NCBI GenBank assembly: GCA_907165135.1
Contig: OU015568.1
Location: 2,356,001-2,420,000 of the forward strand
Direction: 5' to 3'
Source of the DNA: Oikopleura dioica
Taxonomy: Eukaryota > Animalia > Chordata
DNA: 64,000 nt
Of this stretch, positions 1-64,000 are shown piece after piece (the stretch's first letter is position 1; each line of letters starts with the position of its first letter). The notes under the pieces are model-generated. The model did no database searches. It saw nothing but the letters and a program-made list of their open reading frames with translations, and was not told the DNA's origin. A program made the position numbers and the translations under genes.

Positions 1-467
1 CAGTGCCGAGTTGTTTATCAAAAATTGGTCGACGGCCAATCCGTAGAATCATATCTCGACAGCCCGTTTCCAGCAGAAGGTTGTATCGCTGGACCCTGCT
101 CGAAGAAAGTTGTTGATCTTCCTGTCGACCCACCAACTGAAACTCACAGAGGTACCAATTCATGACTTTTCTCAGATTTTAGATTCAACCTTCAATTCTA
201 GATTCACCGAATGAAGACACTCCTAACCCGATCGAAGACCCCGCTGAAGAAGAAATTGACGTGGATGCCGCTGGAAATGGCAACAAAACTTTCTTGGTCG
301 GAAGTGTCACTGGAATCGTCATTATTGCGATTATTATCGCAGTCATATTTTATGTCAAGAAAAGAGGAAACGAAGATGAAGATGGAACTAAATATACTGT
401 AAGAATTGATCTAACCCGAAAAGGTCTAAGAGCGCATTTTTAGGAGGGAGCCCAGACAGAAGCCTAA
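1..467 (+). CDS. 3' part of a single-pass (type I) membrane protein; 5' end lies outside the window
   Basis: Spliced reading QCRVVYQKL...ETHR|DSPNED...DAAGNGNKTFLVGSVTGIVIIAIIIAVIFYVKKRG...YT|EGAQTEA* with GT-AG introns. Has a hydrophobic TM segment followed by a KKR stop-transfer. Confidence 0.7.
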
Positions 468-782
468 CTTCAACCTTCAAAGCCACTTCTAGAAGAATTC
501 AAAAGATTAACTACACAACTAATGCCAAACAAAAAAATCTAAGAAGAAAGTAACATACAGTAATTATTTCAAACCTGCTCATATCATGATCATTTTTGAC
601 TGTGACAGAAAATCAATTAATAAAAACATAATTCAACGCAATTTTTCCTTTTGAAAACAAAAGGTCAAAAAGGTTTAAACAAACGAGTTTATCTTGGTCT
701 ACGGAGGAGGCCGATTTTTATTCGAAAGCCAAATAGAGAAAACAGCCAAAAACAGAAAGATAGAAATTCCTTTTTAGAAAAA

Positions 783-2078
783 ATGAAACTCAGATCATTT
801 TTAACACCAATTCTTATCCGAACGATGGCCTCAAAGGAATGTCTTTTTTGATTCGAGAGAAGCTCTAGAATTAACTCTCTTTGAGGCTAGAAAAAGAGGG
901 TGATCGTCGATTGTGATCCGGGAATTGATGATGCTCTTGCGATTCAATATCTTTTGCCAAGGGTTCAAAATCTCTTTTCAATTATTCAAAGATCTATATG
1001 AATCCTTCTTTCAAGAATCTCAAATCATCTGTTGAAATTGTCGCTCTAACGATCGTTGATGGAAACGTCAAAACTCATCAAGGCGCTGCAAATGCTCTTA
1101 GAATCTTGAAGAGTAACAATCTTGAGAGTATTCCACCGATTTATCTCGGCGCCGATTTTCCGGAAGAAAGTGATGGATGGTATGGTGAAGATGGTCTTGG
1201 AAATCAACAAGGACTCGAGCCGAGAATCTCGGGTAATGATGTTGAAAAGGGCGACTTTTTAGAGATTGACATGGGCAAATCAGCGGGGCAAGCGATTGTT
1301 GATCTTACTGTAAGTCAAATTGCTTATGCAGCAAATGAATACTTCAGCTTGAACACGATGATATCACAATTTTGTCCCTTGGGCCGCTGACCAACATCGC
1401 TCAAGCTCTCAAACTGGACCCAAGTCTTCCTGAGCGCGTAAATGAGTGGACAGTCATGGGAGGAAATTTGTATGGAGCTGGAAATGCTCCGGGACAGGCA
1501 GCAGAGTACAACTTTTGGTTCGACTATTATTCTGCAGAGAAAGTGATATCAAGGAAGATTTCTCAAGATGAATTTTTCGGCATTTTTCCTACAAACATTA
1601 AGGAATCAATCAAAGCTTTCTTCCTCATTTGACGCCAACGATCGTGACCCTAGAACTCGCACGACAATTTCCCTTCCCGATTTCTTTCTGGCACGATATG
1701 GATGAGTCATTTATAAAATCCGTCTCAAAATATGATGCAGAGCGATACTTTGGAGAGTTTCACCCTCGATGCCAGTTCGACAACGGCCCTGGTTGGAGAA
1801 TTTATGATTTGCTCGCCGCTCTTTGTCACACAAATCCGGAAATCATTACTGAGGCTTGGGAGCATTCTGTCGGAGTGGAGACAGAAGGAAAGCACACGAA
1901 GTAAGTTTTCTTGAATCTTCGAACCCCGAAATGATGGTTTTTCAGAGGGCTGCTTGTAATCGACCGATATTCGATTGGTGATGGCATTTTCGACTATGAA
2001 GGCAAAGCAAAGCTACCAACTACTGTTGATATAGCGAAAATATTGAGACTTCCTGGAATACAGGCATTCGAAAAATAA
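783..2078 (+). CDS. Inosine/uridine-preferring nucleoside hydrolase (IUNH family), multi-exon, copy 1
   Basis: N-terminal VIVDCDPGIDDALAI (DxDxGxDD) motif, VEIVALTIVDGNV, LGPLTNIA, AEYNFWFD and IYDLLA motifs, separated by short introns. Confidence 0.9.
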
Positions 2079-2271
2079 TTCAAGCTCTGTAATAAATGAA
2101 AAACAAGTGATTTTTTTCAAAAACAAAACTATTTTGACCTTGAACTTTCATTTTTAGACTTTACTTTAAGTAACCCGCAGTGGGATATTTAGCACGTGTT
2201 TTTCAGCATTTGCTTAACATTATGACCCTGTTATAAAGCTAGCTCAGGTCAAAGCTTTCCATTTCGTGAAA

Positions 2272-3136
2272 ATGAAATTATTTTTTTCTCTCCTGTCCCT
2301 TTCGAACTCAGTCTATGGAGACCCTTTGAAAGATTTTCCGAGGAGTCTTCAGGTGTCCGAAAGAGATGAAATTTGCAAGTAAAAAAATGTTCTTTCTGAT
2401 AATTTTCACTTACAAATTTGTTTTTCATAGGGATGAAGACCTCCAAAAGGATTGTCAAGCAGTCTGCAGAGCTGAATATAACCGCTGTCGGTTGCTTTGT
2501 GAGACAGAGTATTGTCTCTCGATCTGCCAACGAGAATATGAAAGTAGGATAAAATCATTCTTTCTACTTATCGTTTTGTACAACAGCTTGTTTTGCAAAT
2601 TGCCCATGCGGAGAAAATTGCCCAAATTGAAAGATTGACCGAGGATGGTTGGTACGATAACTGGGATAACGATCAGTAAGAAACTTTGACTGAATATTTC
2701 CAAAAGTTTTTTTAGCCTGGAAGGAGGAGAAGCCCATTCATTTATCTCTCTTCCGTCAGGAAAAATGCTCATGCTTGGAGGCTACGTGCGGGATACATGG
2801 CCAGGGCCAGAGAGATACCAGGATAAAATTTGGGAGTTCGATCTTGATGAAAAATGGTGGGTCGTTGGAAACCTTAAAAAAGTAAGAAAGAAAAATATCA
2901 TCCAGGTCGTTCATGGAGGATCAGCAATGATGATCAACAACTCGATTTTCTACTTTGGTGGAGAATATGAAGAAGAGGAAGGTTCGGACGATTTCGAAAG
3001 CCCGATTCAACGCATTGATCTCGAAAATGAAACGATCGCCGAAGACGGTGTAGAAGTCATCGGCAATCACGATTTCCGCTCTTTCTTTCCGAAGCTTTTC
3101 TTCTCTTTTCTTACGTGCCCTGCTTTAAAATTTTAG
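2272..3136 (+). pseudogene. Secreted Cys-rich plus kelch-like beta-propeller gene, internally truncated (in-frame TGA after CPCGENCPN), copy 1
   Basis: Signal-like MKLFFSLLSLS, then Cys-rich DCQAVC...CRLLC...CLSIC...CPCGENCPN*, then in another frame kelch-like MLGGY...IWEFD...FYFGG. Confidence 0.55.
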
Positions 3137-3638
3137 ATGCTACATTATCGCATACTTAGTTTCTGATCGAAATTAATCTACTTAAAAGTTTTGCAATAAA
3201 AAAAATTTTGTATTCGTGTATATGATATACAGTATATCTCAAGCGACTTTGATCCCAACTTAAAAGATCGAGATTTACTTGTTTTAGGGGCCTGCTTTTG
3301 ATCGATCAGTATTCAGTCGGTGAAGGCATTTTCGATTATGATTGTAAAGTGAAGCTTCATACTGCTGTGAATATGCAAGAAATAATGAGACTACCAGAAA
3401 GACAGGCATATAAGAAATAAATCATGTTTAGCAGTTTTTTTTTATCAATAAAGAAAAGTTTTTTTCCATGAGATACGAACAAACGAATCAACAAAGTGCT
3501 GTTCGTACAGTTAACAGGGTAATAGAAGCTAGTTTTGGTATATCTGAATTAAACAAGTTATTATAAAGAATTCTTTATGATAACATATTATTTTGACTTA
3601 CGACTACCTATCAGCCAAAGAGGCGCCTACAAATCGAA

Positions 3639-4230
3639 TTAGTAATTTACATAAGTGTTTCTTCTTTCAAGTCGAGCGATTCGTTCTTCATATTGAGCCA
3701 CCATCTCGTTCATTTTACGTTCATAGTCATTTCGCATGTCCTCCATTTGTCTTTCCCATTTTTTCTCGTCGTCGTTCATCTTTTTCAACGCATTTTGAAC
3801 GGTCTCTACGTTGTATGTTGTTTGTTTTCTGCAATAAACTAGGAGCTCTTCCGGCGAAATTTTGATCTCTTTCGGTCTATTGACGTCGTACATATGATTC
3901 CAACTTGGAACAGCGGAATTTCCAAGTTCCCAAATTTTGCATCCAGATTTGGAGATTATTGGCCTCAAATGTCTCAGGTTGAACAAATCTTATTTCCGCT
4001 GAATTTTTTTCACAGTCCATTCCAGAGGAAGATCCATTTGATCCCGGGTTCAAGGTTTCATGGTTCTGCAGCGGAACCTCGTTCTGCGGTAAAGTTGAAT
4101 CAGAGCCCTGTAGTCGAGGATTTGGAATGACCATTCCAGACGGAAGTCCTGTAGGCACATTTAGGGAAAATGTGAAGTAATCAGACGTTTCTCCAGGGTT
4201 CTCTTGATTTTCATGATTCTTGCGATTCAT
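3639..4230 (-). CDS. Hypothetical protein with C-terminal coiled coil, copy 1
   Basis: ORFs 3877-4230 and 3639-3986 can be joined by a short intron ending AATAAG. The C-terminus is E/K/R/M-rich (ERQMEDMRNDYERKMNEMVAQYEERIARLE). Confidence 0.55.
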
Positions 4231-4433
4231 GATGCGAGGAATTCTTGCAAATTGAATGAATTCAGACGAGAAATCAAAGAGAAAGAGGAGTCTCTACTTT
4301 CCCTTCGTATTTGCACAGATTTTGATTTCGTTTATTCTTGCGAAATGCAATGTTTACAAGAAGATTCGTAACGGAAAAAAGGGAAAATGTCGCATCTGAA
4401 TAATCTTTCTTATAAAATTAATTCTACATTGGA

Positions 4434-6012
4434 TTACAAGGAAGTTGTTACTGAAGTATCTTCAAGCTCTTCATAATGATGTTTTCTTCTGTATGAGCAT
4501 TTGTACAAAAAGAGAAACAAAAACCAGAGTCCCAAGATCACTAAAATAGTGTTGATATTGGCAAATTTTTCGATTTTACCAATATCGAGGTAAAATGAGA
4601 ACTCCGATAAATCTTGCCCCTCTTCCTTTGGATTGCAAACAGATGAGTCAGGCTCGAAACCTTGCGGAACCGCCGCACTCCCGAACATCATAACCGCCGC
4701 TAGAAGTTGCCCGAGCATCATCATAAATCCGGTTGAGGTTGCTTCTCCGACGGGAAAAGTCGACTCCGCCGCCATTTCGCAACAAAGCGGGAAGAAACTC
4801 AGCCCTCCTAGGCCATAAAGTCCACAAACGACGCCAATCCATGGCTCAATTTCTGGCGTATGCATGATGAAAGCGAAACCAATCGAAGCACCAAGAGCGA
4901 CAAGAAGCAAAATTTTTGCGGCTAAAAACGAAATTTCAAATATTTCAGTTTTCAATTTTACCCGGAGAATGATATTCTTTTCCATCAATGAAAATCGACA
5001 AAATCGCACTGAAAACGATTCCAGTAACAATTATAGCTGAGGCACAAATTGAAGAGCTGAAAGTATTGTCGTATCCCCCAGGGCAGAGAAATTGGACAAG
5101 AAGGGTAAGTTTTGTTGAGAAATGTCCGATTCCGATTGCTCCGCAGACGAGAATCCAAATGTATTCGCGGCCGTATTCCTTGAAGAGATATTTTAGTCGT
5201 TGTTTGAAGGATAGTTCTTCTGCTTTGATTGGGTTTGAGGGTAAATATTTTTGACTATTTTTGTCTTCAAACCCGTTTCTGAAAGATAATTGCCTTCTCC
5301 AGGAATGAAAAAGGACGCAAGAAGCCCCAAAACAACTGGAATGGCAAAGATCAACGCTTGTATCCACAAGTCACTTGCCGATCTCACAATTATCGGGGCT
5401 GTTACTGCAGCAATCATCATCCCCAGTGGATTCGAAAGGGAAGAAAGTGAGTTGGCAAGTAGTCTCTGATCAGCTTGAAACCACTGAGATGCCATTTTTG
5501 TCGGAATAACGAGGATGAAAGCTTGACTGACAGCCATAATTGCAGTCCCGACAAGGGCAACTGGGTAGCACCAATTGGGTGCTGCTATAAAATCGCCATT
5601 TTGATCGAGTTCTTCATGAAAAAGCGTCGATAACCGGACGACTGAGCCAGCAAGATTGAACGCCGCTGCTATCCAAATCGACTTTCTCAGACCAATTATA
5701 TCCACACAATAGATAGCGACAAAGCCAACAGGTATTCCCACCAGCATGAAGAGAACTGAGAACAAATCAACTTGATTGGTGGTTATTCCGAAGTACTCTG
5801 TGGTCGGCCCAGGAATCGGAGCAAATGCTAGCCAGCCCATTGCATTGCCACCTGCAAATTTTATTAACGATATTTTCGCGGGGTTGGTTTTCAAGAAGCA
5901 AATAACCTGAAGTTGCCATGACAGTGAAAAGAGCAAGCCATCGATAATTCGGGTTTATGCTTAGTTTTTCATCTGTTGATTCTTCTTCATTTTCCTCTTC
6001 CGAAAAAGACAT
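4434..6012 (-). CDS. MFS transporter, FLVCR/SLC49 (MFSD7-like) family, copy 1
   Basis: RWLALF...NAMGWLAFAPI, DIIGLRKS (loop-2 motif A), KMASQWF and EMAAESTFPVGEATSTG motifs, with about 12 hydrophobic segments over several exons. Confidence 0.88.
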
Positions 6013-6780
6013 GCCTTCAATGATTTTTTGCAAACAGGTAGTTAGCGAAAAAACTGTGTCAGAAATATTTGCAATGATTGAACAAATAAAGGGGAGTGTG
6101 AAGAAAATTTTTCTCTTTTTTTCAATGATGTCATATTTGCTCGTAAAATGAGTAAAATCTCGTAAATCAAGATCTTGGAAAAAGATTTGTTTTATTCGAA
6201 TTTTGAGGAAAGTAATTGGCAAGGTCACGGAGTTGCTGAGAAGAGGACACCACAAAGCATGTTAGACGAGCGCTGCTTTACCGGAAAATGTGAACGGTCG
6301 TAATGTCAGTGGCTGTCAAGGTGCAAAAACAGCAAAAAAAGAAGACAAACGAAGCTCACGTTCAATTTTTGAACCTTCCTGAGCCATCGGCGCCGACGCC
6401 CAAATGAACCTCAAATTCCATTTCGTCGAGCTTTTTAGCGGTTCAACTGTGGATTCCGCTCTCCGGAGGGAGCTAGTAATGTGCATAGATAAGATAAGTA
6501 CTGATACTACAAGCTCAGAACCGCGCCTCGTCGGGCAGAGGACAAGTCAAAATCTAAAATGAAAAATTTCGAAACGAAAATTCAGCAATTGAGCTTACCT
6601 GAATAGCTACTGCTGTTTCACTTTGGTAAGCATGTAGCATAACTTCATCCCTTAGTGGCGTAAATTGCTTATTCGCCTGCGCCGCGCCGGCCACAGTTCT
6701 AAATCAAATTACGACTCCATTGAATAAGCCCCTCACTTTCGAAAAAATAAAGAAGCGCTTGATTCTTTATTGAAAAAAAT

Positions 6781-7003
6781 TGAAGAAGAAATTGACGTGG
6801 ATGCCGCTGGAAATGGCAACAAAACTTTCTTGGTCGGAAGTGTCACTGGAATCGTCATTATTGCGATTATTATCGCAGTCATATTTTATGTCAAGAAAAG
6901 AGGAAACGAAGATGAAGATGGAACTAAATATACTGTAAGAATTGATCTAACCCGAAAAGGTCTAAGAGCGCATTTTTAGGAGGGAGCCCAGACAGAAGCC
7001 TAA
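6781..7003 (+). pseudogene. 5'-truncated duplicate of the membrane-protein gene (TM exon remnant plus last exon)
   Basis: The duplication breakpoint falls inside the TM-encoding exon, so upstream exons are missing in copy 2. Confidence 0.7.
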
Positions 7004-7318
7004 CTTCAACCTTCAAAGCCACTTCTAGAAGAATTCAAAAGATTAACTACACAACTAATGCCAAACAAAAAAATCTAAGAAGAAAGTAACATACAGTAAT
7101 TATTTCAAACCTGCTCATATCATGATCATTTTTGACTGTGACAGAAAATCAATTAATAAAAACATAATTCAACGCAATTTTTCCTTTTGAAAACAAAAGG
7201 TCAAAAAGGTTTAAACAAACGAGTTTATCTTGGTCTACGGAGGAGGCCGATTTTTATTCGAAAGCCAAATAGAGAAAACAGCCAAAAACAGAAAGATAGA
7301 AATTCCTTTTTAGAAAAA

Positions 7319-8612
7319 ATGAAACTCAGATCATTTTTAACACCAATTCTTATCCGAACGATGGCCTCAAAGGAATGTCTTTTTGATTCGAGAGAAGCTC
7401 TAGAATTAACTCTCTTTGAGGCTAGAAAAAGAGGGTGATCGTCGATTGTGATCCGGGAATTGATGATGCTCTTGCGATTCAATATCTTTTGCCAAGGGTT
7501 CAAAATCTCTTTTCAATTATTCAAAGATCTATATGAATCCTTCTTTCAAGAATCTCAAATCATCTGTTGAAATTGTCGCTCTAACGATCGTTGATGGAAA
7601 CGTCAAAACTCATCAAGGCGCTGCAAATGCTCTTAGAATCTTGAAGAGTAACAATCTTGAGAGTATTCCACCGATTTATCTCGGCGCCGATTTTCCGGAA
7701 GAAAGTGATGGATGGTATGGTGAAGATGGTCTTGGAAATCAACAAGGACTCGAGCCGAGAATCTCGGGTAATGATGTTGAAAAGGGCGACTTTTTAGAGA
7801 TTGACATGGGCAAATCAGCGGGGCAAGCGATTGTTGATCTTACTGTAAGTCAAATTGCTTATGCAGCAAATGAATACTTCAGCTTGAACACGATGATATC
7901 ACAATTTTGTCCCTTGGGCCGCTGACCAACATCGCTCAAGCTCTCAAACTGGACCCAAGTCTTCCTGAGCGCGTAAATGAGTGGACAGTCATGGGAGGAA
8001 ATTTGTATGGAGCTGGAAATGCTCCGGGACAGGCAGCAGAGTACAACTTTTGGTTCGACTATTATTCTGCAGAGAAAGTGATATCAAGGAAGATTTCTCA
8101 AGATGAATTTTTCGGCATTTTCCTACAAACATTAAGGAATCAATCAAAGCTTTCTTCCTCATTTGACGCCAACGATCGTGACCCTAGAACTCGCACGACA
8201 ATTTCCCTTCCCGATTTCTTTCTGGCACGATATGGATGAGTCATTTATAAAATCCGTCTCAAAATATGATGCAGAGCGATACTTTGGAGAGTTTCACCCT
8301 CGATGCCAGTTCGACAACGGCCCTGGTTGGAGAATTTATGATTTGCTCGCCGCTCTTTGTCACACAAATCCGGAAATCATTACTGAGGCTTGGGAGCATT
8401 CTGTCGGAGTGGAGACAGAAGGAAAGCACACGAAGTAAGTTTTCTTGAATCTTCGAACCCCGAAATGATGGTTTTTCAGAGGGCTGCTTGTAATCGACCG
8501 ATATTCGATTGGTGATGGCATTTTCGACTATGAAGGCAAAGCAAAGCTACCAACTACTGTTGATATAGCGAAAATATTGAGACTTCCTGGAATACAGGCA
8601 TTCGAAAAATAA
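7319..8612 (+). CDS. Nucleoside hydrolase (IUNH family), copy 2
   Basis: Same coding sequence as 783-2078. Its two indels fall in inferred introns. Confidence 0.88.
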
Positions 8613-8805
8613 TTCAAGCTCTGTAATAAATGAAAAACAAGTGATTTTTTTCAAAAACAAAACTATTTTGACCTTGAACTTTCATTTTTAGACTTTACTT
8701 TAAGTAACCCGCAGTGGGATATTTAGCACGTGTTTTTCAGCATTTGCTTAACATTATGACCCTGTTATAAAGCTAGCTCAGGTCAAAGCTTTCCATTTCG
8801 TGAAA

Positions 8806-9670
8806 ATGAAATTATTTTTTTCTCTCCTGTCCCTTTCGAACTCAGTCTATGGAGACCCTTTGAAAGATTTTCCGAGGAGTCTTCAGGTGTCCGAAAGAGA
8901 TGAAATTTGCAAGTAAAAAAATGTTCTTTCTGATAATTTTCACTTACAAATTTGTTTTTCATAGGGATGAAGACCTCCAAAAGGATTGCCAAGCAGTCTG
9001 CAGAGCTGAATATAACCGCTGTCGGTTGCTTTGTGAGACAGAGTATTGTCTCTCGATCTGCCAACGAGAATATGAAAGTAGGATAAAATCATTCTTTCTA
9101 CTTATCGTTTTGTACAACAGCTTGTTTTGCAAATTGCCCATGCGGAGAAAATTGCCCAAATTGAAAGATTGACCGAGGATGGTTGGTACGATAACTGGGA
9201 TAACGATCAGTAAGAAACTTTGACTGAATATTTCCAAAAGTTTTTTTAGCCTGGAAGGAGGAGAAGCCCATTCATTTATCTCTCTTCCGTCAGGAAAAAT
9301 GCTCATGCTTGGAGGCTACGTGCGGGATACATGGCCAGGGCCAGAGAGATACCAGGATAAAATTTGGGAGTTCGATCTTGATGAAAAATGGTGGGTCGTT
9401 GGAAACCTTAAAAAAGTAAGAAAGAAAAATATCATCCAGGTCGTTCATGGAGGATCAGCAATGATGATCAACAACTCGATTTTCTACTTTGGTGGAGAAT
9501 ATGAAGAAGAGGAAGGTTCGGACGATTTCGAAAGCCCGATTCAACGCATTGATCTCGAAAATGAAACGATCGCCGAAGACGGTGTAGAAGTCATCGGCAA
9601 TCACGATTTCCGCTCTTTCTTTCCGAAGCTTTTCTTCTCTTTTCTTACGTGCCCTGCTTTAAAATTTTAG
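8806..9670 (+). pseudogene. Truncated Cys-rich/kelch-like gene, copy 2
   Basis: Same as 2272-3136 apart from a synonymous TGT/TGC change. Confidence 0.55.
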
Positions 9671-10174
9671 ATGCTACATTATCGCATACTTAGTTTCTGA
9701 TCGAAATTAATCTACTTAAAAGTTTTGCAATAAAAAAAATTTTGTATTCGTGTATATGATATACAGTATATCTCAAGCGACTTTGATCCCAACTTAAAAG
9801 ATCGAGATTTACTTGTTTTAGGGGCCTGCTTTTGATCGATCAGTATTCAGTCGGTGAAGGCATTTTCGATTATGATTGTAAAGTGAAGCTTCATACTGCT
9901 GTGAATATGCAAGAAATAATGAGACTACCAGAAAGACAGGCATATAAGAAATAAATCATGTTTAGCAGTTTTTTTTTATCAATAAAGAAAAGTTTTTTTC
10001 CATGAGATACGAACAAACGAATCAACAAAGTGCTGTTCGTACAGTTAACAGGGTAATAGAAGCTAGTTTTGGTATATCTGAATTAAACAAGTTATTATAA
10101 AGAATTCTTTATGATAACATATTATTTTTTGACTTACGACTACCTATCAGCCAAAGAGGCGCCTACAAATCGAA

Positions 10175-10764
10175 TTAGTAATTTACATAAGTGTTTCTTC
10201 TTTCAAGTCGAGCGATTCGTTCTTCATATTGAGCCACCATCTCGTTCATTTTACGTTCATAGTCATTTCGCATGTCCTCCATTTGTCTTTCCCATTTTTT
10301 CTCGTCGTCGTTCATCTTTTTCAACGCATTTTGAACGGTCTCTACGTTGTATGTTGTTTGTTTTCTGCAATAAACTAGGAGCTCTTCCGGCGAAATTTTG
10401 ATCTCTTTCGGTCTATTGACGTCGTACATATGATTCCAACTTGGAACAGCGGAATTTCCAAGTTCCCAAATTTTGCATCCAGATTTGGAGATTATTGGCC
10501 TCAAATGTCTCAGGTTGAACAAATCTTATTTCCGCTGAATTTTTCACAGTCCATTCCAGAGGAAGATCCATTTGATCCCGGGTTCAAGGTTTCATGGTTC
10601 TGCAGCGGAACCTCGTTCTGCGGTAAAGTTGAATCAGAGCCCTGTAGTCGAGGATTTGGAATGACCATTCCAGACGGAAGTCCTGTAGGCACATTTAGGG
10701 AAAATGTGAAGTAATCAGACGTTTCTCCAGGGTTCTCTTGATTTTCATGATTCTTGCGATTCAT
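10175..10764 (-). CDS. Hypothetical coiled-coil protein, copy 2
   Basis: Duplicate of 3639-4230. Confidence 0.55.
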
Positions 10765-10967
10765 GATGCGAGGAATTCTTGCAAATTGAATGAATTCAGA
10801 CGAGAAATCAAAGAGAAAGAGGAGTCTCTACTTTCCCTTCGTATTTGCACAGATTTTGATTTCGTTTATTCTTGCGAAATGCAATGTTTACAAGAAGATT
10901 CGTAACGGAAAAAAGGGAAAATGTCGCATCTGAATAATCTTTCTTATAAAATTAATTCTACATTGGA

Positions 10968-12546
10968 TTACAAGGAAGTTGTTACTGAAGTATCTTCAAG
11001 CTCTTCATAATGATGTTTTCTTCTGTATGAGCATTTGTACAAAAAGAGAAACAAAAACCAGAGTCCCAAGATCACTAAAATAGTGTTGATATTGGCAAAT
11101 TTTTCGATTTTACCAATATCGAGGTAAAATGAGAACTCCGATAAATCTTGCCCCTCTTCCTTTGGATTGCAAACAGATGAGTCAGGCTCGAAACCTTGCG
11201 GAACCGCCGCACTCCCGAACATCATAACCGCCGCTAGAAGTTGCCCGAGCATCATCATAAATCCGGTTGAGGTTGCTTCTCCGACGGGAAAAGTCGACTC
11301 CGCCGCCATTTCGCAACAAAGCGGGAAGAAACTCAGCCCTCCTAGGCCATAAAGTCCACAAACGACGCCAATCCATGGCTCAATTTCTGGCGTATGCATG
11401 ATGAAAGCGAAACCAATCGAAGCACCAAGAGCGACAAGAAGCAAAATTTTTGCGGCTAAAAACGAAATTTCAAATATTTCAGTTTTCAATTTTACCCGGA
11501 GAATGATATTCTTTTCCATCAATGAAAATCGACAAAATCGCACTGAAAACGATTCCAGTAACAATTATAGCTGAGGCACAAATTGAAGAGCTGAAAGTAT
11601 TGTCGTATCCCCCAGGGCAGAGAAATTGGACAAGAAGGGTAAGTTTTGTTGAGAAATGTCCGATTCCGATTGCTCCGCAGACGAGAATCCAAATGTATTC
11701 GCGGCCGTATTCCTTGAAGAGATATTTTAGTCGTTGTTTGAAGGATAGTTCTTCTGCTTTGATTGGGTTTGAGGGTAAATATTTTTGACTATTTTTGTCT
11801 TCAAACCCGTTTCTGAAAGATAATTGCCTTCTCCAGGAATGAAAAAGGACGCAAGAAGCCCCAAAACAACTGGAATGGCAAAGATCAACGCTTGTATCCA
11901 CAAGTCACTTGCCGATCTCACAATTATCGGGGCTGTTACTGCAGCAATCATCATCCCCAGTGGATTCGAAAGGGAAGAAAGTGAGTTGGCAAGTAGTCTC
12001 TGATCAGCTTGAAACCACTGAGATGCCATTTTTGTCGGAATAACGAGGATGAAAGCTTGACTGACAGCCATAATTGCAGTCCCGACAAGGGCAACTGGGT
12101 AGCACCAATTGGGTGCTGCTATAAAATCGCCATTTTGATCGAGTTCTTCATGAAAAAGCGTCGATAACCGGACGACTGAGCCAGCAAGATTGAACGCCGC
12201 TGCTATCCAAATCGACTTTCTCAGACCAATTATATCCACACAATAGATAGCGACAAAGCCAACAGGTATTCCCACCAGCATGAAGAGAACTGAGAACAAA
12301 TCAACTTGATTGGTGGTTATTCCGAAGTACTCTGTGGTCGGCCCAGGAATCGGAGCAAATGCTAGCCAGCCCATTGCATTGCCACCTGCAAATTTTATTA
12401 ACGATATTTTCGCGGGGTTGGTTTTCAAGAAGCAAATAACCTGAAGTTGCCATGACAGTGAAAAGAGCAAGCCATCGATAATTCGGGTTTATGCTTAGTT
12501 TTTCATCTGTTGATTCTTCTTCATTTTCCTCTTCCGAAAAAGACAT
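10968..12546 (-). CDS. MFS transporter (FLVCR/SLC49-like), copy 2
   Basis: Duplicate of 4434-6012. Confidence 0.88.
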
Positions 12547-14423
12547 GCCTTCAATGATTTTTTGCAAACAGGTAGTTAGCGAAAAAACTGTGTCAGAAAT
12601 ATTTGCAATGATTGAACAAATAAAGGGGAGTGTGAAGAAAATTTTTCTCTTTTTTTCAATGATGTCATATTTGCTCGTAAAATGAGTAAAATCTCGTAAA
12701 TCAAGATCTTGGAAAAAGATTTGTTTTATTCGAATTTTGAGGAAAGTAATTGGCAAGGTCACGGAGTTGCTGAGAAGAGGACACCACAAAGCATGTTAGA
12801 CGAGCGCTGCTTTACCGGAAAATGTGAACGGTCGTAATGTCAGTGGCTGTCAAGGTGCAAAAACAGCAAAAAAAGAAGACAAACGAAGCTCACGTTCAAT
12901 TTTTGAACCTTCCTGAGCCATCGGCGCCGACGCCCAAATGAACCTCAAATTCCATTTCGTCGAGCTTTTTAGCGGTTCAACTGTGGATTCCGCTCTCCGG
13001 AGGGAGCTAGTAATGTGCATAGATAAGATAAGTACTGATACTACAAGCTCAGAACCGCGCCTCGTCGGGCAGAGGACAAGTCAAAATCTAAAATGAAAAA
13101 TTTCGAAACGAAAATTCAGCAATTGAGCTTACCTGAATAGCTACTGCTGTTTCACTTTGGTAAGCATGTAGCATAACTTCATCCCTTAGTGGCGTAAATT
13201 GCTTATTCGCCTGCGCCGCGCCGGCCACAGTTCTAAATCAAATTACGACTCCATTGAATAAGCCCCTCACTTTCGAAAAAATAAAGAAGCGCTTGATTCT
13301 TTATTGAAAAAAATTGTTTTCACAAAACGTGTTCTTGCAATAACCATTTCTTAGTTGACATAAAATCAAGTCTTTTCCCGCCCTTTTTTTTTAAATAGCT
13401 AATGCGCTGCGTAAATTACTCAAAATAATTACTTGCGAAGTAAATTATCGAAAACGATTTCTAGCAGAAAATATTTTTCTCGATTTTTTTTTCCATAAAA
13501 AATTCAACCGACGATGAAAATAAGAGATAATACCTGATAGACGTTGCAACGGTTTTGTTTTCATTGGCCCCCCATCGCCGGATAACTGAACCGCCATCAC
13601 CCGATTGTGGCAAATTTTATCACTTACAATTATGGTCACAACTCTGTTGAACAAAAATTGCTCAAAAACGCGATCATCCAACGTTTTTTTTTTCTCGAAA
13701 AATATTCTTTCTTTTCAAAAATTGTGACCCTTACAAATCTTGGAATTAAAACTTCAAGCTCCTCGTCAGAAACATAAACATTCGTGTCTTGTATAAAGGG
13801 TTTGAGAAGCATTTTTGAAAAGCGAAACTTTAAAATTCTAGGGCTTTATTAGTTTTCCTCAAACCCGGCCCTTGAAACACAAGATCTCTTGAATTGGACT
13901 CGAACTCGACTAAAGATAAAAATAATTCGACCCTTTTTGACAGCGCAGAATTTTTAAAACGAACCTTCTTTCAGAGACTTTTGCATGATTTTGCAAAAGA
14001 GAAGTTCTTCTTCCAGGACAATTCTAGTGTTTTCCGCGGCATTTGTGCTCTCTTGTTTGCTTCTGAAAATAAAGTCTTTGATGAAAAGAAGGTTGTTTTA
14101 CTTTTTTCTTCGTTCAGCTTTCGGCATTTTTGCGAAATCAAGTCAAAAATAAGCTCTTATCTTTTGAATTTATACGTTCACGCCTAAGGGGATTAGCTCG
14201 AGGGTTAAAAATGGCCTTTTATAGAGCATTAAAATATATTATTTTCTTACCCGGTCATTTTCTCTATCGTAAAGGAAAAATTTAAAATGTCAAAAAGAAA
14301 TCTTTTCAAAAGAATATTTAGTACGGAGTTTTATTATTCTCAAGGGCAATCAGTCCCGCAAAGAGAGAGAAAGCGCAACGCATAAGGAAAGCGAGATCAG
14401 CCGCGTCAGAAGTAGATAGATAG

Positions 14424-14544
14424 GAGGGAGGCGATTTTCTGGCAGTTAGATTTTCTGGCAGTTAGACTTTCTGGCAAAGGCGATTTTCTGGCAATGCCAG
14501 AAAATCTAATATGCCAGAAAGTCTAACTGCCAGAAAATCGCCTC
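14424..14544. repeat. Left terminal inverted repeat of the MULE, built of TTAGA(T/C)TTTCTGGCAG-type subrepeats and internally palindromic
   Basis: Direct reading of the sequence. Confidence 0.9.
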
Positions 14545-15707
14545 TTTTGATTTCACATCTATAGTTAATGATCCTGGAAGATAAAAAACGGAGAGAAGAA
14601 GAGCTCGGAATTCATCTTCTGATTCTTCTGAGAAATAGTCAGGCGCGCGTGGGCGGCGCGCTCCTCCCTTATTCGCCGCGCTGTGCTCGCCTGAATTTAG
14701 TTGATAAATCAACGGTTTTTCAAGCGGAAATGATGAAGATCAGAGAAGAATTAACTGCCAGAGGAATTAGAGAAGAATTAACTGCCTATAAAATTTTGCC
14801 CAATTCGCTTAAAACTTATGAACTGTGTTTCCGCTTTGTTTCGCCTCCAAACTTCAACCTTTCGTATTTAATGTATGATGCGTTTTCTTCTCTCTTTCGA
14901 TGCACAAACCGTTGATAAGTTAAATGTTTCTATTTTTTTTCAATTTTTGACATTAAAGCTTTACGAGTTGCGAAACTAAAATACTGTCTATCATTTTTAA
15001 ATTTTAATTCAGAATTTCAATTTCAGAAAGGACTCAGTGTTGAAAATTGACCATATAAAATAACAACGGGGAGAATATTGAACCCGTTATAATTGTGGGC
15101 CTCCAGAAGAATTTACCCGTTATAATTGTGCCCTTTCTTTAATTTAACATGATTTTGAACTCCTCGAAAGATATTGAAGAACTTCCTGCCAGTATTCTTC
15201 TCGCAGACAACAAAGAAAGCTTCCGAATTCTAGGAACTCGATGAATCAACAAAACGACGTGCTCGATTCCATCTTTAGGAGCTCCAACGAAGAAGAAAAA
15301 TATATAGGAAAGGAGTTTCGAATTTTCTTTTGCAATCAATTTTTTCACTTATTGGTTTATTTTTCAGCGGCTTCAATTAACTGAGACGTTACAAATTTAC
15401 CGGTGCAAATGCGTCAAATACAGTGCTGTGATTGGCTGAATTAGGGACACGTAGTCCTTTGAAAAATGAAAAATCGCCATAAATCCGAAATTTTTTGAGA
15501 TCTCGAAAATCTGAGATGATACTGGCATAGAGCTTGAGATTCTCCGTCGATACGTATAAAGATGTCTTGGGCTACAATGTAACCCTTAGGCGCTAGAGCA
15601 ACAGCAAGTTTGCCCCGGTAATTTTGTAACGGCTCTGACCTATGGAAATCGTCCGTAACGAATGTAACGAGTTTGATGAAAATGTAAGGAGCTTTTTTTA
15701 TAGAACA

Positions 15708-18700
15708 TCAGAAGTCTTCTTCGTCGGAAGTGGCGAGTACTTCTTTTAATTGGCGCATCAAATCGTCATCGTCTTTTTATTATTTATCAAGTTATTCTAA
15801 TTAAATACAATTAAATAAGAAACCATTATATACGTGTAAACAATCCTGGGATATCTGCTTTTCTCATTTCTTCGCGTTTTCGCAATTTCGCATTTTCCGC
15901 CTTCATTTTTTCCAGCTCTTCCCGTAACTCTGCGATCAACTCTTCATTTTGTTCTTTTTTTCTTTGAATGGTTTGACGCCGTTTATTTGCTATATCAGCA
16001 TAGTAGCCCTAAATATTCTGCTATTTTCTTAAAGAAACATACAAGCATTACCTTAGGATCATTTTCTCTTTTTTTTCGATTTCTTTCTTTAAGAATTTTC
16101 TTTTCTTTCGCAATTTGGGCTGCCAAACGCACTTCGGCTTCAGTTTTCTTCTTTTTCTTTTTTGGTGGGGAATCATGCTCGCAATAGGTTGATTTTTTCG
16201 CATTCCGCTTCACTTTTGCGCACAAACTACGCGTATTTTGCGAAGATTCGGGGCGCTCATCTAGAATAATTAACATTCTGCTTGATAAAACTAAACTTAC
16301 GATCCGATTCAGAATCTGACAATGAAAGATCCCGCGTTTTGCGCTGTTTTGCGGATTTTGCGCTGCGAATATACTTCCGTGGCTGCTTGGGTTCAGATAG
16401 AACCAGCTTTTCGGGACTAGTTCTGTCATCAAAATTCCGGTAAGAATCAGATGTTGGACGAGAACGATTAGCTTGTCCGGCTTCGTCATTTTCTTAAATG
16501 AAAGTCATTTATTTTTTAAATATGGACAGTTACCTTGCTCCGATTCTGAAGACGAAGGACGATTTGGAAACTGTTTTCTGATCGTTTCATCTATCTCATC
16601 GGTTTTATCCAGAAGTCGTTCCCAATGTATTGGAGATGGCGATTTTTCAACTAGAAATATTAAATTTTTGATATTTACATTTTTGATATATTACAGTTTT
16701 CAGGCTCACGATCCTCATTGTCCGACGGTAAAGAGTCCACTGGAGGTGGGTCGAACTCATGGATAACAGCTGGCACATCGACTTCATCATTGCTCGTCTC
16801 CTCATCGACTCTTCTTTCCACTCTTTGAACTGGCTGAGCGATTGGCGCCGCAACTCTTCTCAAATCGAATTCTCCTCCTTGCTGAGCGAAAGGATCTGGG
16901 TCAACTTGCTCACCAGCTGTTTCTTGCTCATCGCGAACTGGGGACATCACAGGCATTGCTTCTTGAAACTGGTATGACTAAATAATTTTTATTTTTGTAT
17001 AAAAAATAGTAACTATACGTCAGCTGTTGATTCTTTAATCAAATTTTGAAATACAGCAGTTTCTGGTTGCGTGGCGTTGTTGATAAAATGTCGGAGTTTC
17101 TGAGTAGATTTCAATGACTCGGCCTTTGATCTGGCCCTCATCAAGCCGAAGCCGACAGAAACAATTGCTTCTTCGATTGAGCCATTTTCTGCGCATTTTT
17201 TGTCAAATCTTGCTAGCTGCTCGTAGCGTACAACCGCAACTAAGGCGCACAATCTGTCATTTTTAGTACTTTGCTGGCTGTTGCTCTCAAGCTTAGCAAT
17301 TTCCGTACTGAAGCTTTCACTTTTAAAGCCATTAGCAATGGAGATGACCGTAGATAGCTCTGTCGCATTGTTGATTCCTTGATCCACCAGGGATGAGTTC
17401 TAAACATTTAATTTTAGTTGGAATCGCATCTTCACGAATTCGATGTTTTTACAAGATTTCCCATCGAAAAAAGGTAACTTACCATGATTTCAAGACTGTT
17501 ATTAGTCAAGAATTTTGAACCATTCCTCGCTCCTATCGATAATGCAAGGGCCCATGAACTAGGAGGGAATTTAGCATCGTCATTCAAGTACGTCGTAGAA
17601 AGATATCTGTAGAACTCATTAATCTCGTCTTTGATTAGTGGTGTAGACAGTTCATCAAGTGTTCGACGCAAAAGCTGCATAAATGTGTCGTAGAATGTAG
17701 GTTCGGTCAAGTGAATGAATGGGATCGCATGGATGAGTGCTTGGAGTATCTTTCCATTTTTCTCCCAGAGTGCCAACAGTCCATGACTTTGTAAATATCT
17801 TCTAACACTCTGTAACCAATGAAAGTAGCACCCAACCATGCGTAGATTCTTCTCCGGCCATGTTTCGCGAATCGAATTTCTGAGCCCAGGTTCGAAATCG
17901 GACGAGACAGTTGTAAATTCAGAATCAGGACAAAGTTTCTTTTTGTAGATCAATTTACAGTTTTTCAGGAAAATCGGCTGCTCTGCTATTCAAAACTACC
18001 GAACGGCCGATTGTGGTCCTCATCAACGTTATTACACACGACAAATTCGCTGCCGAACCAAGTAAGTTCAAAATTTTCAATATTGATCATTTCCTTTAAA
18101 GCCTCAAAGACAATCTTGTAGCCTTCTTTAGACTGACCCTTGAGAATAATAAAGAATCTAGGATTAACACTATCATCTCGGTCTCTTGATCCAATAATGA
18201 GGAGTTGACGGTAGCCAAACTTCTTTTGCTGGCCTTTCGTAAAGAATTTACCGTCAACAAACCAGTGTTTTGAAGAGGTCAGCATGCGCAAATCGTGTTG
18301 AGTCGCAAAAGCTAGAGCTTCATCCCATATCGGGCTTCGTTGTTCCGGCGAAAGAAACTCATTCATTAGAATCCATTTTGTTTCACCATCGCCTTTTCGT
18401 GATTTATTAATGAATTATTACTTTTCAATGTTCGTTTCGTGAAACAAAAATGATGTCCTCGTTGTCTCCACCTTACCCCTCATCTTTCGAATCGTTTTTA
18501 ATCAAGCTACATTTGGTTTAGGTTCCATCCGACTAAAGACAGTAAAGTACAATGCAAAACACGAGCACGAATATGTCAATAACTTCAAAGTCTTGCAAAA
18601 CTCGTTCAAAAAAAATGGGCGTAGATAAGGTTTGTCTTCATCAAAATTATAACTCTACACAGAAACAAGAAATTAGACTACGTTGACGCGCCACAAAGTT

Positions 18701-20823
18701 ATGAAGCAGATTCTGAAACCTTCGCAAGACACAATATTCTCTGCGAGAAGAAAGGACTCTGGACTCTGCCAGCTGATTATCCACAGGTAAAGCGTATCAC
18801 TCAGAACTTTCTTTACAGTTATTCAGACAATTCTTGAGTGCTTCCAGCGAGGAAGAGAGACCGCCAGTGATAATGCTATCATTTGAGGCACTCCGACGCC
18901 AGATTTGACAGATTACACGACCCGTACTTATGGCGAGTTCGCTGCAACATCTCAATACCTGGCGAATTCACTGAAAAAGCACGGACTTATCAGTGGAGAA
19001 AGCAAAATTGCGATCTACTCGTCGAATTGCTACGAATACGACGCAGTAATCATTGGAGGATACTATCAAAATATATGCAATGTTTCGCTTTACGATACTT
19101 TTGGTGAACAAGCAGTCAAATACATTCTCGAGCACGTAAGTTTACAACTTCTTTACGAGATTATTTTTACTTTTTCTTCAGATTGAAGCTCCAATCTGCT
19201 TCGTTCAAAATCAAAAGAAACTTGACCTCATTCTCAAAATCAAGCCTGCTCATCTTCAAACAATCGTTGTGTTTCGAAAATTCAAGAAGGTCAAGTCCTC
19301 CAATTATAAAATCATAAGTTTCGACGATTTTATTGCAATCGGAAAAGACAGCTCGTTTGATAATGTTCCGCCGACTTCTTCAGGTAAAAATGATAAAAAT
19401 AGGGGCGATCATTTAATTTCATTATTCAGACATTGCTACGATCAATTACACATCCGACACGACTGGCGATCCGAAAGGCGTCGTCTTGACTCACAAGAAC
19501 ATCTGCACCGTCTGCTGTGGCATTACAATCTTCTCGGTTAAAGAGCCTTGGAAAACAAGCGACGTCTGGTTCAGCTATTTGCCGATGGCTAATATTTTTT
19601 AAACTTGTTGACGTGCCCGACATGGATTATTATGCGCGCGAAGGAAAAGGAGAAATCTGCTTCCGTGGCGACAACGTCATGCAAAGTAATTTCCTTTCAC
19701 CACTGTCAAGTGTCTCACACTTCGTTCAATGGTTTAAAAAGTTTTTCGACGCTAACTATCAGGTAAATCAAAAAGAACGCGAAATCCTTTTTCAATTCTG
19801 ATTTCAAAGGGAGAACCTCTTGGTCCCGTTCATGCGAGAGCGAACGCTGGTGTGACTCCCCGCTTCAAATTCGCTGCAGTTTCTACAACAGCAAAGAAAG
19901 CACCCGCTCGAGCTGGAGCTCCCGCTGCTCGGGTCCTCGAAGCCCCAAGAACTCCTGCATCGTAAGAGAAGCCGCTTGCGGCTTCGAATTTATGTTAGTT
20001 CAGGGAAAGACAAAGGAAAAAGAAGAACGCACGGCCTCTGCTTTTCTACCGTATCAAGGATGTCCCAAGCTCTAAAGGATAATTCAACTCAAGATTTAAC
20101 TAAACTATATTCACTGTCATTTCTTTCGTGCATCTGTGCTCGGTCAAATAAATCACTTTCCTAGTACTGTCATCCAGTCTTCCAAGCGTCGAGGATCAGG
20201 AACTGTAGCGGCCTTTATTTTTCTTTCGTACTTTCTGGAATTCTGAGCAAGACGTCTCATCTCCTTTTTCGTGAAAAGATTGCCTCTTTCCATGCTCGAA
20301 AGTTGTGAATCTTTTTGAACTTCTCCACGAATTGTCTGTTGACTTTTTGGGCGAATTTGGTTCCTGTTGAGCATGGACACAGTCGTTGCGTACTGTAATC
20401 GCTTCTTTTCGAGTGCATCGTTCTTCAGACATTTATTCATGTGAATGTCTACTTTCGACTCTAGCTTTCCACATCGCCAATTGCTGAGCTCAAAAAAACG
20501 AGGAGATTCCATATCAACAACTTTTGCAAACATCCAAATCTTCGTTGAACAGCGGAATGAAGCGTCTTTCGAATATGATTGATTTTCACACTCGACTCGC
20601 ATCTTGAAACGGAAGTCAGGATCGTCGTTTTTAGAATGCAGAATCGTTTTCTTCGCTTTTCTTGCTTTGAAAGCAAATGATCTGGAAGCAACTTTGACGA
20701 GGAAGGATGCATTGTTTTTTGAGTTTCGTTGAATCGTTACCAAGGCAGGGTTTTCGACAGTACCACCAATGTTTTCTTACACGTTTTATAAAAATTCATT
20801 GACAAAGGCCACTTTTGACCCAT
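15708..20823 (-). CDS. MULE transposase, about 10 exons: N-terminal Zn-finger-like region, DDE core, long acidic/basic coiled C-terminus
   Basis: WFVDGKFF (first Asp), [18 protein letters not shown]...VGCYFHW (second Asp plus CxFH) and TNNSLE (Glu) match the MULE core. The ORF at 20153-20743 has C...C...H residues. Frame-consistent splice sites can be placed between all ORFs. The first and last micro-exons are tentative. Confidence 0.8.
18615..19685 (+). pseudogene. Captured, decayed long-chain fatty-acyl-CoA synthetase (ACSL-like) fragment with its introns retained
   Basis: [17 protein letters not shown]...[40 protein letters not shown] and [11 protein letters not shown] motifs. Decay: in-frame TGA at 18884-18886, G>D in the AMP-binding loop, and a large internal deletion at about 19600. 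Confidence 0.85.
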
Positions 20824-21387
20824 TTATTCAAGATTAATAGCTGTAGCAAACATAAATCAGCTTCTTCCGGGAATTTCTGTGTTAATCACCCGGTGTTTGC
20901 ATCTGATTTCGAGTACTTGGTCACAGTGAGCACCCACTGAGATAATGGCGCACGCAAATGCTTTTTGAAACTGAACTTGTTATAAAACTATCCTGAAAAT
21001 TCTTCCTCAGAAGGTGGTGGAATCGGTGTCAGTTTCAACATTTTTCTATCCGCATTCTCTTCATCATCCTCCATTTTCTCAGAAAAATCAAAATCTAACT
21101 TTTCAGCTGCCTGTTAACCCGTTTGTTACTCCGAAAATAGCAAGAACGAACTGTGGATGCTGCCCTCATTCTATTTTTAGCGCAGAAATTTCAATTCCAA
21201 ATTCGTCGTCTTTTTTAGCGCCCTGAATAGTCGGCTTTTAGATCAAACGCTCCCGTCGAAAGGTGCAAACTCCTGCTGAAACTGCTCCGGAATGAAATTT
21301 GTGTGATAATCACCAGTTTTTCGAATTTATAAATGATTTTATTAAAAAGAGTTTTTTGCAGAGTTTCAAATAATATGCATACTAAAA

Positions 21388-21539
21388 AGGCGATTTTCTG
21401 GCAGTTAGACTTTCTGGCAGTTAGATTTTCTGGCAAAGGCGATTTTCTGGAAGTTAGATTTTCTGGCAGTGCCAGAAAATCGCCTTTGCCAGAAAGTCTA
21501 ACTGCCAGAAAATCTAACTGCCAGAAAATCGCCTCTCTC
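21388..21539. repeat. Right terminal inverted repeat of the MULE (subrepeat-built, palindromic)
   Basis: Reverse complement of the left TIR, with one extra subrepeat module. Confidence 0.9.
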
Positions 21540-21911
21540 GATAGATAGTGTTTATCCTGGCTAGACTTATCTCTTCGACCGCGGCGGACGTACTTTTTCA
21601 ACCACGTGACTGTTTGCTTTGTTCACCGCTCAACTGAATAACCGTTCAAAATGTGCTGATTATCGCTTTAGATTTTGGACGAATCAGACTGCACCGTTTT
21701 CAAGAGCTCTAGAACTTGATAAGATGGAAAGAATTGTCAAATATTAAGGGGGTTGCCTCCGCTATGTCATTTTTCTAATCAGCTGATAACAAATCATTTC
21801 AAAATCTTCCTATAACACACACTTTCATCGCTCGTAAAAACGATGACTAACCCGGTCCACGCGCGGTTATTTTCAAGAACATTTTCTTCCTCATCATTTT
21901 TCTTTCATAAA

Positions 21912-23217
21912 ATGCTCGATTCCGAACAAACTAAAAGAGAAAAAATCAAAGAGTTCCGTCTTCTGACCGACGTTCCCGACCACCACGATACGGAAGCATT
22001 TTTGTTACAACGAGGTTGGAATCTTCAACGAGCGCTAAATGACTTTTTCGATGCGAATCGGAATATTGAAGAGATACCGCCACTGCCTCTTGCGGGATCA
22101 TTCACCAATTCCTCCTTATCCCCTTCTTCCGCAAGTGGGACAAGGACGAGACACTATCAAACTGTTCGATCGCGAGTTGTCACCAATAATTCCAGTTCAA
22201 TTTGGCAAAGAATCGAGGAAAACAGGACACCGACACGTCGTCGAGCCCCATCTCCCCCACGAAATCGTCCTCCTCAAAGATCCTTTGTCACAGATCAGTA
22301 TCCCACTCACCCTCCCCCTCCAAGAACAACATCAATAAATCAAGATCGCCCGAAACGTCAAGCTCCTCCACCGCCCATTCAGAGAAGCTCTGATACCATT
22401 GGCCTTGACCATACACCAGTCTCTTCAAGAACCAGTCAAGAAAGAGACACAAATCCTGCAAGAAGTGATGTTAACCCGACACCAGCTTCACCAGCGACGC
22501 TTCAAAGGCATCCAACGTTGAATAAGAAGCAACAGAATCTCGCACTCAAAGTTGTGAAAAACTTTTCAAGTAGATACTTTCACATTCATTTTTTATTCTA
22601 TTCTAGAACTTTTAGATCGTCCAAAACGACAAGCGCCGGAAGCCCCAGATGAGCCACCAGAAGTCGATGAAAAAGTAAGTGCTTTTTTCTCGTTTATTTC
22701 TCATCGGGAATTTCAGGTTGAATTGGAGTCGAAGAAAAAGGAATTGAAAGAACTAGAAGAGAAGTTAGAGGGCTTATTGACATGTTCTATTTGCTGTGGA
22801 GATATGGAAAGAAAGGCGCGGCTCAAAATATTTAAGATTCAAATTTGATTTGTCCATGTATTTTGAACACGTTATATAGGCAGCTCTTCAGGATTGTGGT
22901 CACGTGTTTTGCGTTGATTGCTGCCAACGGTTCTATTCTGCATTCAGAGTACGTACAAATAGCTTCTCATTGCCCCGGTTCAAGTAGCTTAACCCTTCCC
23001 AAACAGAAATTGAAGCTCTAAAAAGGGAAAATCCGGAAATGAGATAGGATTCCTATCTTTTATTTTTGACATGACATCGTTTCCGGAAGAGTTTCTAGCG
23101 AAAAACTCGAAAAAAGACGAACCAAGTTTTCAGTTTTTTTCTTCTAAAAATACATTTTAGCGCGAATGTCCCATCTGCCGAAAATCCTTCAACGACTACA
23201 TTCAACTGTTCATGTGA
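21912..23217 (+). CDS. UBA-like domain, Pro/Ser/Thr-rich linker and C-terminal C3HC4 RING finger (putative E3 ligase)
   Basis: FLLQRGWNLQRALNDFFD (UBA-like). Spliced RING TCSICC...CGHVFCVDC...ECPICRK ends QLFM*. Confidence 0.8.
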
Positions 23218-23773
23218 GAAAAAAAAAGAAGAGGCGATAAGCAAAAAATAAATCAGCACAACCCAGAAAAATTTGTTAAAAACGAACTTGCAAGTAATAG
23301 CCCCACCCTTCGCCTGAATAAAACTTTAAATCCTGTTTACAAGAGTAAAAGTGGAAAAGACGGGATAACCCGGATGCGATTTATTTTTTTCTGTCGTTGC
23401 TCATACAACTTTAAATAAACGATAATTTCTACAGGGAAACGCCAAGAATTGAAAAAAACGGATCATGACAAAAACGCTTGATTTTTCAATTCAGAAAGCA
23501 CGTTTTGAACAATGGTCAATTACGGTCGTTAGGCCGTGGCGTATTAAGATTTTTCAAGCGAACATGGCATTAACGTTTTTTAGAAATTCCCTCTAACTGC
23601 ACTCATTTCATTTGGAATCTGCCTGCGCGTTGTTTGGTACAAACAAAAATGTTGCGCGGGGTTGAAAAAGTTTATTTCCAAAAATTTAAGATTCAATAAA
23701 ATTCAATTAGATTGAAGAAATAACATTAATAAGGATCAGAAGAACTAAGATAAAGACTACATCATACAGTTAA

Positions 23774-23961
23774 GGAGGGGGTCGACGAGAATCGGGATTT
23801 CCGTGACCAAAAATGCGGGAAAACCTGATCAGATAAGCAAAATCTGAGTTTACTGGCAAATAGAAAAGGGTTGAAAAAATTAACCGGCGAGAACAAGAAA
23901 AAATTTTGGCCGGAAAAAATCGGTCAAAAATCAAGAAAAAATTCTCGTCGACACCCCCCCC
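23774..23961. mobile_element. Small MITE with GG termini, possibly Kolobok-like
   Basis: GGAGGGGGTCGACGAGAAT...ATTCTCGTCGACACCCCCCCC inverted ends. TTAA lies on the left and TCAA (one mismatch) on the right. Confidence 0.45.
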
Positions 23962-25284
23962 TCAAGAATAATCCGAGATGCAAAAATGCTAATTCTAAAA
24001 ATTTCCAGAATTTATACATCATTTGCGGGCCGCAGATTACAACTCTTTTGCGGAGATGATTCGAATTTGGAACTCGAGAGTTAATCTTTATCTTACCGCT
24101 GAAAAAGCGCACCTGAGTGCCGAAAGATAACTCAACTTTCACGATTCCCTTTTGTGAAATGCTTCATTAGAAGCTCCATTTTCCAGCGTATATTATTTTT
24201 GATCTCATGGAAACAGTTGAAAAAGACGGCGAACTTGGCTTGGATGATGAAGGACGAAGTGTTGAGGATCTCTTCTTTTTGGAATCTTTCGAATTCTCAC
24301 AGCTACATAAATTATTAAAATAAGCAAAAAAATATAAACAAACCATTGTTTGAAAGAATTTGCTTCAAATTCTTTGTCGAAAACGAGTCCATTTGCCGAT
24401 TTCTTTCGCCGAAATAACTGCCAAAAGTTAAGGAAAAAAGGGTTACAAAACAAAATCTCATTTTTCTGTTCAAAAAGTTTCATGGTGATCTTTTATACCG
24501 CAAGTATAAATAATCAATTTAATCATATGTACGTATGTACTTTTATAAATAATAGCTTTGATTATGTAACATGATCAAAGATGAACTTTTTAGACTTTGA
24601 ACATAATGGATGTCTAAATTGACATTTCCTCGACAGAAGGGAAACTTATTATAACCAAAAAAAAGAAGAAGGCTTATTGAGAATACAGGATTCTGATTCA
24701 GAATTTCTGAATCCTGTACTAAAACTTTTAGTCTAAAAGTCTATCCATCTCGTTACTTTTGTCGCACTTTTTCGGTCTTTTTTTTTGCCAAATAAATCGC
24801 GACACTTTTTGACAATTTTTTCTGAAATCTGATTGGGCTAACGGCCGAAAGCGGCGATCTGACTGGTTAAAATTTTGACCGAAATTTTGATCAAAGTTGT
24901 CGAAATTTTTTCAATTTGTGGTCATCGAAGCTACGTATTTTTTAGCAAAATAAGGGAAGAAATCAATCCTGGCCAATAAATCTTTTGAATCAACTGAACC
25001 AAACTAACCCTAGACTGAATCCATCGCGACAGCAGCCCAAAACCGCGTCTGGTTTAAAAACGCTAAGCAGATTTCCTCGCTTTACAAGCCGTTCCTTTCG
25101 AGCCCTTTTCGGCCTCTAAGTACTTTTACTCGCGCTGTTTGCGCGATGGCGCTCGCGAGTCCCGGAGTTTTCACGATTCTTGCAATTCTAGCGCGCTCGA
25201 ACGATTTTTCTGACGAAGATTCTTTTCTGCCTAAGTTCGCAAAATCCATTTCTTATATTTTTTTTCAAATAACAAATCATCAAG

Positions 25285-28200
25285 ATGCGCCTTTTTTGGT
25301 TGCTCAACATCGCGTCAGGAGGTTTCTAGAGATCCATGATCAATAAGAGAGTTAGAACGAAGAACATGTAATGAAGAATTTTTAGGTTTTCTAAGAGATG
25401 ATGCAAAGAAAGAAGATGGGACAGGATGGTTAAGGGAGCTGCCGATTAATTTCGAGTGGACTGATCAGCAAGGTTAGTTTTCTTATTCGTTAAAATTGAT
25501 GATTTTAATTCATCTCGACCAAATGGCTCGAAATTGGTCATACGTGTCGTTCTGATTTGAGATCCCCTCGTTATAGAAAATAAGCAAAAGATTCCATCTT
25601 GGATTAATTATTAATAAGCTAAAGATTTAAATCTTTTAATGCATTCACTAATAATAGGAAACGTTTTTGTAGTTCTTGTTGGGTAACTCTGCTTCAATAA
25701 ATTCAAATGGTTATTTTTTATATCTATTTTCTATCAAAAATTAACTGAATAATAATGGCAGACATAAAAAACCCAAAGAAAAATTATGGTCCCTTAATTA
25801 TTTTTGCAAAAGAAGCTAATAAATAGGCAAAAAACTTAATACCAAAAAAAAAAGATCGTGTAAGTTAATTAATGAGCTTCCTTTCTGTAAATATCTGTAT
25901 CTTCCTTTATCTAAGAGATGAAGATCTAAACAATGTCACCAGAAAGATACGCACCCGGAATTCCAACAACGACTCACGTTGTAAACAAAACGTTAAGGGA
26001 GGAGTAGATAGAAGCTGTCAAAAGTCGATACTGTTTCTTTTCAGATTTTAGACAGCTCAGGGTTAACTAACCACGTTATTTTCTTACGGAAACTTGAGCG
26101 CCAATCCAGTCTTGTTTTTCTTCCTCGATTTTTCGCAGTTGAGAGCATTAATGATTCCAAGGAGAGAATCAAAATAACCATTTGAGGGGAAATTTTTAAA
26201 TCACCTTTTCCCTAGAATTTTCGCTATTCCTGAAAGGGCGTTTTCGAACACATGCTCATTTAGGTTCGACAAGTGTTGGCGACAGATTTTCACAGTATTT
26301 TTCAACCTCCGAATTATCATAAAGATGGCTTTTTCTTTTGTATTCTCGAGTTGGAAAAGATGTTTCTTTTTGCATAAATTATCTTTTTTTTCTCTAGTTA
26401 TTTTGGGCCAAGCGACTCAAATCGACCAAAAAACCGACGAAAAAGATCGAAATTCGCGACAATTTTTTCCTGAAAATTAATTGGCCTTTCAACCCGATGC
26501 GGACATCTGATTGGCCTATAATCTAAGATCTCAAAAACAGAAGAAAAAGTCGTAATTTGTCGATTTCAGCCACCCTTATTTCAACATACCAAAAAAGTAA
26601 ACCAAAAAAGGGTAAAGAAGAAATTTTGTCTAACTGTTTATTTAAACCTCACGATTTTCGGTCAGAAGCGTGTGACCGAAAACAAATACAATTTCCAAAA
26701 TTTTGAAAAAAATAAAATTTTGAAATTTTAAAGAAACGTGACCACTTTTCTCTTTTTGAAATTTAGTATTGCACTTATGGGAACGGGGTTGCTTATTTTC
26801 CATTCAATTATCACGAAAAGAGAGCAAACAGAAGTGTAAACAAGTATCCTAACAAGTTATTCCGCTAGTTAAAACACTTGTCCTCCTCTTGAGTTATTTA
26901 TTTAGTCGCATATTTGAAATGGAAGTACAACATCGTCATTCCTGGGAGAGCCAGAGCAATGGGCAGCCAATTCCCAGGCGAAAATGGATTCCCAGTCAAC
27001 CTTTGGCCCAGGTCTCCTTCTAAACCACTCACAGTCGTACCCGTCTTGGTAAGTCTTCAAGTCAAGTGTTCGCGCTTTTTATCGCGCGATGCTGATAGTC
27101 AAAAGTTTGGTATTTTTACTTTTGATAAGAAAAAAAAAAAAGAAGGATTTGCCACATCTTCTGAAATGTCGGGTTTTCGGCTCGAATCGACGAAAAACGC
27201 ATCAATTTTTTTTTTCGAAATTTGTCTTCTGAAATGTGATTGGCCGACTTGACGAGTGTCAAAATTTTATTGGTCAAAATTTTTTCCCAAATTTTGGTCA
27301 AAATTGTCGCATTTTTTGCCGATTCGAGCCACCTTCCCGAAAATCGGATTTGTTTGAGAATCATTATTATTCCTAATGGACGTTTGGGGTGATTATTTGA
27401 CTCAAATCATACAACTTTCACGTTTATTATGGTACAATCATTGTAAAAACGTGTTCAAATCGGTCAAACTATATTTATGATATTCACCCTAAAATATTTA
27501 CATGTACTGTTAGTTCCATTTAATTTTCAAACTCTCGCTCTTACAAAATTCCTAATCAATGTTATTCCCAAAAACGGGGAGTCTTTTCAAACACAAATTT
27601 CATCAATTAATTTTCCTTGTTTCAATATTTTTCCTTGAGTAATCAATTAGCCGATTAGAGACGACTCTACTAAAGGGTAGCACGTGAGGGAAGGGCTGCG
27701 AAAGGCAAAATACCGACAATCCGAGAATTGCCAAAAACCGCGGAGCTCGGAGCTCTTCCGAACCAGCTCTTCCGCAAATAACGCACTGTAAATAACTCAA
27801 AAATCGATATTTCCGGAATTTCTTTTGAAATAAAAATTGATGCAAGAAAAAAGGCCTTGAGGAAAATATAAGATCAAAAAAGATGAAAAAATTTTTTTTC
27901 GATTTCAAAATTTTTAGGTTTCTGAAAATTTCGACCGAGCAGTGATCGAAGAAGTCTACGACGTTCTAAATCGATTGACATCACAATCTGACTGCGTGGA
28001 ATTCCGATGGATTACGCACGCTGATTTGGGCGACTACTCAAATTGGATCTTTTTGAAGCCCGGATCCGATTGCCGAACGACAGTTGGTCTTCCCTCATTC
28101 GGCGATAGCTTCAGAGGCGGAGAAGTTGCACTGGAGCTCGGCCCGGATTGTCAACGAACACCCGCGGTTTTGAGAACTATGATGCTTCATGCTGTTGGTG

Positions 28201-31200
28201 CTACTCCTGTAAGTAATGGTCAATTTTGATTGGTTAATCGAGAAAATATCGGCTGCTTATTGGTCGAAAAAGAAACAGTAATTTTGAATGCCTCAACTTT
28301 CTAGAAGAAAAATTAAATTTTCTATTCAATTTATTAAAATCAAAAAGAAAATTCTCTCGGAATTACATCACGTCAATATTTGTAGGCGTGGTTAGGGTCC
28401 CTTCCCCTTCGCGGTTAATAAGTATCCGCGGTAAATAAAATAAACTCCGCTCGAAGGCTCTCATAACTCCAATTTTCGACCTGAAAAGCGTCTTTTTTTT
28501 TCAATTTTCAACCGCTTTTTAGGCAACGATTGGTGGCAGACGAGTTTCAACAATTGAACCAACAGCTTACAAGCTTTGTGCAAGCAATGGTCCTTACAGT
28601 ACTTGCCAAGGAGCGAGCTGCAGAAGCTTGGGAGGAAAAGGATGGGAGATCCTCAGATCGGCTGTCACTCATGAAGAGGCCTCGCGACGCTGCCAGGTAA
28701 GAAACGAAGGAGCAAGACCTTAATCCATCAAACTTGCGGTACGGACGACAAATTCGATGATTTAACTTTTCTTCAAGTAGGAAGTACTCTTACTCGTGTT
28801 TAACATGAGCTTCTAGAGCTTCCTCGTTCCGATCAAAAACCGCGGTCGACTTTTCAAACATTTTCATGACATTTTCAAAAAAAAAAACCAGTTTTTACTC
28901 GAAAGAAACAGTCTGTAGGTCCAAACTGAGGTGTAAAATTCAGGAGTTACTCACACAGTTTCTTTGGGTCAATTGAAATTTTAGGAACTGTTCGGTATGC
29001 AGCTGGCGACAATCCAGTCACCAGAAGAGCAGCGGGTCGTGAATTTTATGCTGCAAACTGACGACCAGGAATGGATAAAAAATTTTTAGCTGAATATTTC
29101 CATCGGGCACAACTAGGCGTCTAAAGGCTCTGATAAGAGGGGAGGTGACAAATGGATTTTCTAGAGACGAAAAAAAGACACAATAACTTCTAATGATCAT
29201 TTTTAATTTATATAATATCCGAATCACATGATTTCGACTGATATCCTCATCTAATTCTACATTCTCAACTTGTTCTTCTTCGTGAAATTGATAAGATACA
29301 TTCTATAATTTTCATTTCATAATGGTAACTTTCCTTGTCTTCATCCTCTTTAGAGCGCCTTTTAAAAAACTAAGTGCGATCTGAAAAAGCGTCGCCGCAA
29401 CACGTTGTCGTCATTGAAGTACCAAACTTCAGTAATCGTTCTCACTCGCTGACAATTTTTTCGTGCGCCGCTTATCAGCGCGCTCGGCGGGGGATCGAGG
29501 TGATCATTGAATTTTAAAAAGAAAAGAAAAGGGTTGAAATGTGTGGTTCCTGAGTTTATTTGACTTGGTGGATGTCTTCATCCACGAGTCAAATTTGTTC
29601 AAAAAAGAACATTTATTGAATGATTTTGGGAAAACGCTATTGCAGCAATTGACGAATAACGCAAAGGAGGATTGATGAAAACCAAGATTTTCGTCTAAAA
29701 TTAATTTTTAAGAGGATCTCTGACGCAACTTTTTTCTGTGAAAGTTTTCTTCTAAAAACTCTATTTACCTTCCGTGATAAGATAACACCGCAAGCGGATC
29801 GTTGCCGAAAATAATTTATACTTGCTTAGGAAAGAGTGCGAGACTCGAAAAACGAGCCCAGTAGCATCATATTTGAGAGTGATCTTGAATTCTAAATGAG
29901 GCCCCCTCGATCAATCCATGAAATGCAGAGGAGCGATTTAATTGCCCCGTGGAATTCGAAGATCACGTTGCTCATAGTACTGAAGTAACAGACAGTTGAT
30001 AACAAAAAATAATAGCTTGAAGATATTTTTTTATTCATGAAAAAGGGATTGGAACGAGCAAAATTTTGGACTGGCAATAAAGTGATTGGCAAAGACCTAG
30101 GTCAATGGCGCGGAAATTGGGCAAGTGGATTTCCCCAAAAGCACAGGAACTCGGCTCCGGTATACATGGTAAGTAGCGGTGGTAAAAAGGCTCGAAATTC
30201 AATTCACGACAGTTCAGCAAACTGCAAAAAAAGGAAGAAGTTTATAGATTCTTTCACTCTGTTTTTACAAGAAAACGAAGACCATAAAACGAGTAGAAAA
30301 CCTATCTCTATGTATTTCAAGTATCAAAGAACTATTTGAATAAGACTTTCCAAAAATACTAGCATTATTTGTAGGGCGCTATAGGAAAAGTTTCACTTAA
30401 TGTAATTTCTATTTTATCTTCTCATTAAAACCTCTCTTCCTTTGCTTATTTACTTTCTAGAGCTACTCAGCATCCGGCTGGGAATGGCGCAACGACATCA
30501 ACTCGGCTTCAAAACTTCCGGCCATTTGCGAAGCCTCGAGCTCATCTAAATCCTCCAAGTGTCTCAATAATCTTTGCTCTTCGAAAGCCTCTTGTGCTCA
30601 GAAAGGATCTGCTTATTCGTGTCGCTGTTTGGATGGCTACTTTGGAAATGGATTTCAGTGTAGTCCGACTAACTGCCCCGCTGGGACGGTCAGACATGGC
30701 GAAACTTGTGTTATGGGTGAGTAAAAACGCCTCTTCGTCGAAAATTGCAAAATATGCATAAGCGCTAGAAACCAAAAGCGCATAAAAGTGCCAGCGTCAG
30801 AGATTTAGGTTTTTCGCTTTTCAAAAGTTTTCAAAATACAACGTGCTTATCCTAAGCTGTTTTGTTTCAGTAAAAGAGCTTTCAACTTTTCCTTGCTGTC
30901 CCGAGGTTTTGAGGCGCTTCTATTTGGGAGACGAAAAGGGCGGAATAGTTAAAAAGAAAATTTAATTATTCGGCGCTTTATTTGCTTATTTACGCATTCA
31001 GTAGATCCAGGATCTGCCCTAGAATCAATGTCGAATTCAAAATTTCTGAAAAAATGAACTTTATTTTTTTCATTTTTTGAACTTTTTCTTTATTATTTTT
31101 TTCTCTGGTAGATTTTTTTATTTACAGTCTTGCGAAATGTGTGTAACTGTCAAACTCAAAATACTTATTTTTGAACCAACAGTCTGCCAGCCAAGGATTC

Positions 31201-34200
31201 TGGGCAATTATTTAACAACCGCATATTTGATGGTTCTTATCTTGCAGTTTAAGTTGTGATACAACATTTTCGATTCGAAAGTGAGCCGTGCTTTCAGACC
31301 CGTGCGACAGTTGTAAGCCCCGATTTGCTTGCGAAGCAGTTGATGCCGGCTCTGCTAGCGCTGATTGCGCATGTAAGCCTGGCTGGACCGGTAATGGACA
31401 GCTCTGCTTGCCTCAGAAGAAAACCACGACGACGAGAGCTGCATTGAAGCCAACAACGCTTCCGCCATTTAATCGCTTTGCGGCGAAGATTCTTCCTCAG
31501 CCATCGAGAAATGGAGCTGATCCTGGAATGAAGAAAAGCGGCGCCATGGCTGATTTGACCAGGAGATTAGAAGGAAAGGGTTTCATAAGCGCAGATTGCA
31601 TTTCATAACGAAAATTTCTTTTTTGAAAAATTCTCTTTTTCGTTCAAGAATCAAAAATTTCTTGATAGCGGAACAATGAAGACCATAATTTATGATAATT
31701 TCCACCAGTTCTAACTTCCTTGAACATTTTTCGGAGTCCGAAGGAAATGACTTCGGAAGTACGATCCAGCTAATCGCTTATTTTAAAGGACAAAAAATCT
31801 CGTGTCTAAAAAATGAAGCTTATGAGAATCTTCTTTAAAAGCATTAAAACAGGAGCAACTAGCGGTAAAATTCGGCCCTGCTCCTCAAAAGACCGCTGCG
31901 ACGACCGCTGCGCCAAGTACAGTTCGTCAGACCAATGCGTTCAAAAACCACGCCCTCCACAACAAAATACAAGCCAAAGTGTTCAGAGAAATCTCTTTCC
32001 AAGACTCCTTTTCTTCTTTTATTTTCATAAATAATTTTTTCTGAACATGAAAAAAGCCAAAGCCACAGCAACACCAAGTTACGTGCCAAGCTACCCGGAA
32101 ATTGACGCGACACCAAAACAGGCGCAAATTGACCTTGATGGGTTAAAACGTGAGATTGCCGAATTTGCGAAACTCGCGGCCGAGCAATCCGCCTCACAGG
32201 TCGAGACCAAGGTCAAATTTTCGCAAGACGAGATGAAGGAAGAAGTCGATCGAGTGGTTGAACTTGTTCGAGGTAAGAAAAATCAACGATTCTAGCCTTT
32301 ATTCGAAACGAGCGTCTGATTCGCCCAGCTCCCTTTTTTCGAAAAGCCGTAAAGAGGCACTTTGAATAATTTCTTCCGCCGTCCCCAGAACATAAACATT
32401 TGATGGAACCAGGGTCTCGAAAAAAACGTTGCCCGCCCGTGGTATTAGCGCCACCGCTCACTTTCGTCCACCGCGCTTTTGTTTTTCGCGCTAAAATACC
32501 ACCGCGGGCCCGTAGTAGCGCCACCCACGGACACACGTAGAATTCCACGCGAGCGGGTGGAAATAAAGTGCCCAGACTGGGCAGCCCAGTTTTAATTTTC
32601 GGCGCTCGCGGATAGGTCTCACCCTCGGCGAGCGCAGCTTACTTGAAGATTTAAATGTTTGATAATTAAATGAAAAACAATAACCTTTATAACATGGGCG
32701 ACCCTTTGTTACTCGATAAAACGCTGGCACTTTTGAGTTAGTTACTCAATAAAACGATGGCGCAGCAAAAAAAAATTTAATCGGTAAAACGATGGCACCC
32801 TTGTTAATCGAGGCGCGGCGCTCTCTTGCATGACGTCATCGAGAGGTCAAAAATGTAACAATATAGCCTTGTTAATGTGGGACTTTATTGATACGGCCTG
32901 GCTTAGTGGAGAACGCATCCGCTCAGTGATCGCTGGGCGCGAGTTCGATCCCACCCCGCTCTTTTTTTTCCCCTTGCGTGCGGTCCCCATGGTAGTTTTT
33001 ATTGTAAAAATTGCTACGTAATTCCACCACCAAATGTTCAAAACACCACCAAAATTATTTTTATTAAGTTCCGCCATCGCATTGGTCAGAAGAGATCTCC
33101 AGCAAGAGAGTCCTCGGATGACGTCATTCCAGAGAGCCCCGCGCCTCGATTAACAAGGGTGCCATCGTTTTATCGAGTAAATTTTTTTTCGCCGCGCCAT
33201 CGTTTTACGGATTAACAGAGGGCCGCCCGCCACAGTTTTATTGAGTAACTAGTTAAAAAGCGCCAGCGTTTTATCGAGTAACAAAGGGTCGCCCATGTTA
33301 CTTATAACACTGGGTAATATGAAAAAAAGGTCCCGGAAGTGGTAAGCTACCCGTTTGCTAAATATAAGCCGACTCACAGTCGAGGATTACTTTCAAAAAG
33401 AACCAAATACTAGGACTAACCGTCAAGCGACCTTATCAGTTAGTATTCATAATGTGTTAGTTTCATAATGATTGAGTGCACTTTGTTTTCCGATAGAAAC
33501 CCTATATTATATTAAGGCTATATATATTTCCATTTTATATAAAATACATAACTTTACTAATCCGTCTAATATCTGAACTCGACTAGTAGAGATATTCTTT
33601 TCTCGATTCATTAAATAGTGGCTTCTTAGTTCCCCACATTGGATCGGCAATCGGAACGAATTGTGTAGTGGTTCGTATCGCGCTCTGCGGGTCGCCGCTT
33701 GGCCTAACTCCCCTCTGGCGCAGGCCTTATTTAGCAAACCGAGCCACCGTTGTTTTTGAAAGTGTACCACGGGCGGGCCGTGGAACGGCGAAAGTGGGGG
33801 CGCTAATACCACGCGCGTACCACGCTTTTTTCGAACCCCTGGATGGAACTAAAAGTGTAATCTCCTTCGCTCTAAGAAAGCCGCTGCAAATCCAAAATCG
33901 CAAGGTTTTGCATTTTTGTTTCTTGCATCGTGGTTATTAGGTAAATTTTCGAGCAAATATTTTGTGAATACTTTCTGCCAAATTAACGGGTTCGAGTGGT
34001 GTATTTTTGTAGTGGAATGCGTCTCGGAGGAAAAATGCTAGGGTCATTACAATCATTAAATAAATGACACCCTTCTTCTATCAAGCCGAAACATAACTTC
34101 ATGTTGATGAGAAAACTAAGGCTGTTTGTCCTTATTCCTTATTGGAAATCCATCCTGAAATTTTTCCTAGTTTTTATCAGTCAATCTGAGGCTGAACGCG

Positions 34201-37200
34201 CGACCCTGACTGCCGAACTGGAGCGACTTCAAAAATACACCAACTACTTTGCCGAACGAATCGATAAAATCTCGGACGAAGTGTCCGTAGTTGACCAGGT
34301 AATGTTTCTTATTTGACAGTGAGTAGATACAGAGAAGATATTTTTTCGTTATTCTGGGCAGATATCGCCTATGGTGAGGCTTTCTAGAGTCCGACCGACC
34401 ATGTTTTCCGGGCCGCTGCAGGTGTTTCCAAGAATGTCTAGGTTTTCTTTCGTGTCCAAGAAGCCGAACTTGAAGTCTTTTATTTTGCATGTGCACTTTT
34501 GAGGGCTTCAAGAACTCAAATTACACGATTTTTGCCCCTTTTTATCATCTGAAAAGGAGAAATTTCAAAGCCCGTTTCCTGAATATTTGTTTTCGGAATT
34601 CTTAGATATCGCAATCTGTCCAAACCCTCAAACTTCGGCAAGCTTTGAATAGGGTTGTCGGTCAGGTCCAGTTTTGTCAAATACGCAAGATCACGAAATG
34701 CATCGGGCTCGATTCTTTGAATGTTGTTTTCTTGCAAAAGAATGCTATAAAAATCAGTGAATTTCCGGACCGAAAGAGAGTAGACTAACTTTTTGAGGTA
34801 TTCGGACGGAGAGAAAACGTTTTTAACCCAGTCGATTGAGTTGCCGACGAGGGAGAGGGTTTCGAGGTATTCAAGGGAGGAGATTTGGGTGGGAAGCTTT
34901 GTGAAATCGTTGTGATCTAAGATAAGGGAGTCCAGTCCCTCAAGGCCTAGAATGCAAAAGTTACTATGTTGAAACAAGCTTTTTTCTAACCAATGAAACC
35001 ATGCGGTTCGATGGCGTTTTCAGTCAAATTGTTGTAGCTCAAGTCCAACTTTCGAATCCGACAGTCTTTTTCGAAGTAGCCGAGCTTCCATTTTGTGATC
35101 TGATTGTGCTGCAGTTGAAGGTCGTACAGATGCTTTATTGGGCGAAAAACGGCCATAGGAATTTCAATGATGCTATTGTGGCTCAGATAAAGGTAGGAGA
35201 TGTTTTCTAGGTCTTCGAAACAGCCGGGCTAGAAATAAGTTGGGACTCGTTTTTACTATGTAAGCCTACCATTAGATATTTGATGTTGTTTTGGGACAGG
35301 TAGAGGTAGATAAGCTTCTTGAGCCCCCTGAAAGCGCCCTGCTTCACGAGCATAATTTGATTCAAATCCAAATGAAGACTTTCCAAATAATTCAAGCCAG
35401 CGAACTCGAGCTCTTCAAGGACTTCGAGCTTGTTTAGCCGCAAATCCAACAATTTCGTACCTAGTCGTTTAGATATTTATATTTGGATGAAATTTTACCG
35501 ATTCCGATCTCTGCTGGAATTTCTCGGTAATTGAGTGCGATGCAGTTCACGTGGTAGACATTGCTCGCGCAGGAACATCCCTCGGGGCAAGTGAACAGCT
35601 CGCTGATAAATTTTGCTGAAGTAAAAATTAATAACGCTGAAAAGTTTCTGTATTTTTCGAGAACCATATAAGATCAATTTAAAAAATGAATAATCATTTT
35701 CAATTTTAAGAAACAATGAAAATGATAACACAGATTTAATAAGTCTTTTCTTAATTCCAGATGATAAATACCATTTTAACTTGTTTAACTTTATTTTAAC
35801 TTGAAAGGTGACTAACCGACAAAAGGTTTTGGAGCCATCGTCGCAGGCGGTAGTGGGAGATAAATCATGGTTGTAGTCGTTGTCGGAATCGTTGTTCTCG
35901 TCGTGGTTGTAATTGTTGTCGTCGTTGCAGGGCTTGTTGTACTCGTCGTTGTTGTTATATCATCCGGGCTGCAAAACTCCTCCTGGTTGAGCTCGACGAT
36001 ATTCGCTCCAAAAAGCACCTCCGGGGAAAAGCAATTCGAAACGATCTTCATTCCATTTGGACCGTTTTTCACCCACTCGTTGAATTTTCGCAGCCCACAA
36101 TCGCAGACAAGCTCATTTCGATCAAAGCTAAGTTCGGTTTGGCCAAGGTTGAGGGCTTCGAAAGGCTCGAGGACTTTTATTTCGTTTCCGGAGAAGTCGG
36201 CGAGAGTGAGGCTTGGAGTTGGGATGAAGACTTTCGGGTGGATGGACTTGATGAGGTTGTTCGAGAGGTCGAGTTTTTCGAGATTTTGAAGACCTAGGAA
36301 AATGTTTACGGTAATGATGCAGGCAGTATACTGTATACTGTATACTGTATACTGTATACAGCAATAATAGTTTACTTCGAATATACTGTGGGTAGAAAAT
36401 ATCACTTAAATTTTAATATCGTGGTATTCTGATTTTTGCTCATGAATTTTACCTTCTAGACCTGACATTTCAACCGCTCCAATTTTATTCCCTTGAAGCG
36501 CTAGAACCACCAATTTCTCCAAATTTCTGATCGCAGCTGGAATTTCTGTCAGTAAATTTTCACTAAGATCCAAATTCTTCAGTTGCTTTGTTTCAGAAAA
36601 CGTATCTTTGTGAAGTTTTCTCAACTGGTTTCCATTCAATTCAAGTGTTTTCAGCTTTTCGAGCCCTTCGAGAATCTTTGGCGTGATTTTGTCCAGGAAG
36701 TTGTCGGACAAGGAGAGGGTGATGAGGGAGTGGAGCTCGACGAAGGCGAAGTTTTCGATCTTGTCGAGCTTGTTTTTTGATAGACTGAGGAGTTTTACGT
36801 CAAGCAAGCCGGAGAAGGTTTCTTTTTCGATACGCGTTAGGTGGTTTTCGTTCAGGAAGACGTTGTTGACCCCTCTTGTCTAAAAAATAAGTTGTTTTTG
36901 AAAAACCATAACTAATGAAAAAATTTTTCATATCGGGTTCATATAAATAAATTTTTCTTTGAAGTCCATGAAAAATTTAAATTATCTCTGTCTTCAAAAT
37001 TGGAGTCAATATTCTTATCTACCTTCATGTGCGACAAAAAATACCAACCTTATTGAAAGCATTGGGCTCAATTAAACTTATTGCGTTCTCTTGAAGCTGT
37101 AAAAAATTGAGCTTTGGCATCTCTGGGAAAACTGGTAGCTCCTCAATTTGATTGCTTCTTAGATCCAAGCGGACGACCTCGGAAAGCGACTTGTCCTCTA

Positions 37201-39071
37201 GGTCAAATTTGGGAGCGATGATTCCTTGCGCATAGCAGATGATCGTTTTCTTTTGATTATTGCATCTGCAGTAGCTGTGGCAAGATTCGTCTTCATCTCT
37301 GTTTTTCGACTTTTTCTTCTTTGAAAAAGCAAGGGTGAAGAAAAAGAGAAATAAAAAGCCTTTCATTTCGAAATATTTTGTAAGAATGAAAATTTTTCTC
37401 AAAAGAAAGCCCAGCCACAGCGGGAGGACAACTTGTTGACCAAGTTTTTGAGGTCTTTTGAGGTCGAGGAGTCGAGGATCGAACTTCATCTTTACGCTGA
37501 AAAGTGGGCCGAGCAAATATGCTTTTTGGCCTGACGAAAAAATGCTCAAAAAAATCATTTGAGAAAAGTTTAGAATCTTTAGAACTTTAGATCTCAATCA
37601 AATTCCTGCTCTCATAATCCCTTTTTCTCCCCGCGTTCTTGGTCCCATTCCATAATTCATTAGACCCTCGCTTGAACAGAAGAAAATTGTCGATAAGTGC
37701 TTATCTCCATAATTTGCGTCGCTCGAAATAGTCCTTTTTTGCTCCGTGAACAAATTCAAATTGAATAATAATGCGTGCGACTACTGAGTGCCACTTGCAT
37801 AAAAATCGAAAAGTGAAATAAAGAATTATTTCAGCTTTCCCGCGCAGATCAAGAACAATTCTTGAGCCTCTCGAAGACAGCTGAAAATTTAAAGTACAAG
37901 ATCGACAATGTTCAACGACAGTTTGGATCGGAAGTCGAAAAGACGAAGGAAAAAGTGGAGTGGGTGGAGACCCAAGTTGTTGATACTCAGATCGAACTGA
38001 ATGAGGCGAAGTATCAATTCAGCGAACAGAGGGAACGATTGGATGATGCGGAAAAAAAGATGAAGGTAGGCTTAGAACATTTCTTTTTAACGAATGTGTA
38101 TCATTAATGAGATATATAATGAAAGAGTCTCAAATTTTAAATTTCAACATTTATCGCTTTTAATTTTGGAAGTTTTGATTTCGGTTTAACCAAAGATCAT
38201 TGCTTAAGAAACTCAAATTTTTCAAAAAATTTAATTACGTATAACCATTATTGTTTTTTCTATTTATGACGTCTAAAATAGCATATCTAGAAGCTTGAAA
38301 ATTGAAGATTATACATCTCTCTTGACTTCAATTTCTAGAGCGTTGATGTCATCGGCCTGCGCGCCCTCTCCAACGAGCAAAAAGTCGCCAATGCCCAGGG
38401 TCAAATCCGCAAAATGGACGATCTTCTCGCCTCCGTCGAGAGCGACGTATCTTCTCAAGCTCGAGAAATCGAATCAATCCACATGGAAACAAATCACGTG
38501 GACCGTCAGATGAAGCATTTGACCCACAACATGACCGTAGTCAGTCGAGAGATGAAAAACACGGAGTCCGAGCTTGGTCATTTGGCGACGGATCTTCATC
38601 AGGACACTGCAGAGCTTCATAATAAGGATATGCTCTTAGATATGAAGCTGACAAATCTCGAACAGGTAAGCGACCATTTTTCAGAAAATTTAGAGGCGGT
38701 GGAAGACGAAGTCGTTCAAAATCGAGCAGCGCTAGAAGTTGAGCTCTCCCACGCAGCTGAGGCGGCTCAGGAGGCAAAATCAAAAGGTAGAGGGTTTTCT
38801 TTAATTATCGTATTAGTAATTCTTATTCAGCGACAAAATCATCGACTGAGCTGCACCACTTTATGAATGTCCAAACACGAACTGGAAAAGGCATGCAGGT
38901 TTGTTTGCTCTTTGTCTCATCGTTTTCCTAAGCCATAATTCCTAGGGTCGCATTAATCGGCAAAATGATCTTCTCGGATTTTTGATGAATCAAGTGAAGA
39001 AACTGCAAAACAAGGTCAACTCGCAAGAGCGCAAAATCAAACTTCTTGAGGGGAAGAAAAAGAAGCACTAA
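25285..39071 (+). CDS. Large secreted mosaic protein: degenerate astacin-like domain, C-type lectin, EGF-like repeats, long C-terminal coiled coil
   Basis: Phase-compatible exons: MRLFWLLNIASG; NLWPRSP...VVPV; DCVEFR...DCRTTVG...LGPDC...TMMLHAVG; QLATIQSPEEQ...NWASGFP...ICEA (CTLD); CRCLDGYFGNG and CACKPGWTGNG (EGF); heptad-rich exons to KKKKH*. Confidence 0.7.
32692..33298. mobile_element. MITE with long (about 150-190 bp) imperfect TIRs and TA flanks, nested in the hAT element
   Basis: ACATGGGCGACCCTTTGTTACTCGATAAAACGCTGGC at the left and its exact reverse complement at the right, with TA on both sides (Tc1/mariner-type TSD). Confidence 0.85.
32892..32969 (+). ncRNA. Degenerate tRNA-like / SINE-head RNA polymerase III cassette (A box, B box, oligo-T)
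   Basis: A box TGGCTTAGTGG at 32899 and B box GAGTTCGATCCC at 32941 have tRNA-like spacing. A T8 run lies at 32962-32969. The stems do not fold into a proper cloverleaf. Confidence 0.5.
34349..37366 (-). CDS. Secreted leucine-rich-repeat protein (Slit/chondroadherin-like) with two LRRNT-LRR-LRRCT arrays joined by a Thr-rich linker, nested in a host intron
   Basis: Signal MKGFLFLFFFTLAFS, LRRNT CHSYCRC, repeated LxxLxLxxNxL, LRRCT LVCDCGL...C...C, poly-Thr linker, second LRRNT TCPEGCSC, and final ...NTCSGP...DICPE*. Confidence 0.85.
36328..36362. repeat. Intronic (TATACTG)n heptamer microsatellite
   Basis: Four exact units plus TATACAG. Confidence 0.85.
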
Positions 39072-40599
39072 ATATTTCCCTCTACACTGTAGAGTCTACA
39101 GCGCTCTACTGTAAAATTCAAAATTGACAACTGTACATATTGGTAAAAGAAACACTCTTTCCTCAGCTCGAAACAAGCTTTGCACTTGATAAACTTTCCG
39201 AAGAATTACTAACTGTACATAAAATAAACCTTCATTCCAGAGTTTATAAATTTGTTCTTTCCCTTTTCGTTTACTATCCTCATGTATTGGTTGAATTTTG
39301 CTATAAAAATCAAAATTAAGGAGCATCAGTAGTTTCAATTTAAAAAATAAGGGTGTCATAATGTTAAACAGTCGAAAAAACGGTCAAAAATGAACGTAAA
39401 TAGAATGTTTGCCACCTTATTGTTTGCCTTAATGCGTAAATCTGCATTGGTACTAATCACCAACGCAGTAAAATACGTCAAAGTCAATCTGTTTCCGGAT
39501 TCTGACCCACCCTTCATTGTTTGCCCCCACCTTTCTACAACACTAGAAGATTCAGATGCCGTCAATTTTCCAACAGGTCATTCTGGCTGATCTTTCCGGT
39601 GCATCTTTTTTCAGAAAGTTCAAGTCTAAAAATGGCTTCTGGAATTAAGGGTGGGTCTCCTCGGGCGATCATCTGTCACAAGAAAGCTCAAAATAGAACT
39701 GACCTCAAGCAAGGTTGTTTGCAAAACTTTTTCAGAAGAAAATTTTCTGAAATACAAATTTTCGTTGAAGTCAAGTTTTAATTTTTGATTCTGAAAGTCA
39801 AGAAGTGCAAAGAATAACAGAGTAGAGCTTTTGTGTGAATGAGGAAGAATGGGGACGAGCTTGGGGCAATTGACTTTTAGTTCAATTACGCTCTCATCGT
39901 AAAGCTCAATTGAGATTTCTAAGATGACAGAAAAGAAAGGAAAATTTTGAACGCTGAGAAGTAGGACACAATCAATCATAATGGCTAGGCAGAAGGTAAG
40001 ATTAACGATAGCCTATCCTGGATATCCCCATATTAAAACCTAGTTTTAGTCAGATTTTCTTCGTTATTAATCATGGCTTGACCCTTATTATTAAAGAAAA
40101 ATAAACTCAAAATAATTTAAATTGGCTAAAATGTAATGCTTTTATTAACTTATTTCGAAGCGGTTGTTAGTCGGAAAAATTCTTGCCTCAAACGGAAGTT
40201 ATCTCATAGACTCGCCTTTGTGATCGGCAAAGCATAACATATTCTTCAAATAGCAAACCAACCGCAAAAAGCTTTATGAGTCTAAACACGACCCAAACTC
40301 ACATTTGTATTCTCAACTCTGACCATTCAGACAATCAGACTAACTAAATCCAAACACTCGAGACAAATAATCATAAATTACAAATCTTCAATTCGTCATT
40401 CCTATTCCAGTGATGATGAGTTCTCGTGTTAATGAACCATCAAGCACGCTGTGTTTGCCCTGTGAATGATACAATATTTACATTTTCTTCCGTTGACGAG
40501 TATTTAGCGGCTGCCGTAAGAGAGGCTCTCCAAAAAAAACGGAACAACGAAGAATACGATTAAAATAAATCCTTTTGAATTTTAAAGAAAAAAAAGAAC

Positions 40600-41840
40600 A
40601 TGGTGAAGATAATTTGCGCTGGGTTTCAAAAGACCGGAACAAAGTCGCTGAGCAGAGCGCTAGAAATTCTTGGATATAAAGGTAACGATTGATATATAAC
40701 TATGCTTTTATGATAATTGGTTTCTTCAGCATATTTTCAATACAAAAAGATAATAACTTTTTAGCAATATAAAACAATATGGTTTTTCAAATATTCATTT
40801 CGTGAATATTTTTTCTAGAGCCCAAAAATCAAGTTGATATAGTAATTTTTAGTTTACGATGCTGGAGAAGTTTACATGTACATGAGAAACACTTGGATGG
40901 ACTTTTTCAAGGGCAAAATAACTATCGAAGATGTCTGCAGAGAATATGATCGACAAAAAGTCGATGTCGTTGTTGATGGCCCTGCAAACTACTTTTGGGA
41001 AGAAATGAGCAAGTATTGGCCGGACGCGAAAGTCATTTTGACGATGAGAGACAATGAGGATAAGGTAGGAAAAGAGCTCTTTTGCTGTTTTTAAACAGAT
41101 TCTAGTGGTACGAAAGCATCGTCAAGTTCTACAAAGGCATCGTTCGGTGGGTTGGCAAACTCGCTTACCTGGGTTATTTAACACCTTATGGCTATCTTAC
41201 CGAAAAACACCTCACACTTCCATACCACATGCTCGTATTTGGCAACTGCAACTTCCACCCGCTCGTGCAAGACTTCGACAATGTCAACAACGAAAGCATT
41301 TACAAGTTAGTGATCAACAGCGAAAATCAACGATGACTAAAAAATCATGTTTTCAGGCGCAAATATCGAGAACATAATGCGTACGTCAATCGATACTGCC
41401 CGAAAGAGAGGCTGCTCGTTATGAATGTCAAGGATGGATGGGCGCCTCTCATCAAATTTTTGGAATTGAAACAGCCGGATGCGGAATTTCCGTTCAGAAA
41501 TAAGGTGAGAGCGTGATCAAATATTATGAATATTTTTTGTGAAAAAATGACCGATTTTTAAAAGGGTCAAAATTTCAGCTCCTGACATTTATTTTCAGGG
41601 TGGCCAGGTCAACGAACTCATGGAAGACATGATGCCTGCCCACACAAATCGTTGCAAACTTGAGGTAATTCGATTTTGTGCAACTTTCATTGCGGTCTCA
41701 AACTTTGCATAAACATTTTACTGACGTCAAATATTTACCCTTTTTTTCAGGTCGGCCTAGTCCTCGTCTTGATCTTTCTTTTGCCATTTGCAGTGTCGTA
41801 CTACCTCAACTTCATTGTGCAATCCTACAAACTTCAATGA
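40600..41840 (+). CDS. Sulfotransferase-like P-loop protein (Sulfotransfer_4-type) with C-terminal hydrophobic anchor
   Basis: KIICAGFQKTGTKSL (PAPS-binding loop), DGPANYFWEE...PDAKVILTMRD and RLLVMNVKDGWAPLIKFL...FPFRN motifs. GT-AG introns. Confidence 0.85.
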
Positions 41841-42080
41841 CCATTACGATTAATTCTCAAAACACCTCAAAACTGTATCTGCCGCTGTATTATTTCATAT
41901 TTAAGTTTCGCTGCATGGACCGAATAAAACTAAAACATAATAAGTTTGACCTTGTTTCTATCTTTTGAGAAATAAAAATAAGCAGATGCTATTATTCTCA
42001 TAAAGAATTTTTATTCATGGGAATCAAAGATCTGTTGCAAAACGATCTTCAAAAACAAAAAAAAAATTCTCAGATTCAAA

Positions 42081-44287
42081 ATGAAGATCTTTCCCTCAGC
42101 TTTTTGGTCAGTCGAATTTGCGAGTTCAAAAGTGCTCCACAATGAAGCATCTTTTCCAGAAATTGTACCAGAGTCTATTTCGGAAATAAATGCACGGGCT
42201 GGTGTCACGGAAGACTCCGTCAGAAAATCGAGTCGTCATGGACAAATTGATCCGGTTTTCAGATGGGAAAATAGAACGATTCCGATTGAGATTAACCCGA
42301 TTCTTTCTCAAGAAGCAAGGTTTGTATAAAATTGTAAAATTTTGTGAGTTAGTTACTTTAGTGCTTCAATTTTCCAAGCGATGCGAGAACTTGAAGAGAA
42401 AGGACTTGCATGGCTGCGGCCAAAAAAAGCTGAAGACCAAGATTACGTCACAACCAAAACAGACGCTGGCTGCTCAGCTTGGCTAGGAAGGGTCGGCGGA
42501 GAACAGCCTTTATCGTTGGCAAGAGGCTGTGGATGGATGTCGTATGTCGAGCTTATCATTATATTTCTTTTTTAATTCAACTATAGAGTCGCGATTCATG
42601 AGCTGTTTCATACTCTGGGAGTCGCTCACACGCACCAAAGACACGATAGAGACAATTATATCACTGTTTTTGAGAATAATATCCAAGAAAATTTCAAATA
42701 CGCCCTTGCCGCTGATGACGACATCTCTCAGAGTACATTTGACTTTCCCTACGATTACTTGTCCATCATGCATTACGATAAGGTTTCGTACTCAAATGGA
42801 AACGGCGATACGATTGTTCCGAAGGATCCGAAATATCTCGACTTGATCGGACAGCGATTGACAGCGAATTCGCAGGACATGGCCATTCTGGACAAGATGT
42901 ATGAAGATTTAGAAGGTCAAACAGACATCTCTCAGTGCAAGTGTCAAGAATTCTCTGTCTCCGGCTTCAGTGTTCAGTGGTCGTGTAATGGCAGCTACAA
43001 ATTCGACTCGATTTCAAATGGAAAAAATTCATTCGTTACCGATTCATATTACGGTCCTCGCTACATCAATTTTAAAAAATATGGCTCAAAACCAAAATGG
43101 ACTTGTCGAGATGACAATGAAATTACGACCGGTGAAAGAGGAGGAGCGTACGATGCTGCATTTTGCGTCGAGGACATCAGCAGTTCTTGGGAAGAGTGGA
43201 CGGGAACCGAAATGAAAGAAGTTCCGGTCAAGATCGAGTGCACAAAATGGGCGAAGGACTCGCAAGGACGCAAAGAAAAAAGAACAGGTCTTTGCCCAAC
43301 TGACGAGGACAAGTTCATCTGGGAAATCAACAATTGGAATCACATGTTTGAGAAAATCTATTTTCAGTTTTTAGTTCAACATTTTTCAGAAAATCAACAT
43401 ATACGAATGGTCGATCACTTGAAAAGGCTTTTATAGATGAAGCTGGATATAAATGGAGCCTCAAGCTCTTTCCGAACGGGACATCGGGAACACACGGGTA
43501 CTATTCGTTGTTCATGTCGCTTGTGAGCGGCCCAAATGATTCAAAACTACAATGGCCTATTTGGGGCAGAGTAAGAGATTGATATTATTTTCTAGCCCAT
43601 TTCAAATGGGCCATTTTTTTAGTACCTTTCTGCTGGTTTCGTGGAGCCAGGAAAGACATGCCGAGATCGAATAGCCGACCGATATCAGTACGTGACTAGC
43701 GATCAATGGGGCGCTTCCGACTGGGAAAATCCATCCACTGGTAGAGCCTCTACCGTAGAGGAACTGGCTATGGTTACAACACCTACATGAGCTTCGAACA
43801 ATTCGATAGCTATGACTTTGTCCATGAGGACAGTGTCAAGCTTGTCTTTTCTGCTGAAGACGCTACTGGACAATGGTTGAATTGCGACATGGAGAAGTTG
43901 AGAAGCTTTGAGCGATGTTTCTATTCTCCTGTTGTAAATGACTTGACTTTCGACGAAAATGGAAAGATTCACTCAAGAGGAGTTGTAACAACGAAATCTC
44001 CACCAATTACGATTTATGGAAAGCGCTGTTTGGCGCTCACCATTGAAACAGGTGGCTCGATCACGGTCAGTGTCCAAGGAGAAATGACCAGCTCCGGAGA
44101 AAAGTTCCAATACCTTCTTGAGCGAAGAGATTACGACGGAAACGACATTCAAGAATTCTCAATCGAGCTCGGAACATCGGACAACGCGAAGGTTCTCTAT
44201 CAACAGTTCATCAACCTGGAGATAATCAATCACGACAATGCAACAACAAGATTTGTGAAATCAAAACTTCATCATGGAAAATGCTAA
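42081..44287 (+). CDS. Astacin-family zinc metalloprotease with C-terminal extension ending in a MAM-like domain
   Basis: GCSAWLGRVGGEQPLSLARGC, zinc motif HELFHTLGVAH (from 42597), SIMHY Met-turn and IGQR. The C-terminal region SPPITIYGKRCL is MAM-like. Confidence 0.88.
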
Positions 44288-45087
44288 GAACTGACACTTT
44301 AATAAAATATGGGCTTTTTATTAGAATGAATGCATGTCGTTGACGGGATTTTCTAATTTTCAGCGTTTTACATTTTCTATTCTAATTTTTTGTTTGAAAG
44401 ACTTGAAACGCTTTTCAAAGTCAAATTCTCGAAATAACTTTCCGAGCTGGACGGCAAAAAATATCGCCACAGCAGAGTAGAATGCCAGGAGTACTGAAAG
44501 GACTTTTCTTGGCTTTATTAATTGAAGTGAATTTTGTTTGTATGAGCAAGAAAACCAGCTCTAGAAGGAAAACCATCACGCCAGACGGATCGTTCTGCTT
44601 GTACCTCACTTGTTTTCCATTGCAGCTAAGCTCAGTCATTGAAGGACTCAATTTGACGATTTCTTCAGATTCCCACCGCGGTAAAGTCTTTTCTGGGGCT
44701 TATCTTTGGTATTAATCGTTGCAAATTTTTTTTCGATAAGACCATTTTCGAATAACCGTGCAGATAAGTCCTCATTTCTGTCATATTTTTTCTCTTTTAC
44801 TGATTTGTTGCATACAGACTGTATCACTATGATAATGCTCACGGGAACGAGTCAAATCCACGATTTATGAATAAAAAATGTATGCTAATACGTTCCAAAA
44901 TCCAAGATTACACATAGTCTTTTCAACTTATCCTTCATTAATTATTACAATCGTCGTATCTCCGTTTCTCTAGAATGCCACTCTCCTCGAAAATAAAAAC
45001 ATTCAAAAATTTCAGTGCATCAAAAAGCTCGAAAGGTAAGGACGACGACTTTTTTATTTGAAAAGCATTTTAAAGGCGCGAGTAAAG

Positions 45088-45679
45088 ATGGGCAAGGAAA
45101 AAGAGTCGAAAAAGATCTCCAAGCAGTTCACCAGCAGCTCCGAAACTTCCCCTCGTGAAAATCAACCGATAAATTTGCCGAACGAGCGTGGCGAAGAACC
45201 AGATAAACGCCGCGCTAGAAGAAGAAAGGGGAAGCCAAGGGCGATGAAGAAAAATGACTGCTGCTCGAGCATCATCAAGGCTAGTTTTCAAAAAACAAAA
45301 TAGTTCTTTTACTAAGGAAATATTTTTTTTAAACTTCAAAAAGTACGATGCTGACGAACTTATCGCCCTCTGGCGCCAAAAAGACTCTCAGAAAATTCCC
45401 GATCACGTGGAGCCCTTTTGCATCGAGCATCAAGCCGCAAAAGAAGACAATGGTTTCATCGTCGTCTTCCCGCTCATCAAAAAGCCGCAGAAAAAAGGGC
45501 TGAAATTTCCGGCCGAAATCGAAAGCATCCGAAGTGGAATGAAAGAAACCGTCGTTGGACGTGCGAAAAACGCGTACATGCGTCGACGACGAGCGAAATT
45601 AGCGAAACAAGAGGCTGAAAAGACAGAGGCTGAAAGAATGCTTCAAGAAATCGGCAATAGTGTGGCGGCTCATCTTTGA
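45088..45679 (+). CDS. Hypothetical basic protein (two exons)
   Basis: Two K/R/E-rich ORFs can be joined by a short intron. No recognised domain. Confidence 0.4.
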
Positions 45680-46255
45680 CTTTTAATATTCGACTGTCTG
45701 CATGCATTTTTATTTTTTTAATTTTGACTGTAACATGAAGATTTTTTGTTATCGTTCTCTTTTTTTTTGAAGGGATTTGGAGGGTTGATTTGTTGGGTCA
45801 AAGTGCTCAGATGTAGTCAAGTGCGTAAAAAAGTTGAGTCGTGTCAAAAATGTCTCGGAGCTTATCTCGAAGGGCATTGAGATCTTCCTGATCTTCGATT
45901 TTGTCACTGTGTCTCTTGACATATATGTGCATGAATGATGCAAACATTGGAGCAAAAAGAAAAATCATCAGATTCATTTTCGGAGAAAATTTGTCAGTTC
46001 GCCTCAGACTTGAATTTTTATATTCTCATCTTAACAATTATTAAAGCAACTCATACATGCGGAAGTGTTTGTTGTTATACACTTCATTTAAAAATATAAT
46101 TGAGACAAATTCTTTAATTATTAAATGTTTGGTCTTGTCAAAGGTCAAGAAGTGTCGGTCAAAGGCGCAGTTTTCTCAATATTTTTTCGACGTAAATTTA
46201 TCTTTATTAGTTTCGATATTTACACAAAGAAGGATGAAGAAAAGAAGCATTATTT

Positions 46256-49200
46256 TCAATGATAATAGCTTGGAACATAGTTGTCTTCGTCAAAAAGCTC
46301 GATGCTTTTTCGATCAGATTCAACTTCGTCGACGAATGTTTTGAAGCTCGGCTTTTTCATCAACGGAGCTTTGTACAATCCGTTTGAATCCACCATCTGT
46401 CCTTCTTCGAGCAGTTGGGCAGCGTTGGAGCTTACATGATCGGATAAGGACTCGCCAGCGCCGGAGTCGACGTAACTGAGGCTGTCAGTCGCGTTGTTTG
46501 GCTCGCAAAGGCTTCGAGGAATTCCAGCGCTGCGGGAAGGAGATTCCCACATGACGTCCATGCGCCATTCTCGAGCGGGAGAGTGCTGGGGAGGAGTTCT
46601 TGGAGATTTCTTCGGAGTTGAGGAGAGTTGAAGCTGTTTTTCGCGTTGTTGTCTGAACAAAAAATGGAATTATGAAATGAATGAAAAGCTTACCTAGCGC
46701 AAACAATCGAAGCAACAATAATCATCAACAGCACGAAAGTGACTGCTCCACCAAACGCCAACAGTAAGATGCTTCCTCCATTGAAACTGATCAGCTTTTC
46801 CGGCACAATTCGGATCTCGCCCATAATTTCTTCTAGTGCAGTGTCGTTGAGAAGCTCATTGGTGACGAAAATATTCATTTGCTTTGAGGTAGAAAGCTGT
46901 GGAACACCATTATCTTTGGCAATTATTCTCAGGCTGTGGAGCCCATCGTCGTTTCGGGTCAAATCGCGGGTGAGGATAACTCGGCAATCAGAGATGGAGA
47001 GAAATTTATGATTCTTTTCAAGCGCACAATTGACTTTTCCAGCATTTCCAGAGTCGTAGTCCTTGACATCGATAGTTCCAATAATCACATCTTTTGCGCT
47101 CTCATTTCTCATTATTTGAACGACGTCTGTTTCTGACATTGGCCAGATGATCCTTGGAGCATTATCGTTTATGTCTTCAACAAGAACTGTCACTGAGGAA
47201 AACGCAAATAGATTGTTCGAATCACATGCGGAAACTTCCAGGTCAAAACGAGCTTGGTCGTGTTCTCTGTCGATGGATTTGAGCGTCTTTATGGTGCCAG
47301 TTTTGGAATTGATAGAGAAAAAGGAGGTCTGGGTTTTGAAGGAATAGACGATTGTGTCGTCAAGATCTGCATCAGTTGCTTCGAGTTGGGTAATAAAAGT
47401 GCCGATTGGCTCATTTTCCTTGATCGTGACTGTTGTCGAGGGATATTTGAATACGGGTGAGTTGTCGTTGATATTTTTGATCTGCAAAATGAAGGTGGTT
47501 GTTGCTGATTGTCGGGGTAGCCCATTGTCGGTTGCAATGATGGTGATGGAAATAGGGTCGGGGTAGGCTTCCGCGTCGAATGAAATGAGAGCTTTGAGAT
47601 CGGCAGTTTCCGGGTCGATGAAAAAAAGATCTTCGTGGTCTTCAATTGTGTAGGTGATTTCAGCATTCTCGCCAAGATCTGGGTCAAAAGCGGTGATTTG
47701 AACGATTGTGTCTCCGATCTCGTTGTTTTCCAAGACTTCGCCATTGTAGATTTTATGTTTGAAAGAAGGAGCATTATCATTTACGTCTTCGATTCGGATT
47801 TTGACGGCTTTGAGGGTTTCTTGGGGAGTTGTTCCGTTGTCGCGGGCAATGAGGGTAAGGATGGACTCTTCCTTGATTTCACGGTCGAGAGGCTTGGCGA
47901 TTGTGAGCATGAATCGATCGACTGTGCCTTGAACAGGAACGAGTTTGAAGTCTTGATCCTCCTCGTTTTCAAGTGTAAGGTTGACCTCTCCAGCCGGTCC
48001 AAGATCATCATCAGTAACAGAGACGAAAGCAATAAAGCTGCCCACAGCCAAATCCTCTCTGACGGTCGATCTGCCGCCGTCGACAAATTTGACATCAATC
48101 CGTGGCGCGTTGTCGTTCGCATCGAGCACGTTTACTTCGATCGTGGCGTAATCCTCTTTATCGCCATCTGTGGCCTTGACATGCAGCAAAACTTTGTCGA
48201 AAATTTCGTAGTCGACTAATTGCTCAGCACCGATTGTTACGTAGCCAGTAGATTTGTCCAACAAGAAAATGTCTCTGAGATAATCGGGCACCTGATTCGT
48301 GTACTCGTACTGTATCTTGCCGTTTTCTACTGATCGATCTCCATCAGTTGCTTTGAGGCGGAGGATCAAGTCGCCTTTGTGACTCATTTCGGAAATGTTC
48401 AAAATGTAGCGCGGCTGAGAAAATTTTGGAGAATGATCGTTGATGTCTTCGATTTCGATAAAGACTTCCATAGATCCAGAAAGCGGGGTAAGGCCCTTGT
48501 CCGTAGCGACGAGGGAAAATTCTAGTTTTTGGAGCTTTTCATAGTCAAGAGGATTGATGAGCTTGAGTTTCGGGACGAGAATCTAAAAGACGAATATGAA
48601 AAAATGACTTTTAGGCGCAAAAAAGCGAGAAAGGACTTACCCCTCCGTAGTCGTCAACAAACAGCTCAAAGAAATTCGCCCACTGTCCATTCTTCGGCTC
48701 AATCGAATACGCCTCAATGCCGAATTCGTCCGAATCCTCATCAGCTGCACTATCAAGTCGGAAAACAGCGCCAGGTGCTTCGTCTTCCGCGATTTTGAGG
48801 GTTAATGAGGGCGACGGAAATCGAGGTGCGTGATCGTTCAGGTCCAGGATGGTAAGCTCAAGGGTGATCAATTGGAAAATTTCTTGAGGCGTGACGATTA
48901 CTTCCGCTTTTAGCAAGGATGAGGATTTATTCGACGATCATTTTCACGGAAAATTTAGTGATTTCCCGTGACTCTCGCAAATTTTTTCGTCAAAAAATGT
49001 CATCCCTTTCCTGTAATTATACAGACATTATTCTTCTTTTTGCACAATTTTTCCCTATCCACATCGGAACTGGTTCTTATATCTCCAGTCTTCGTCTCCA
49101 CAAAAATTAACTCCTCGCCGCGCACAGTCGAAAATGTAGCATCCGACGAAGCTTCAAGAATTTGACCATCTTGGACGATATTTCCTAGGTAGGAATTTCT

Positions 49201-49281
49201 TTTAGCACCGTCGGATATGTCGTAGGACAGCTTTAGCGCAAAGTTTTGGTAGAGAAGAAGGGAGAATATCAGCATCTTCAT
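46256..49281 (-). CDS. Protocadherin with seven cadherin repeats (delta-1-like)
   Basis: Signal peptide, EC1 with DREKLC...C, repeated DxNDNxP, DxD and LDRE motifs giving seven repeats, TM ILLLAFGGAVTFVLLMIIVASIVC, and cytoplasmic DSGAGES motif. Confidence 0.92.
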
Positions 49282-52200
49282 GATTCTAAAATGAAAGGGT
49301 TAGATAAAATTCTGATGAGTCATTATCATAAAAATTTGGCAATCATCGTTTTCTCTTATTAAAATTAATAAAAACCTTGCTCAAGAATACCAACACTAGG
49401 CGTGCCCCCGTCCCACAAAATCACTCTTTAGCCGCTAGTTACAAATCTCTAGAATTTGTCGCCCAACAGAAAATTTGCAAAAAAAGGGTTTGATTTTGCC
49501 GCTTCAAGTCTTTCTGATTGTTGTGGGCGGCGCAAGAAAAAAGTGGTACTAAACGCGCTTGGGCTAATTTGACGCGTAATTTGGCGCCGCGAAATAGAAC
49601 ACGTAAAAAGATTTGAGGGATCAGAAGGAGCTGGCAGGGAAATGGGATGACTGTCTTGTTTTCAGCGGCTCTGAATTTTAAGACAATATGGAAAGCTGCA
49701 GGGCTGAATAAAATTGATAATGCAGCTTTGATTCAGGAGGTTTTCACAGAAACTAAGGATGGGTCAATGTTAACTGAAGGAATTTTTGATGCGTAAAAAT
49801 GCTTGAAAAAGTCGTTAATGAGTCATAAAGAAGACAGAAAATGCATAAACAAGAGGCGCAAAAGTGGCGTAGAGAAGCATCAAAGTACTGGTGCTGAATA
49901 GTCCTTTCCGAAATGAATTCCAAATTATGCTCATCCCCTTCCCGACTAATCATCCCCGGAGCCCATTCTCAAACAGGAAGTCGGGAACAAGGAGATCAGC
50001 TGATAGGCTTTCCCAAAAAGTTTAGGCGCTTTTTAAAGTTTAATTAAAATTTTAACCCCCTTGTGCGCAAGTGACATCTTTGAAGCACATTTTTTCGTCA
50101 ACAATGCACAAATAAAAGAGCAATTTTTGGACGACCATAAAATTGGAAAAATAAAAATCTCATATCCCGCTCGATAAAAAGCGCCCAAGCTGCCATCTGG
50201 AGCGCGATATGAGCTCAAATCTGCTCCTTCTCTTATCTTTAGCAGTTTTATTCTTTATCGCCTGTTTTGTTTCGTTTCCCCTTTCTCCAAGGTCTTCAAG
50301 AATCGAGAAGTCTAAGGAGCAATTGAAGCATAAGGTCATGTTTGGATTCAGTATGATTTAGTGTGTAGCCGAGCGTTGTGTGATAACCCGCTCAAGTAGG
50401 GGCCAAGGAGCTCTTCTAGCAGTCTCACGAGAGATTAATCTGCCCCTCCTTCCTGAACCAGAACAAAGAATATTTACTGTTTCAGATTCTGACTCGGTTT
50501 TCTACGCATATTTCTTTCCCCTCCGCTTATTTTGCCAAAGTTATTTCTTCAGGAAATCGATAAGACCCTTAAATTAGTACCCCGCCGCCGATTTAACCCC
50601 ATTTAGCCCCGTAATCAGTCAAAAGATGGGTTTAATGACCCGCCGAGTTGTCGAAAATCAACAATTTTTTCAACACTTTGAGGCAGGTGCATCTTTTTTG
50701 ATCCTATTTTCGGGGCGCGAAAATCGCAGCGATCTTGAAATCGGATAAGCCGCTAGAATTAAGGAGGCTCCGAATTTGACCTCTTGAACCCCTTGCTTTG
50801 GATCAAGAGGATTCCACAAGCCACTTGATTCGAATGATTTATACAGCGGATATTGAAGCACCGGAGCTCTAGAATCTCGACCGAAAAGAGAAGAAGCTCG
50901 GATTAGAAAGGATAAATATGGCATAAGATAAGTAACTAAACCAGCAGATGTCCGGTCACACTTCGCCAAGTTAAGTAGGCAAATATTTAGGGAAGGTCAC
51001 GTGAGCCGAGGAAATTCCGAAAGGGAGAAAATTAAGGGCATCAGCTCAAAGAAGGCTTTCACAAATTCAAGTGTCTACCCATTGTTCAAAAAAAAAGAAG
51101 TCAAGAATATGAAAAAGGCCTTCTGAGAATTAAGGCTTTCCCAATCGATAACCCTAAATACTTTCAAATATGTATCGAGCCCCCCTTAATCCCTCCATGG
51201 GAACCTTGCCCGATAAAAGTAACCAGTAGGGGTCTGCTAATGCTCTTAGGTTAATTTCATCCATGGAAGCCAAATTCTCCACGAGAGCTCTGGTTTTCCA
51301 TTCGAGTAACTTTGACTCAATTGACAAAACAGTCAAGAAAAAAAAGCTTGCCAGAAAACGTGTTTCCAAAATAACAACTCTTGTTGAATGGAAAGTAAAA
51401 ACAGTGTTTGAAGCAATTGAGAGGGGTATTTTAGGAAAAATTTGTAAAATACATAAACACTTGTCGGCAAACACTGATTTTTGTCGACTGTTTTGGCTTA
51501 ATTTGATAAGTTTTGTTTGAGATTTTTTAGAGGAGGAGCCCTTAAATCAAATGCCTGCCAGATTCGAGCGATAGTCAATGGTATCCCCTTAAAATGATGA
51601 TGTTCAATTATGAGTTGAGCGGAAGGCCGACCCTTAATATTCATTTCCTGAGCATAAATATTCGGGAAGCGATTTTAATAGTATATAAATCTTTTTAATT
51701 ACTCGTCGTTCTGCTCGAGATCAGACGCGTTTGTGAAGTGGAACGGGAATGAAGAAAACTCGACCGCCATTATTTACGCTCGTGCTACAAATTGCGGCCA
51801 GATACATGCATTTCTGACACCCACTTGAATTCTTCTCGTTCCGCGATTCTCCCCGTTTATAATTTATATTTTCGGAATATATACAAACCCGGCATGATCC
51901 GAAGCTCTGATTATAAATAACCCCGTATTAAAGTACCCCCGCCCTAATTCTTGGCCGAAAAAGATCAATCTAAATTTGGAACCGAAAAAGGCGAATTTTC
52001 CTCGGATTTCCGCGCCTGTCGAAAATAGATAAACCCAGGTCGTGAACCTCAAATTTGACTGATCACGTGGGAAGGAGAAGATCACGGGTGGATACCCTTA
52101 CTGCTCGCTGGATGAGATGATATGGATTGGGAAGCACTGAGCGGGTCTGAGAGGGAGGAACTTGGACCTTGTTTGGATTACAAAGAGGGATTCTATTTTC

Positions 52201-54706
52201 AGTTATAAATGGCTTTTTGAGAGGATTCCAAAATAATTTTCAGAGGAAAATGAACAAAATAATTGCAAGGGTCCTTCATCATAAGATTTACGGTATCAAC
52301 TTATTTGAAAAATATTCAGATTATTTTTTATTTAATTCTCTTTCAATTACCTTTACTGAAGTTTTCTGATGATCTCTTTTAGTATTTTTTGACGTGTTTT
52401 TGATAAATCTCTCTTTGAAACTAATTCGTGTTCTATAAAAAATAAATCCCGTTAGAACAATATTTCAGGTCGTTGCCGCTATCCGTATGTTTAGCGCAGC
52501 GCATAAGCGGGATGGCGCGGCGGTGGCGCATCCGCGCGGCGCACTCACGCGCCATCCACTCCTCCGATTTTCCGCCGCAGCTGGAAGCGAAACTGATCTC
52601 GGTTAGAATCAGTGTTCTTGGGCAATATGGCAGATAATTTGTACATTTCCGGCGACAGAGGGGGACCTTTTAACCGACGGGACTTATCCGTTGCAAATTG
52701 GCAATGAAAGGGGGAAAGTTAACGGCAAAGTTAAGGGGAATGTCACCGGAAGTCGATAAAAAGACCATATGAATCTAAAGGGGTTAACTTCAATTCAAGG
52801 GAGTTAAGATCTTTTACTTCGATCTCCAACAAACATTTTCATGGAAGATATTCCGGGCGAAGGTTAATGTAGTGTAAACAGTACAGAAGCCCCTTATTAA
52901 CCCATATTAATCTCCGCTTAATTCCCTTAAAAACACGCTCTTGGTGCTCGTGCTCTTGAGAACCAGTTTGCCCAGCGGATCAATTAGCATTTTCGCGCTC
53001 AGGGGCGATATAAAGGTTTATAATTCGTGCATATAGACTCTATTTCCTTCATTTACCTCTTTTCTGTATTTTCTCTTTTCTTTGCCTCCAATTTTCGGTA
53101 TTTTTGACGAGTGTGAGTCTTTTAGCCCATTCATGCAGAAAATAATTGCAACAAGTTACGATCGCGGGGAGTAATTACCATCTACGCGCGGCGGAAACTT
53201 GGATACTGCCAAGTTAAAGTTAAGACAAGCCGGCTCAAAGGTTAAGGGTCTATCGCTGGAGAGTTTGATTTATTATCGAAAATGACTTTAGCTTTTTTAA
53301 GCGAATTTTCTATTGAAATTCTTGGTTTAAAAATAAGGGGGTCACAAAGATAACTCTAACACTAGAGCGGCTCAAAATTAAACAATCCATATTTTAATTG
53401 ATGATAATAAAACCACTTGAGAATTACAATTTTAAAGCCACCCAAGTAGGAGAAGCAAATATGCGCAAAACAGGGCGGCTCCTCTTGGAGTCTCGATTAT
53501 AAATCAATTTCAAAATCGCGACTTCGCAACTTCCAAAACTGGAGCGCTCAAACATTTCCTGCAGCGCGAGGTGTTATCTTTTATTAACGACCTGAATTTG
53601 AAGAAGCGTTTTCTTGATGGATGGTATTTTGTTGAATAGGAAAAAAATGCAGGCACGGTACTTGAAATTCGTGTTGAGGGATGAATGAGCAACTAAGAGC
53701 ACGTGAGCATTGTCCAGCGTTTTTCTTGTTTTCAGTTCGACCGACGTGGCCAACTAGCAAACAAGTTTTATAAACAAGCCTTACAAAGCTCTTTTAATTT
53801 CAAAAAATAGTACCAGCGAATAAATACCAGCATCAAGGGCCTTGATTCAAGGCTTGAAGAGGTTAGCTGATATTGAAGATAGCAAATTTTATTGAAGAAA
53901 AATGAGCATTGAAGGGCTTTTTTTTATCAGAAAATCACATTTTCAATTAAAAAAAGAAAAAGATGGATTAAAATAATTAAAATTTTCAAAAACCATTTTT
54001 TCTCCAAATTGATTTTCCAAGGAGTAATTTTCGGCTCTCTTTGTTTCCGCCGGGTCGGGTAATTAGGTTCCTTTCGGCTGTGTAAATGTGACGCGTTGAG
54101 TGGTGTAATTTGGCGCGATTTTGGTGCGCCAAACAAGCTTCGCAGAAGTACTCAAAATTCCAAACTTATCGACTTTGAAGAAAAAATCGACTGCCGACTT
54201 AGATAAGCTCTAGAATTGCTTGAGAACGAAGCACTGCTTTCGCTTCTGAGTAGTATTTTTCGCCACGCTTTTTGATTTCTTGACCCTCTTGCGTCCAAAA
54301 ATCCCGGATTATCCGACCACACGGAATCATGTATGAGCGCAGCTGAGGTAGGCTTAAACGCGTCTGAAGAACGCGGCCGTCTGTATGACCTGAATACAGC
54401 TAGAAATATTTTTCCAATTGATTTGAGGAAATTGATCAATTGGATAATGCCAAATCCCCGACGCTTCTGTCCAAACACAAGTTCCACTTGAGCTCTTCTA
54501 TTCAAGAAGGCATGCGCGAGCCAGCTGCGGCCTGGCTTCGATTAGCAACTATTCCAATCCTCTTCTACTTTACCCGCCCTTGAGTAACAATGACTGACCT
54601 GCCACACCGGTATTTATCTGAGCTGCAACAAATTCAATTGTCGAAAAACTTATTCTCAAGCCTTTTTGCGTAGAAAAGCAGCATTAATCCAGAGAGCTCA
54701 GAAATT

Positions 54707-57700
54707 TTATTTCGTAAGAATTATGGAATAAGCTTGAGGAAGTAGGTACCACTGGTCATAGTCCATATTTCCACATTCTTCATTGGCAAGATGAAGAAAT
54801 TCTCCATTGGGTCCGTGGTAATCATAACCTGGGGTCGGCAACTCGACAACTCAAAAACTCGACAGTCGAGTTGTCGAGTCGAGTCGAGTTGAGTTTTTTA
54901 TAACTCGACTCGACTCGACAGTCAATTTTAGTGTCGAGTTGCCGACCCCAGATCATAACGACCATAGGCTTGCAAGCAATCGTCCATCAGATTTTTATCC
55001 GCGTAGTAGCGATTCTGAACGAAGATCCGAAGTTGAGAATCTTCTTTCTTTGAAGAATGGTAGTGGAGAGTATTTTGAAGAATGTATTCGTCCCCTTCAA
55101 CACGGTCGAGAATCATTTGGTGAAAGAAGACGTCTTCGTCTTTCTTCCAATATGCACCGGTTACTGTAAGAGGTCTGGTGAATTTGAAGTTATTGTGAAG
55201 AAGAACTAAAGCAAATATATGACGATTGTAGCTTGAAGTTAACTTACCTTGATGATAATCAAACTTCGCCTTTCCAAAGTAAAAACGTTTGATCGTTTCC
55301 CAGCCGCTTGGTTTCAAAAAGGTTTTGCATTTCATGCTTTTTAACAGCATTTCAATATCGTTTTCTTGAAATAATTTTTCCTTGTTGTTGGGATTGAGAT
55401 TGAGCCCAGCCAAACTTCGAGGATAAATGATCATAATGATTGGAATAAAGATATTCTCAAAGATGAACATTGTATCATACAGCTCAGCTTCAACCTTCAG
55501 GTCATTCTTCAACGCCCATCTAAGAAGAACACTGACAGAAATCGGTACACAAAGATTGGTGTCTTTCTGGTTAGGCACATTCGTTGTGAGATTCTGAAAA
55601 TTGATATTCATCTGTTTCGTCATTTTTTCTTTGATATAAGCGACAACCGAGGACTTCGTCAAATTTTCATCGTCGAGGCATAAATTTGGCGCTACGTTCT
55701 TCAAAGAGATGATTTTTGATAGTTTCTGTATTTGATCCATTTTCGGCTTATTATTCGAGAGCCACTCATCATTGGAAATCTTTGATTGAATATCAGTTAA
55801 ATTTGGAGCTTTATTTTGTTCGAATTACCTTCAGCTCATTTTTGATTTGCTCTCTTTCATTGTCATCTATCGGTTTGAAAAAAAGAGTCCATGCAGTCAC
55901 CCAATCGCACAAAATAAAGATGTAAATACTGCTGATGGCAACCACCATAGAATTAGCTCCTCCTCTGAGAAGCTGATCAACACCCGAAAAACCAGCAGAG
56001 CCAGCAACTTTAAATAAAATTGAATCTTCCTTAATGAGAAAAATTACAAAGAGATGTCGGGCTTCTGAATTTGCTTCCATGTCTTGCGTATCCCATCTTT
56101 CTGAAACTTTTCCTTTCAGTAAGCTGATAAGTGATGCCGAAGTCGATCCACTTGGCCTGTTCTTGATTGGCTTCTTTCTTCAACAGGATGTTGTCTGGTT
56201 TTGGGTCGTAGTGCGAAATTCCGATTCTGGACAAATATTCTTCTCCGTTTTTGACTCCCATCGCTATAGCCTTCCTTTCTCCTAAATCAAGATTCCCCTC
56301 TTTCAGCTTTTGCCTTAAGGATATAGCCTATGAAATTGAACTTTCATAGCGCCTAAATGCGACGTCGGATCATTTTATTTTGAAAACAATCCTATCTAAA
56401 AATGTATGCAGAACTCGATTCTGGTACTTGTTTAAAAATTTTCATTAAAATTTTTCTCTGTAGAGCGTTTTAAAATCTTACGATCGCGATTTCTCGAAAT
56501 ATTTACATTAAATCGGTCGAGTTTTTTTTGATAAAAAAGTAATCTAGACCCTTATCTACAAAATTATGGGTTCGGTTTTCTCTTACCCTGACAAAAACCG
56601 ATTTTAGAGCCATTTCCATGAGGCTTCCTCAGCGCATGAATAGTGTAAAAAGCGCTGCGCTGGGTGCTCAATCTCTCGACTCCTCTTTCCCGAGAGAGTC
56701 TTCGCGTTTAAAAGTGCGCTCTGATTGGCTAGACCGAAAAAAGCGCGCATGGAAGAAAAACAGGAGCAAGAAAGAGGAAAACACTAGAATGAAAATTTGG
56801 CCGAGTTCGAAAAATTTTCAGCCACAATATTTTAGTTAAGCATTTTGCTAATGCAGTCATTGGTTTAGTTTTAGCGATTTAATGTAAAAATTTCGAGAAA
56901 TCGCGATCGTAAGATTTCAAAACGCTATACAGAGAAAAATTCTGATGAAAATTTTTAAGAAAGTACCAGAATCGATTTCTGCATACATTTTTAGGTAGGA
57001 TTGTTTTTGAAATAAAATGATCCGACGTCGCATTTAGGCGCTATGAAAGTTCAATTTCATAGGCTATATGATATAGCCTATATCCTTAAACTAAATTCGC
57101 AGAATTCCATTATTGTGATCCACCCAAGACAGTCGTACTCTTCGTTGTTTTTATCAGAGAATAGCTCGACATTCGCAAAATTTTTAACGATATTATCATT
57201 GAAAGGTATTGTTTCGTTCTCATCGTCCCTGGATTCAGCGATATCGTAGTCTAAAATCTATCAATACTAGAAGATAAATACATGATTACCTTTCGATAAA
57301 TGAATTTTAAAGTCAAGCTCATTCTTATTTTGAGTAAAAATGGCTGAATCAAAAAGTTGAACGCGAACGGCCACTTCAAGGTCATCAAATTTTTCCTTCA
57401 AAACGATTGCTTCTCCTCCTGATGAAATCATGCACAGAGAAGAATCAAGGGACCATTGTCCATTTTCTTCTTTCAACTCGGATCGCTGTATTTTCTTGCC
57501 TTCAAAATCTATATTCGCGTCTAAAATTTTTCTCTGGAAAGGGCTGATTTTCCACGTTTTTGTTGCATTTTCGCCATATCTATCGTAGGTAATCTTTCCT
57601 TCTCCGTTTTCAAAAATGACCTCAGTCCATACAGCACAATTTTGATCCTCGAAATCCGTTCTCTCAACTGACAAAATTAATCTATCCAAATCGCCTCTAG

Positions 57701-57792
57701 TAGTTTCTCTACTCAATTTTTTCAGAAAAACTCTCCAGCCATATCGTCACCTTATCTCTTGTCAATTCTTCTGGATGGCTCAAAACTTTCAT
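54707..57792 (-). CDS. Atypical protein kinase fused to a papain-like cysteine-protease domain; interrupted by two MITEs and one homopolymer frameshift (gene or pseudogene)
   Basis: Kinase: SSGGEAIV, VAVR, IMEFCEFSL, HYDPKPDNILL, WIDFG. C-terminal domain: NQKDTNLCVP...FHQMILDRVE...YILQNT. An extra A at about 57717-57722 breaks the 5' frame. Confidence 0.7.
54829..54951. mobile_element. hAT-type MITE (123 bp) inserted in a coding exon
   Basis: 20-bp TIR CTGGGGTCGGCAACTCGACA, 8-bp TSD ATCATAAC (54821-54828, 54952-54959), and internal CTCGA/TCGAG pentamer repeats. Confidence 0.92.
56319..57085. mobile_element. TTAA-targeting MITE with GG termini (Kolobok-like), 767 bp, inserted in a kinase coding exon
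   Basis: About 185-bp imperfect TIRs (GGATATAGCCTATGAAATTGAACTTTCATAGCGCC...) and TTAA TSDs at 56315-56318 and 57086-57089. Confidence 0.9.
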
Positions 57793-58020
57793 TTTACGAA
57801 ATTATTTGCTATGCTTCTTTTGAAAAATGAGTGGAGATGGAATCGAACAGTCTTGTGCACAAAAGCAAATTGGTCTTTTTGAAGAACAAACAACGAGGCT
57901 TTGGATAAGAAAATTATGAATAACTCTTCTCAGAATAGAATACCAATTAACAAATCATTTAAACTTGATTGTATTACGAATGAGAGCATTTATATGCGGC
58001 AAATAAAACTGTTAGTTTAA

Positions 58021-58339
58021 CTAGAAAGTCGATTTTTTCTCCATGAAATTGCCAAGAAAGCCGAGCATCTTCGAGTGTTCATCATTTTCAGTGTGTTTGG
58101 GATTTTCTTCCTTGATCCAGCTCATCATGTAATGCTCACAAATGCCCTCCAAAGCTTCCATCGAAAGATCAAGGTGCCTGTATTTCCCACTCTTCAATCC
58201 AAACAAAAGTTCTAAAAATCTCTGTTTAGAGTTTTATAAAAAAAAACTCACTTTTAAAGCAGCTGGTGTAAGCTTCGTGTAAGGCATAGAGACTTACAAA
58301 AGCATTCGAAATTGCGAAAAATAAGTACACAATTTTCAT
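58021..58339 (-). CDS. Small hypothetical, possibly secreted protein
   Basis: Hydrophobic start MKIVYLFFAISNAF, then a GT donor and a downstream ORF ELLFGLKSG...KKSTF*. Confidence 0.3.
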
Positions 58340-58688
58340 TTGTCTATCTGACTTTGGCGAAGATGTAACCATCCAAGTAGCTTTTTATTCGCAAGAATCA
58401 AGAATTCATGCGGGTCATCCCTCACTGCCACGTCCAAATCAACCAGAATCACAGATTTTTGTGGTTTAAGGAGTCACTGTTTCAAGTCATCGTGCTTTTT
58501 TTCAAATCAAGAGGCTAAATTGTCTTTCGTCATTATAATGACCCCGTTTGAGGAAAATCTCTTCTATGATTTCTAAACATAAATCACTTCAGAATATTTT
58601 CAAAATACAATAAATTTATTTAATCTTTCGAAAAATTGAGAGAGAGCTCTTTCTGTTTTTCATTCCGATCTTTGCTATTTGCAAAGTC

Positions 58689-59734
58689 ATGAGTATTTTA
58701 CAAGCAGCTTCACGATTCTCTTGTCAAACACTCGGTTTCAGAGAATTTTTTTTTCGAAAAGAGAAAATGCTCAAAAAAGACAAGGGTTATCGACAAGCAG
58801 CTTTATTGGAAGAAGTCGCTAGAAATTTATACAAAGTCCCGTTCCCGCTTCAACGAAAATTGCCGATTCTCGGGTGGTTCCTTGTTTTTGGAAATACGAT
58901 TTTATTGTTTTACTTGACCATTTATCCGGGATGGAAAATTGCCGATCAAAGCGGAAATGCTGCGAATACAAAAGGAACTTGATAAAAATGGACAACATAA
59001 AAGATCTCGAAAATCGGTGTTCTTGAATGATTAATTTTGAAAAATTGTGTTTTTTTATCAAAAACAGGAATGATGTCATTCGACGGACTGTGGAACCGAT
59101 GCATGAAGCCAAATCCAATGCGTTTTCAATGCGATTTCTATCAAAAATCCATTCTTGGAATTCCAACAAATCTTGCCGTCATGAGAAGTCTCATGTGCCT
59201 CGCCCTCGCATTCAGGTATCTTCCCCTCTCTTCCTTGATTTCCATTTTCTAGTCTCCTCTCAATTTATCCCGCGCTCCTCTCCCTCGATTGTATCAATAT
59301 GCCGGGAATCAGCCGCTACGGGAAGTCAATCCTTGGCCTTCTCACTGCAGCACTTCAATTTCTCGCCGGAGTTTTGACCACAATAGTGACCTGCATTTTC
59401 ACATCAGAAATCGCCTTCGACTACAAGTACAACAAGTATCCTAATCAGCGATTTGTCTACACGCTTGGGCCGAATGTCTTTGCTGGTTTCTTTACCGTCA
59501 TCTTTCTTTGGGTAAGTTAGAGAGTTAGATCCATAGTTCGATAATAAGTTCTAGCTGAATACAATCATCTTCATAATTTCCGACTGGCGACGATGCTGTG
59601 CCCACTGCGCAAACAAAGACGAAGAGGACGAGCATTACGAAGCTCTAGAAGATGATCAATTCGAAGTCCTAAGAGACGAAGCGATCAGGAATCGAACAAT
59701 CCCGAAGAATTCTGAAGTCAATAATTATATATAA
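58689..59734 (+). CDS. Claudin-like four-TM protein
   Basis: TM1...GW, ECL1 signature GLWNRC...QCDFYQKSIL, further TM segments, and C-terminus NNYI* (PDZ-ligand-like). The start codon may be 58767. Confidence 0.8.
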
Positions 59735-60895
59735 AACAATGTTTCTTACAAAACAAATCTTCTCCAAAAATACAGTCAATCAGAAATATAACGCCATATG
59801 TGACACATGTGACATGTCCAATACTGTTTGATATACCCGCTTGATTTTCGTCTATCAGTCCAGATTTATATCGGGTCTTATAGGATTACGTAACATGCAT
59901 TTCAAGGGTCTTCAGCTTCGCGGGGGTCAAAATTAAGCCGATTTGATAGCAAGGAAGACAAAAAATCGATCTTGCAATTTTTTCACGGAAAACTGGAAAC
60001 GATGCGCTGGTAATAAAGCGAGTTTACTACATCCATACTGAATGCCAACAACGGGATGCGGAAAGTGCAACTTGCCTTTTGCCGTGCCCAGCATAATTAC
60101 CCCCTTCGCGAAATTAGCGCTTGGCAGGCTCTTTACCGTCCGTCGTAGAAATTTGAAATTGCTTCCATGGATTTGACAGATGGTGACTTTTCTATAACTC
60201 GTAAAGGGGGAAAATATTAACAGCAATTGCTGGAAGCGGTTCGGAACATGAAACACCCATACATTGTATTGTCTGCATTTTATCACAATTATTAGCCGAA
60301 ACTGAATCACTCGGCTCTGTTGATATGAATGTTAAGGTTTCCCTATTTTTATGGCTCTTTTATCCACAAAAGTATCTATCTTAAATACAGAATTTTTTTT
60401 ACAAAATGAAAGAAAATGCAAATTACACAAACGAGATCCTCCCGGATTTTCTCCTCAATAGAAGTTCTTTTTTGAAGTTTTCTTTTCGCTGCCTTTGGAA
60501 GCGCGCGAAAAGATCCCTTTTGAAATTCGGTCACCTTTAGCGATCATTTCATCCGCCGCATGAAAGTGAATGCTGCTGTTTTGTACTTTCTTTTTCCAAA
60601 ACTGCATTATTGAAACGAAAAAGGCTTTGGAATTTCTGCTTCTGGTCAAATTTTCACGGTGGCTCATTTGTGGCGCTGCTAATGGCCCGGGCAGAGAGGA
60701 GACTCGGTTCCGGCTAATTATCCCGATTCGCCAATTAATTCACAATCTAAATGATTTTTAAATTGAGCCACATCAGACGGCGAAAAAGACAAGGACGACG
60801 GACTTGTTTTTCGACTTCCATCATCAAGAAACTACCAGCTAAGCATTTCTTGATGTTTGCATGAAAAGAGGCAAATATTTTTGAGAAATCATATT

Positions 60896-62240
60896 TTATT
60901 GAAAAGAGACTTCAGAGTTCTCTTGTGACGGTTCTTCTTGATTCTCTGTACGAAGCTCTTCCAAGATTTTTGTACGCTTCCTTTGCTGCAGCAGATCTTC
61001 TTCCTTCTTTTCCACGGGTATTGAAATATCGGTCGAAGGCTTGTCGTTTTCGGAAATTAGCAACGCATTTCTGTCGAATTTCAAGTCGTGCAGCAAGAGT
61101 AGGAATCTTCTTGAATACCACAGTTTTCAGAAAGCAAAATGTAGCGAGCGCCGCGTGAAGCAATGGGTATATCAATGTAAAGACGAACAGCCTGACCAAG
61201 GAGCTCGCTGGATGAGTTAGAGGCACACTAAAATTTTAGGTGGTCATCTCGAGAAAACTGTCTTACGCTAGAGCTTGAGGAAGTTCTTTTCTTGATCGGC
61301 CATTTATGATCGCAAGACTTGACAAATTTCCAGCAATGATTGGTCCCCAAAATCCAGCGTAAAAAACTAGAATATCATGTTACGTATAGCTACAGTAGCT
61401 GATTTTCTAGAGCTATGAATGACTTACCAGTCGTATCGAACCAAAGCAACTCGACAAGCATAAAAAGAATCGGAGCAAATTCTTTGTTGAAAATGACGAT
61501 CGGATTCAAAATGGGAAGCGGTCGAGGCATGTCTCGGTAGCGAAGTCCAGCACCAAAGCACTTTGTCCACCAAAATATCCCGACAAGAAGGTCCATTGCT
61601 GTCTAAAGCGAAATAAATGACGGCAACGACGTAAAAAGTTACCGTGACGTTGAACAAAAACGACAAAAATTTATTGATCATTTGAGCTTTTTTTCCAAAT
61701 CCGTCGACGATGAGTTCTCGATTGAAATTGATGTAAATAGTAAGGGATACAACTACGCGAAATGTGAGTCCTTCAGTTGAAAGAAAAAACATTTACCTGT
61801 TGGATAATACAAGCCAGCAACGATAACTCTAATTCCTTCCCATTCCAAAGTAGCATAAGTTAGGAAAAGCGACCAAATAGCAACAATCAATCGCATGACA
61901 ATGTAAACTCTATCGTTCGTAATGAGAACGGAGGAGACAAAGTTAATCGTAGGTTCTTGGCCAAGTTTGCAAGCTTGAGCGTATGTTTCCAGTTTTGACA
62001 AGGGAGCTTCTCCAATCAATTTCAACGGACTAATCCTTCTTCGTACCAGCCATGTGAAGAAGTAGTTAGCGATCGCAAGAATTATCAGAGAAATGACCAC
62101 TTAATAATTATCAGTTAAACTTATATTTGAAAATGATATTCACGGATTGACAAAACGGTGTACCATCGATCAAGAACTTCCGTATTCAGTCCCTTGTCGA
62201 GCCAGTAATCGGGGATGGTCTCGTTCCCGCTGCGGTCCAT
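60896..62240 (-). CDS. Multi-pass membrane protein, possibly a divergent 7TM receptor
   Basis: Short N-terminus with an N-E-T glycosylation site and six to seven hydrophobic segments across spliced exons. The frame is ambiguous in two places. Confidence 0.5.
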
Positions 62241-64000
62241 TCTCTAGTTCGACTCGAACTGTTCGAGACCTGGGCTCCTTTCCCAGGTTAAAAAACTGAT
62301 GAACCTTCAATTCTCATTTTCTTGGAAATAAACATTTCTAGAAAATCCTAGCGCTTTTGGGATTTTTTCAACTCTGCCCGATTTCCCGCGAAATTAATTC
62401 AAAGCTTTTAAAAGTTTTTGGTCTTGAGTACCATTTTTGCTTTCACTTCGCTTTCGGCTGACCGTTTTGATTTGTGAGAGGAAAGAAAAGTGCCAAAAAG
62501 TGGAATTTCAAGTGGCGCCAATTTTGGCACGCGTCAACGACTCAATTAGCACACATTTCTGTTTTAGAAGTTATTAACAACACGCGAAAAAGGGTTTACG
62601 CGTTTCTTGAATTACAGAACATGGAAAAATGAATTCCAGGGCCGAATCTTTTTCTCAGCGCTAGAATCAGATTTCTTTCTTTTTCTAGCTGGCGTTTCTA
62701 TTTTGGCGGTATTTTGACCATCCGGGCTGGGCGATTTCGGAATTTCCGGAACTATTTCCTCTTTCAATCGGACGATTTACGATGTTATTTTTGCGGCTCA
62801 GGGAATGTTTGATTGTTGCCGAGCGGTGGAATTCTTGCGGCAAGAATTACATTGCCGGAAATAATTCAAAATGCCTTTCAAGCTTTTCATTTTTCTTTTG
62901 ACTCAAAAACTACTCATCGTTTGCTTCAGAAAATAAGGGTATCACTTTCTTATTTCAAAAAGTTCAGCTTTCAATCAGATTTTTAAAGAATGGAAATCAT
63001 CAACTACCACGGGAAATCTCTTCCTGAGCTTGTTGACCTTGATTTGAAAGACTTACCGGACTCTGCCGACGTTGAAAAAATAATTACCCGTCTGGCTATT
63101 TCCGCTCAAGAGGTTCAAGACAAAGCGCAACCTAATGAATAAATACACGAATCTGTTATTCCAAGGACAAAAGGAAGAGCGACGAAGAGCGTTATTTATT
63201 CCTCGCCAAGCACCTGACTGAATCTTCCTTAGCATTTTAACCTATTCACCGCTAAATACACAAATCAAGGCTGACATTTTCTTCCCGGGAGTAAACTGTC
63301 GAAATTCCGAATGGAGCCTGAGAAAGTAGGATTTCAGCCGGGTAAGAATGACATTTCGCGACTCTAGTAATTACCTCAGGAATGCGTGAACTTCATCAAA
63401 CAATCCAACAATCTGATGAGCTGCTCGACAACAGTAAAAACTGTGTGATGGCCTGTCATCAAGCTCCCGCCCTGTGGAGGCACCTCCAATCCGGGCGCCA
63501 TTTTAAAAGGTGCGCGGCGGGGGATGAGCTTTTCAATATAAATCCAACTATCACTTTCAACACTTATTCTTAAGATTATCGCAGCGGGACTTTTATCGAT
63601 TCAACGAACTTTTCTTCCGCCCTTTTATAAAAAAGGGTTTATATTTGACTTGCCCTTAAAGACTGTATTTAGTAAGAAAATATTGAATGAACTTTCAATG
63701 CAAAAAGAAAGACGCGGAAATGGATAATTTCCGGAGTTAATTAATAATTCGCTGTGAAGAATTTTCCCAAAGACCTTGAAAAGGAGGGATTAATGAGTTG
63801 ACCTTTCGGACAAAGCGGCCCCCAACGGTGGAACGAGAAAAACCGACGGATGTAAATAGTTGGAAATAGGAAATTCCAACTCACGACCTCGGATCCCGCC
63901 CCTGAATTCGCGGTTTCTAGCACTAGAATACCTCTTTTTCTCGAAAAAGTGTGTATTTCGCCCGTCAAAAGCTGATTTATACGCAACGGCTACCCTTTTG

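Follow-up and report, generated by a model that had tools for sequence, protein, structure and literature searches.

A recently mobile Mutator-like element of Oikopleura dioica carries a mosaic of host-gene fragments in a putative GA-AG intron of its transposase gene

Introduction

Can a transposon carry captured host DNA inside the gene for its own transposase and remain able to move itself? Textbooks treat the capture of genes by Mutator elements as a plant phenomenon linked to non-autonomous elements, and the Pack-MULEs of plants are said to have been described by Jiang et al. in 2004. Oikopleura dioica is a chordate whose genome is among the smallest of animals. We analysed a stretch of 64,000 nucleotides from its Okinawa assembly (GCA_907165135.1 OU015568.1:2356001-2420000; hereafter the window), for which an initial annotation had proposed a Pack-MULE with an ACSL pseudogene lying antisense in an intron of the element's transposase gene. 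Here we examine the element, its cargo and the interrupted gene, and weigh whether the interruption is an intron.

Results

A complete and recently mobile Mutator-like element

Positions 14424-21539 of the window are a complete Mutator-like element (MULE) of 7116 bp with its transposase on the minus strand (Table 1). The terminal inverted repeats (TIRs) detected by repeat search are 86 nt long and 98% complementary, as is characteristic of the long TIRs of MULEs; they lie within ends that are repeat-rich over 135-170 nt, with internal palindromes on the left side. Five genomic copies were found (the window, L001, L003, L004 and L010), 99.86-99.89% identical over 7.1 kb, each with its own perfect 9-bp target site duplication (TSD; GATAGATAG, CGTGAAGTG, CGATTTCCA, AAGAACTTG and TTATTTTTC), within the 8-11 bp, typically 9, seen for MULEs. 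An assembly artefact is ruled out by the different flanks of the five loci and by the presence of the sequence in the DNA runs of two samples, which contain 88-97% of the element's words. Five near-identical copies with separate TSDs mean that the cargo-bearing element is mobile and has moved very recently.

The copies differ by one substitution and by homopolymer lengths. Some of the homopolymer differences fall in exons and, unless they are noise from the assembly, would cause frameshifts there.

Table 1. Features of the element in window coordinates, with the basis for each assignment
Feature	Coordinates	Strand	Evidence
Left TSD, GATAGATAG	14415-14423		Identical 9-mer at 21540-21548
Complete MULE	14424-21539	-	Homology to 4 other genomic copies (99.86-99.89%) begins and ends exactly at these bases
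Left TIR (14424-14509) and palindromic subterminal array of ~16-nt GATTTTCTGGCAGTTA motif	14424-14558		Repeat search
Downstream transposase exons, C-terminal extension	15708-17399	-	Alignment of annotated O. dioica proteins P0151 and P0002, with canonical introns
Transposase exon 3 (second Asp in VSSDFEPG, Glu in TNNSLEIM)	17483-17938	-	phmmer relatives; PF10551
Intron 2 (model AAG/GAAATG...AAAAAG/AAA, GA-AG; putative donor)	17939-18093	-	AG/GAA donor in window and L005
Transposase exon 2 (first catalytic Asp, WFVDGKFF)	18094-18392	-	75% amino acid identity to relative L005; profile alignment passes through
Putative intron 1 (GA-AG, CTAG/GAAAGT...CGAAAAG/GC), 1768 nt, contains cargo	18393-20160	-	Frame, consensus, conservation in L005
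Intron-end inverted repeat, 3' arm, AATAAATCAC, also poly(A)-signal hexamer	18399-18408	-	Pairs with 20147-20156
Gene B (second host gene) fragment 1	18520-18632	+	18632 and 19724 are contiguous in RNA reads of 90-95% identity
ACSL segment 1; exons 18663-18786, 18827-19135, 19182-19382, 19429-19598	18662-19598	+	90.7% identical to ACSL locus L012 912-1845
ACSL segment 2 (late-exon portion and about 30 nt of the next intron)	19599-19717	+	96.6% identical to L012 2385-2503
Gene B fragment 2; exons 19721-19762 and 19810-19962, intron 19763-19809	19721-19962	+	X1 contig 1 splices intron, GT..AG on plus strand
Additional transcribed piece (gene B 3' part, or third gene)	19998-20124		X1 contig 4, 97% alike, differs from window on both sides
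Intron-end inverted repeat, 5' arm, GTGATTTATT	20147-20156	-	Pairs with 18399-18408
Transposase exon 1 (N-terminal Cys/His-rich region)	20161-20775	-	76% amino acid identity to relative L005; N-terminal part of MULE family profile
Right TIR (21454-21539) and palindromic subterminal array	21373-21539		Repeat search
Right TSD, GATAGATAG	21540-21548		Matches 9-mer at 14415-14423

The cargo is a mosaic of host-gene fragments copied at the DNA level

The 1768-nt gap in the transposase gene holds about 1.6 kb of plus-strand mosaic, antisense to the transposase. The initial annotation had read this content as an opposite-strand ACSL pseudogene that kept its introns. That identification holds: the Pfam AMP-binding domain PF00501 is matched with E = 6e-11, 2e-15 and 2.5e-3 for profile positions 18-91, 163-218 and 354-381 of 384, and segment 1 is colinear with an ACSL locus, L012, across three introns (18787-18826, 19136-19181 and 19383-19428, all GT..AG), the first two of which are spliced out in metatranscriptome (X1) contigs. 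At the T-run junction 19598/19599, 539 nt of L012 are absent. Because the ACSL part follows a genuine ACSL locus with its introns included, the cargo was copied from the host at the DNA level, as had been predicted.

The ACSL copy is a true pseudogene: a TGA stands at 18884-18886 where L012 has TGT, the P-loop TSGTTG has become TSDTTG and the His motif AHIF has become ANIF, so that the copy has neither a complete AMP-binding domain with intact motifs nor an open frame. A phmmer search of PDB with an ACSL exon gave no match.

ACSL is not the sole content, however. Transcripts of the source genes reveal the mosaic structure, which also comprises two pieces of a second host gene (gene B) and one further piece. 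One metatranscriptome contig runs through 18520-18631, then 49 other letters, then 19721-19760 within gene B. The gene B exons had no match in Pfam.

Transposase exons flank the cargo on both sides

As initially annotated, the N-terminal reading frame on the minus strand ends ...EDWMTVLG at 20161, and coding resumes at 18392, giving ...WFVDGKFF in frame once G and GC are joined. Left unspliced, exon 1 continues into a lysine and a conserved stop. All transposase exons are open, and the catalytic D, D and E are present. A phmmer search with exon 3 returned 222 relatives; the MULE domain PF10551 scored above the cut-off in 9/9 of those tested, some of which also had FLYWCH. Direct Pfam scanning of single exons gave the MULE domain only E = 0.07, because intron 2 splits that domain. 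A profile of 27 full-length relatives aligned in one piece (E = 2.6e-53), free of gaps across both proposed junctions and with D, D and E in place. Together with the TSDs and TIRs, this DDE transposase, homologous to PF10551 proteins, bears out the initial assignment to the MULEs.

A relative of the element (L005/L011, ~75% identical) is present in two metagenome samples, and exon 2 of L005 must end at the intron 2 donor because an in-frame stop lies just downstream. Between the window and L005, dN/dS is 0.135 for exon 1, 0.19 for exon 2 and 0.11 for exon 3, at a dS of about 1.2. Values of about 0.15 on both sides of the cargo indicate purifying selection, a record of old selection that does not bear on whether today's copies make active protein.

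The interruption is very probably a GA-AG intron

Removal of 18393-20160 joins ...VLG-DGETKW... in frame, with no gap against the family profile. Also in favour of splicing, exon 2 has no conserved ATG, and exon 1 if not joined to it meets the conserved stop. The junction is of GA-AG rather than GT-AG type, and enumeration on the window sequence gave no other combination of a donor and an AG acceptor that keeps the frame. The published consensus of O. dioica GA-AG introns has an AG/GAA donor (PMC7072748), and non-canonical introns make up about 11% in this assembly (PMC8008620). The putative intron 1 agrees with these introns in its AG/GA(A) donor, its AG acceptor and the kept frame; it differs in lying in a transposon gene, in having an inverted repeat at its ends and in its length of 1768 nt, where the median is 49 nt. 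We therefore regard 18393-20160 as very probably a non-canonical intron of the transposase, spliced CTAG/GAAAGT...AAAAG/GC.

Two canonical donors were considered and rejected. A GT 4 nt downstream of the GA (AAA/GTGATT) has no in-frame AG acceptor, and with the AAAAG/ acceptor yields the frameshift VLGKRW-stop; a GT at ACA/GTACTA likewise has no in-frame AG acceptor as a route to the full transposase. The splicing model needs two, possibly three, consecutive non-canonical introns, and at 1.77 kb intron 1 is very long for a genome with a median intron of 49 bp.

The relative allows the interruption to be compared across two families, the whole extent of the comparison, since a search for more relatives with the N-terminal exon returned the L005/L011 family alone. 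In L005/L011 the transposase is interrupted at the same nucleotide, and the 17-nt and 21-nt intron ends are shared with the window; the interior is unrelated, measures 1042 nt and contains an antisense VPS28 fragment (Pfam E = 7.7e-13). The comparison of copies that the initial annotation had suggested thus yields five near-identical elements with one cargo and a related family with another at the same spot. That the ends are conserved although the cargo differs speaks for an intron of long standing and against a later independent insertion.

Could the cargo merely disrupt the gene? The five copies would then be non-autonomous, true Pack-MULEs with a dead transposase moved in trans by another MULE, and the in-frame GA-AG pair would be coincidental. 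The non-canonical junction would suit this account, as would the lack of a conserved in-frame ATG in exon 1 between the window and L005 and a genome annotation that covers only the C-terminal half, the model P0151 beginning from an internal Met in exon 3 (17680). Upstream, a candidate exon at 21074-20993 would join in frame through another AG/GA...AG intron; it is not conserved in L005 and was kept as a hypothesis. The RNA data can also be read this way: three raw-read RNA-seq runs labelled as O. dioica gave 0-1 reads at >=99% identity, neither they nor one metatranscriptome yielded a read or contig from the element itself, and the transposase part occurred in none of the indexed RNA runs. The raw-read runs, however, apparently come from another cryptic lineage and are uninformative on splicing, because their reads on the ACSL and gene B parts, which cover the stretch partly, are only about 88-95% alike. 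Against disruption stand the open exons with D, D and E, and the relative interrupted at the same nucleotide with its ends conserved; a gene dead since the common ancestor would not retain a dN/dS of about 0.15 in the flanking exons. In addition, a search of the collection with the C-terminal protein found only the five element genes and no cargo-free source. On balance we consider disruption unlikely.

Inverted repeats at the intron ends

Intron 1 has an inverted repeat of 10 nt (perfect; 13-15 nt with a bulge) lying 4-6 nt inside both junctions and flanked in the window by a 4-nt direct repeat, GAAA/GAAA. The repeat reads as an AATAAA/ATTAAA hexamer, one on each strand. In L005 the arms are GTGATTTAAT and ATTAAATCAC, each changed relative to the window.

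The initial annotation had named TIRs and a TSD belonging to the ACSL segment itself as a sign of later, independent insertion. Short repeats of both kinds are indeed present near the ends, but they are conserved in L005 around other cargo. The intervening sequence might accordingly be, or have begun as, a nested, introner-like transposon with ends GTGATTTATT...AATAAATCAC flanked by GAAA, its cargo belonging to the inner element and the whole being removed like an intron. The perfect repeat and the GAAA at both junctions are what such an origin would leave, L005 has the same arrangement with both arms changed, and excision of the repeat-bounded unit with one GAAA also restores the frame. Yet the 64-kb window contains 3 matches to these ends against 1.9 expected, which is no excess; the direct repeat has a mismatch in L005 (GAAA/AAAA); and the hexamers offer another reason for the repeat to be conserved. 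The same ends surround unrelated interiors at a dS of about 1.2, and any insertion would therefore be ancient and the stretch by now intron-like. We hold a nested transposon to be rather improbable; it is compatible with an intron in the transposase gene.

TE-derived introns are comparable. Introners were reportedly characterized by Huff et al. in 2016, and MITE-derived non-canonical introns are said to have been found in Fritillaria borealis by Henriet et al. in 2019. They resemble intron 1 in the short terminal inverted repeat, the flanking direct repeat and the in-frame removal. They are scattered through host genes, whereas the unit in intron 1 has been inherited and conserved as part of a transposase gene, and the 64-kb window has no repeat family with its ends.

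Discussion

We favour, as a moderately probable reading, a recently active and probably autonomous MULE of the Okinawa lineage of O. dioica that carries a host mosaic in an old GA-AG intron of its transposase. The intron would separate the N-terminal, putatively DNA-binding exon from the first catalytic exon, and would be filled with passenger DNA: two ACSL pieces with their introns, surrounded by fragments from a second gene. Capture at the DNA level would most likely have occurred by template switching while the element was being repaired or replicated, and the fragments are decaying as pseudogene pieces. In the antisense orientation, the splice sites of the cargo are unable to interfere when the transposase pre-mRNA is spliced. 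An intronic passenger would leave the transposase frame intact, and the element has carried this cargo to at least five loci. Autonomy is plausible from the open exons and the recent movement, and we infer that the encoded transposase moved the five copies.

A function for the antisense cargo, in which pre-mRNA or convergent transcription yields dsRNA or small RNAs against host ACSL and the second gene to the benefit of element or host, is speculative and very improbable: the cargo is antisense in both families, is 91-97% identical to its ACSL source, enough for small-RNA targeting, and antisense or small-RNA action was suggested earlier for both Pack-MULEs and Pack-TIRs (PMC8277862), but expression of the element was not detected in the RNA runs, apparently from another lineage, the cargo differs wholly between the two families and, with its stop codon, lost motifs and deletion, decays like neutral passenger DNA, and selection against sense-oriented splice sites within an intron is a simpler cause of the orientation.

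An extension of the favoured reading, which we regard as doubtful, would make the first transposase intron a standing "cargo bay", a conserved, non-canonically spliced intron whose covarying inverted-repeat ends, which double as a poly(A) hexamer on each strand, would allow a self-sufficient transposon to acquire, exchange and spread host fragments and still keep its transposase. Regulated splicing might act as a switch like that of the P element: unspliced RNA stops right after exon 1 and would give the N-terminal DNA-binding part alone, with a weak intron as the switch.

The Pack-MULE label of the initial annotation is apt in that host gene fragments lie between MULE TIRs, and fails in the strict sense, since the cargo has open transposase exons on either side, with the catalytic residues present. 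Plant Pack-MULEs share the Mutator-type TIRs, the 9-bp TSDs and chimeric, multi-gene fragments with introns, captured at the DNA level and amplified to loci with distinct TSDs (PMC6446971, PMC8277862). They are by definition non-autonomous, the transposase being lost, whereas the O. dioica element keeps a complete transposase reading frame, bears its cargo in the putative intron of that gene and resides in a chordate. Pack-MULEs were absent from a survey of 100 animal reference genomes (Tan et al. 2021; PMC8277862). Among animals, Pack-TIRs and the Drosophila Ssk-FB4 are likewise TIR transposons with captured host sequence, for which template switching has been proposed as the Pack-TIR capture mechanism; Ssk-FB4 is multicopy, has 9-10-bp TSDs and is assigned to the MULEs (PMC8277862). 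FB4, however, is non-autonomous and its transposase source is not known (PMC8277862), whereas the O. dioica element encodes a transposase, and the median Pack-TIR capture is 224 bp (PMC8277862) against a cargo of about 1.6 kb here. MuDR with mudrB and the KI-MULE/ULP1 elements also combine a transposase-encoding MULE with host-derived sequence between the TIRs (PMC6446971, PMC8277862), but there the additional sequence forms a gene of its own next to that of the transposase, in place of a pseudogene mosaic antisense in its putative intron.

The locus thus presents a chordate MULE with very recent movement, a transposase that it still encodes and a multi-gene mosaic in its own putative intron, where a sister element has different host DNA. 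If the splicing model is true, an autonomous DNA transposon could shuffle and duplicate host exons with its mobility kept, capture of cargo by a transposable element would be linked to the unusual GA-AG splicing of Oikopleura, and a laboratory tunicate would offer an experimentally tractable, apparently live DNA transposon.

Recent amplification of the element

The window copy of this Mutator-like element (MULE) lies on the PAR chromosome of OKI2018_I69 between paired terminal inverted repeats (TIRs) and a target-site duplication (TSD). Four other copies (L001, L003, L004 and L010), spread over three chromosomes, are 99.86-99.89% identical to it; their alignments are bounded exactly at 14424 and 21539, and each is flanked by a perfect 9-bp TSD that differs from locus to locus. 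Across 5 x 7.1 kb of element copies there is one substitution in all, and the remaining differences among the five are homopolymer lengths only, as would be expected of a Nanopore-based assembly. In one study, the DNA runs of two samples contained 88-97% of the words of the element; a run of a different study contained 8%. This 7116-bp element is genuine and has very recently moved together with everything it carries.

Both TIR arms sit within a palindromic array of a motif of ~16 nt. The two element ends (14424-14558 and 21373-21539) are palindromic and made of repeats of GATTTTCTGGCAGTTA, and we therefore regard them as foldback-like, with several repeats that are putative binding sites for the transposase. 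Two adjacent direct copies of 6.54 kb each (245-6782 and 6781-13316; 99.89% identical) lie immediately upstream of it and represent either a segmental duplication in tandem or a duplication in the assembly.

Coordinates of the element's features in the window (a slash marks a splice junction)
Feature	Position	Strand	Description
TIR pair	14424-14509 and 21454-21539		86 nt, 98% complementary; inverted-repeat search
TSD	both sides of TIR pair		9-mer GATAGATAG
Transposase open blocks (exons 1, 2, 3)	20775-20161, 18392-18094, 17938-17483	minus	
Downstream transposase exons	to 15708	minus	annotated models P0151/P0002
Predicted exon 1/exon 2 junction		minus	...GTACTAG/GCGATGGTG...
Gene B intron	19763-19809		spliced out in metatranscriptome contig
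Further cargo piece	19998-20124		covered by another contig

A transposase under selection, interrupted at a conserved site

A phmmer search of 1.8 billion representatives with the exon 3 ORF (17432-17953) gave 222 matches, and PF10551 (MULE) scored above the cut-off in all nine of the longer relatives scanned, two of which also have FLYWCH. The window pieces score only weakly in a direct Pfam scan because the second intron splits the MULE domain. When the pieces were conceptually joined, the product aligned in a single stretch to a profile built from 27 full-length relatives (E = 2.6e-53), with both junctions free of gaps and the catalytic residues placed as expected: D (WFVDGKFF), D (VSSDFEPG) and E (TNNSLEIM).

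A relative of the element occurs in two metagenome assemblies (L005 and L011, 99.7% alike), with exons about 70-78% identical to those of the window. Its transposase is interrupted at the same nucleotide, and the ends of the interruption are conserved between the two lineages over 17 nt on the 5' side and 21 nt on the 3' side. The interior of 1042 nt is unrelated to that of the window and includes an antisense fragment of VPS28 (Pfam E = 7.7e-13), located at 932-1099 of L005 on the minus strand; more antisense ORF-like pieces lie within L005 937-1939, and also in L011. Between the window and L005 lineages, dN/dS is 0.135 for exon 1, 0.19 for exon 2 and 0.11 for exon 3, at a dS of about 1.2. 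As these exons have been under selection while interrupted since their common ancestor, the interruption is probably removed from the RNA.

A more distant MULE (P0003; L006-L009), at about 35-40% amino acid identity, is also present in the marine metagenome and Logan samples that yielded L005/L011 and L012 (the ACSL contig described below). This suggests that the samples include DNA of larvaceans bearing several lineages of MULE.

Of the donor/acceptor pairs close to the borders, CTAG/GAAAGT...GAAAAG/GC alone keeps the frame; a canonical GT 4 nt downstream of the GA donor leads to a stop after three codons. The AG/GAA donor follows the pattern of RNA-supported GA-AG introns in O. dioica (PMC7072748), and non-canonical introns make up 11% in this assembly (PMC8008620). 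Unspliced, exon 1 runs into a conserved stop, and exon 2 has no conserved ATG. These sequence features are consistent with 18393-20160 being an intron. Intron 2 (17939-18093) likewise requires a non-canonical donor, AAG/GAA in both the window and L005, with an in-frame stop right behind it in L005.

The transposase part was absent from all indexed RNA runs, and three raw-read RNA runs contained no element reads. ACSL and gene B reads in those three runs reached an identity of only about 88-95%, with no reads at >=88% on most ACSL exons; we therefore read the runs as coming from another cryptic lineage, so that they say little about the junction.

A 10-nt inverted repeat lies at the ends of intron 1; its arms are GTGATTTATT / AATAAATCAC in the window, where GAAA/GAAA flanks it, and GTGATTTAAT / ATTAAATCAC in L005, where both arms are changed. 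This could be a stem that draws the splice sites together, an old nested transposon relic, or paired poly(A) hexamers. No further copies of the intron ends beyond chance were found in the 64-kb window.

No in-frame ATG conserved between the window and L005 was found in exon 1, and an additional upstream exon is likely. A short ATG-initiated ORF (MEDDEENADRK..., 21074-20993, minus strand) is a candidate first exon that could join exon 1 in frame via a further AG/GA...AG intron; it shows no conservation in L005.

The cargo is a mosaic copied from host DNA

On the plus strand, the 1768 nt separating 20161 from 18392 read as pieces of a long-chain acyl-CoA synthetase (ACSL) gene and of a second host gene, gene B. 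The AMP-binding pieces correspond to Pfam profile positions 18-91, 163-218 and 354-381 of 384 and are separated by small GT..AG introns. One cargo exon, used as query, retrieved a 4.2-kb Logan contig (L012) with a multi-exon ACSL gene; a sulfotransferase gene adjoins it, which marks L012 as an authentic ACSL locus from a close relative. Positions 18662-19598 of the cargo match L012 912-1845 at 90.7% with just three gap positions, introns covered, and 19599-19717 match 2385-2503 at 96.6%; between these two segments the cargo lacks 539 nt of the locus, with the break at a T-run. Comparing intron positions with the source, as the initial annotation had proposed, placed the introns as in L012, indicating a DNA-level copy. 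The cargo has TGA at 18884-18886 versus TGT in L012, and motif changes from TSGTTG to TSDTTG and from AHIF to ANIF. The ACSL cargo is a decaying pseudogene copied from DNA.

In RNA data on the window, transcripts of gene B bring 18520-18632 and 19721-19762 next to each other: reads 90-95% alike connect 18632 to 19724, and a metatranscriptome contig, which continues to 19962, has 49 additional letters separating these parts. The cargo is therefore a mosaic and more than ACSL, in the order gene B, ACSL part 1, ACSL part 2, gene B and a further piece. No Pfam family was recognised in the gene B exons. The pattern fits an origin by serial template switching.

Within putative intron 2, 41 nt (18017-18057) have two mismatches to an unrelated transcript that is highly expressed in three RNA runs, and the reads differ from the window on either side; the stretch may represent a second captured fragment of very small size. 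In the chromosome 2 copy (L003, 3817-9843), annotation merges cargo ACSL exons with a flanking LDL-receptor class A exon into one 382-aa model, a chimera that arose in gene prediction or, possibly, in transcription.

Relation to Pack-MULEs

The antisense ACSL pseudogene with introns that the initial annotation saw in the transposase gap is borne out and extended by the gene B mosaic; its interpretation is partly supported. DNA-level capture of multi-gene fragments, followed by amplification with distinct TSDs, resembles a Pack-MULE, but Pack-MULEs are defined as non-autonomous and this element does not fit that definition. Tan et al. reported Pack-MULEs in 0 of 100 animal reference genomes, with the non-autonomous Ssk-FB4 of Drosophila as the only element they described (PMC8277862). 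A limited literature search found neither cargo in a transposase intron nor MULEs of Oikopleura, which is absence of evidence only. Antisense regulation by the cargo is less likely than neutral passenger DNA in an orientation harmless to splicing.

What the first reader, a model, noticed from the sequence alone, without database searches (positions are those of the whole stretch)
54821..54959. hAT MITE that builds its own perfect GT-AG intron inside a coding exon (introner-like)
Seen: on the coding (minus) strand the first TSD copy begins with GT (GGT C|GTTATGAT) and the element ends CCCCAG|. Removing 54829-54959 (131 nt = 123-bp element + 8-bp TSD) restores GGT CGT TAT GAT TAC, giving ...GRYDYHGPNGEFLHL...LTK*. 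Unspliced, the frame stops at RYDLGSATRH*, losing the last ~38 aa. Established: introner elements create introns by using one splice site from the element and one from the TSD. Inference: this MITE family may be generating introns here.
Basis: partly seen in the sequence, partly recalled or inferred. Interest (0 to 1): 0.85.

Follow-up and report, generated by a model that had tools for sequence, protein, structure and literature searches.

The report
Young transposon insertion in coding exon
A 123-base mobile element recently landed in the last coding exon of an Oikopleura gene and is absent from other animals' DNA; its ends could let it be spliced out exactly like an intron, but no RNA data could show that this happens.

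Summary
A 123-bp MITE lies at 54829-54951. It has perfect 20-bp terminal inverted repeats and a perfect 8-bp target-site duplication (54821-28 and 54952-59). It interrupts the last coding exon of a minus-strand gene of an Oikopleura dioica-type genome, encoding a protein kinase plus a lineage-specific C-terminal domain. Removing 54829-54959 (131 nt, GT..AG on the sense strand) restores a reading frame that matches paralogs and an orthologous sequence.

New here: the empty site exists as DNA. Three environmental contigs, about 93% identical to the window, carry one copy of the 8-mer and an uninterrupted exon. Another sequenced sample of the same species label (X28) holds a contig with exactly that 131-nt skip. 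The insertion is therefore young and polymorphic. The gene has evolved under purifying selection (dN/dS about 0.2).

Splicing could not be tested: three RNA runs gave zero reads on the locus. Several points argue against efficient splicing:
- the donor is weak (3 of 9 matches to the consensus);
- both splice sites sit in a -97 kcal/mol hairpin;
- a second MITE splits the kinase domain of the same gene.

The GT fits the known hAT target motif, so it is not evidence of selection. First readers noted at least 10 similar "MITE in an exon" cases elsewhere in this genome; none has been followed up.

The parts
54829..54951 (.). 123-bp MITE, too short to encode a transposase. It reads 5'-CTG...CAG-3' on both strands.
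   Evidence: It is absent from the orthologous environmental contigs L001-L003 and from one contig of DNA run X28.
54829..54848 (+). Left terminal inverted repeat, 20 nt.
   Evidence: 0 mismatches, I1.
54932..54951 (-). Right terminal inverted repeat, 20 nt, perfect complement of the left one.
   Evidence: I1.
54821..54828 (.). Target-site duplication copy ATCATAAC (GTTATGAT on the sense strand). This is the downstream copy on the gene's strand and stays in the mRNA under the intron model.
   Evidence: D9. The empty sites carry a single copy.
54952..54959 (.). Target-site duplication copy, the upstream one on the gene's strand. Its first two sense-strand bases (54959, 54958) are the candidate GT donor.
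   Evidence: D9.
54829..54959 (-). Candidate 131-nt GT..AG intron (one TSD copy plus the element). Its removal recreates the empty-site sequence exactly.
   Evidence: Sequence. It is identical to the skip 54820->54952 (cut +8) seen in X28 DNA and to the gap in alignment A2. Splicing itself is not shown.
54872..54920 (.). Inner perfect 19-nt inverted repeat (arms 54872-54890 and 54902-54920). Together with the TIRs it makes a hairpin.
   Evidence: I2. RNA fold -96.6 kcal/mol, z = -15.3.
54928..54930 (-). TAA stop inside the element. It ends the frame if the element stays in the mRNA.
   Evidence: ORF 54928-55740.
54707..54828 (-). Remainder of the last exon: 37 codons (YHGPNGEF...SIILTK) after the split codon, plus the stop at 54707-54709. 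AATAAA lies at 54706-54711.
   Evidence: Conserved in paralogs and in ortholog P0104. It corresponds to four confident beta-strands of the family model.
54960..55163 (-). Upstream part of the last coding exon.
   Evidence: tblastn of paralogs; alignment A2.
55164..55247 (-). Ordinary 84-nt in-frame intron of the same gene (GTAAGT...CAG). It is also present in the environmental ortholog.
   Evidence: Paralogs lack these 28 codons. Its divergence of 13/84 is similar to dS.
56314..57089 (.). Second, unrelated MITE (about 200-nt inverted arms, TTAA flanks). It splits the kinase domain of the same gene.
   Evidence: Sequence. Paralog P0058 residues 2-122 end at 57084 and residues 120-206 resume at 56321. 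Inverted arms.

Best explanation
SHOWN. A 123-bp non-autonomous DNA transposon inserted recently into the last coding exon of a minus-strand gene of an Oikopleura dioica-type genome. It looks hAT-like by its 8-bp duplication and target motif. The gene encodes a protein kinase followed by a lineage-specific C-terminal domain. The insertion duplicated the 8-mer GTTATGAT. It is a presence/absence variant: other DNA of the same and of a closely related population has the intact exon. The gene has been under purifying selection.

SHOWN BY SEQUENCE. The element reads CTG...CAG on both strands, so it brings an AG in either orientation. The duplicated target starts with GT on the sense strand. Exact removal of 131 nt as a GT-AG intron is therefore possible on paper.

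INFERRED. hAT-type target choice (nTnnnnAn; GT....AC in hobo) makes GT-starting duplications common. The GT is then a by-product of the transposase, not a sign of selection for splicing.

INFERRED, and my commitment. This copy is most likely a young segregating insertion allele that is spliced poorly or not at all at those sites. Its mRNA would stop at the TAA inside the element. The protein would lose 37 conserved residues, corresponding to four predicted beta-strands. I think the allele is tolerated because the gene is one dispensable member of a family of about 100 homologs found here, and this haplotype already carries a second MITE in the kinase domain.
For: Insertion and duplication.

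Empty site in DNA:
- X28 has a contig with the joint 54820->54952, skipping 131 nt, with 8 letters fitting either side, at depth 56. Another contig ends exactly at 54828.
- Environmental contigs L001-L003 are 92.5-93.8% identical on both sides. Their two alignments overlap by exactly the 8-mer.

Coding status: paralogs are colinear across the site. Ortholog P0104 reads ...AYGRYDYHGPNGEF...LTK. dN/dS is 0.17-0.21 with dS about 0.15 over 184 codons.

Weak splice signals: the donor matches CAGGTAAGT at 3 of 9 positions, against 8/9 and 5/9 for two of the gene's own introns. The hairpin of -96.6 kcal/mol, z = -15, pairs both sites.

Second MITE in the kinase domain.

Large family: 102 and 110 homologs.

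No transcripts: 0 reads in three RNA runs, and no Logan RNA run holds the stretch.

Target motif: hobo NTNNNNAN / GTNCGNAC (PMC3276498).

Lost tail is structured: pLDDT 81-96 in the model of family member P0021.
Against: The zero RNA reads are no test. The runs may come from another cryptic lineage, or the gene may be silent in those samples.

Larvacean spliceosomes are permissive. About 11-12% of O. dioica introns are non-canonical (PMC8008620; PMC7072748). Fritillaria borealis splices MITE-derived introns that have TIRs and TSDs (PMC11282704), so a hairpin and a weak donor need not block removal.

The gene shows purifying selection, which sits uneasily with a null allele in the reference haplotype.

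Both MITEs in this gene have G*..AG boundaries. First readers report many exonic MITEs in conserved genes of this genome (unchecked).
Confidence: 0.52

Rival explanations
1. Introner-like intron birth. The filled allele is transcribed and the spliceosome removes 54959-54829 precisely, with GT from the duplication and AG from the element. The protein is then unchanged and the insertion is neutral from the moment it lands.
For: Exact GT..AG boundaries and exact restoration of a conserved frame.

The same architecture (element carries the 3' site, the 5' site is co-opted from the TSD) is documented for introners (PMC9860276).

MITE-born introns exist in the larvacean F. borealis. Oikopleura is listed among species with transposon-insertion introns (PMC3443670).

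The gene is under purifying selection, yet the reference haplotype carries two exonic MITEs, both with G*..AG ends.

Recurrent first-reader notes of exonic MITEs in this genome; these are leads only.
Against: No RNA evidence at all.

The donor context GTC|GTTATG matches the consensus at 3 of 9 positions, with a pyrimidine at +3.

The length of 131 nt compares with a median of 49 nt for the species (PMC8008620).

Both sites are paired in a 28-bp-plus stem.

The GT is expected from hAT target choice and in 4-12% of random exonic hits.

The empty allele exists as DNA, so a MITE-less read alone would not prove splicing.
Confidence: 0.35
2. The element is removed imprecisely or partially, through other nearby sites. 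One example is the GT one codon upstream at 54962 with the same AG (134 nt, a one-codon deletion). Others are sites inside the element. The result would be a mix of isoforms.
For: One search lists frame-preserving donor/acceptor pairs. The donor at 54962 scores 4/9, slightly better than the donor at 54959.
Against: All candidates are weak (5/9 or less), and there is no RNA evidence.
Confidence: 0.08
3. The repeat structure is chance or an assembly artefact, not a transposon insertion.
For: None found.
Against: A perfect 20-nt TIR against 0.01 expected and a perfect 8-nt TSD.

A clean empty site in environmental contigs (reported under three assembly accessions, 99.9-100% identical to one another) and in another sample's contigs.

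Raised contig depth and internal length variants over the element in X28 indicate other copies.
Confidence: 0.01

Closest known systems
[quoted passage not shown] 2022, PMC9860276; mechanism of Huff et al. 2016)
   Same: A short TIR/TSD DNA transposon in a coding exon. The AG comes from the element's end and the GT from the duplicated target. Removal restores the mRNA without any change in length.
   Different: Those families are defined by many copies that are annotated, spliced introns. Here one copy is seen and no splicing is shown. The TSD is 8 bp rather than 3-4 bp, and the host is a chordate.
MITE-derived non-canonical introns of the larvacean Fritillaria borealis (Henriet et al. 2019, as summarised in PMC11282704 and PMC13326754)
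   Same: Same animal class. The introns have TIRs and TSDs at species-specific positions. The spliceosome is permissive and there is no U12 system.
   Different: The F. borealis introns are mostly AG-AC or AG-AT and are fixed and shown to be spliced. This one is GT-AG, polymorphic and unverified. It lies in Oikopleura, where most introns are canonical.
hAT-superfamily MITEs (hobo/Hermes/Ac type)
   Same: An 8-bp TSD that fits nTnnnnAn on both strands. Short TIRs. A small non-coding body.
   Different: The TIR begins CTGGG, not the usual YARNG (CAG/TAG). No autonomous partner or hAT transposase was linked. P elements also make 8-bp duplications with a GT....AC motif.
Transposon-insertion introns reported for O. 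dioica (Denoeud et al. 2010, as tabulated in PMC3443670)
   Same: Same species complex and the same proposed mechanism.
   Different: I could not read the primary paper. Whether those cases involve this family, 8-bp TSDs or polymorphic sites is unknown to me.

Membership tests
MITE (non-autonomous class II transposon) | Terminal inverted repeats | tested here: met
   20/20 nt perfect.
MITE (non-autonomous class II transposon) | Target-site duplication and a matching empty site | tested here: met
   8/8 nt TSD. There is a single copy of the 8-mer in L001-L003 and in an X28 contig.
MITE (non-autonomous class II transposon) | Small, with no transposase gene | tested here: met
   123 bp, made of nested GTCGAG-type palindromes.
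MITE (non-autonomous class II transposon) | Multi-copy family | tested here: inconclusive
   Only one copy in the window. In X28 the summed contig depth over the element is about 1200 against about 75 in the flanks, and length variants are present. The tool warns that this depth is not a copy number.
hAT superfamily | 8-bp TSD | tested here: met
   D9.
hAT superfamily | Target motif nTnnnnAn | tested here: met
   ATCATAAC and GTTATGAT both have T at position 2 and A at position 7. Motif from PMC3276498. 11% of octamers in this CDS fit by chance.
hAT superfamily | TIR starting YARNG (CAG/TAG...) | tested here: not met
   The TIR starts CTGGG. The consensus is from my own knowledge of Ac, hobo and Hermes.
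hAT superfamily | Autonomous partner with a hAT transposase and the same TIRs | not testable with these tools
   Only 64 kb of the genome was readable. The TIR scan of metagenome contigs found nothing.
Introner / introner-like element | The copy lies in a transcribed coding exon, bounded by splice dinucleotides, one from the element and one from the TSD | tested here: met
   GT at 54959-58 (TSD) and AG at 54830-29 (element end) on the sense strand. Exon status.
Introner / introner-like element | Removed from mRNA by the spliceosome | tested here: inconclusive
   0 reads in RNA runs X4-X6, rated 'no test' by the tool. No RNA run holds the stretch.
Introner / introner-like element | Many near-identical copies acting as introns in unrelated genes | not testable with these tools
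The search with the element's own translation found no candidate. First-reader notes of other exonic MITEs are unchecked.
Ordinary O. dioica spliceosomal intron | Donor close to the consensus; short (median 49 nt) and AT-rich | tested here: not met
   3 of 9 matches to CAGGTAAGT. 131 nt with a GC-rich stem. Median intron length from PMC8008620.

The most novel reading that the evidence does not exclude
This is an intron being born in a chordate, caught while filled and empty alleles still segregate. In this reading, a hAT-like MITE whose ends read CTG...CAG supplies an AG in either orientation. The transposase's own target preference supplies the GT. A fixed share of exonic insertions would then be splice-ready at once and neutral. 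If general, such elements could underlie the extreme intron turnover of Oikopleura, and perhaps its many G*-AG introns.
Probability: 0.3. Interest if true: 0.7.

Novelty: new member of a known kind. Interest (0 to 1): 0.48.

Why it matters
How new introns arise in animals is still argued mostly from old, eroded examples. Introners have been found in only two animal groups among 3,325 eukaryotic genomes surveyed (PMC9860276).

This site offers a clean natural experiment in a culturable chordate. The same exon exists with and without a splice-ready transposon. One RT-PCR on genotyped animals would say whether a fresh insertion is spliced out immediately.

If it is not spliced, the site is simply a young loss-of-function insertion allele in a fast-expanding gene family, which is ordinary.

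The point that hAT-type target choice itself favours GT-starting duplications is useful for judging the other candidates of this kind flagged in this genome. Frame restoration is automatic and a GT start is partly expected, so neither counts as evidence of splicing.

Tried and rejected
The older RNA runs listed hold none of the sampled words.

2. Other copies of the family.
- An exact 20-mer TIR scan of metagenome contigs gave 0 hits.
- A protein search with the element's open frame found no candidate.
- The search of earlier findings by sequence was blank.

3. Empty-site 22-mer in metagenome contigs: 0 hits. The empty site was found instead through protein P0104.

4. Annotated or transcript-derived protein of this locus: none in the three protein searches.

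5. A de novo intron set from the window, meant to build a splice-site matrix, was too noisy and was dropped. I compared with the gene's own homology-supported introns instead.

6. The bacterial promoter/terminator scan is irrelevant for a eukaryote and was ignored.

7. Fold of the C-terminal domain: there was no significant structural match, so no family name is given.

8. I could not open Denoeud et al. 2010. I did not try to open Henriet et al. 2019 and know it only through PMC11282704 and PMC13326754.

Rejected: chance or artefact. Also rejected: treating 'in-frame removal' as evidence, since it is automatic for an element plus one TSD.

Full report
WHAT IS THERE. On the minus strand the region reads ...GCCTATGGTC|GTTATGAT|CTGGGGTCGG...CCGACCCCAG|GTTATGAT|TACCACGG....

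- The 8-mer ATCATAAC (plus strand) occurs at 54821-54828 and 54952-54959 (D9).
- Between the two copies lies a 123-bp element at 54829-54951.
- Its outer 20 nt are perfect inverted repeats: 2 matches in the window against 0.01 expected in shuffles (I1).
- An inner perfect 19-nt inverted repeat lies at 54872-54890 and 54902-54920 (I2).
- A scan of the whole window for TIRs of at least 11 nt flanked by 8-nt direct repeats returns only this element.

THE HOST GENE AND ORGANISM. All named homologs of the interrupted ORF are 'unnamed protein product [Oikopleura dioica]'. The rest come from marine metagenomes. The window therefore comes from O. dioica or one of its cryptic lineages.

The gene runs on the minus strand. 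Paralogs align as follows:
- to kinase exons at 57470-57084, 56321-56049 and 56032-55844;
- to a C-terminal domain at 55731-54960;
- and again at 54832-54710.

One kinase piece hits Pfam Pkinase just below its gathering cut-off (30.1 against 31.7 bits). The stop at 54707-54709 overlaps an AATAAA.

Read straight through, the ORF 54928-55740 ends ...AYGRYDLGSATRH* at a TAA inside the element. With 54959-54829 removed it continues ...AYGRYDYHGPNGEF...WYLLPQAYSIILTK*. This is colinear with the C-termini of paralogs, for example P0027 (alignment A1).

In an AlphaFold model of a family member (P0021; mean pLDDT 71, pTM 0.67), the residues that correspond to the lost tail form four beta-strands, with block pLDDT of 81-96 over the last 30 residues. 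A truncated protein would probably not fold.

THE EMPTY SITE EXISTS AS DNA. An exhaustive profile-free protein search found P0104 (147 aa, 85% identical). It extends 38 residues past the end of the query and reads ...AYGRYDYHGPNGEF...LTK.

P0104 is encoded on a 1,450-bp scaffold whose record name (TARA...METAG) marks it as a Tara Oceans DNA metagenome (L001).
- L001 positions 1-527 match window 55477-54952 at 93.2%.
- L001 positions 520-1450 match window 54828-53910 at 92.5%.
- The two alignments overlap by exactly the 8-mer.
- The 84-nt intron and the 3' flank are present too, so this is genomic DNA of the orthologous locus.

Two further environmental contigs (L002, L003) are 99.9-100% identical to L001 and show the same junction. 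They may be re-assemblies of related samples, so I count them as one independent witness.

Independently, contigs of DNA run X28 were laid on the region. X28 is another sample with the same species label, from another study.
- One contig gives a joint 54820->54952 that skips 131 nt, with 8 letters fitting either side, at depth 56.
- Another contig stops exactly at 54828, as expected at a branch of the assembly graph.

The empty allele in X28 is shown directly. That X28 also holds the filled allele is inferred from that break.

Taken together, the insertion is real, young (perfect TIRs and TSD) and polymorphic.

THE GENE WAS UNDER CONSTRAINT. Between the window and L001, over 184 codons, dN/dS is 0.17-0.21 with dS of 0.13-0.17. 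Differences by codon position are 7, 3 and 19. The intron differs at 13 of 84 sites, close to dS. The insertion is much younger than this divergence.

IS IT SPLICED? This could not be tested.
- No indexed RNA run holds the stretch.
- The three raw-read oligo-dT runs laid on 54300-56330 gave zero reads at 90% likeness or more. The tool itself calls this no test. O. dioica consists of deeply diverged cryptic species (PMC11067885), so these runs may simply be another lineage.
- No protein from a transcript of this locus is in the collections.

Sequence arguments against efficient splicing:
- The donor context GTC|GTTATG matches CAGGTAAGT at 3 of 9 positions, with T at +3. Two of the gene's own introns match at 8/9 and 5/9.
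- The candidate intron is 131 nt, against a species median of 49 nt (PMC8008620).
- The RNA folds into a hairpin of -96.6 kcal/mol (z = -15.3) that pairs both splice sites. The two TSD copies themselves pair through G-U wobbles.
- A second, unrelated MITE at 56314-57089, with about 200-nt inverted arms and TTAA flanks, splits the kinase domain of the same gene. Two exonic insertions in one member of a family of about 100 homologs found here fit a dispensable gene.

Sequence and background arguments for splicing:
- The boundaries are exactly GT..AG.
- Larvacean spliceosomes are permissive. About 11-12% of O. dioica introns are non-canonical, with GA-AG unusually common. F. borealis removes MITE-derived introns with TIRs and TSDs.
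- Oikopleura is listed among species with transposon-insertion introns.
- The second MITE can also be cut out at G*..AG boundaries.
- The gene is constrained.

WHY THE GT IS NOT STRONG EVIDENCE. Excising an element plus one TSD restores the frame for any transposon. The element reads CTG...CAG on both strands, so an AG at its 3' end is guaranteed in either orientation.

The TSD fits the hAT target motif nTnnnnAn on both strands. Natural hobo insertions prefer GTNCGNAC and P elements prefer GTCCGGAC (PMC3276498). A GT-starting duplication is therefore what such transposases tend to make.

In this CDS, GT is 3.6% of dinucleotides. G starts 12.5% of motif-fitting octamers and 19% of all positions. 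A single GT-AG case has a chance probability of roughly 0.04-0.2.

The same reasoning gives a real mechanistic point. A hAT-like MITE ending in CAG is pre-adapted to make splice-ready insertions. This is the architecture described for introners that carry the 3' site and take the 5' site from the TSD (PMC9860276).

MEMBERSHIP.
- MITE: met on TIR, TSD, size and empty site. Copy number is only indicated by raised depth and length variants in X28.
- hAT: TSD length and target motif are met. The TIR start (CTGGG rather than YARNG) is not met. An autonomous partner could not be tested.
- Introner: the architecture is met. Splicing and family-wide intron copies are untested.

VERDICT. The introner reading is possible but unproven.

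I put about 0.35 on precise splicing and about 0.5 on an unspliced or poorly spliced insertion allele. The rest goes to imprecise splicing, for example from the GT at 54962, which gives an in-frame 134-nt removal.

Other first-reader notes in this genome list at least ten similar exonic MITEs, including some in conserved genes. None has been followed up. They are leads, not support.

Noticed in passing
window 56314-57089: A second MITE of about 775 bp, with inverted arms of about 200 nt and TTAA on both flanks. It splits the kinase domain of the same gene. Paralog P0058 aligns up to 57084 and resumes at 56321 in the same frame. On the sense strand it can be cut out as AG|GA...AG. The upstream AG fits the context reported for O. 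dioica GA-AG introns, but the base after the GA (T, not A) does not (PMC7072748).
   Followed up: partly
window 54710-55740 (minus) and proteins P0001-P0216: The C-terminal domain belongs to a large family seen only in O. dioica and marine metagenomes (about 100 homologs). It is often fused to a protein kinase. It has near-invariant N-L-C-V-x-x-S and F-H-Q-M-x-x-D motifs and no Pfam match. The AlphaFold model has a helix starting at the Cys and a C-terminal beta-sheet. Foldseek finds nothing significant, but the weak top hits are mostly papain-like cysteine peptidases (C39 PCAT1/ComA, AvrPphB, staphopain, MCF).
   Followed up: partly
window 55164-55247 (minus): An 84-nt in-frame intron without a stop codon. 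ORF callers read straight through it: the N-terminus of P0104 is intron read-through.
   Followed up: yes
window 54815-54970 (minus): The two TSD copies (GUUAUGAU) can pair with each other through G-U wobbles. This extends the TIR stem to 28 bp or more. Such a long perfect dsRNA in a transcript could also attract ADAR or Dicer-type processing.
   Followed up: no
window 14428-14544 and 21386-21534: Two clusters of nested inverted repeats share the unit GGCGATTTTCTGGCAGTTAGATTTTCTGG. These look like palindromic short-repeat arrays of another element family.
   Followed up: no
window 32690-33300: A block of long imperfect inverted repeats (arms up to about 90 nt) around TAAAACGATGGCGCA-type units. 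It may be another MITE or a foldback element.
   Followed up: no
literature (PMC7072748, PMC9860276): The two animals singled out for unusually many GA-AG introns are O. dioica and the copepod Eurytemora affinis. Copepods are also named among introner hosts. Whether GA-AG introns in both are transposon-born would be worth testing.
   Followed up: no
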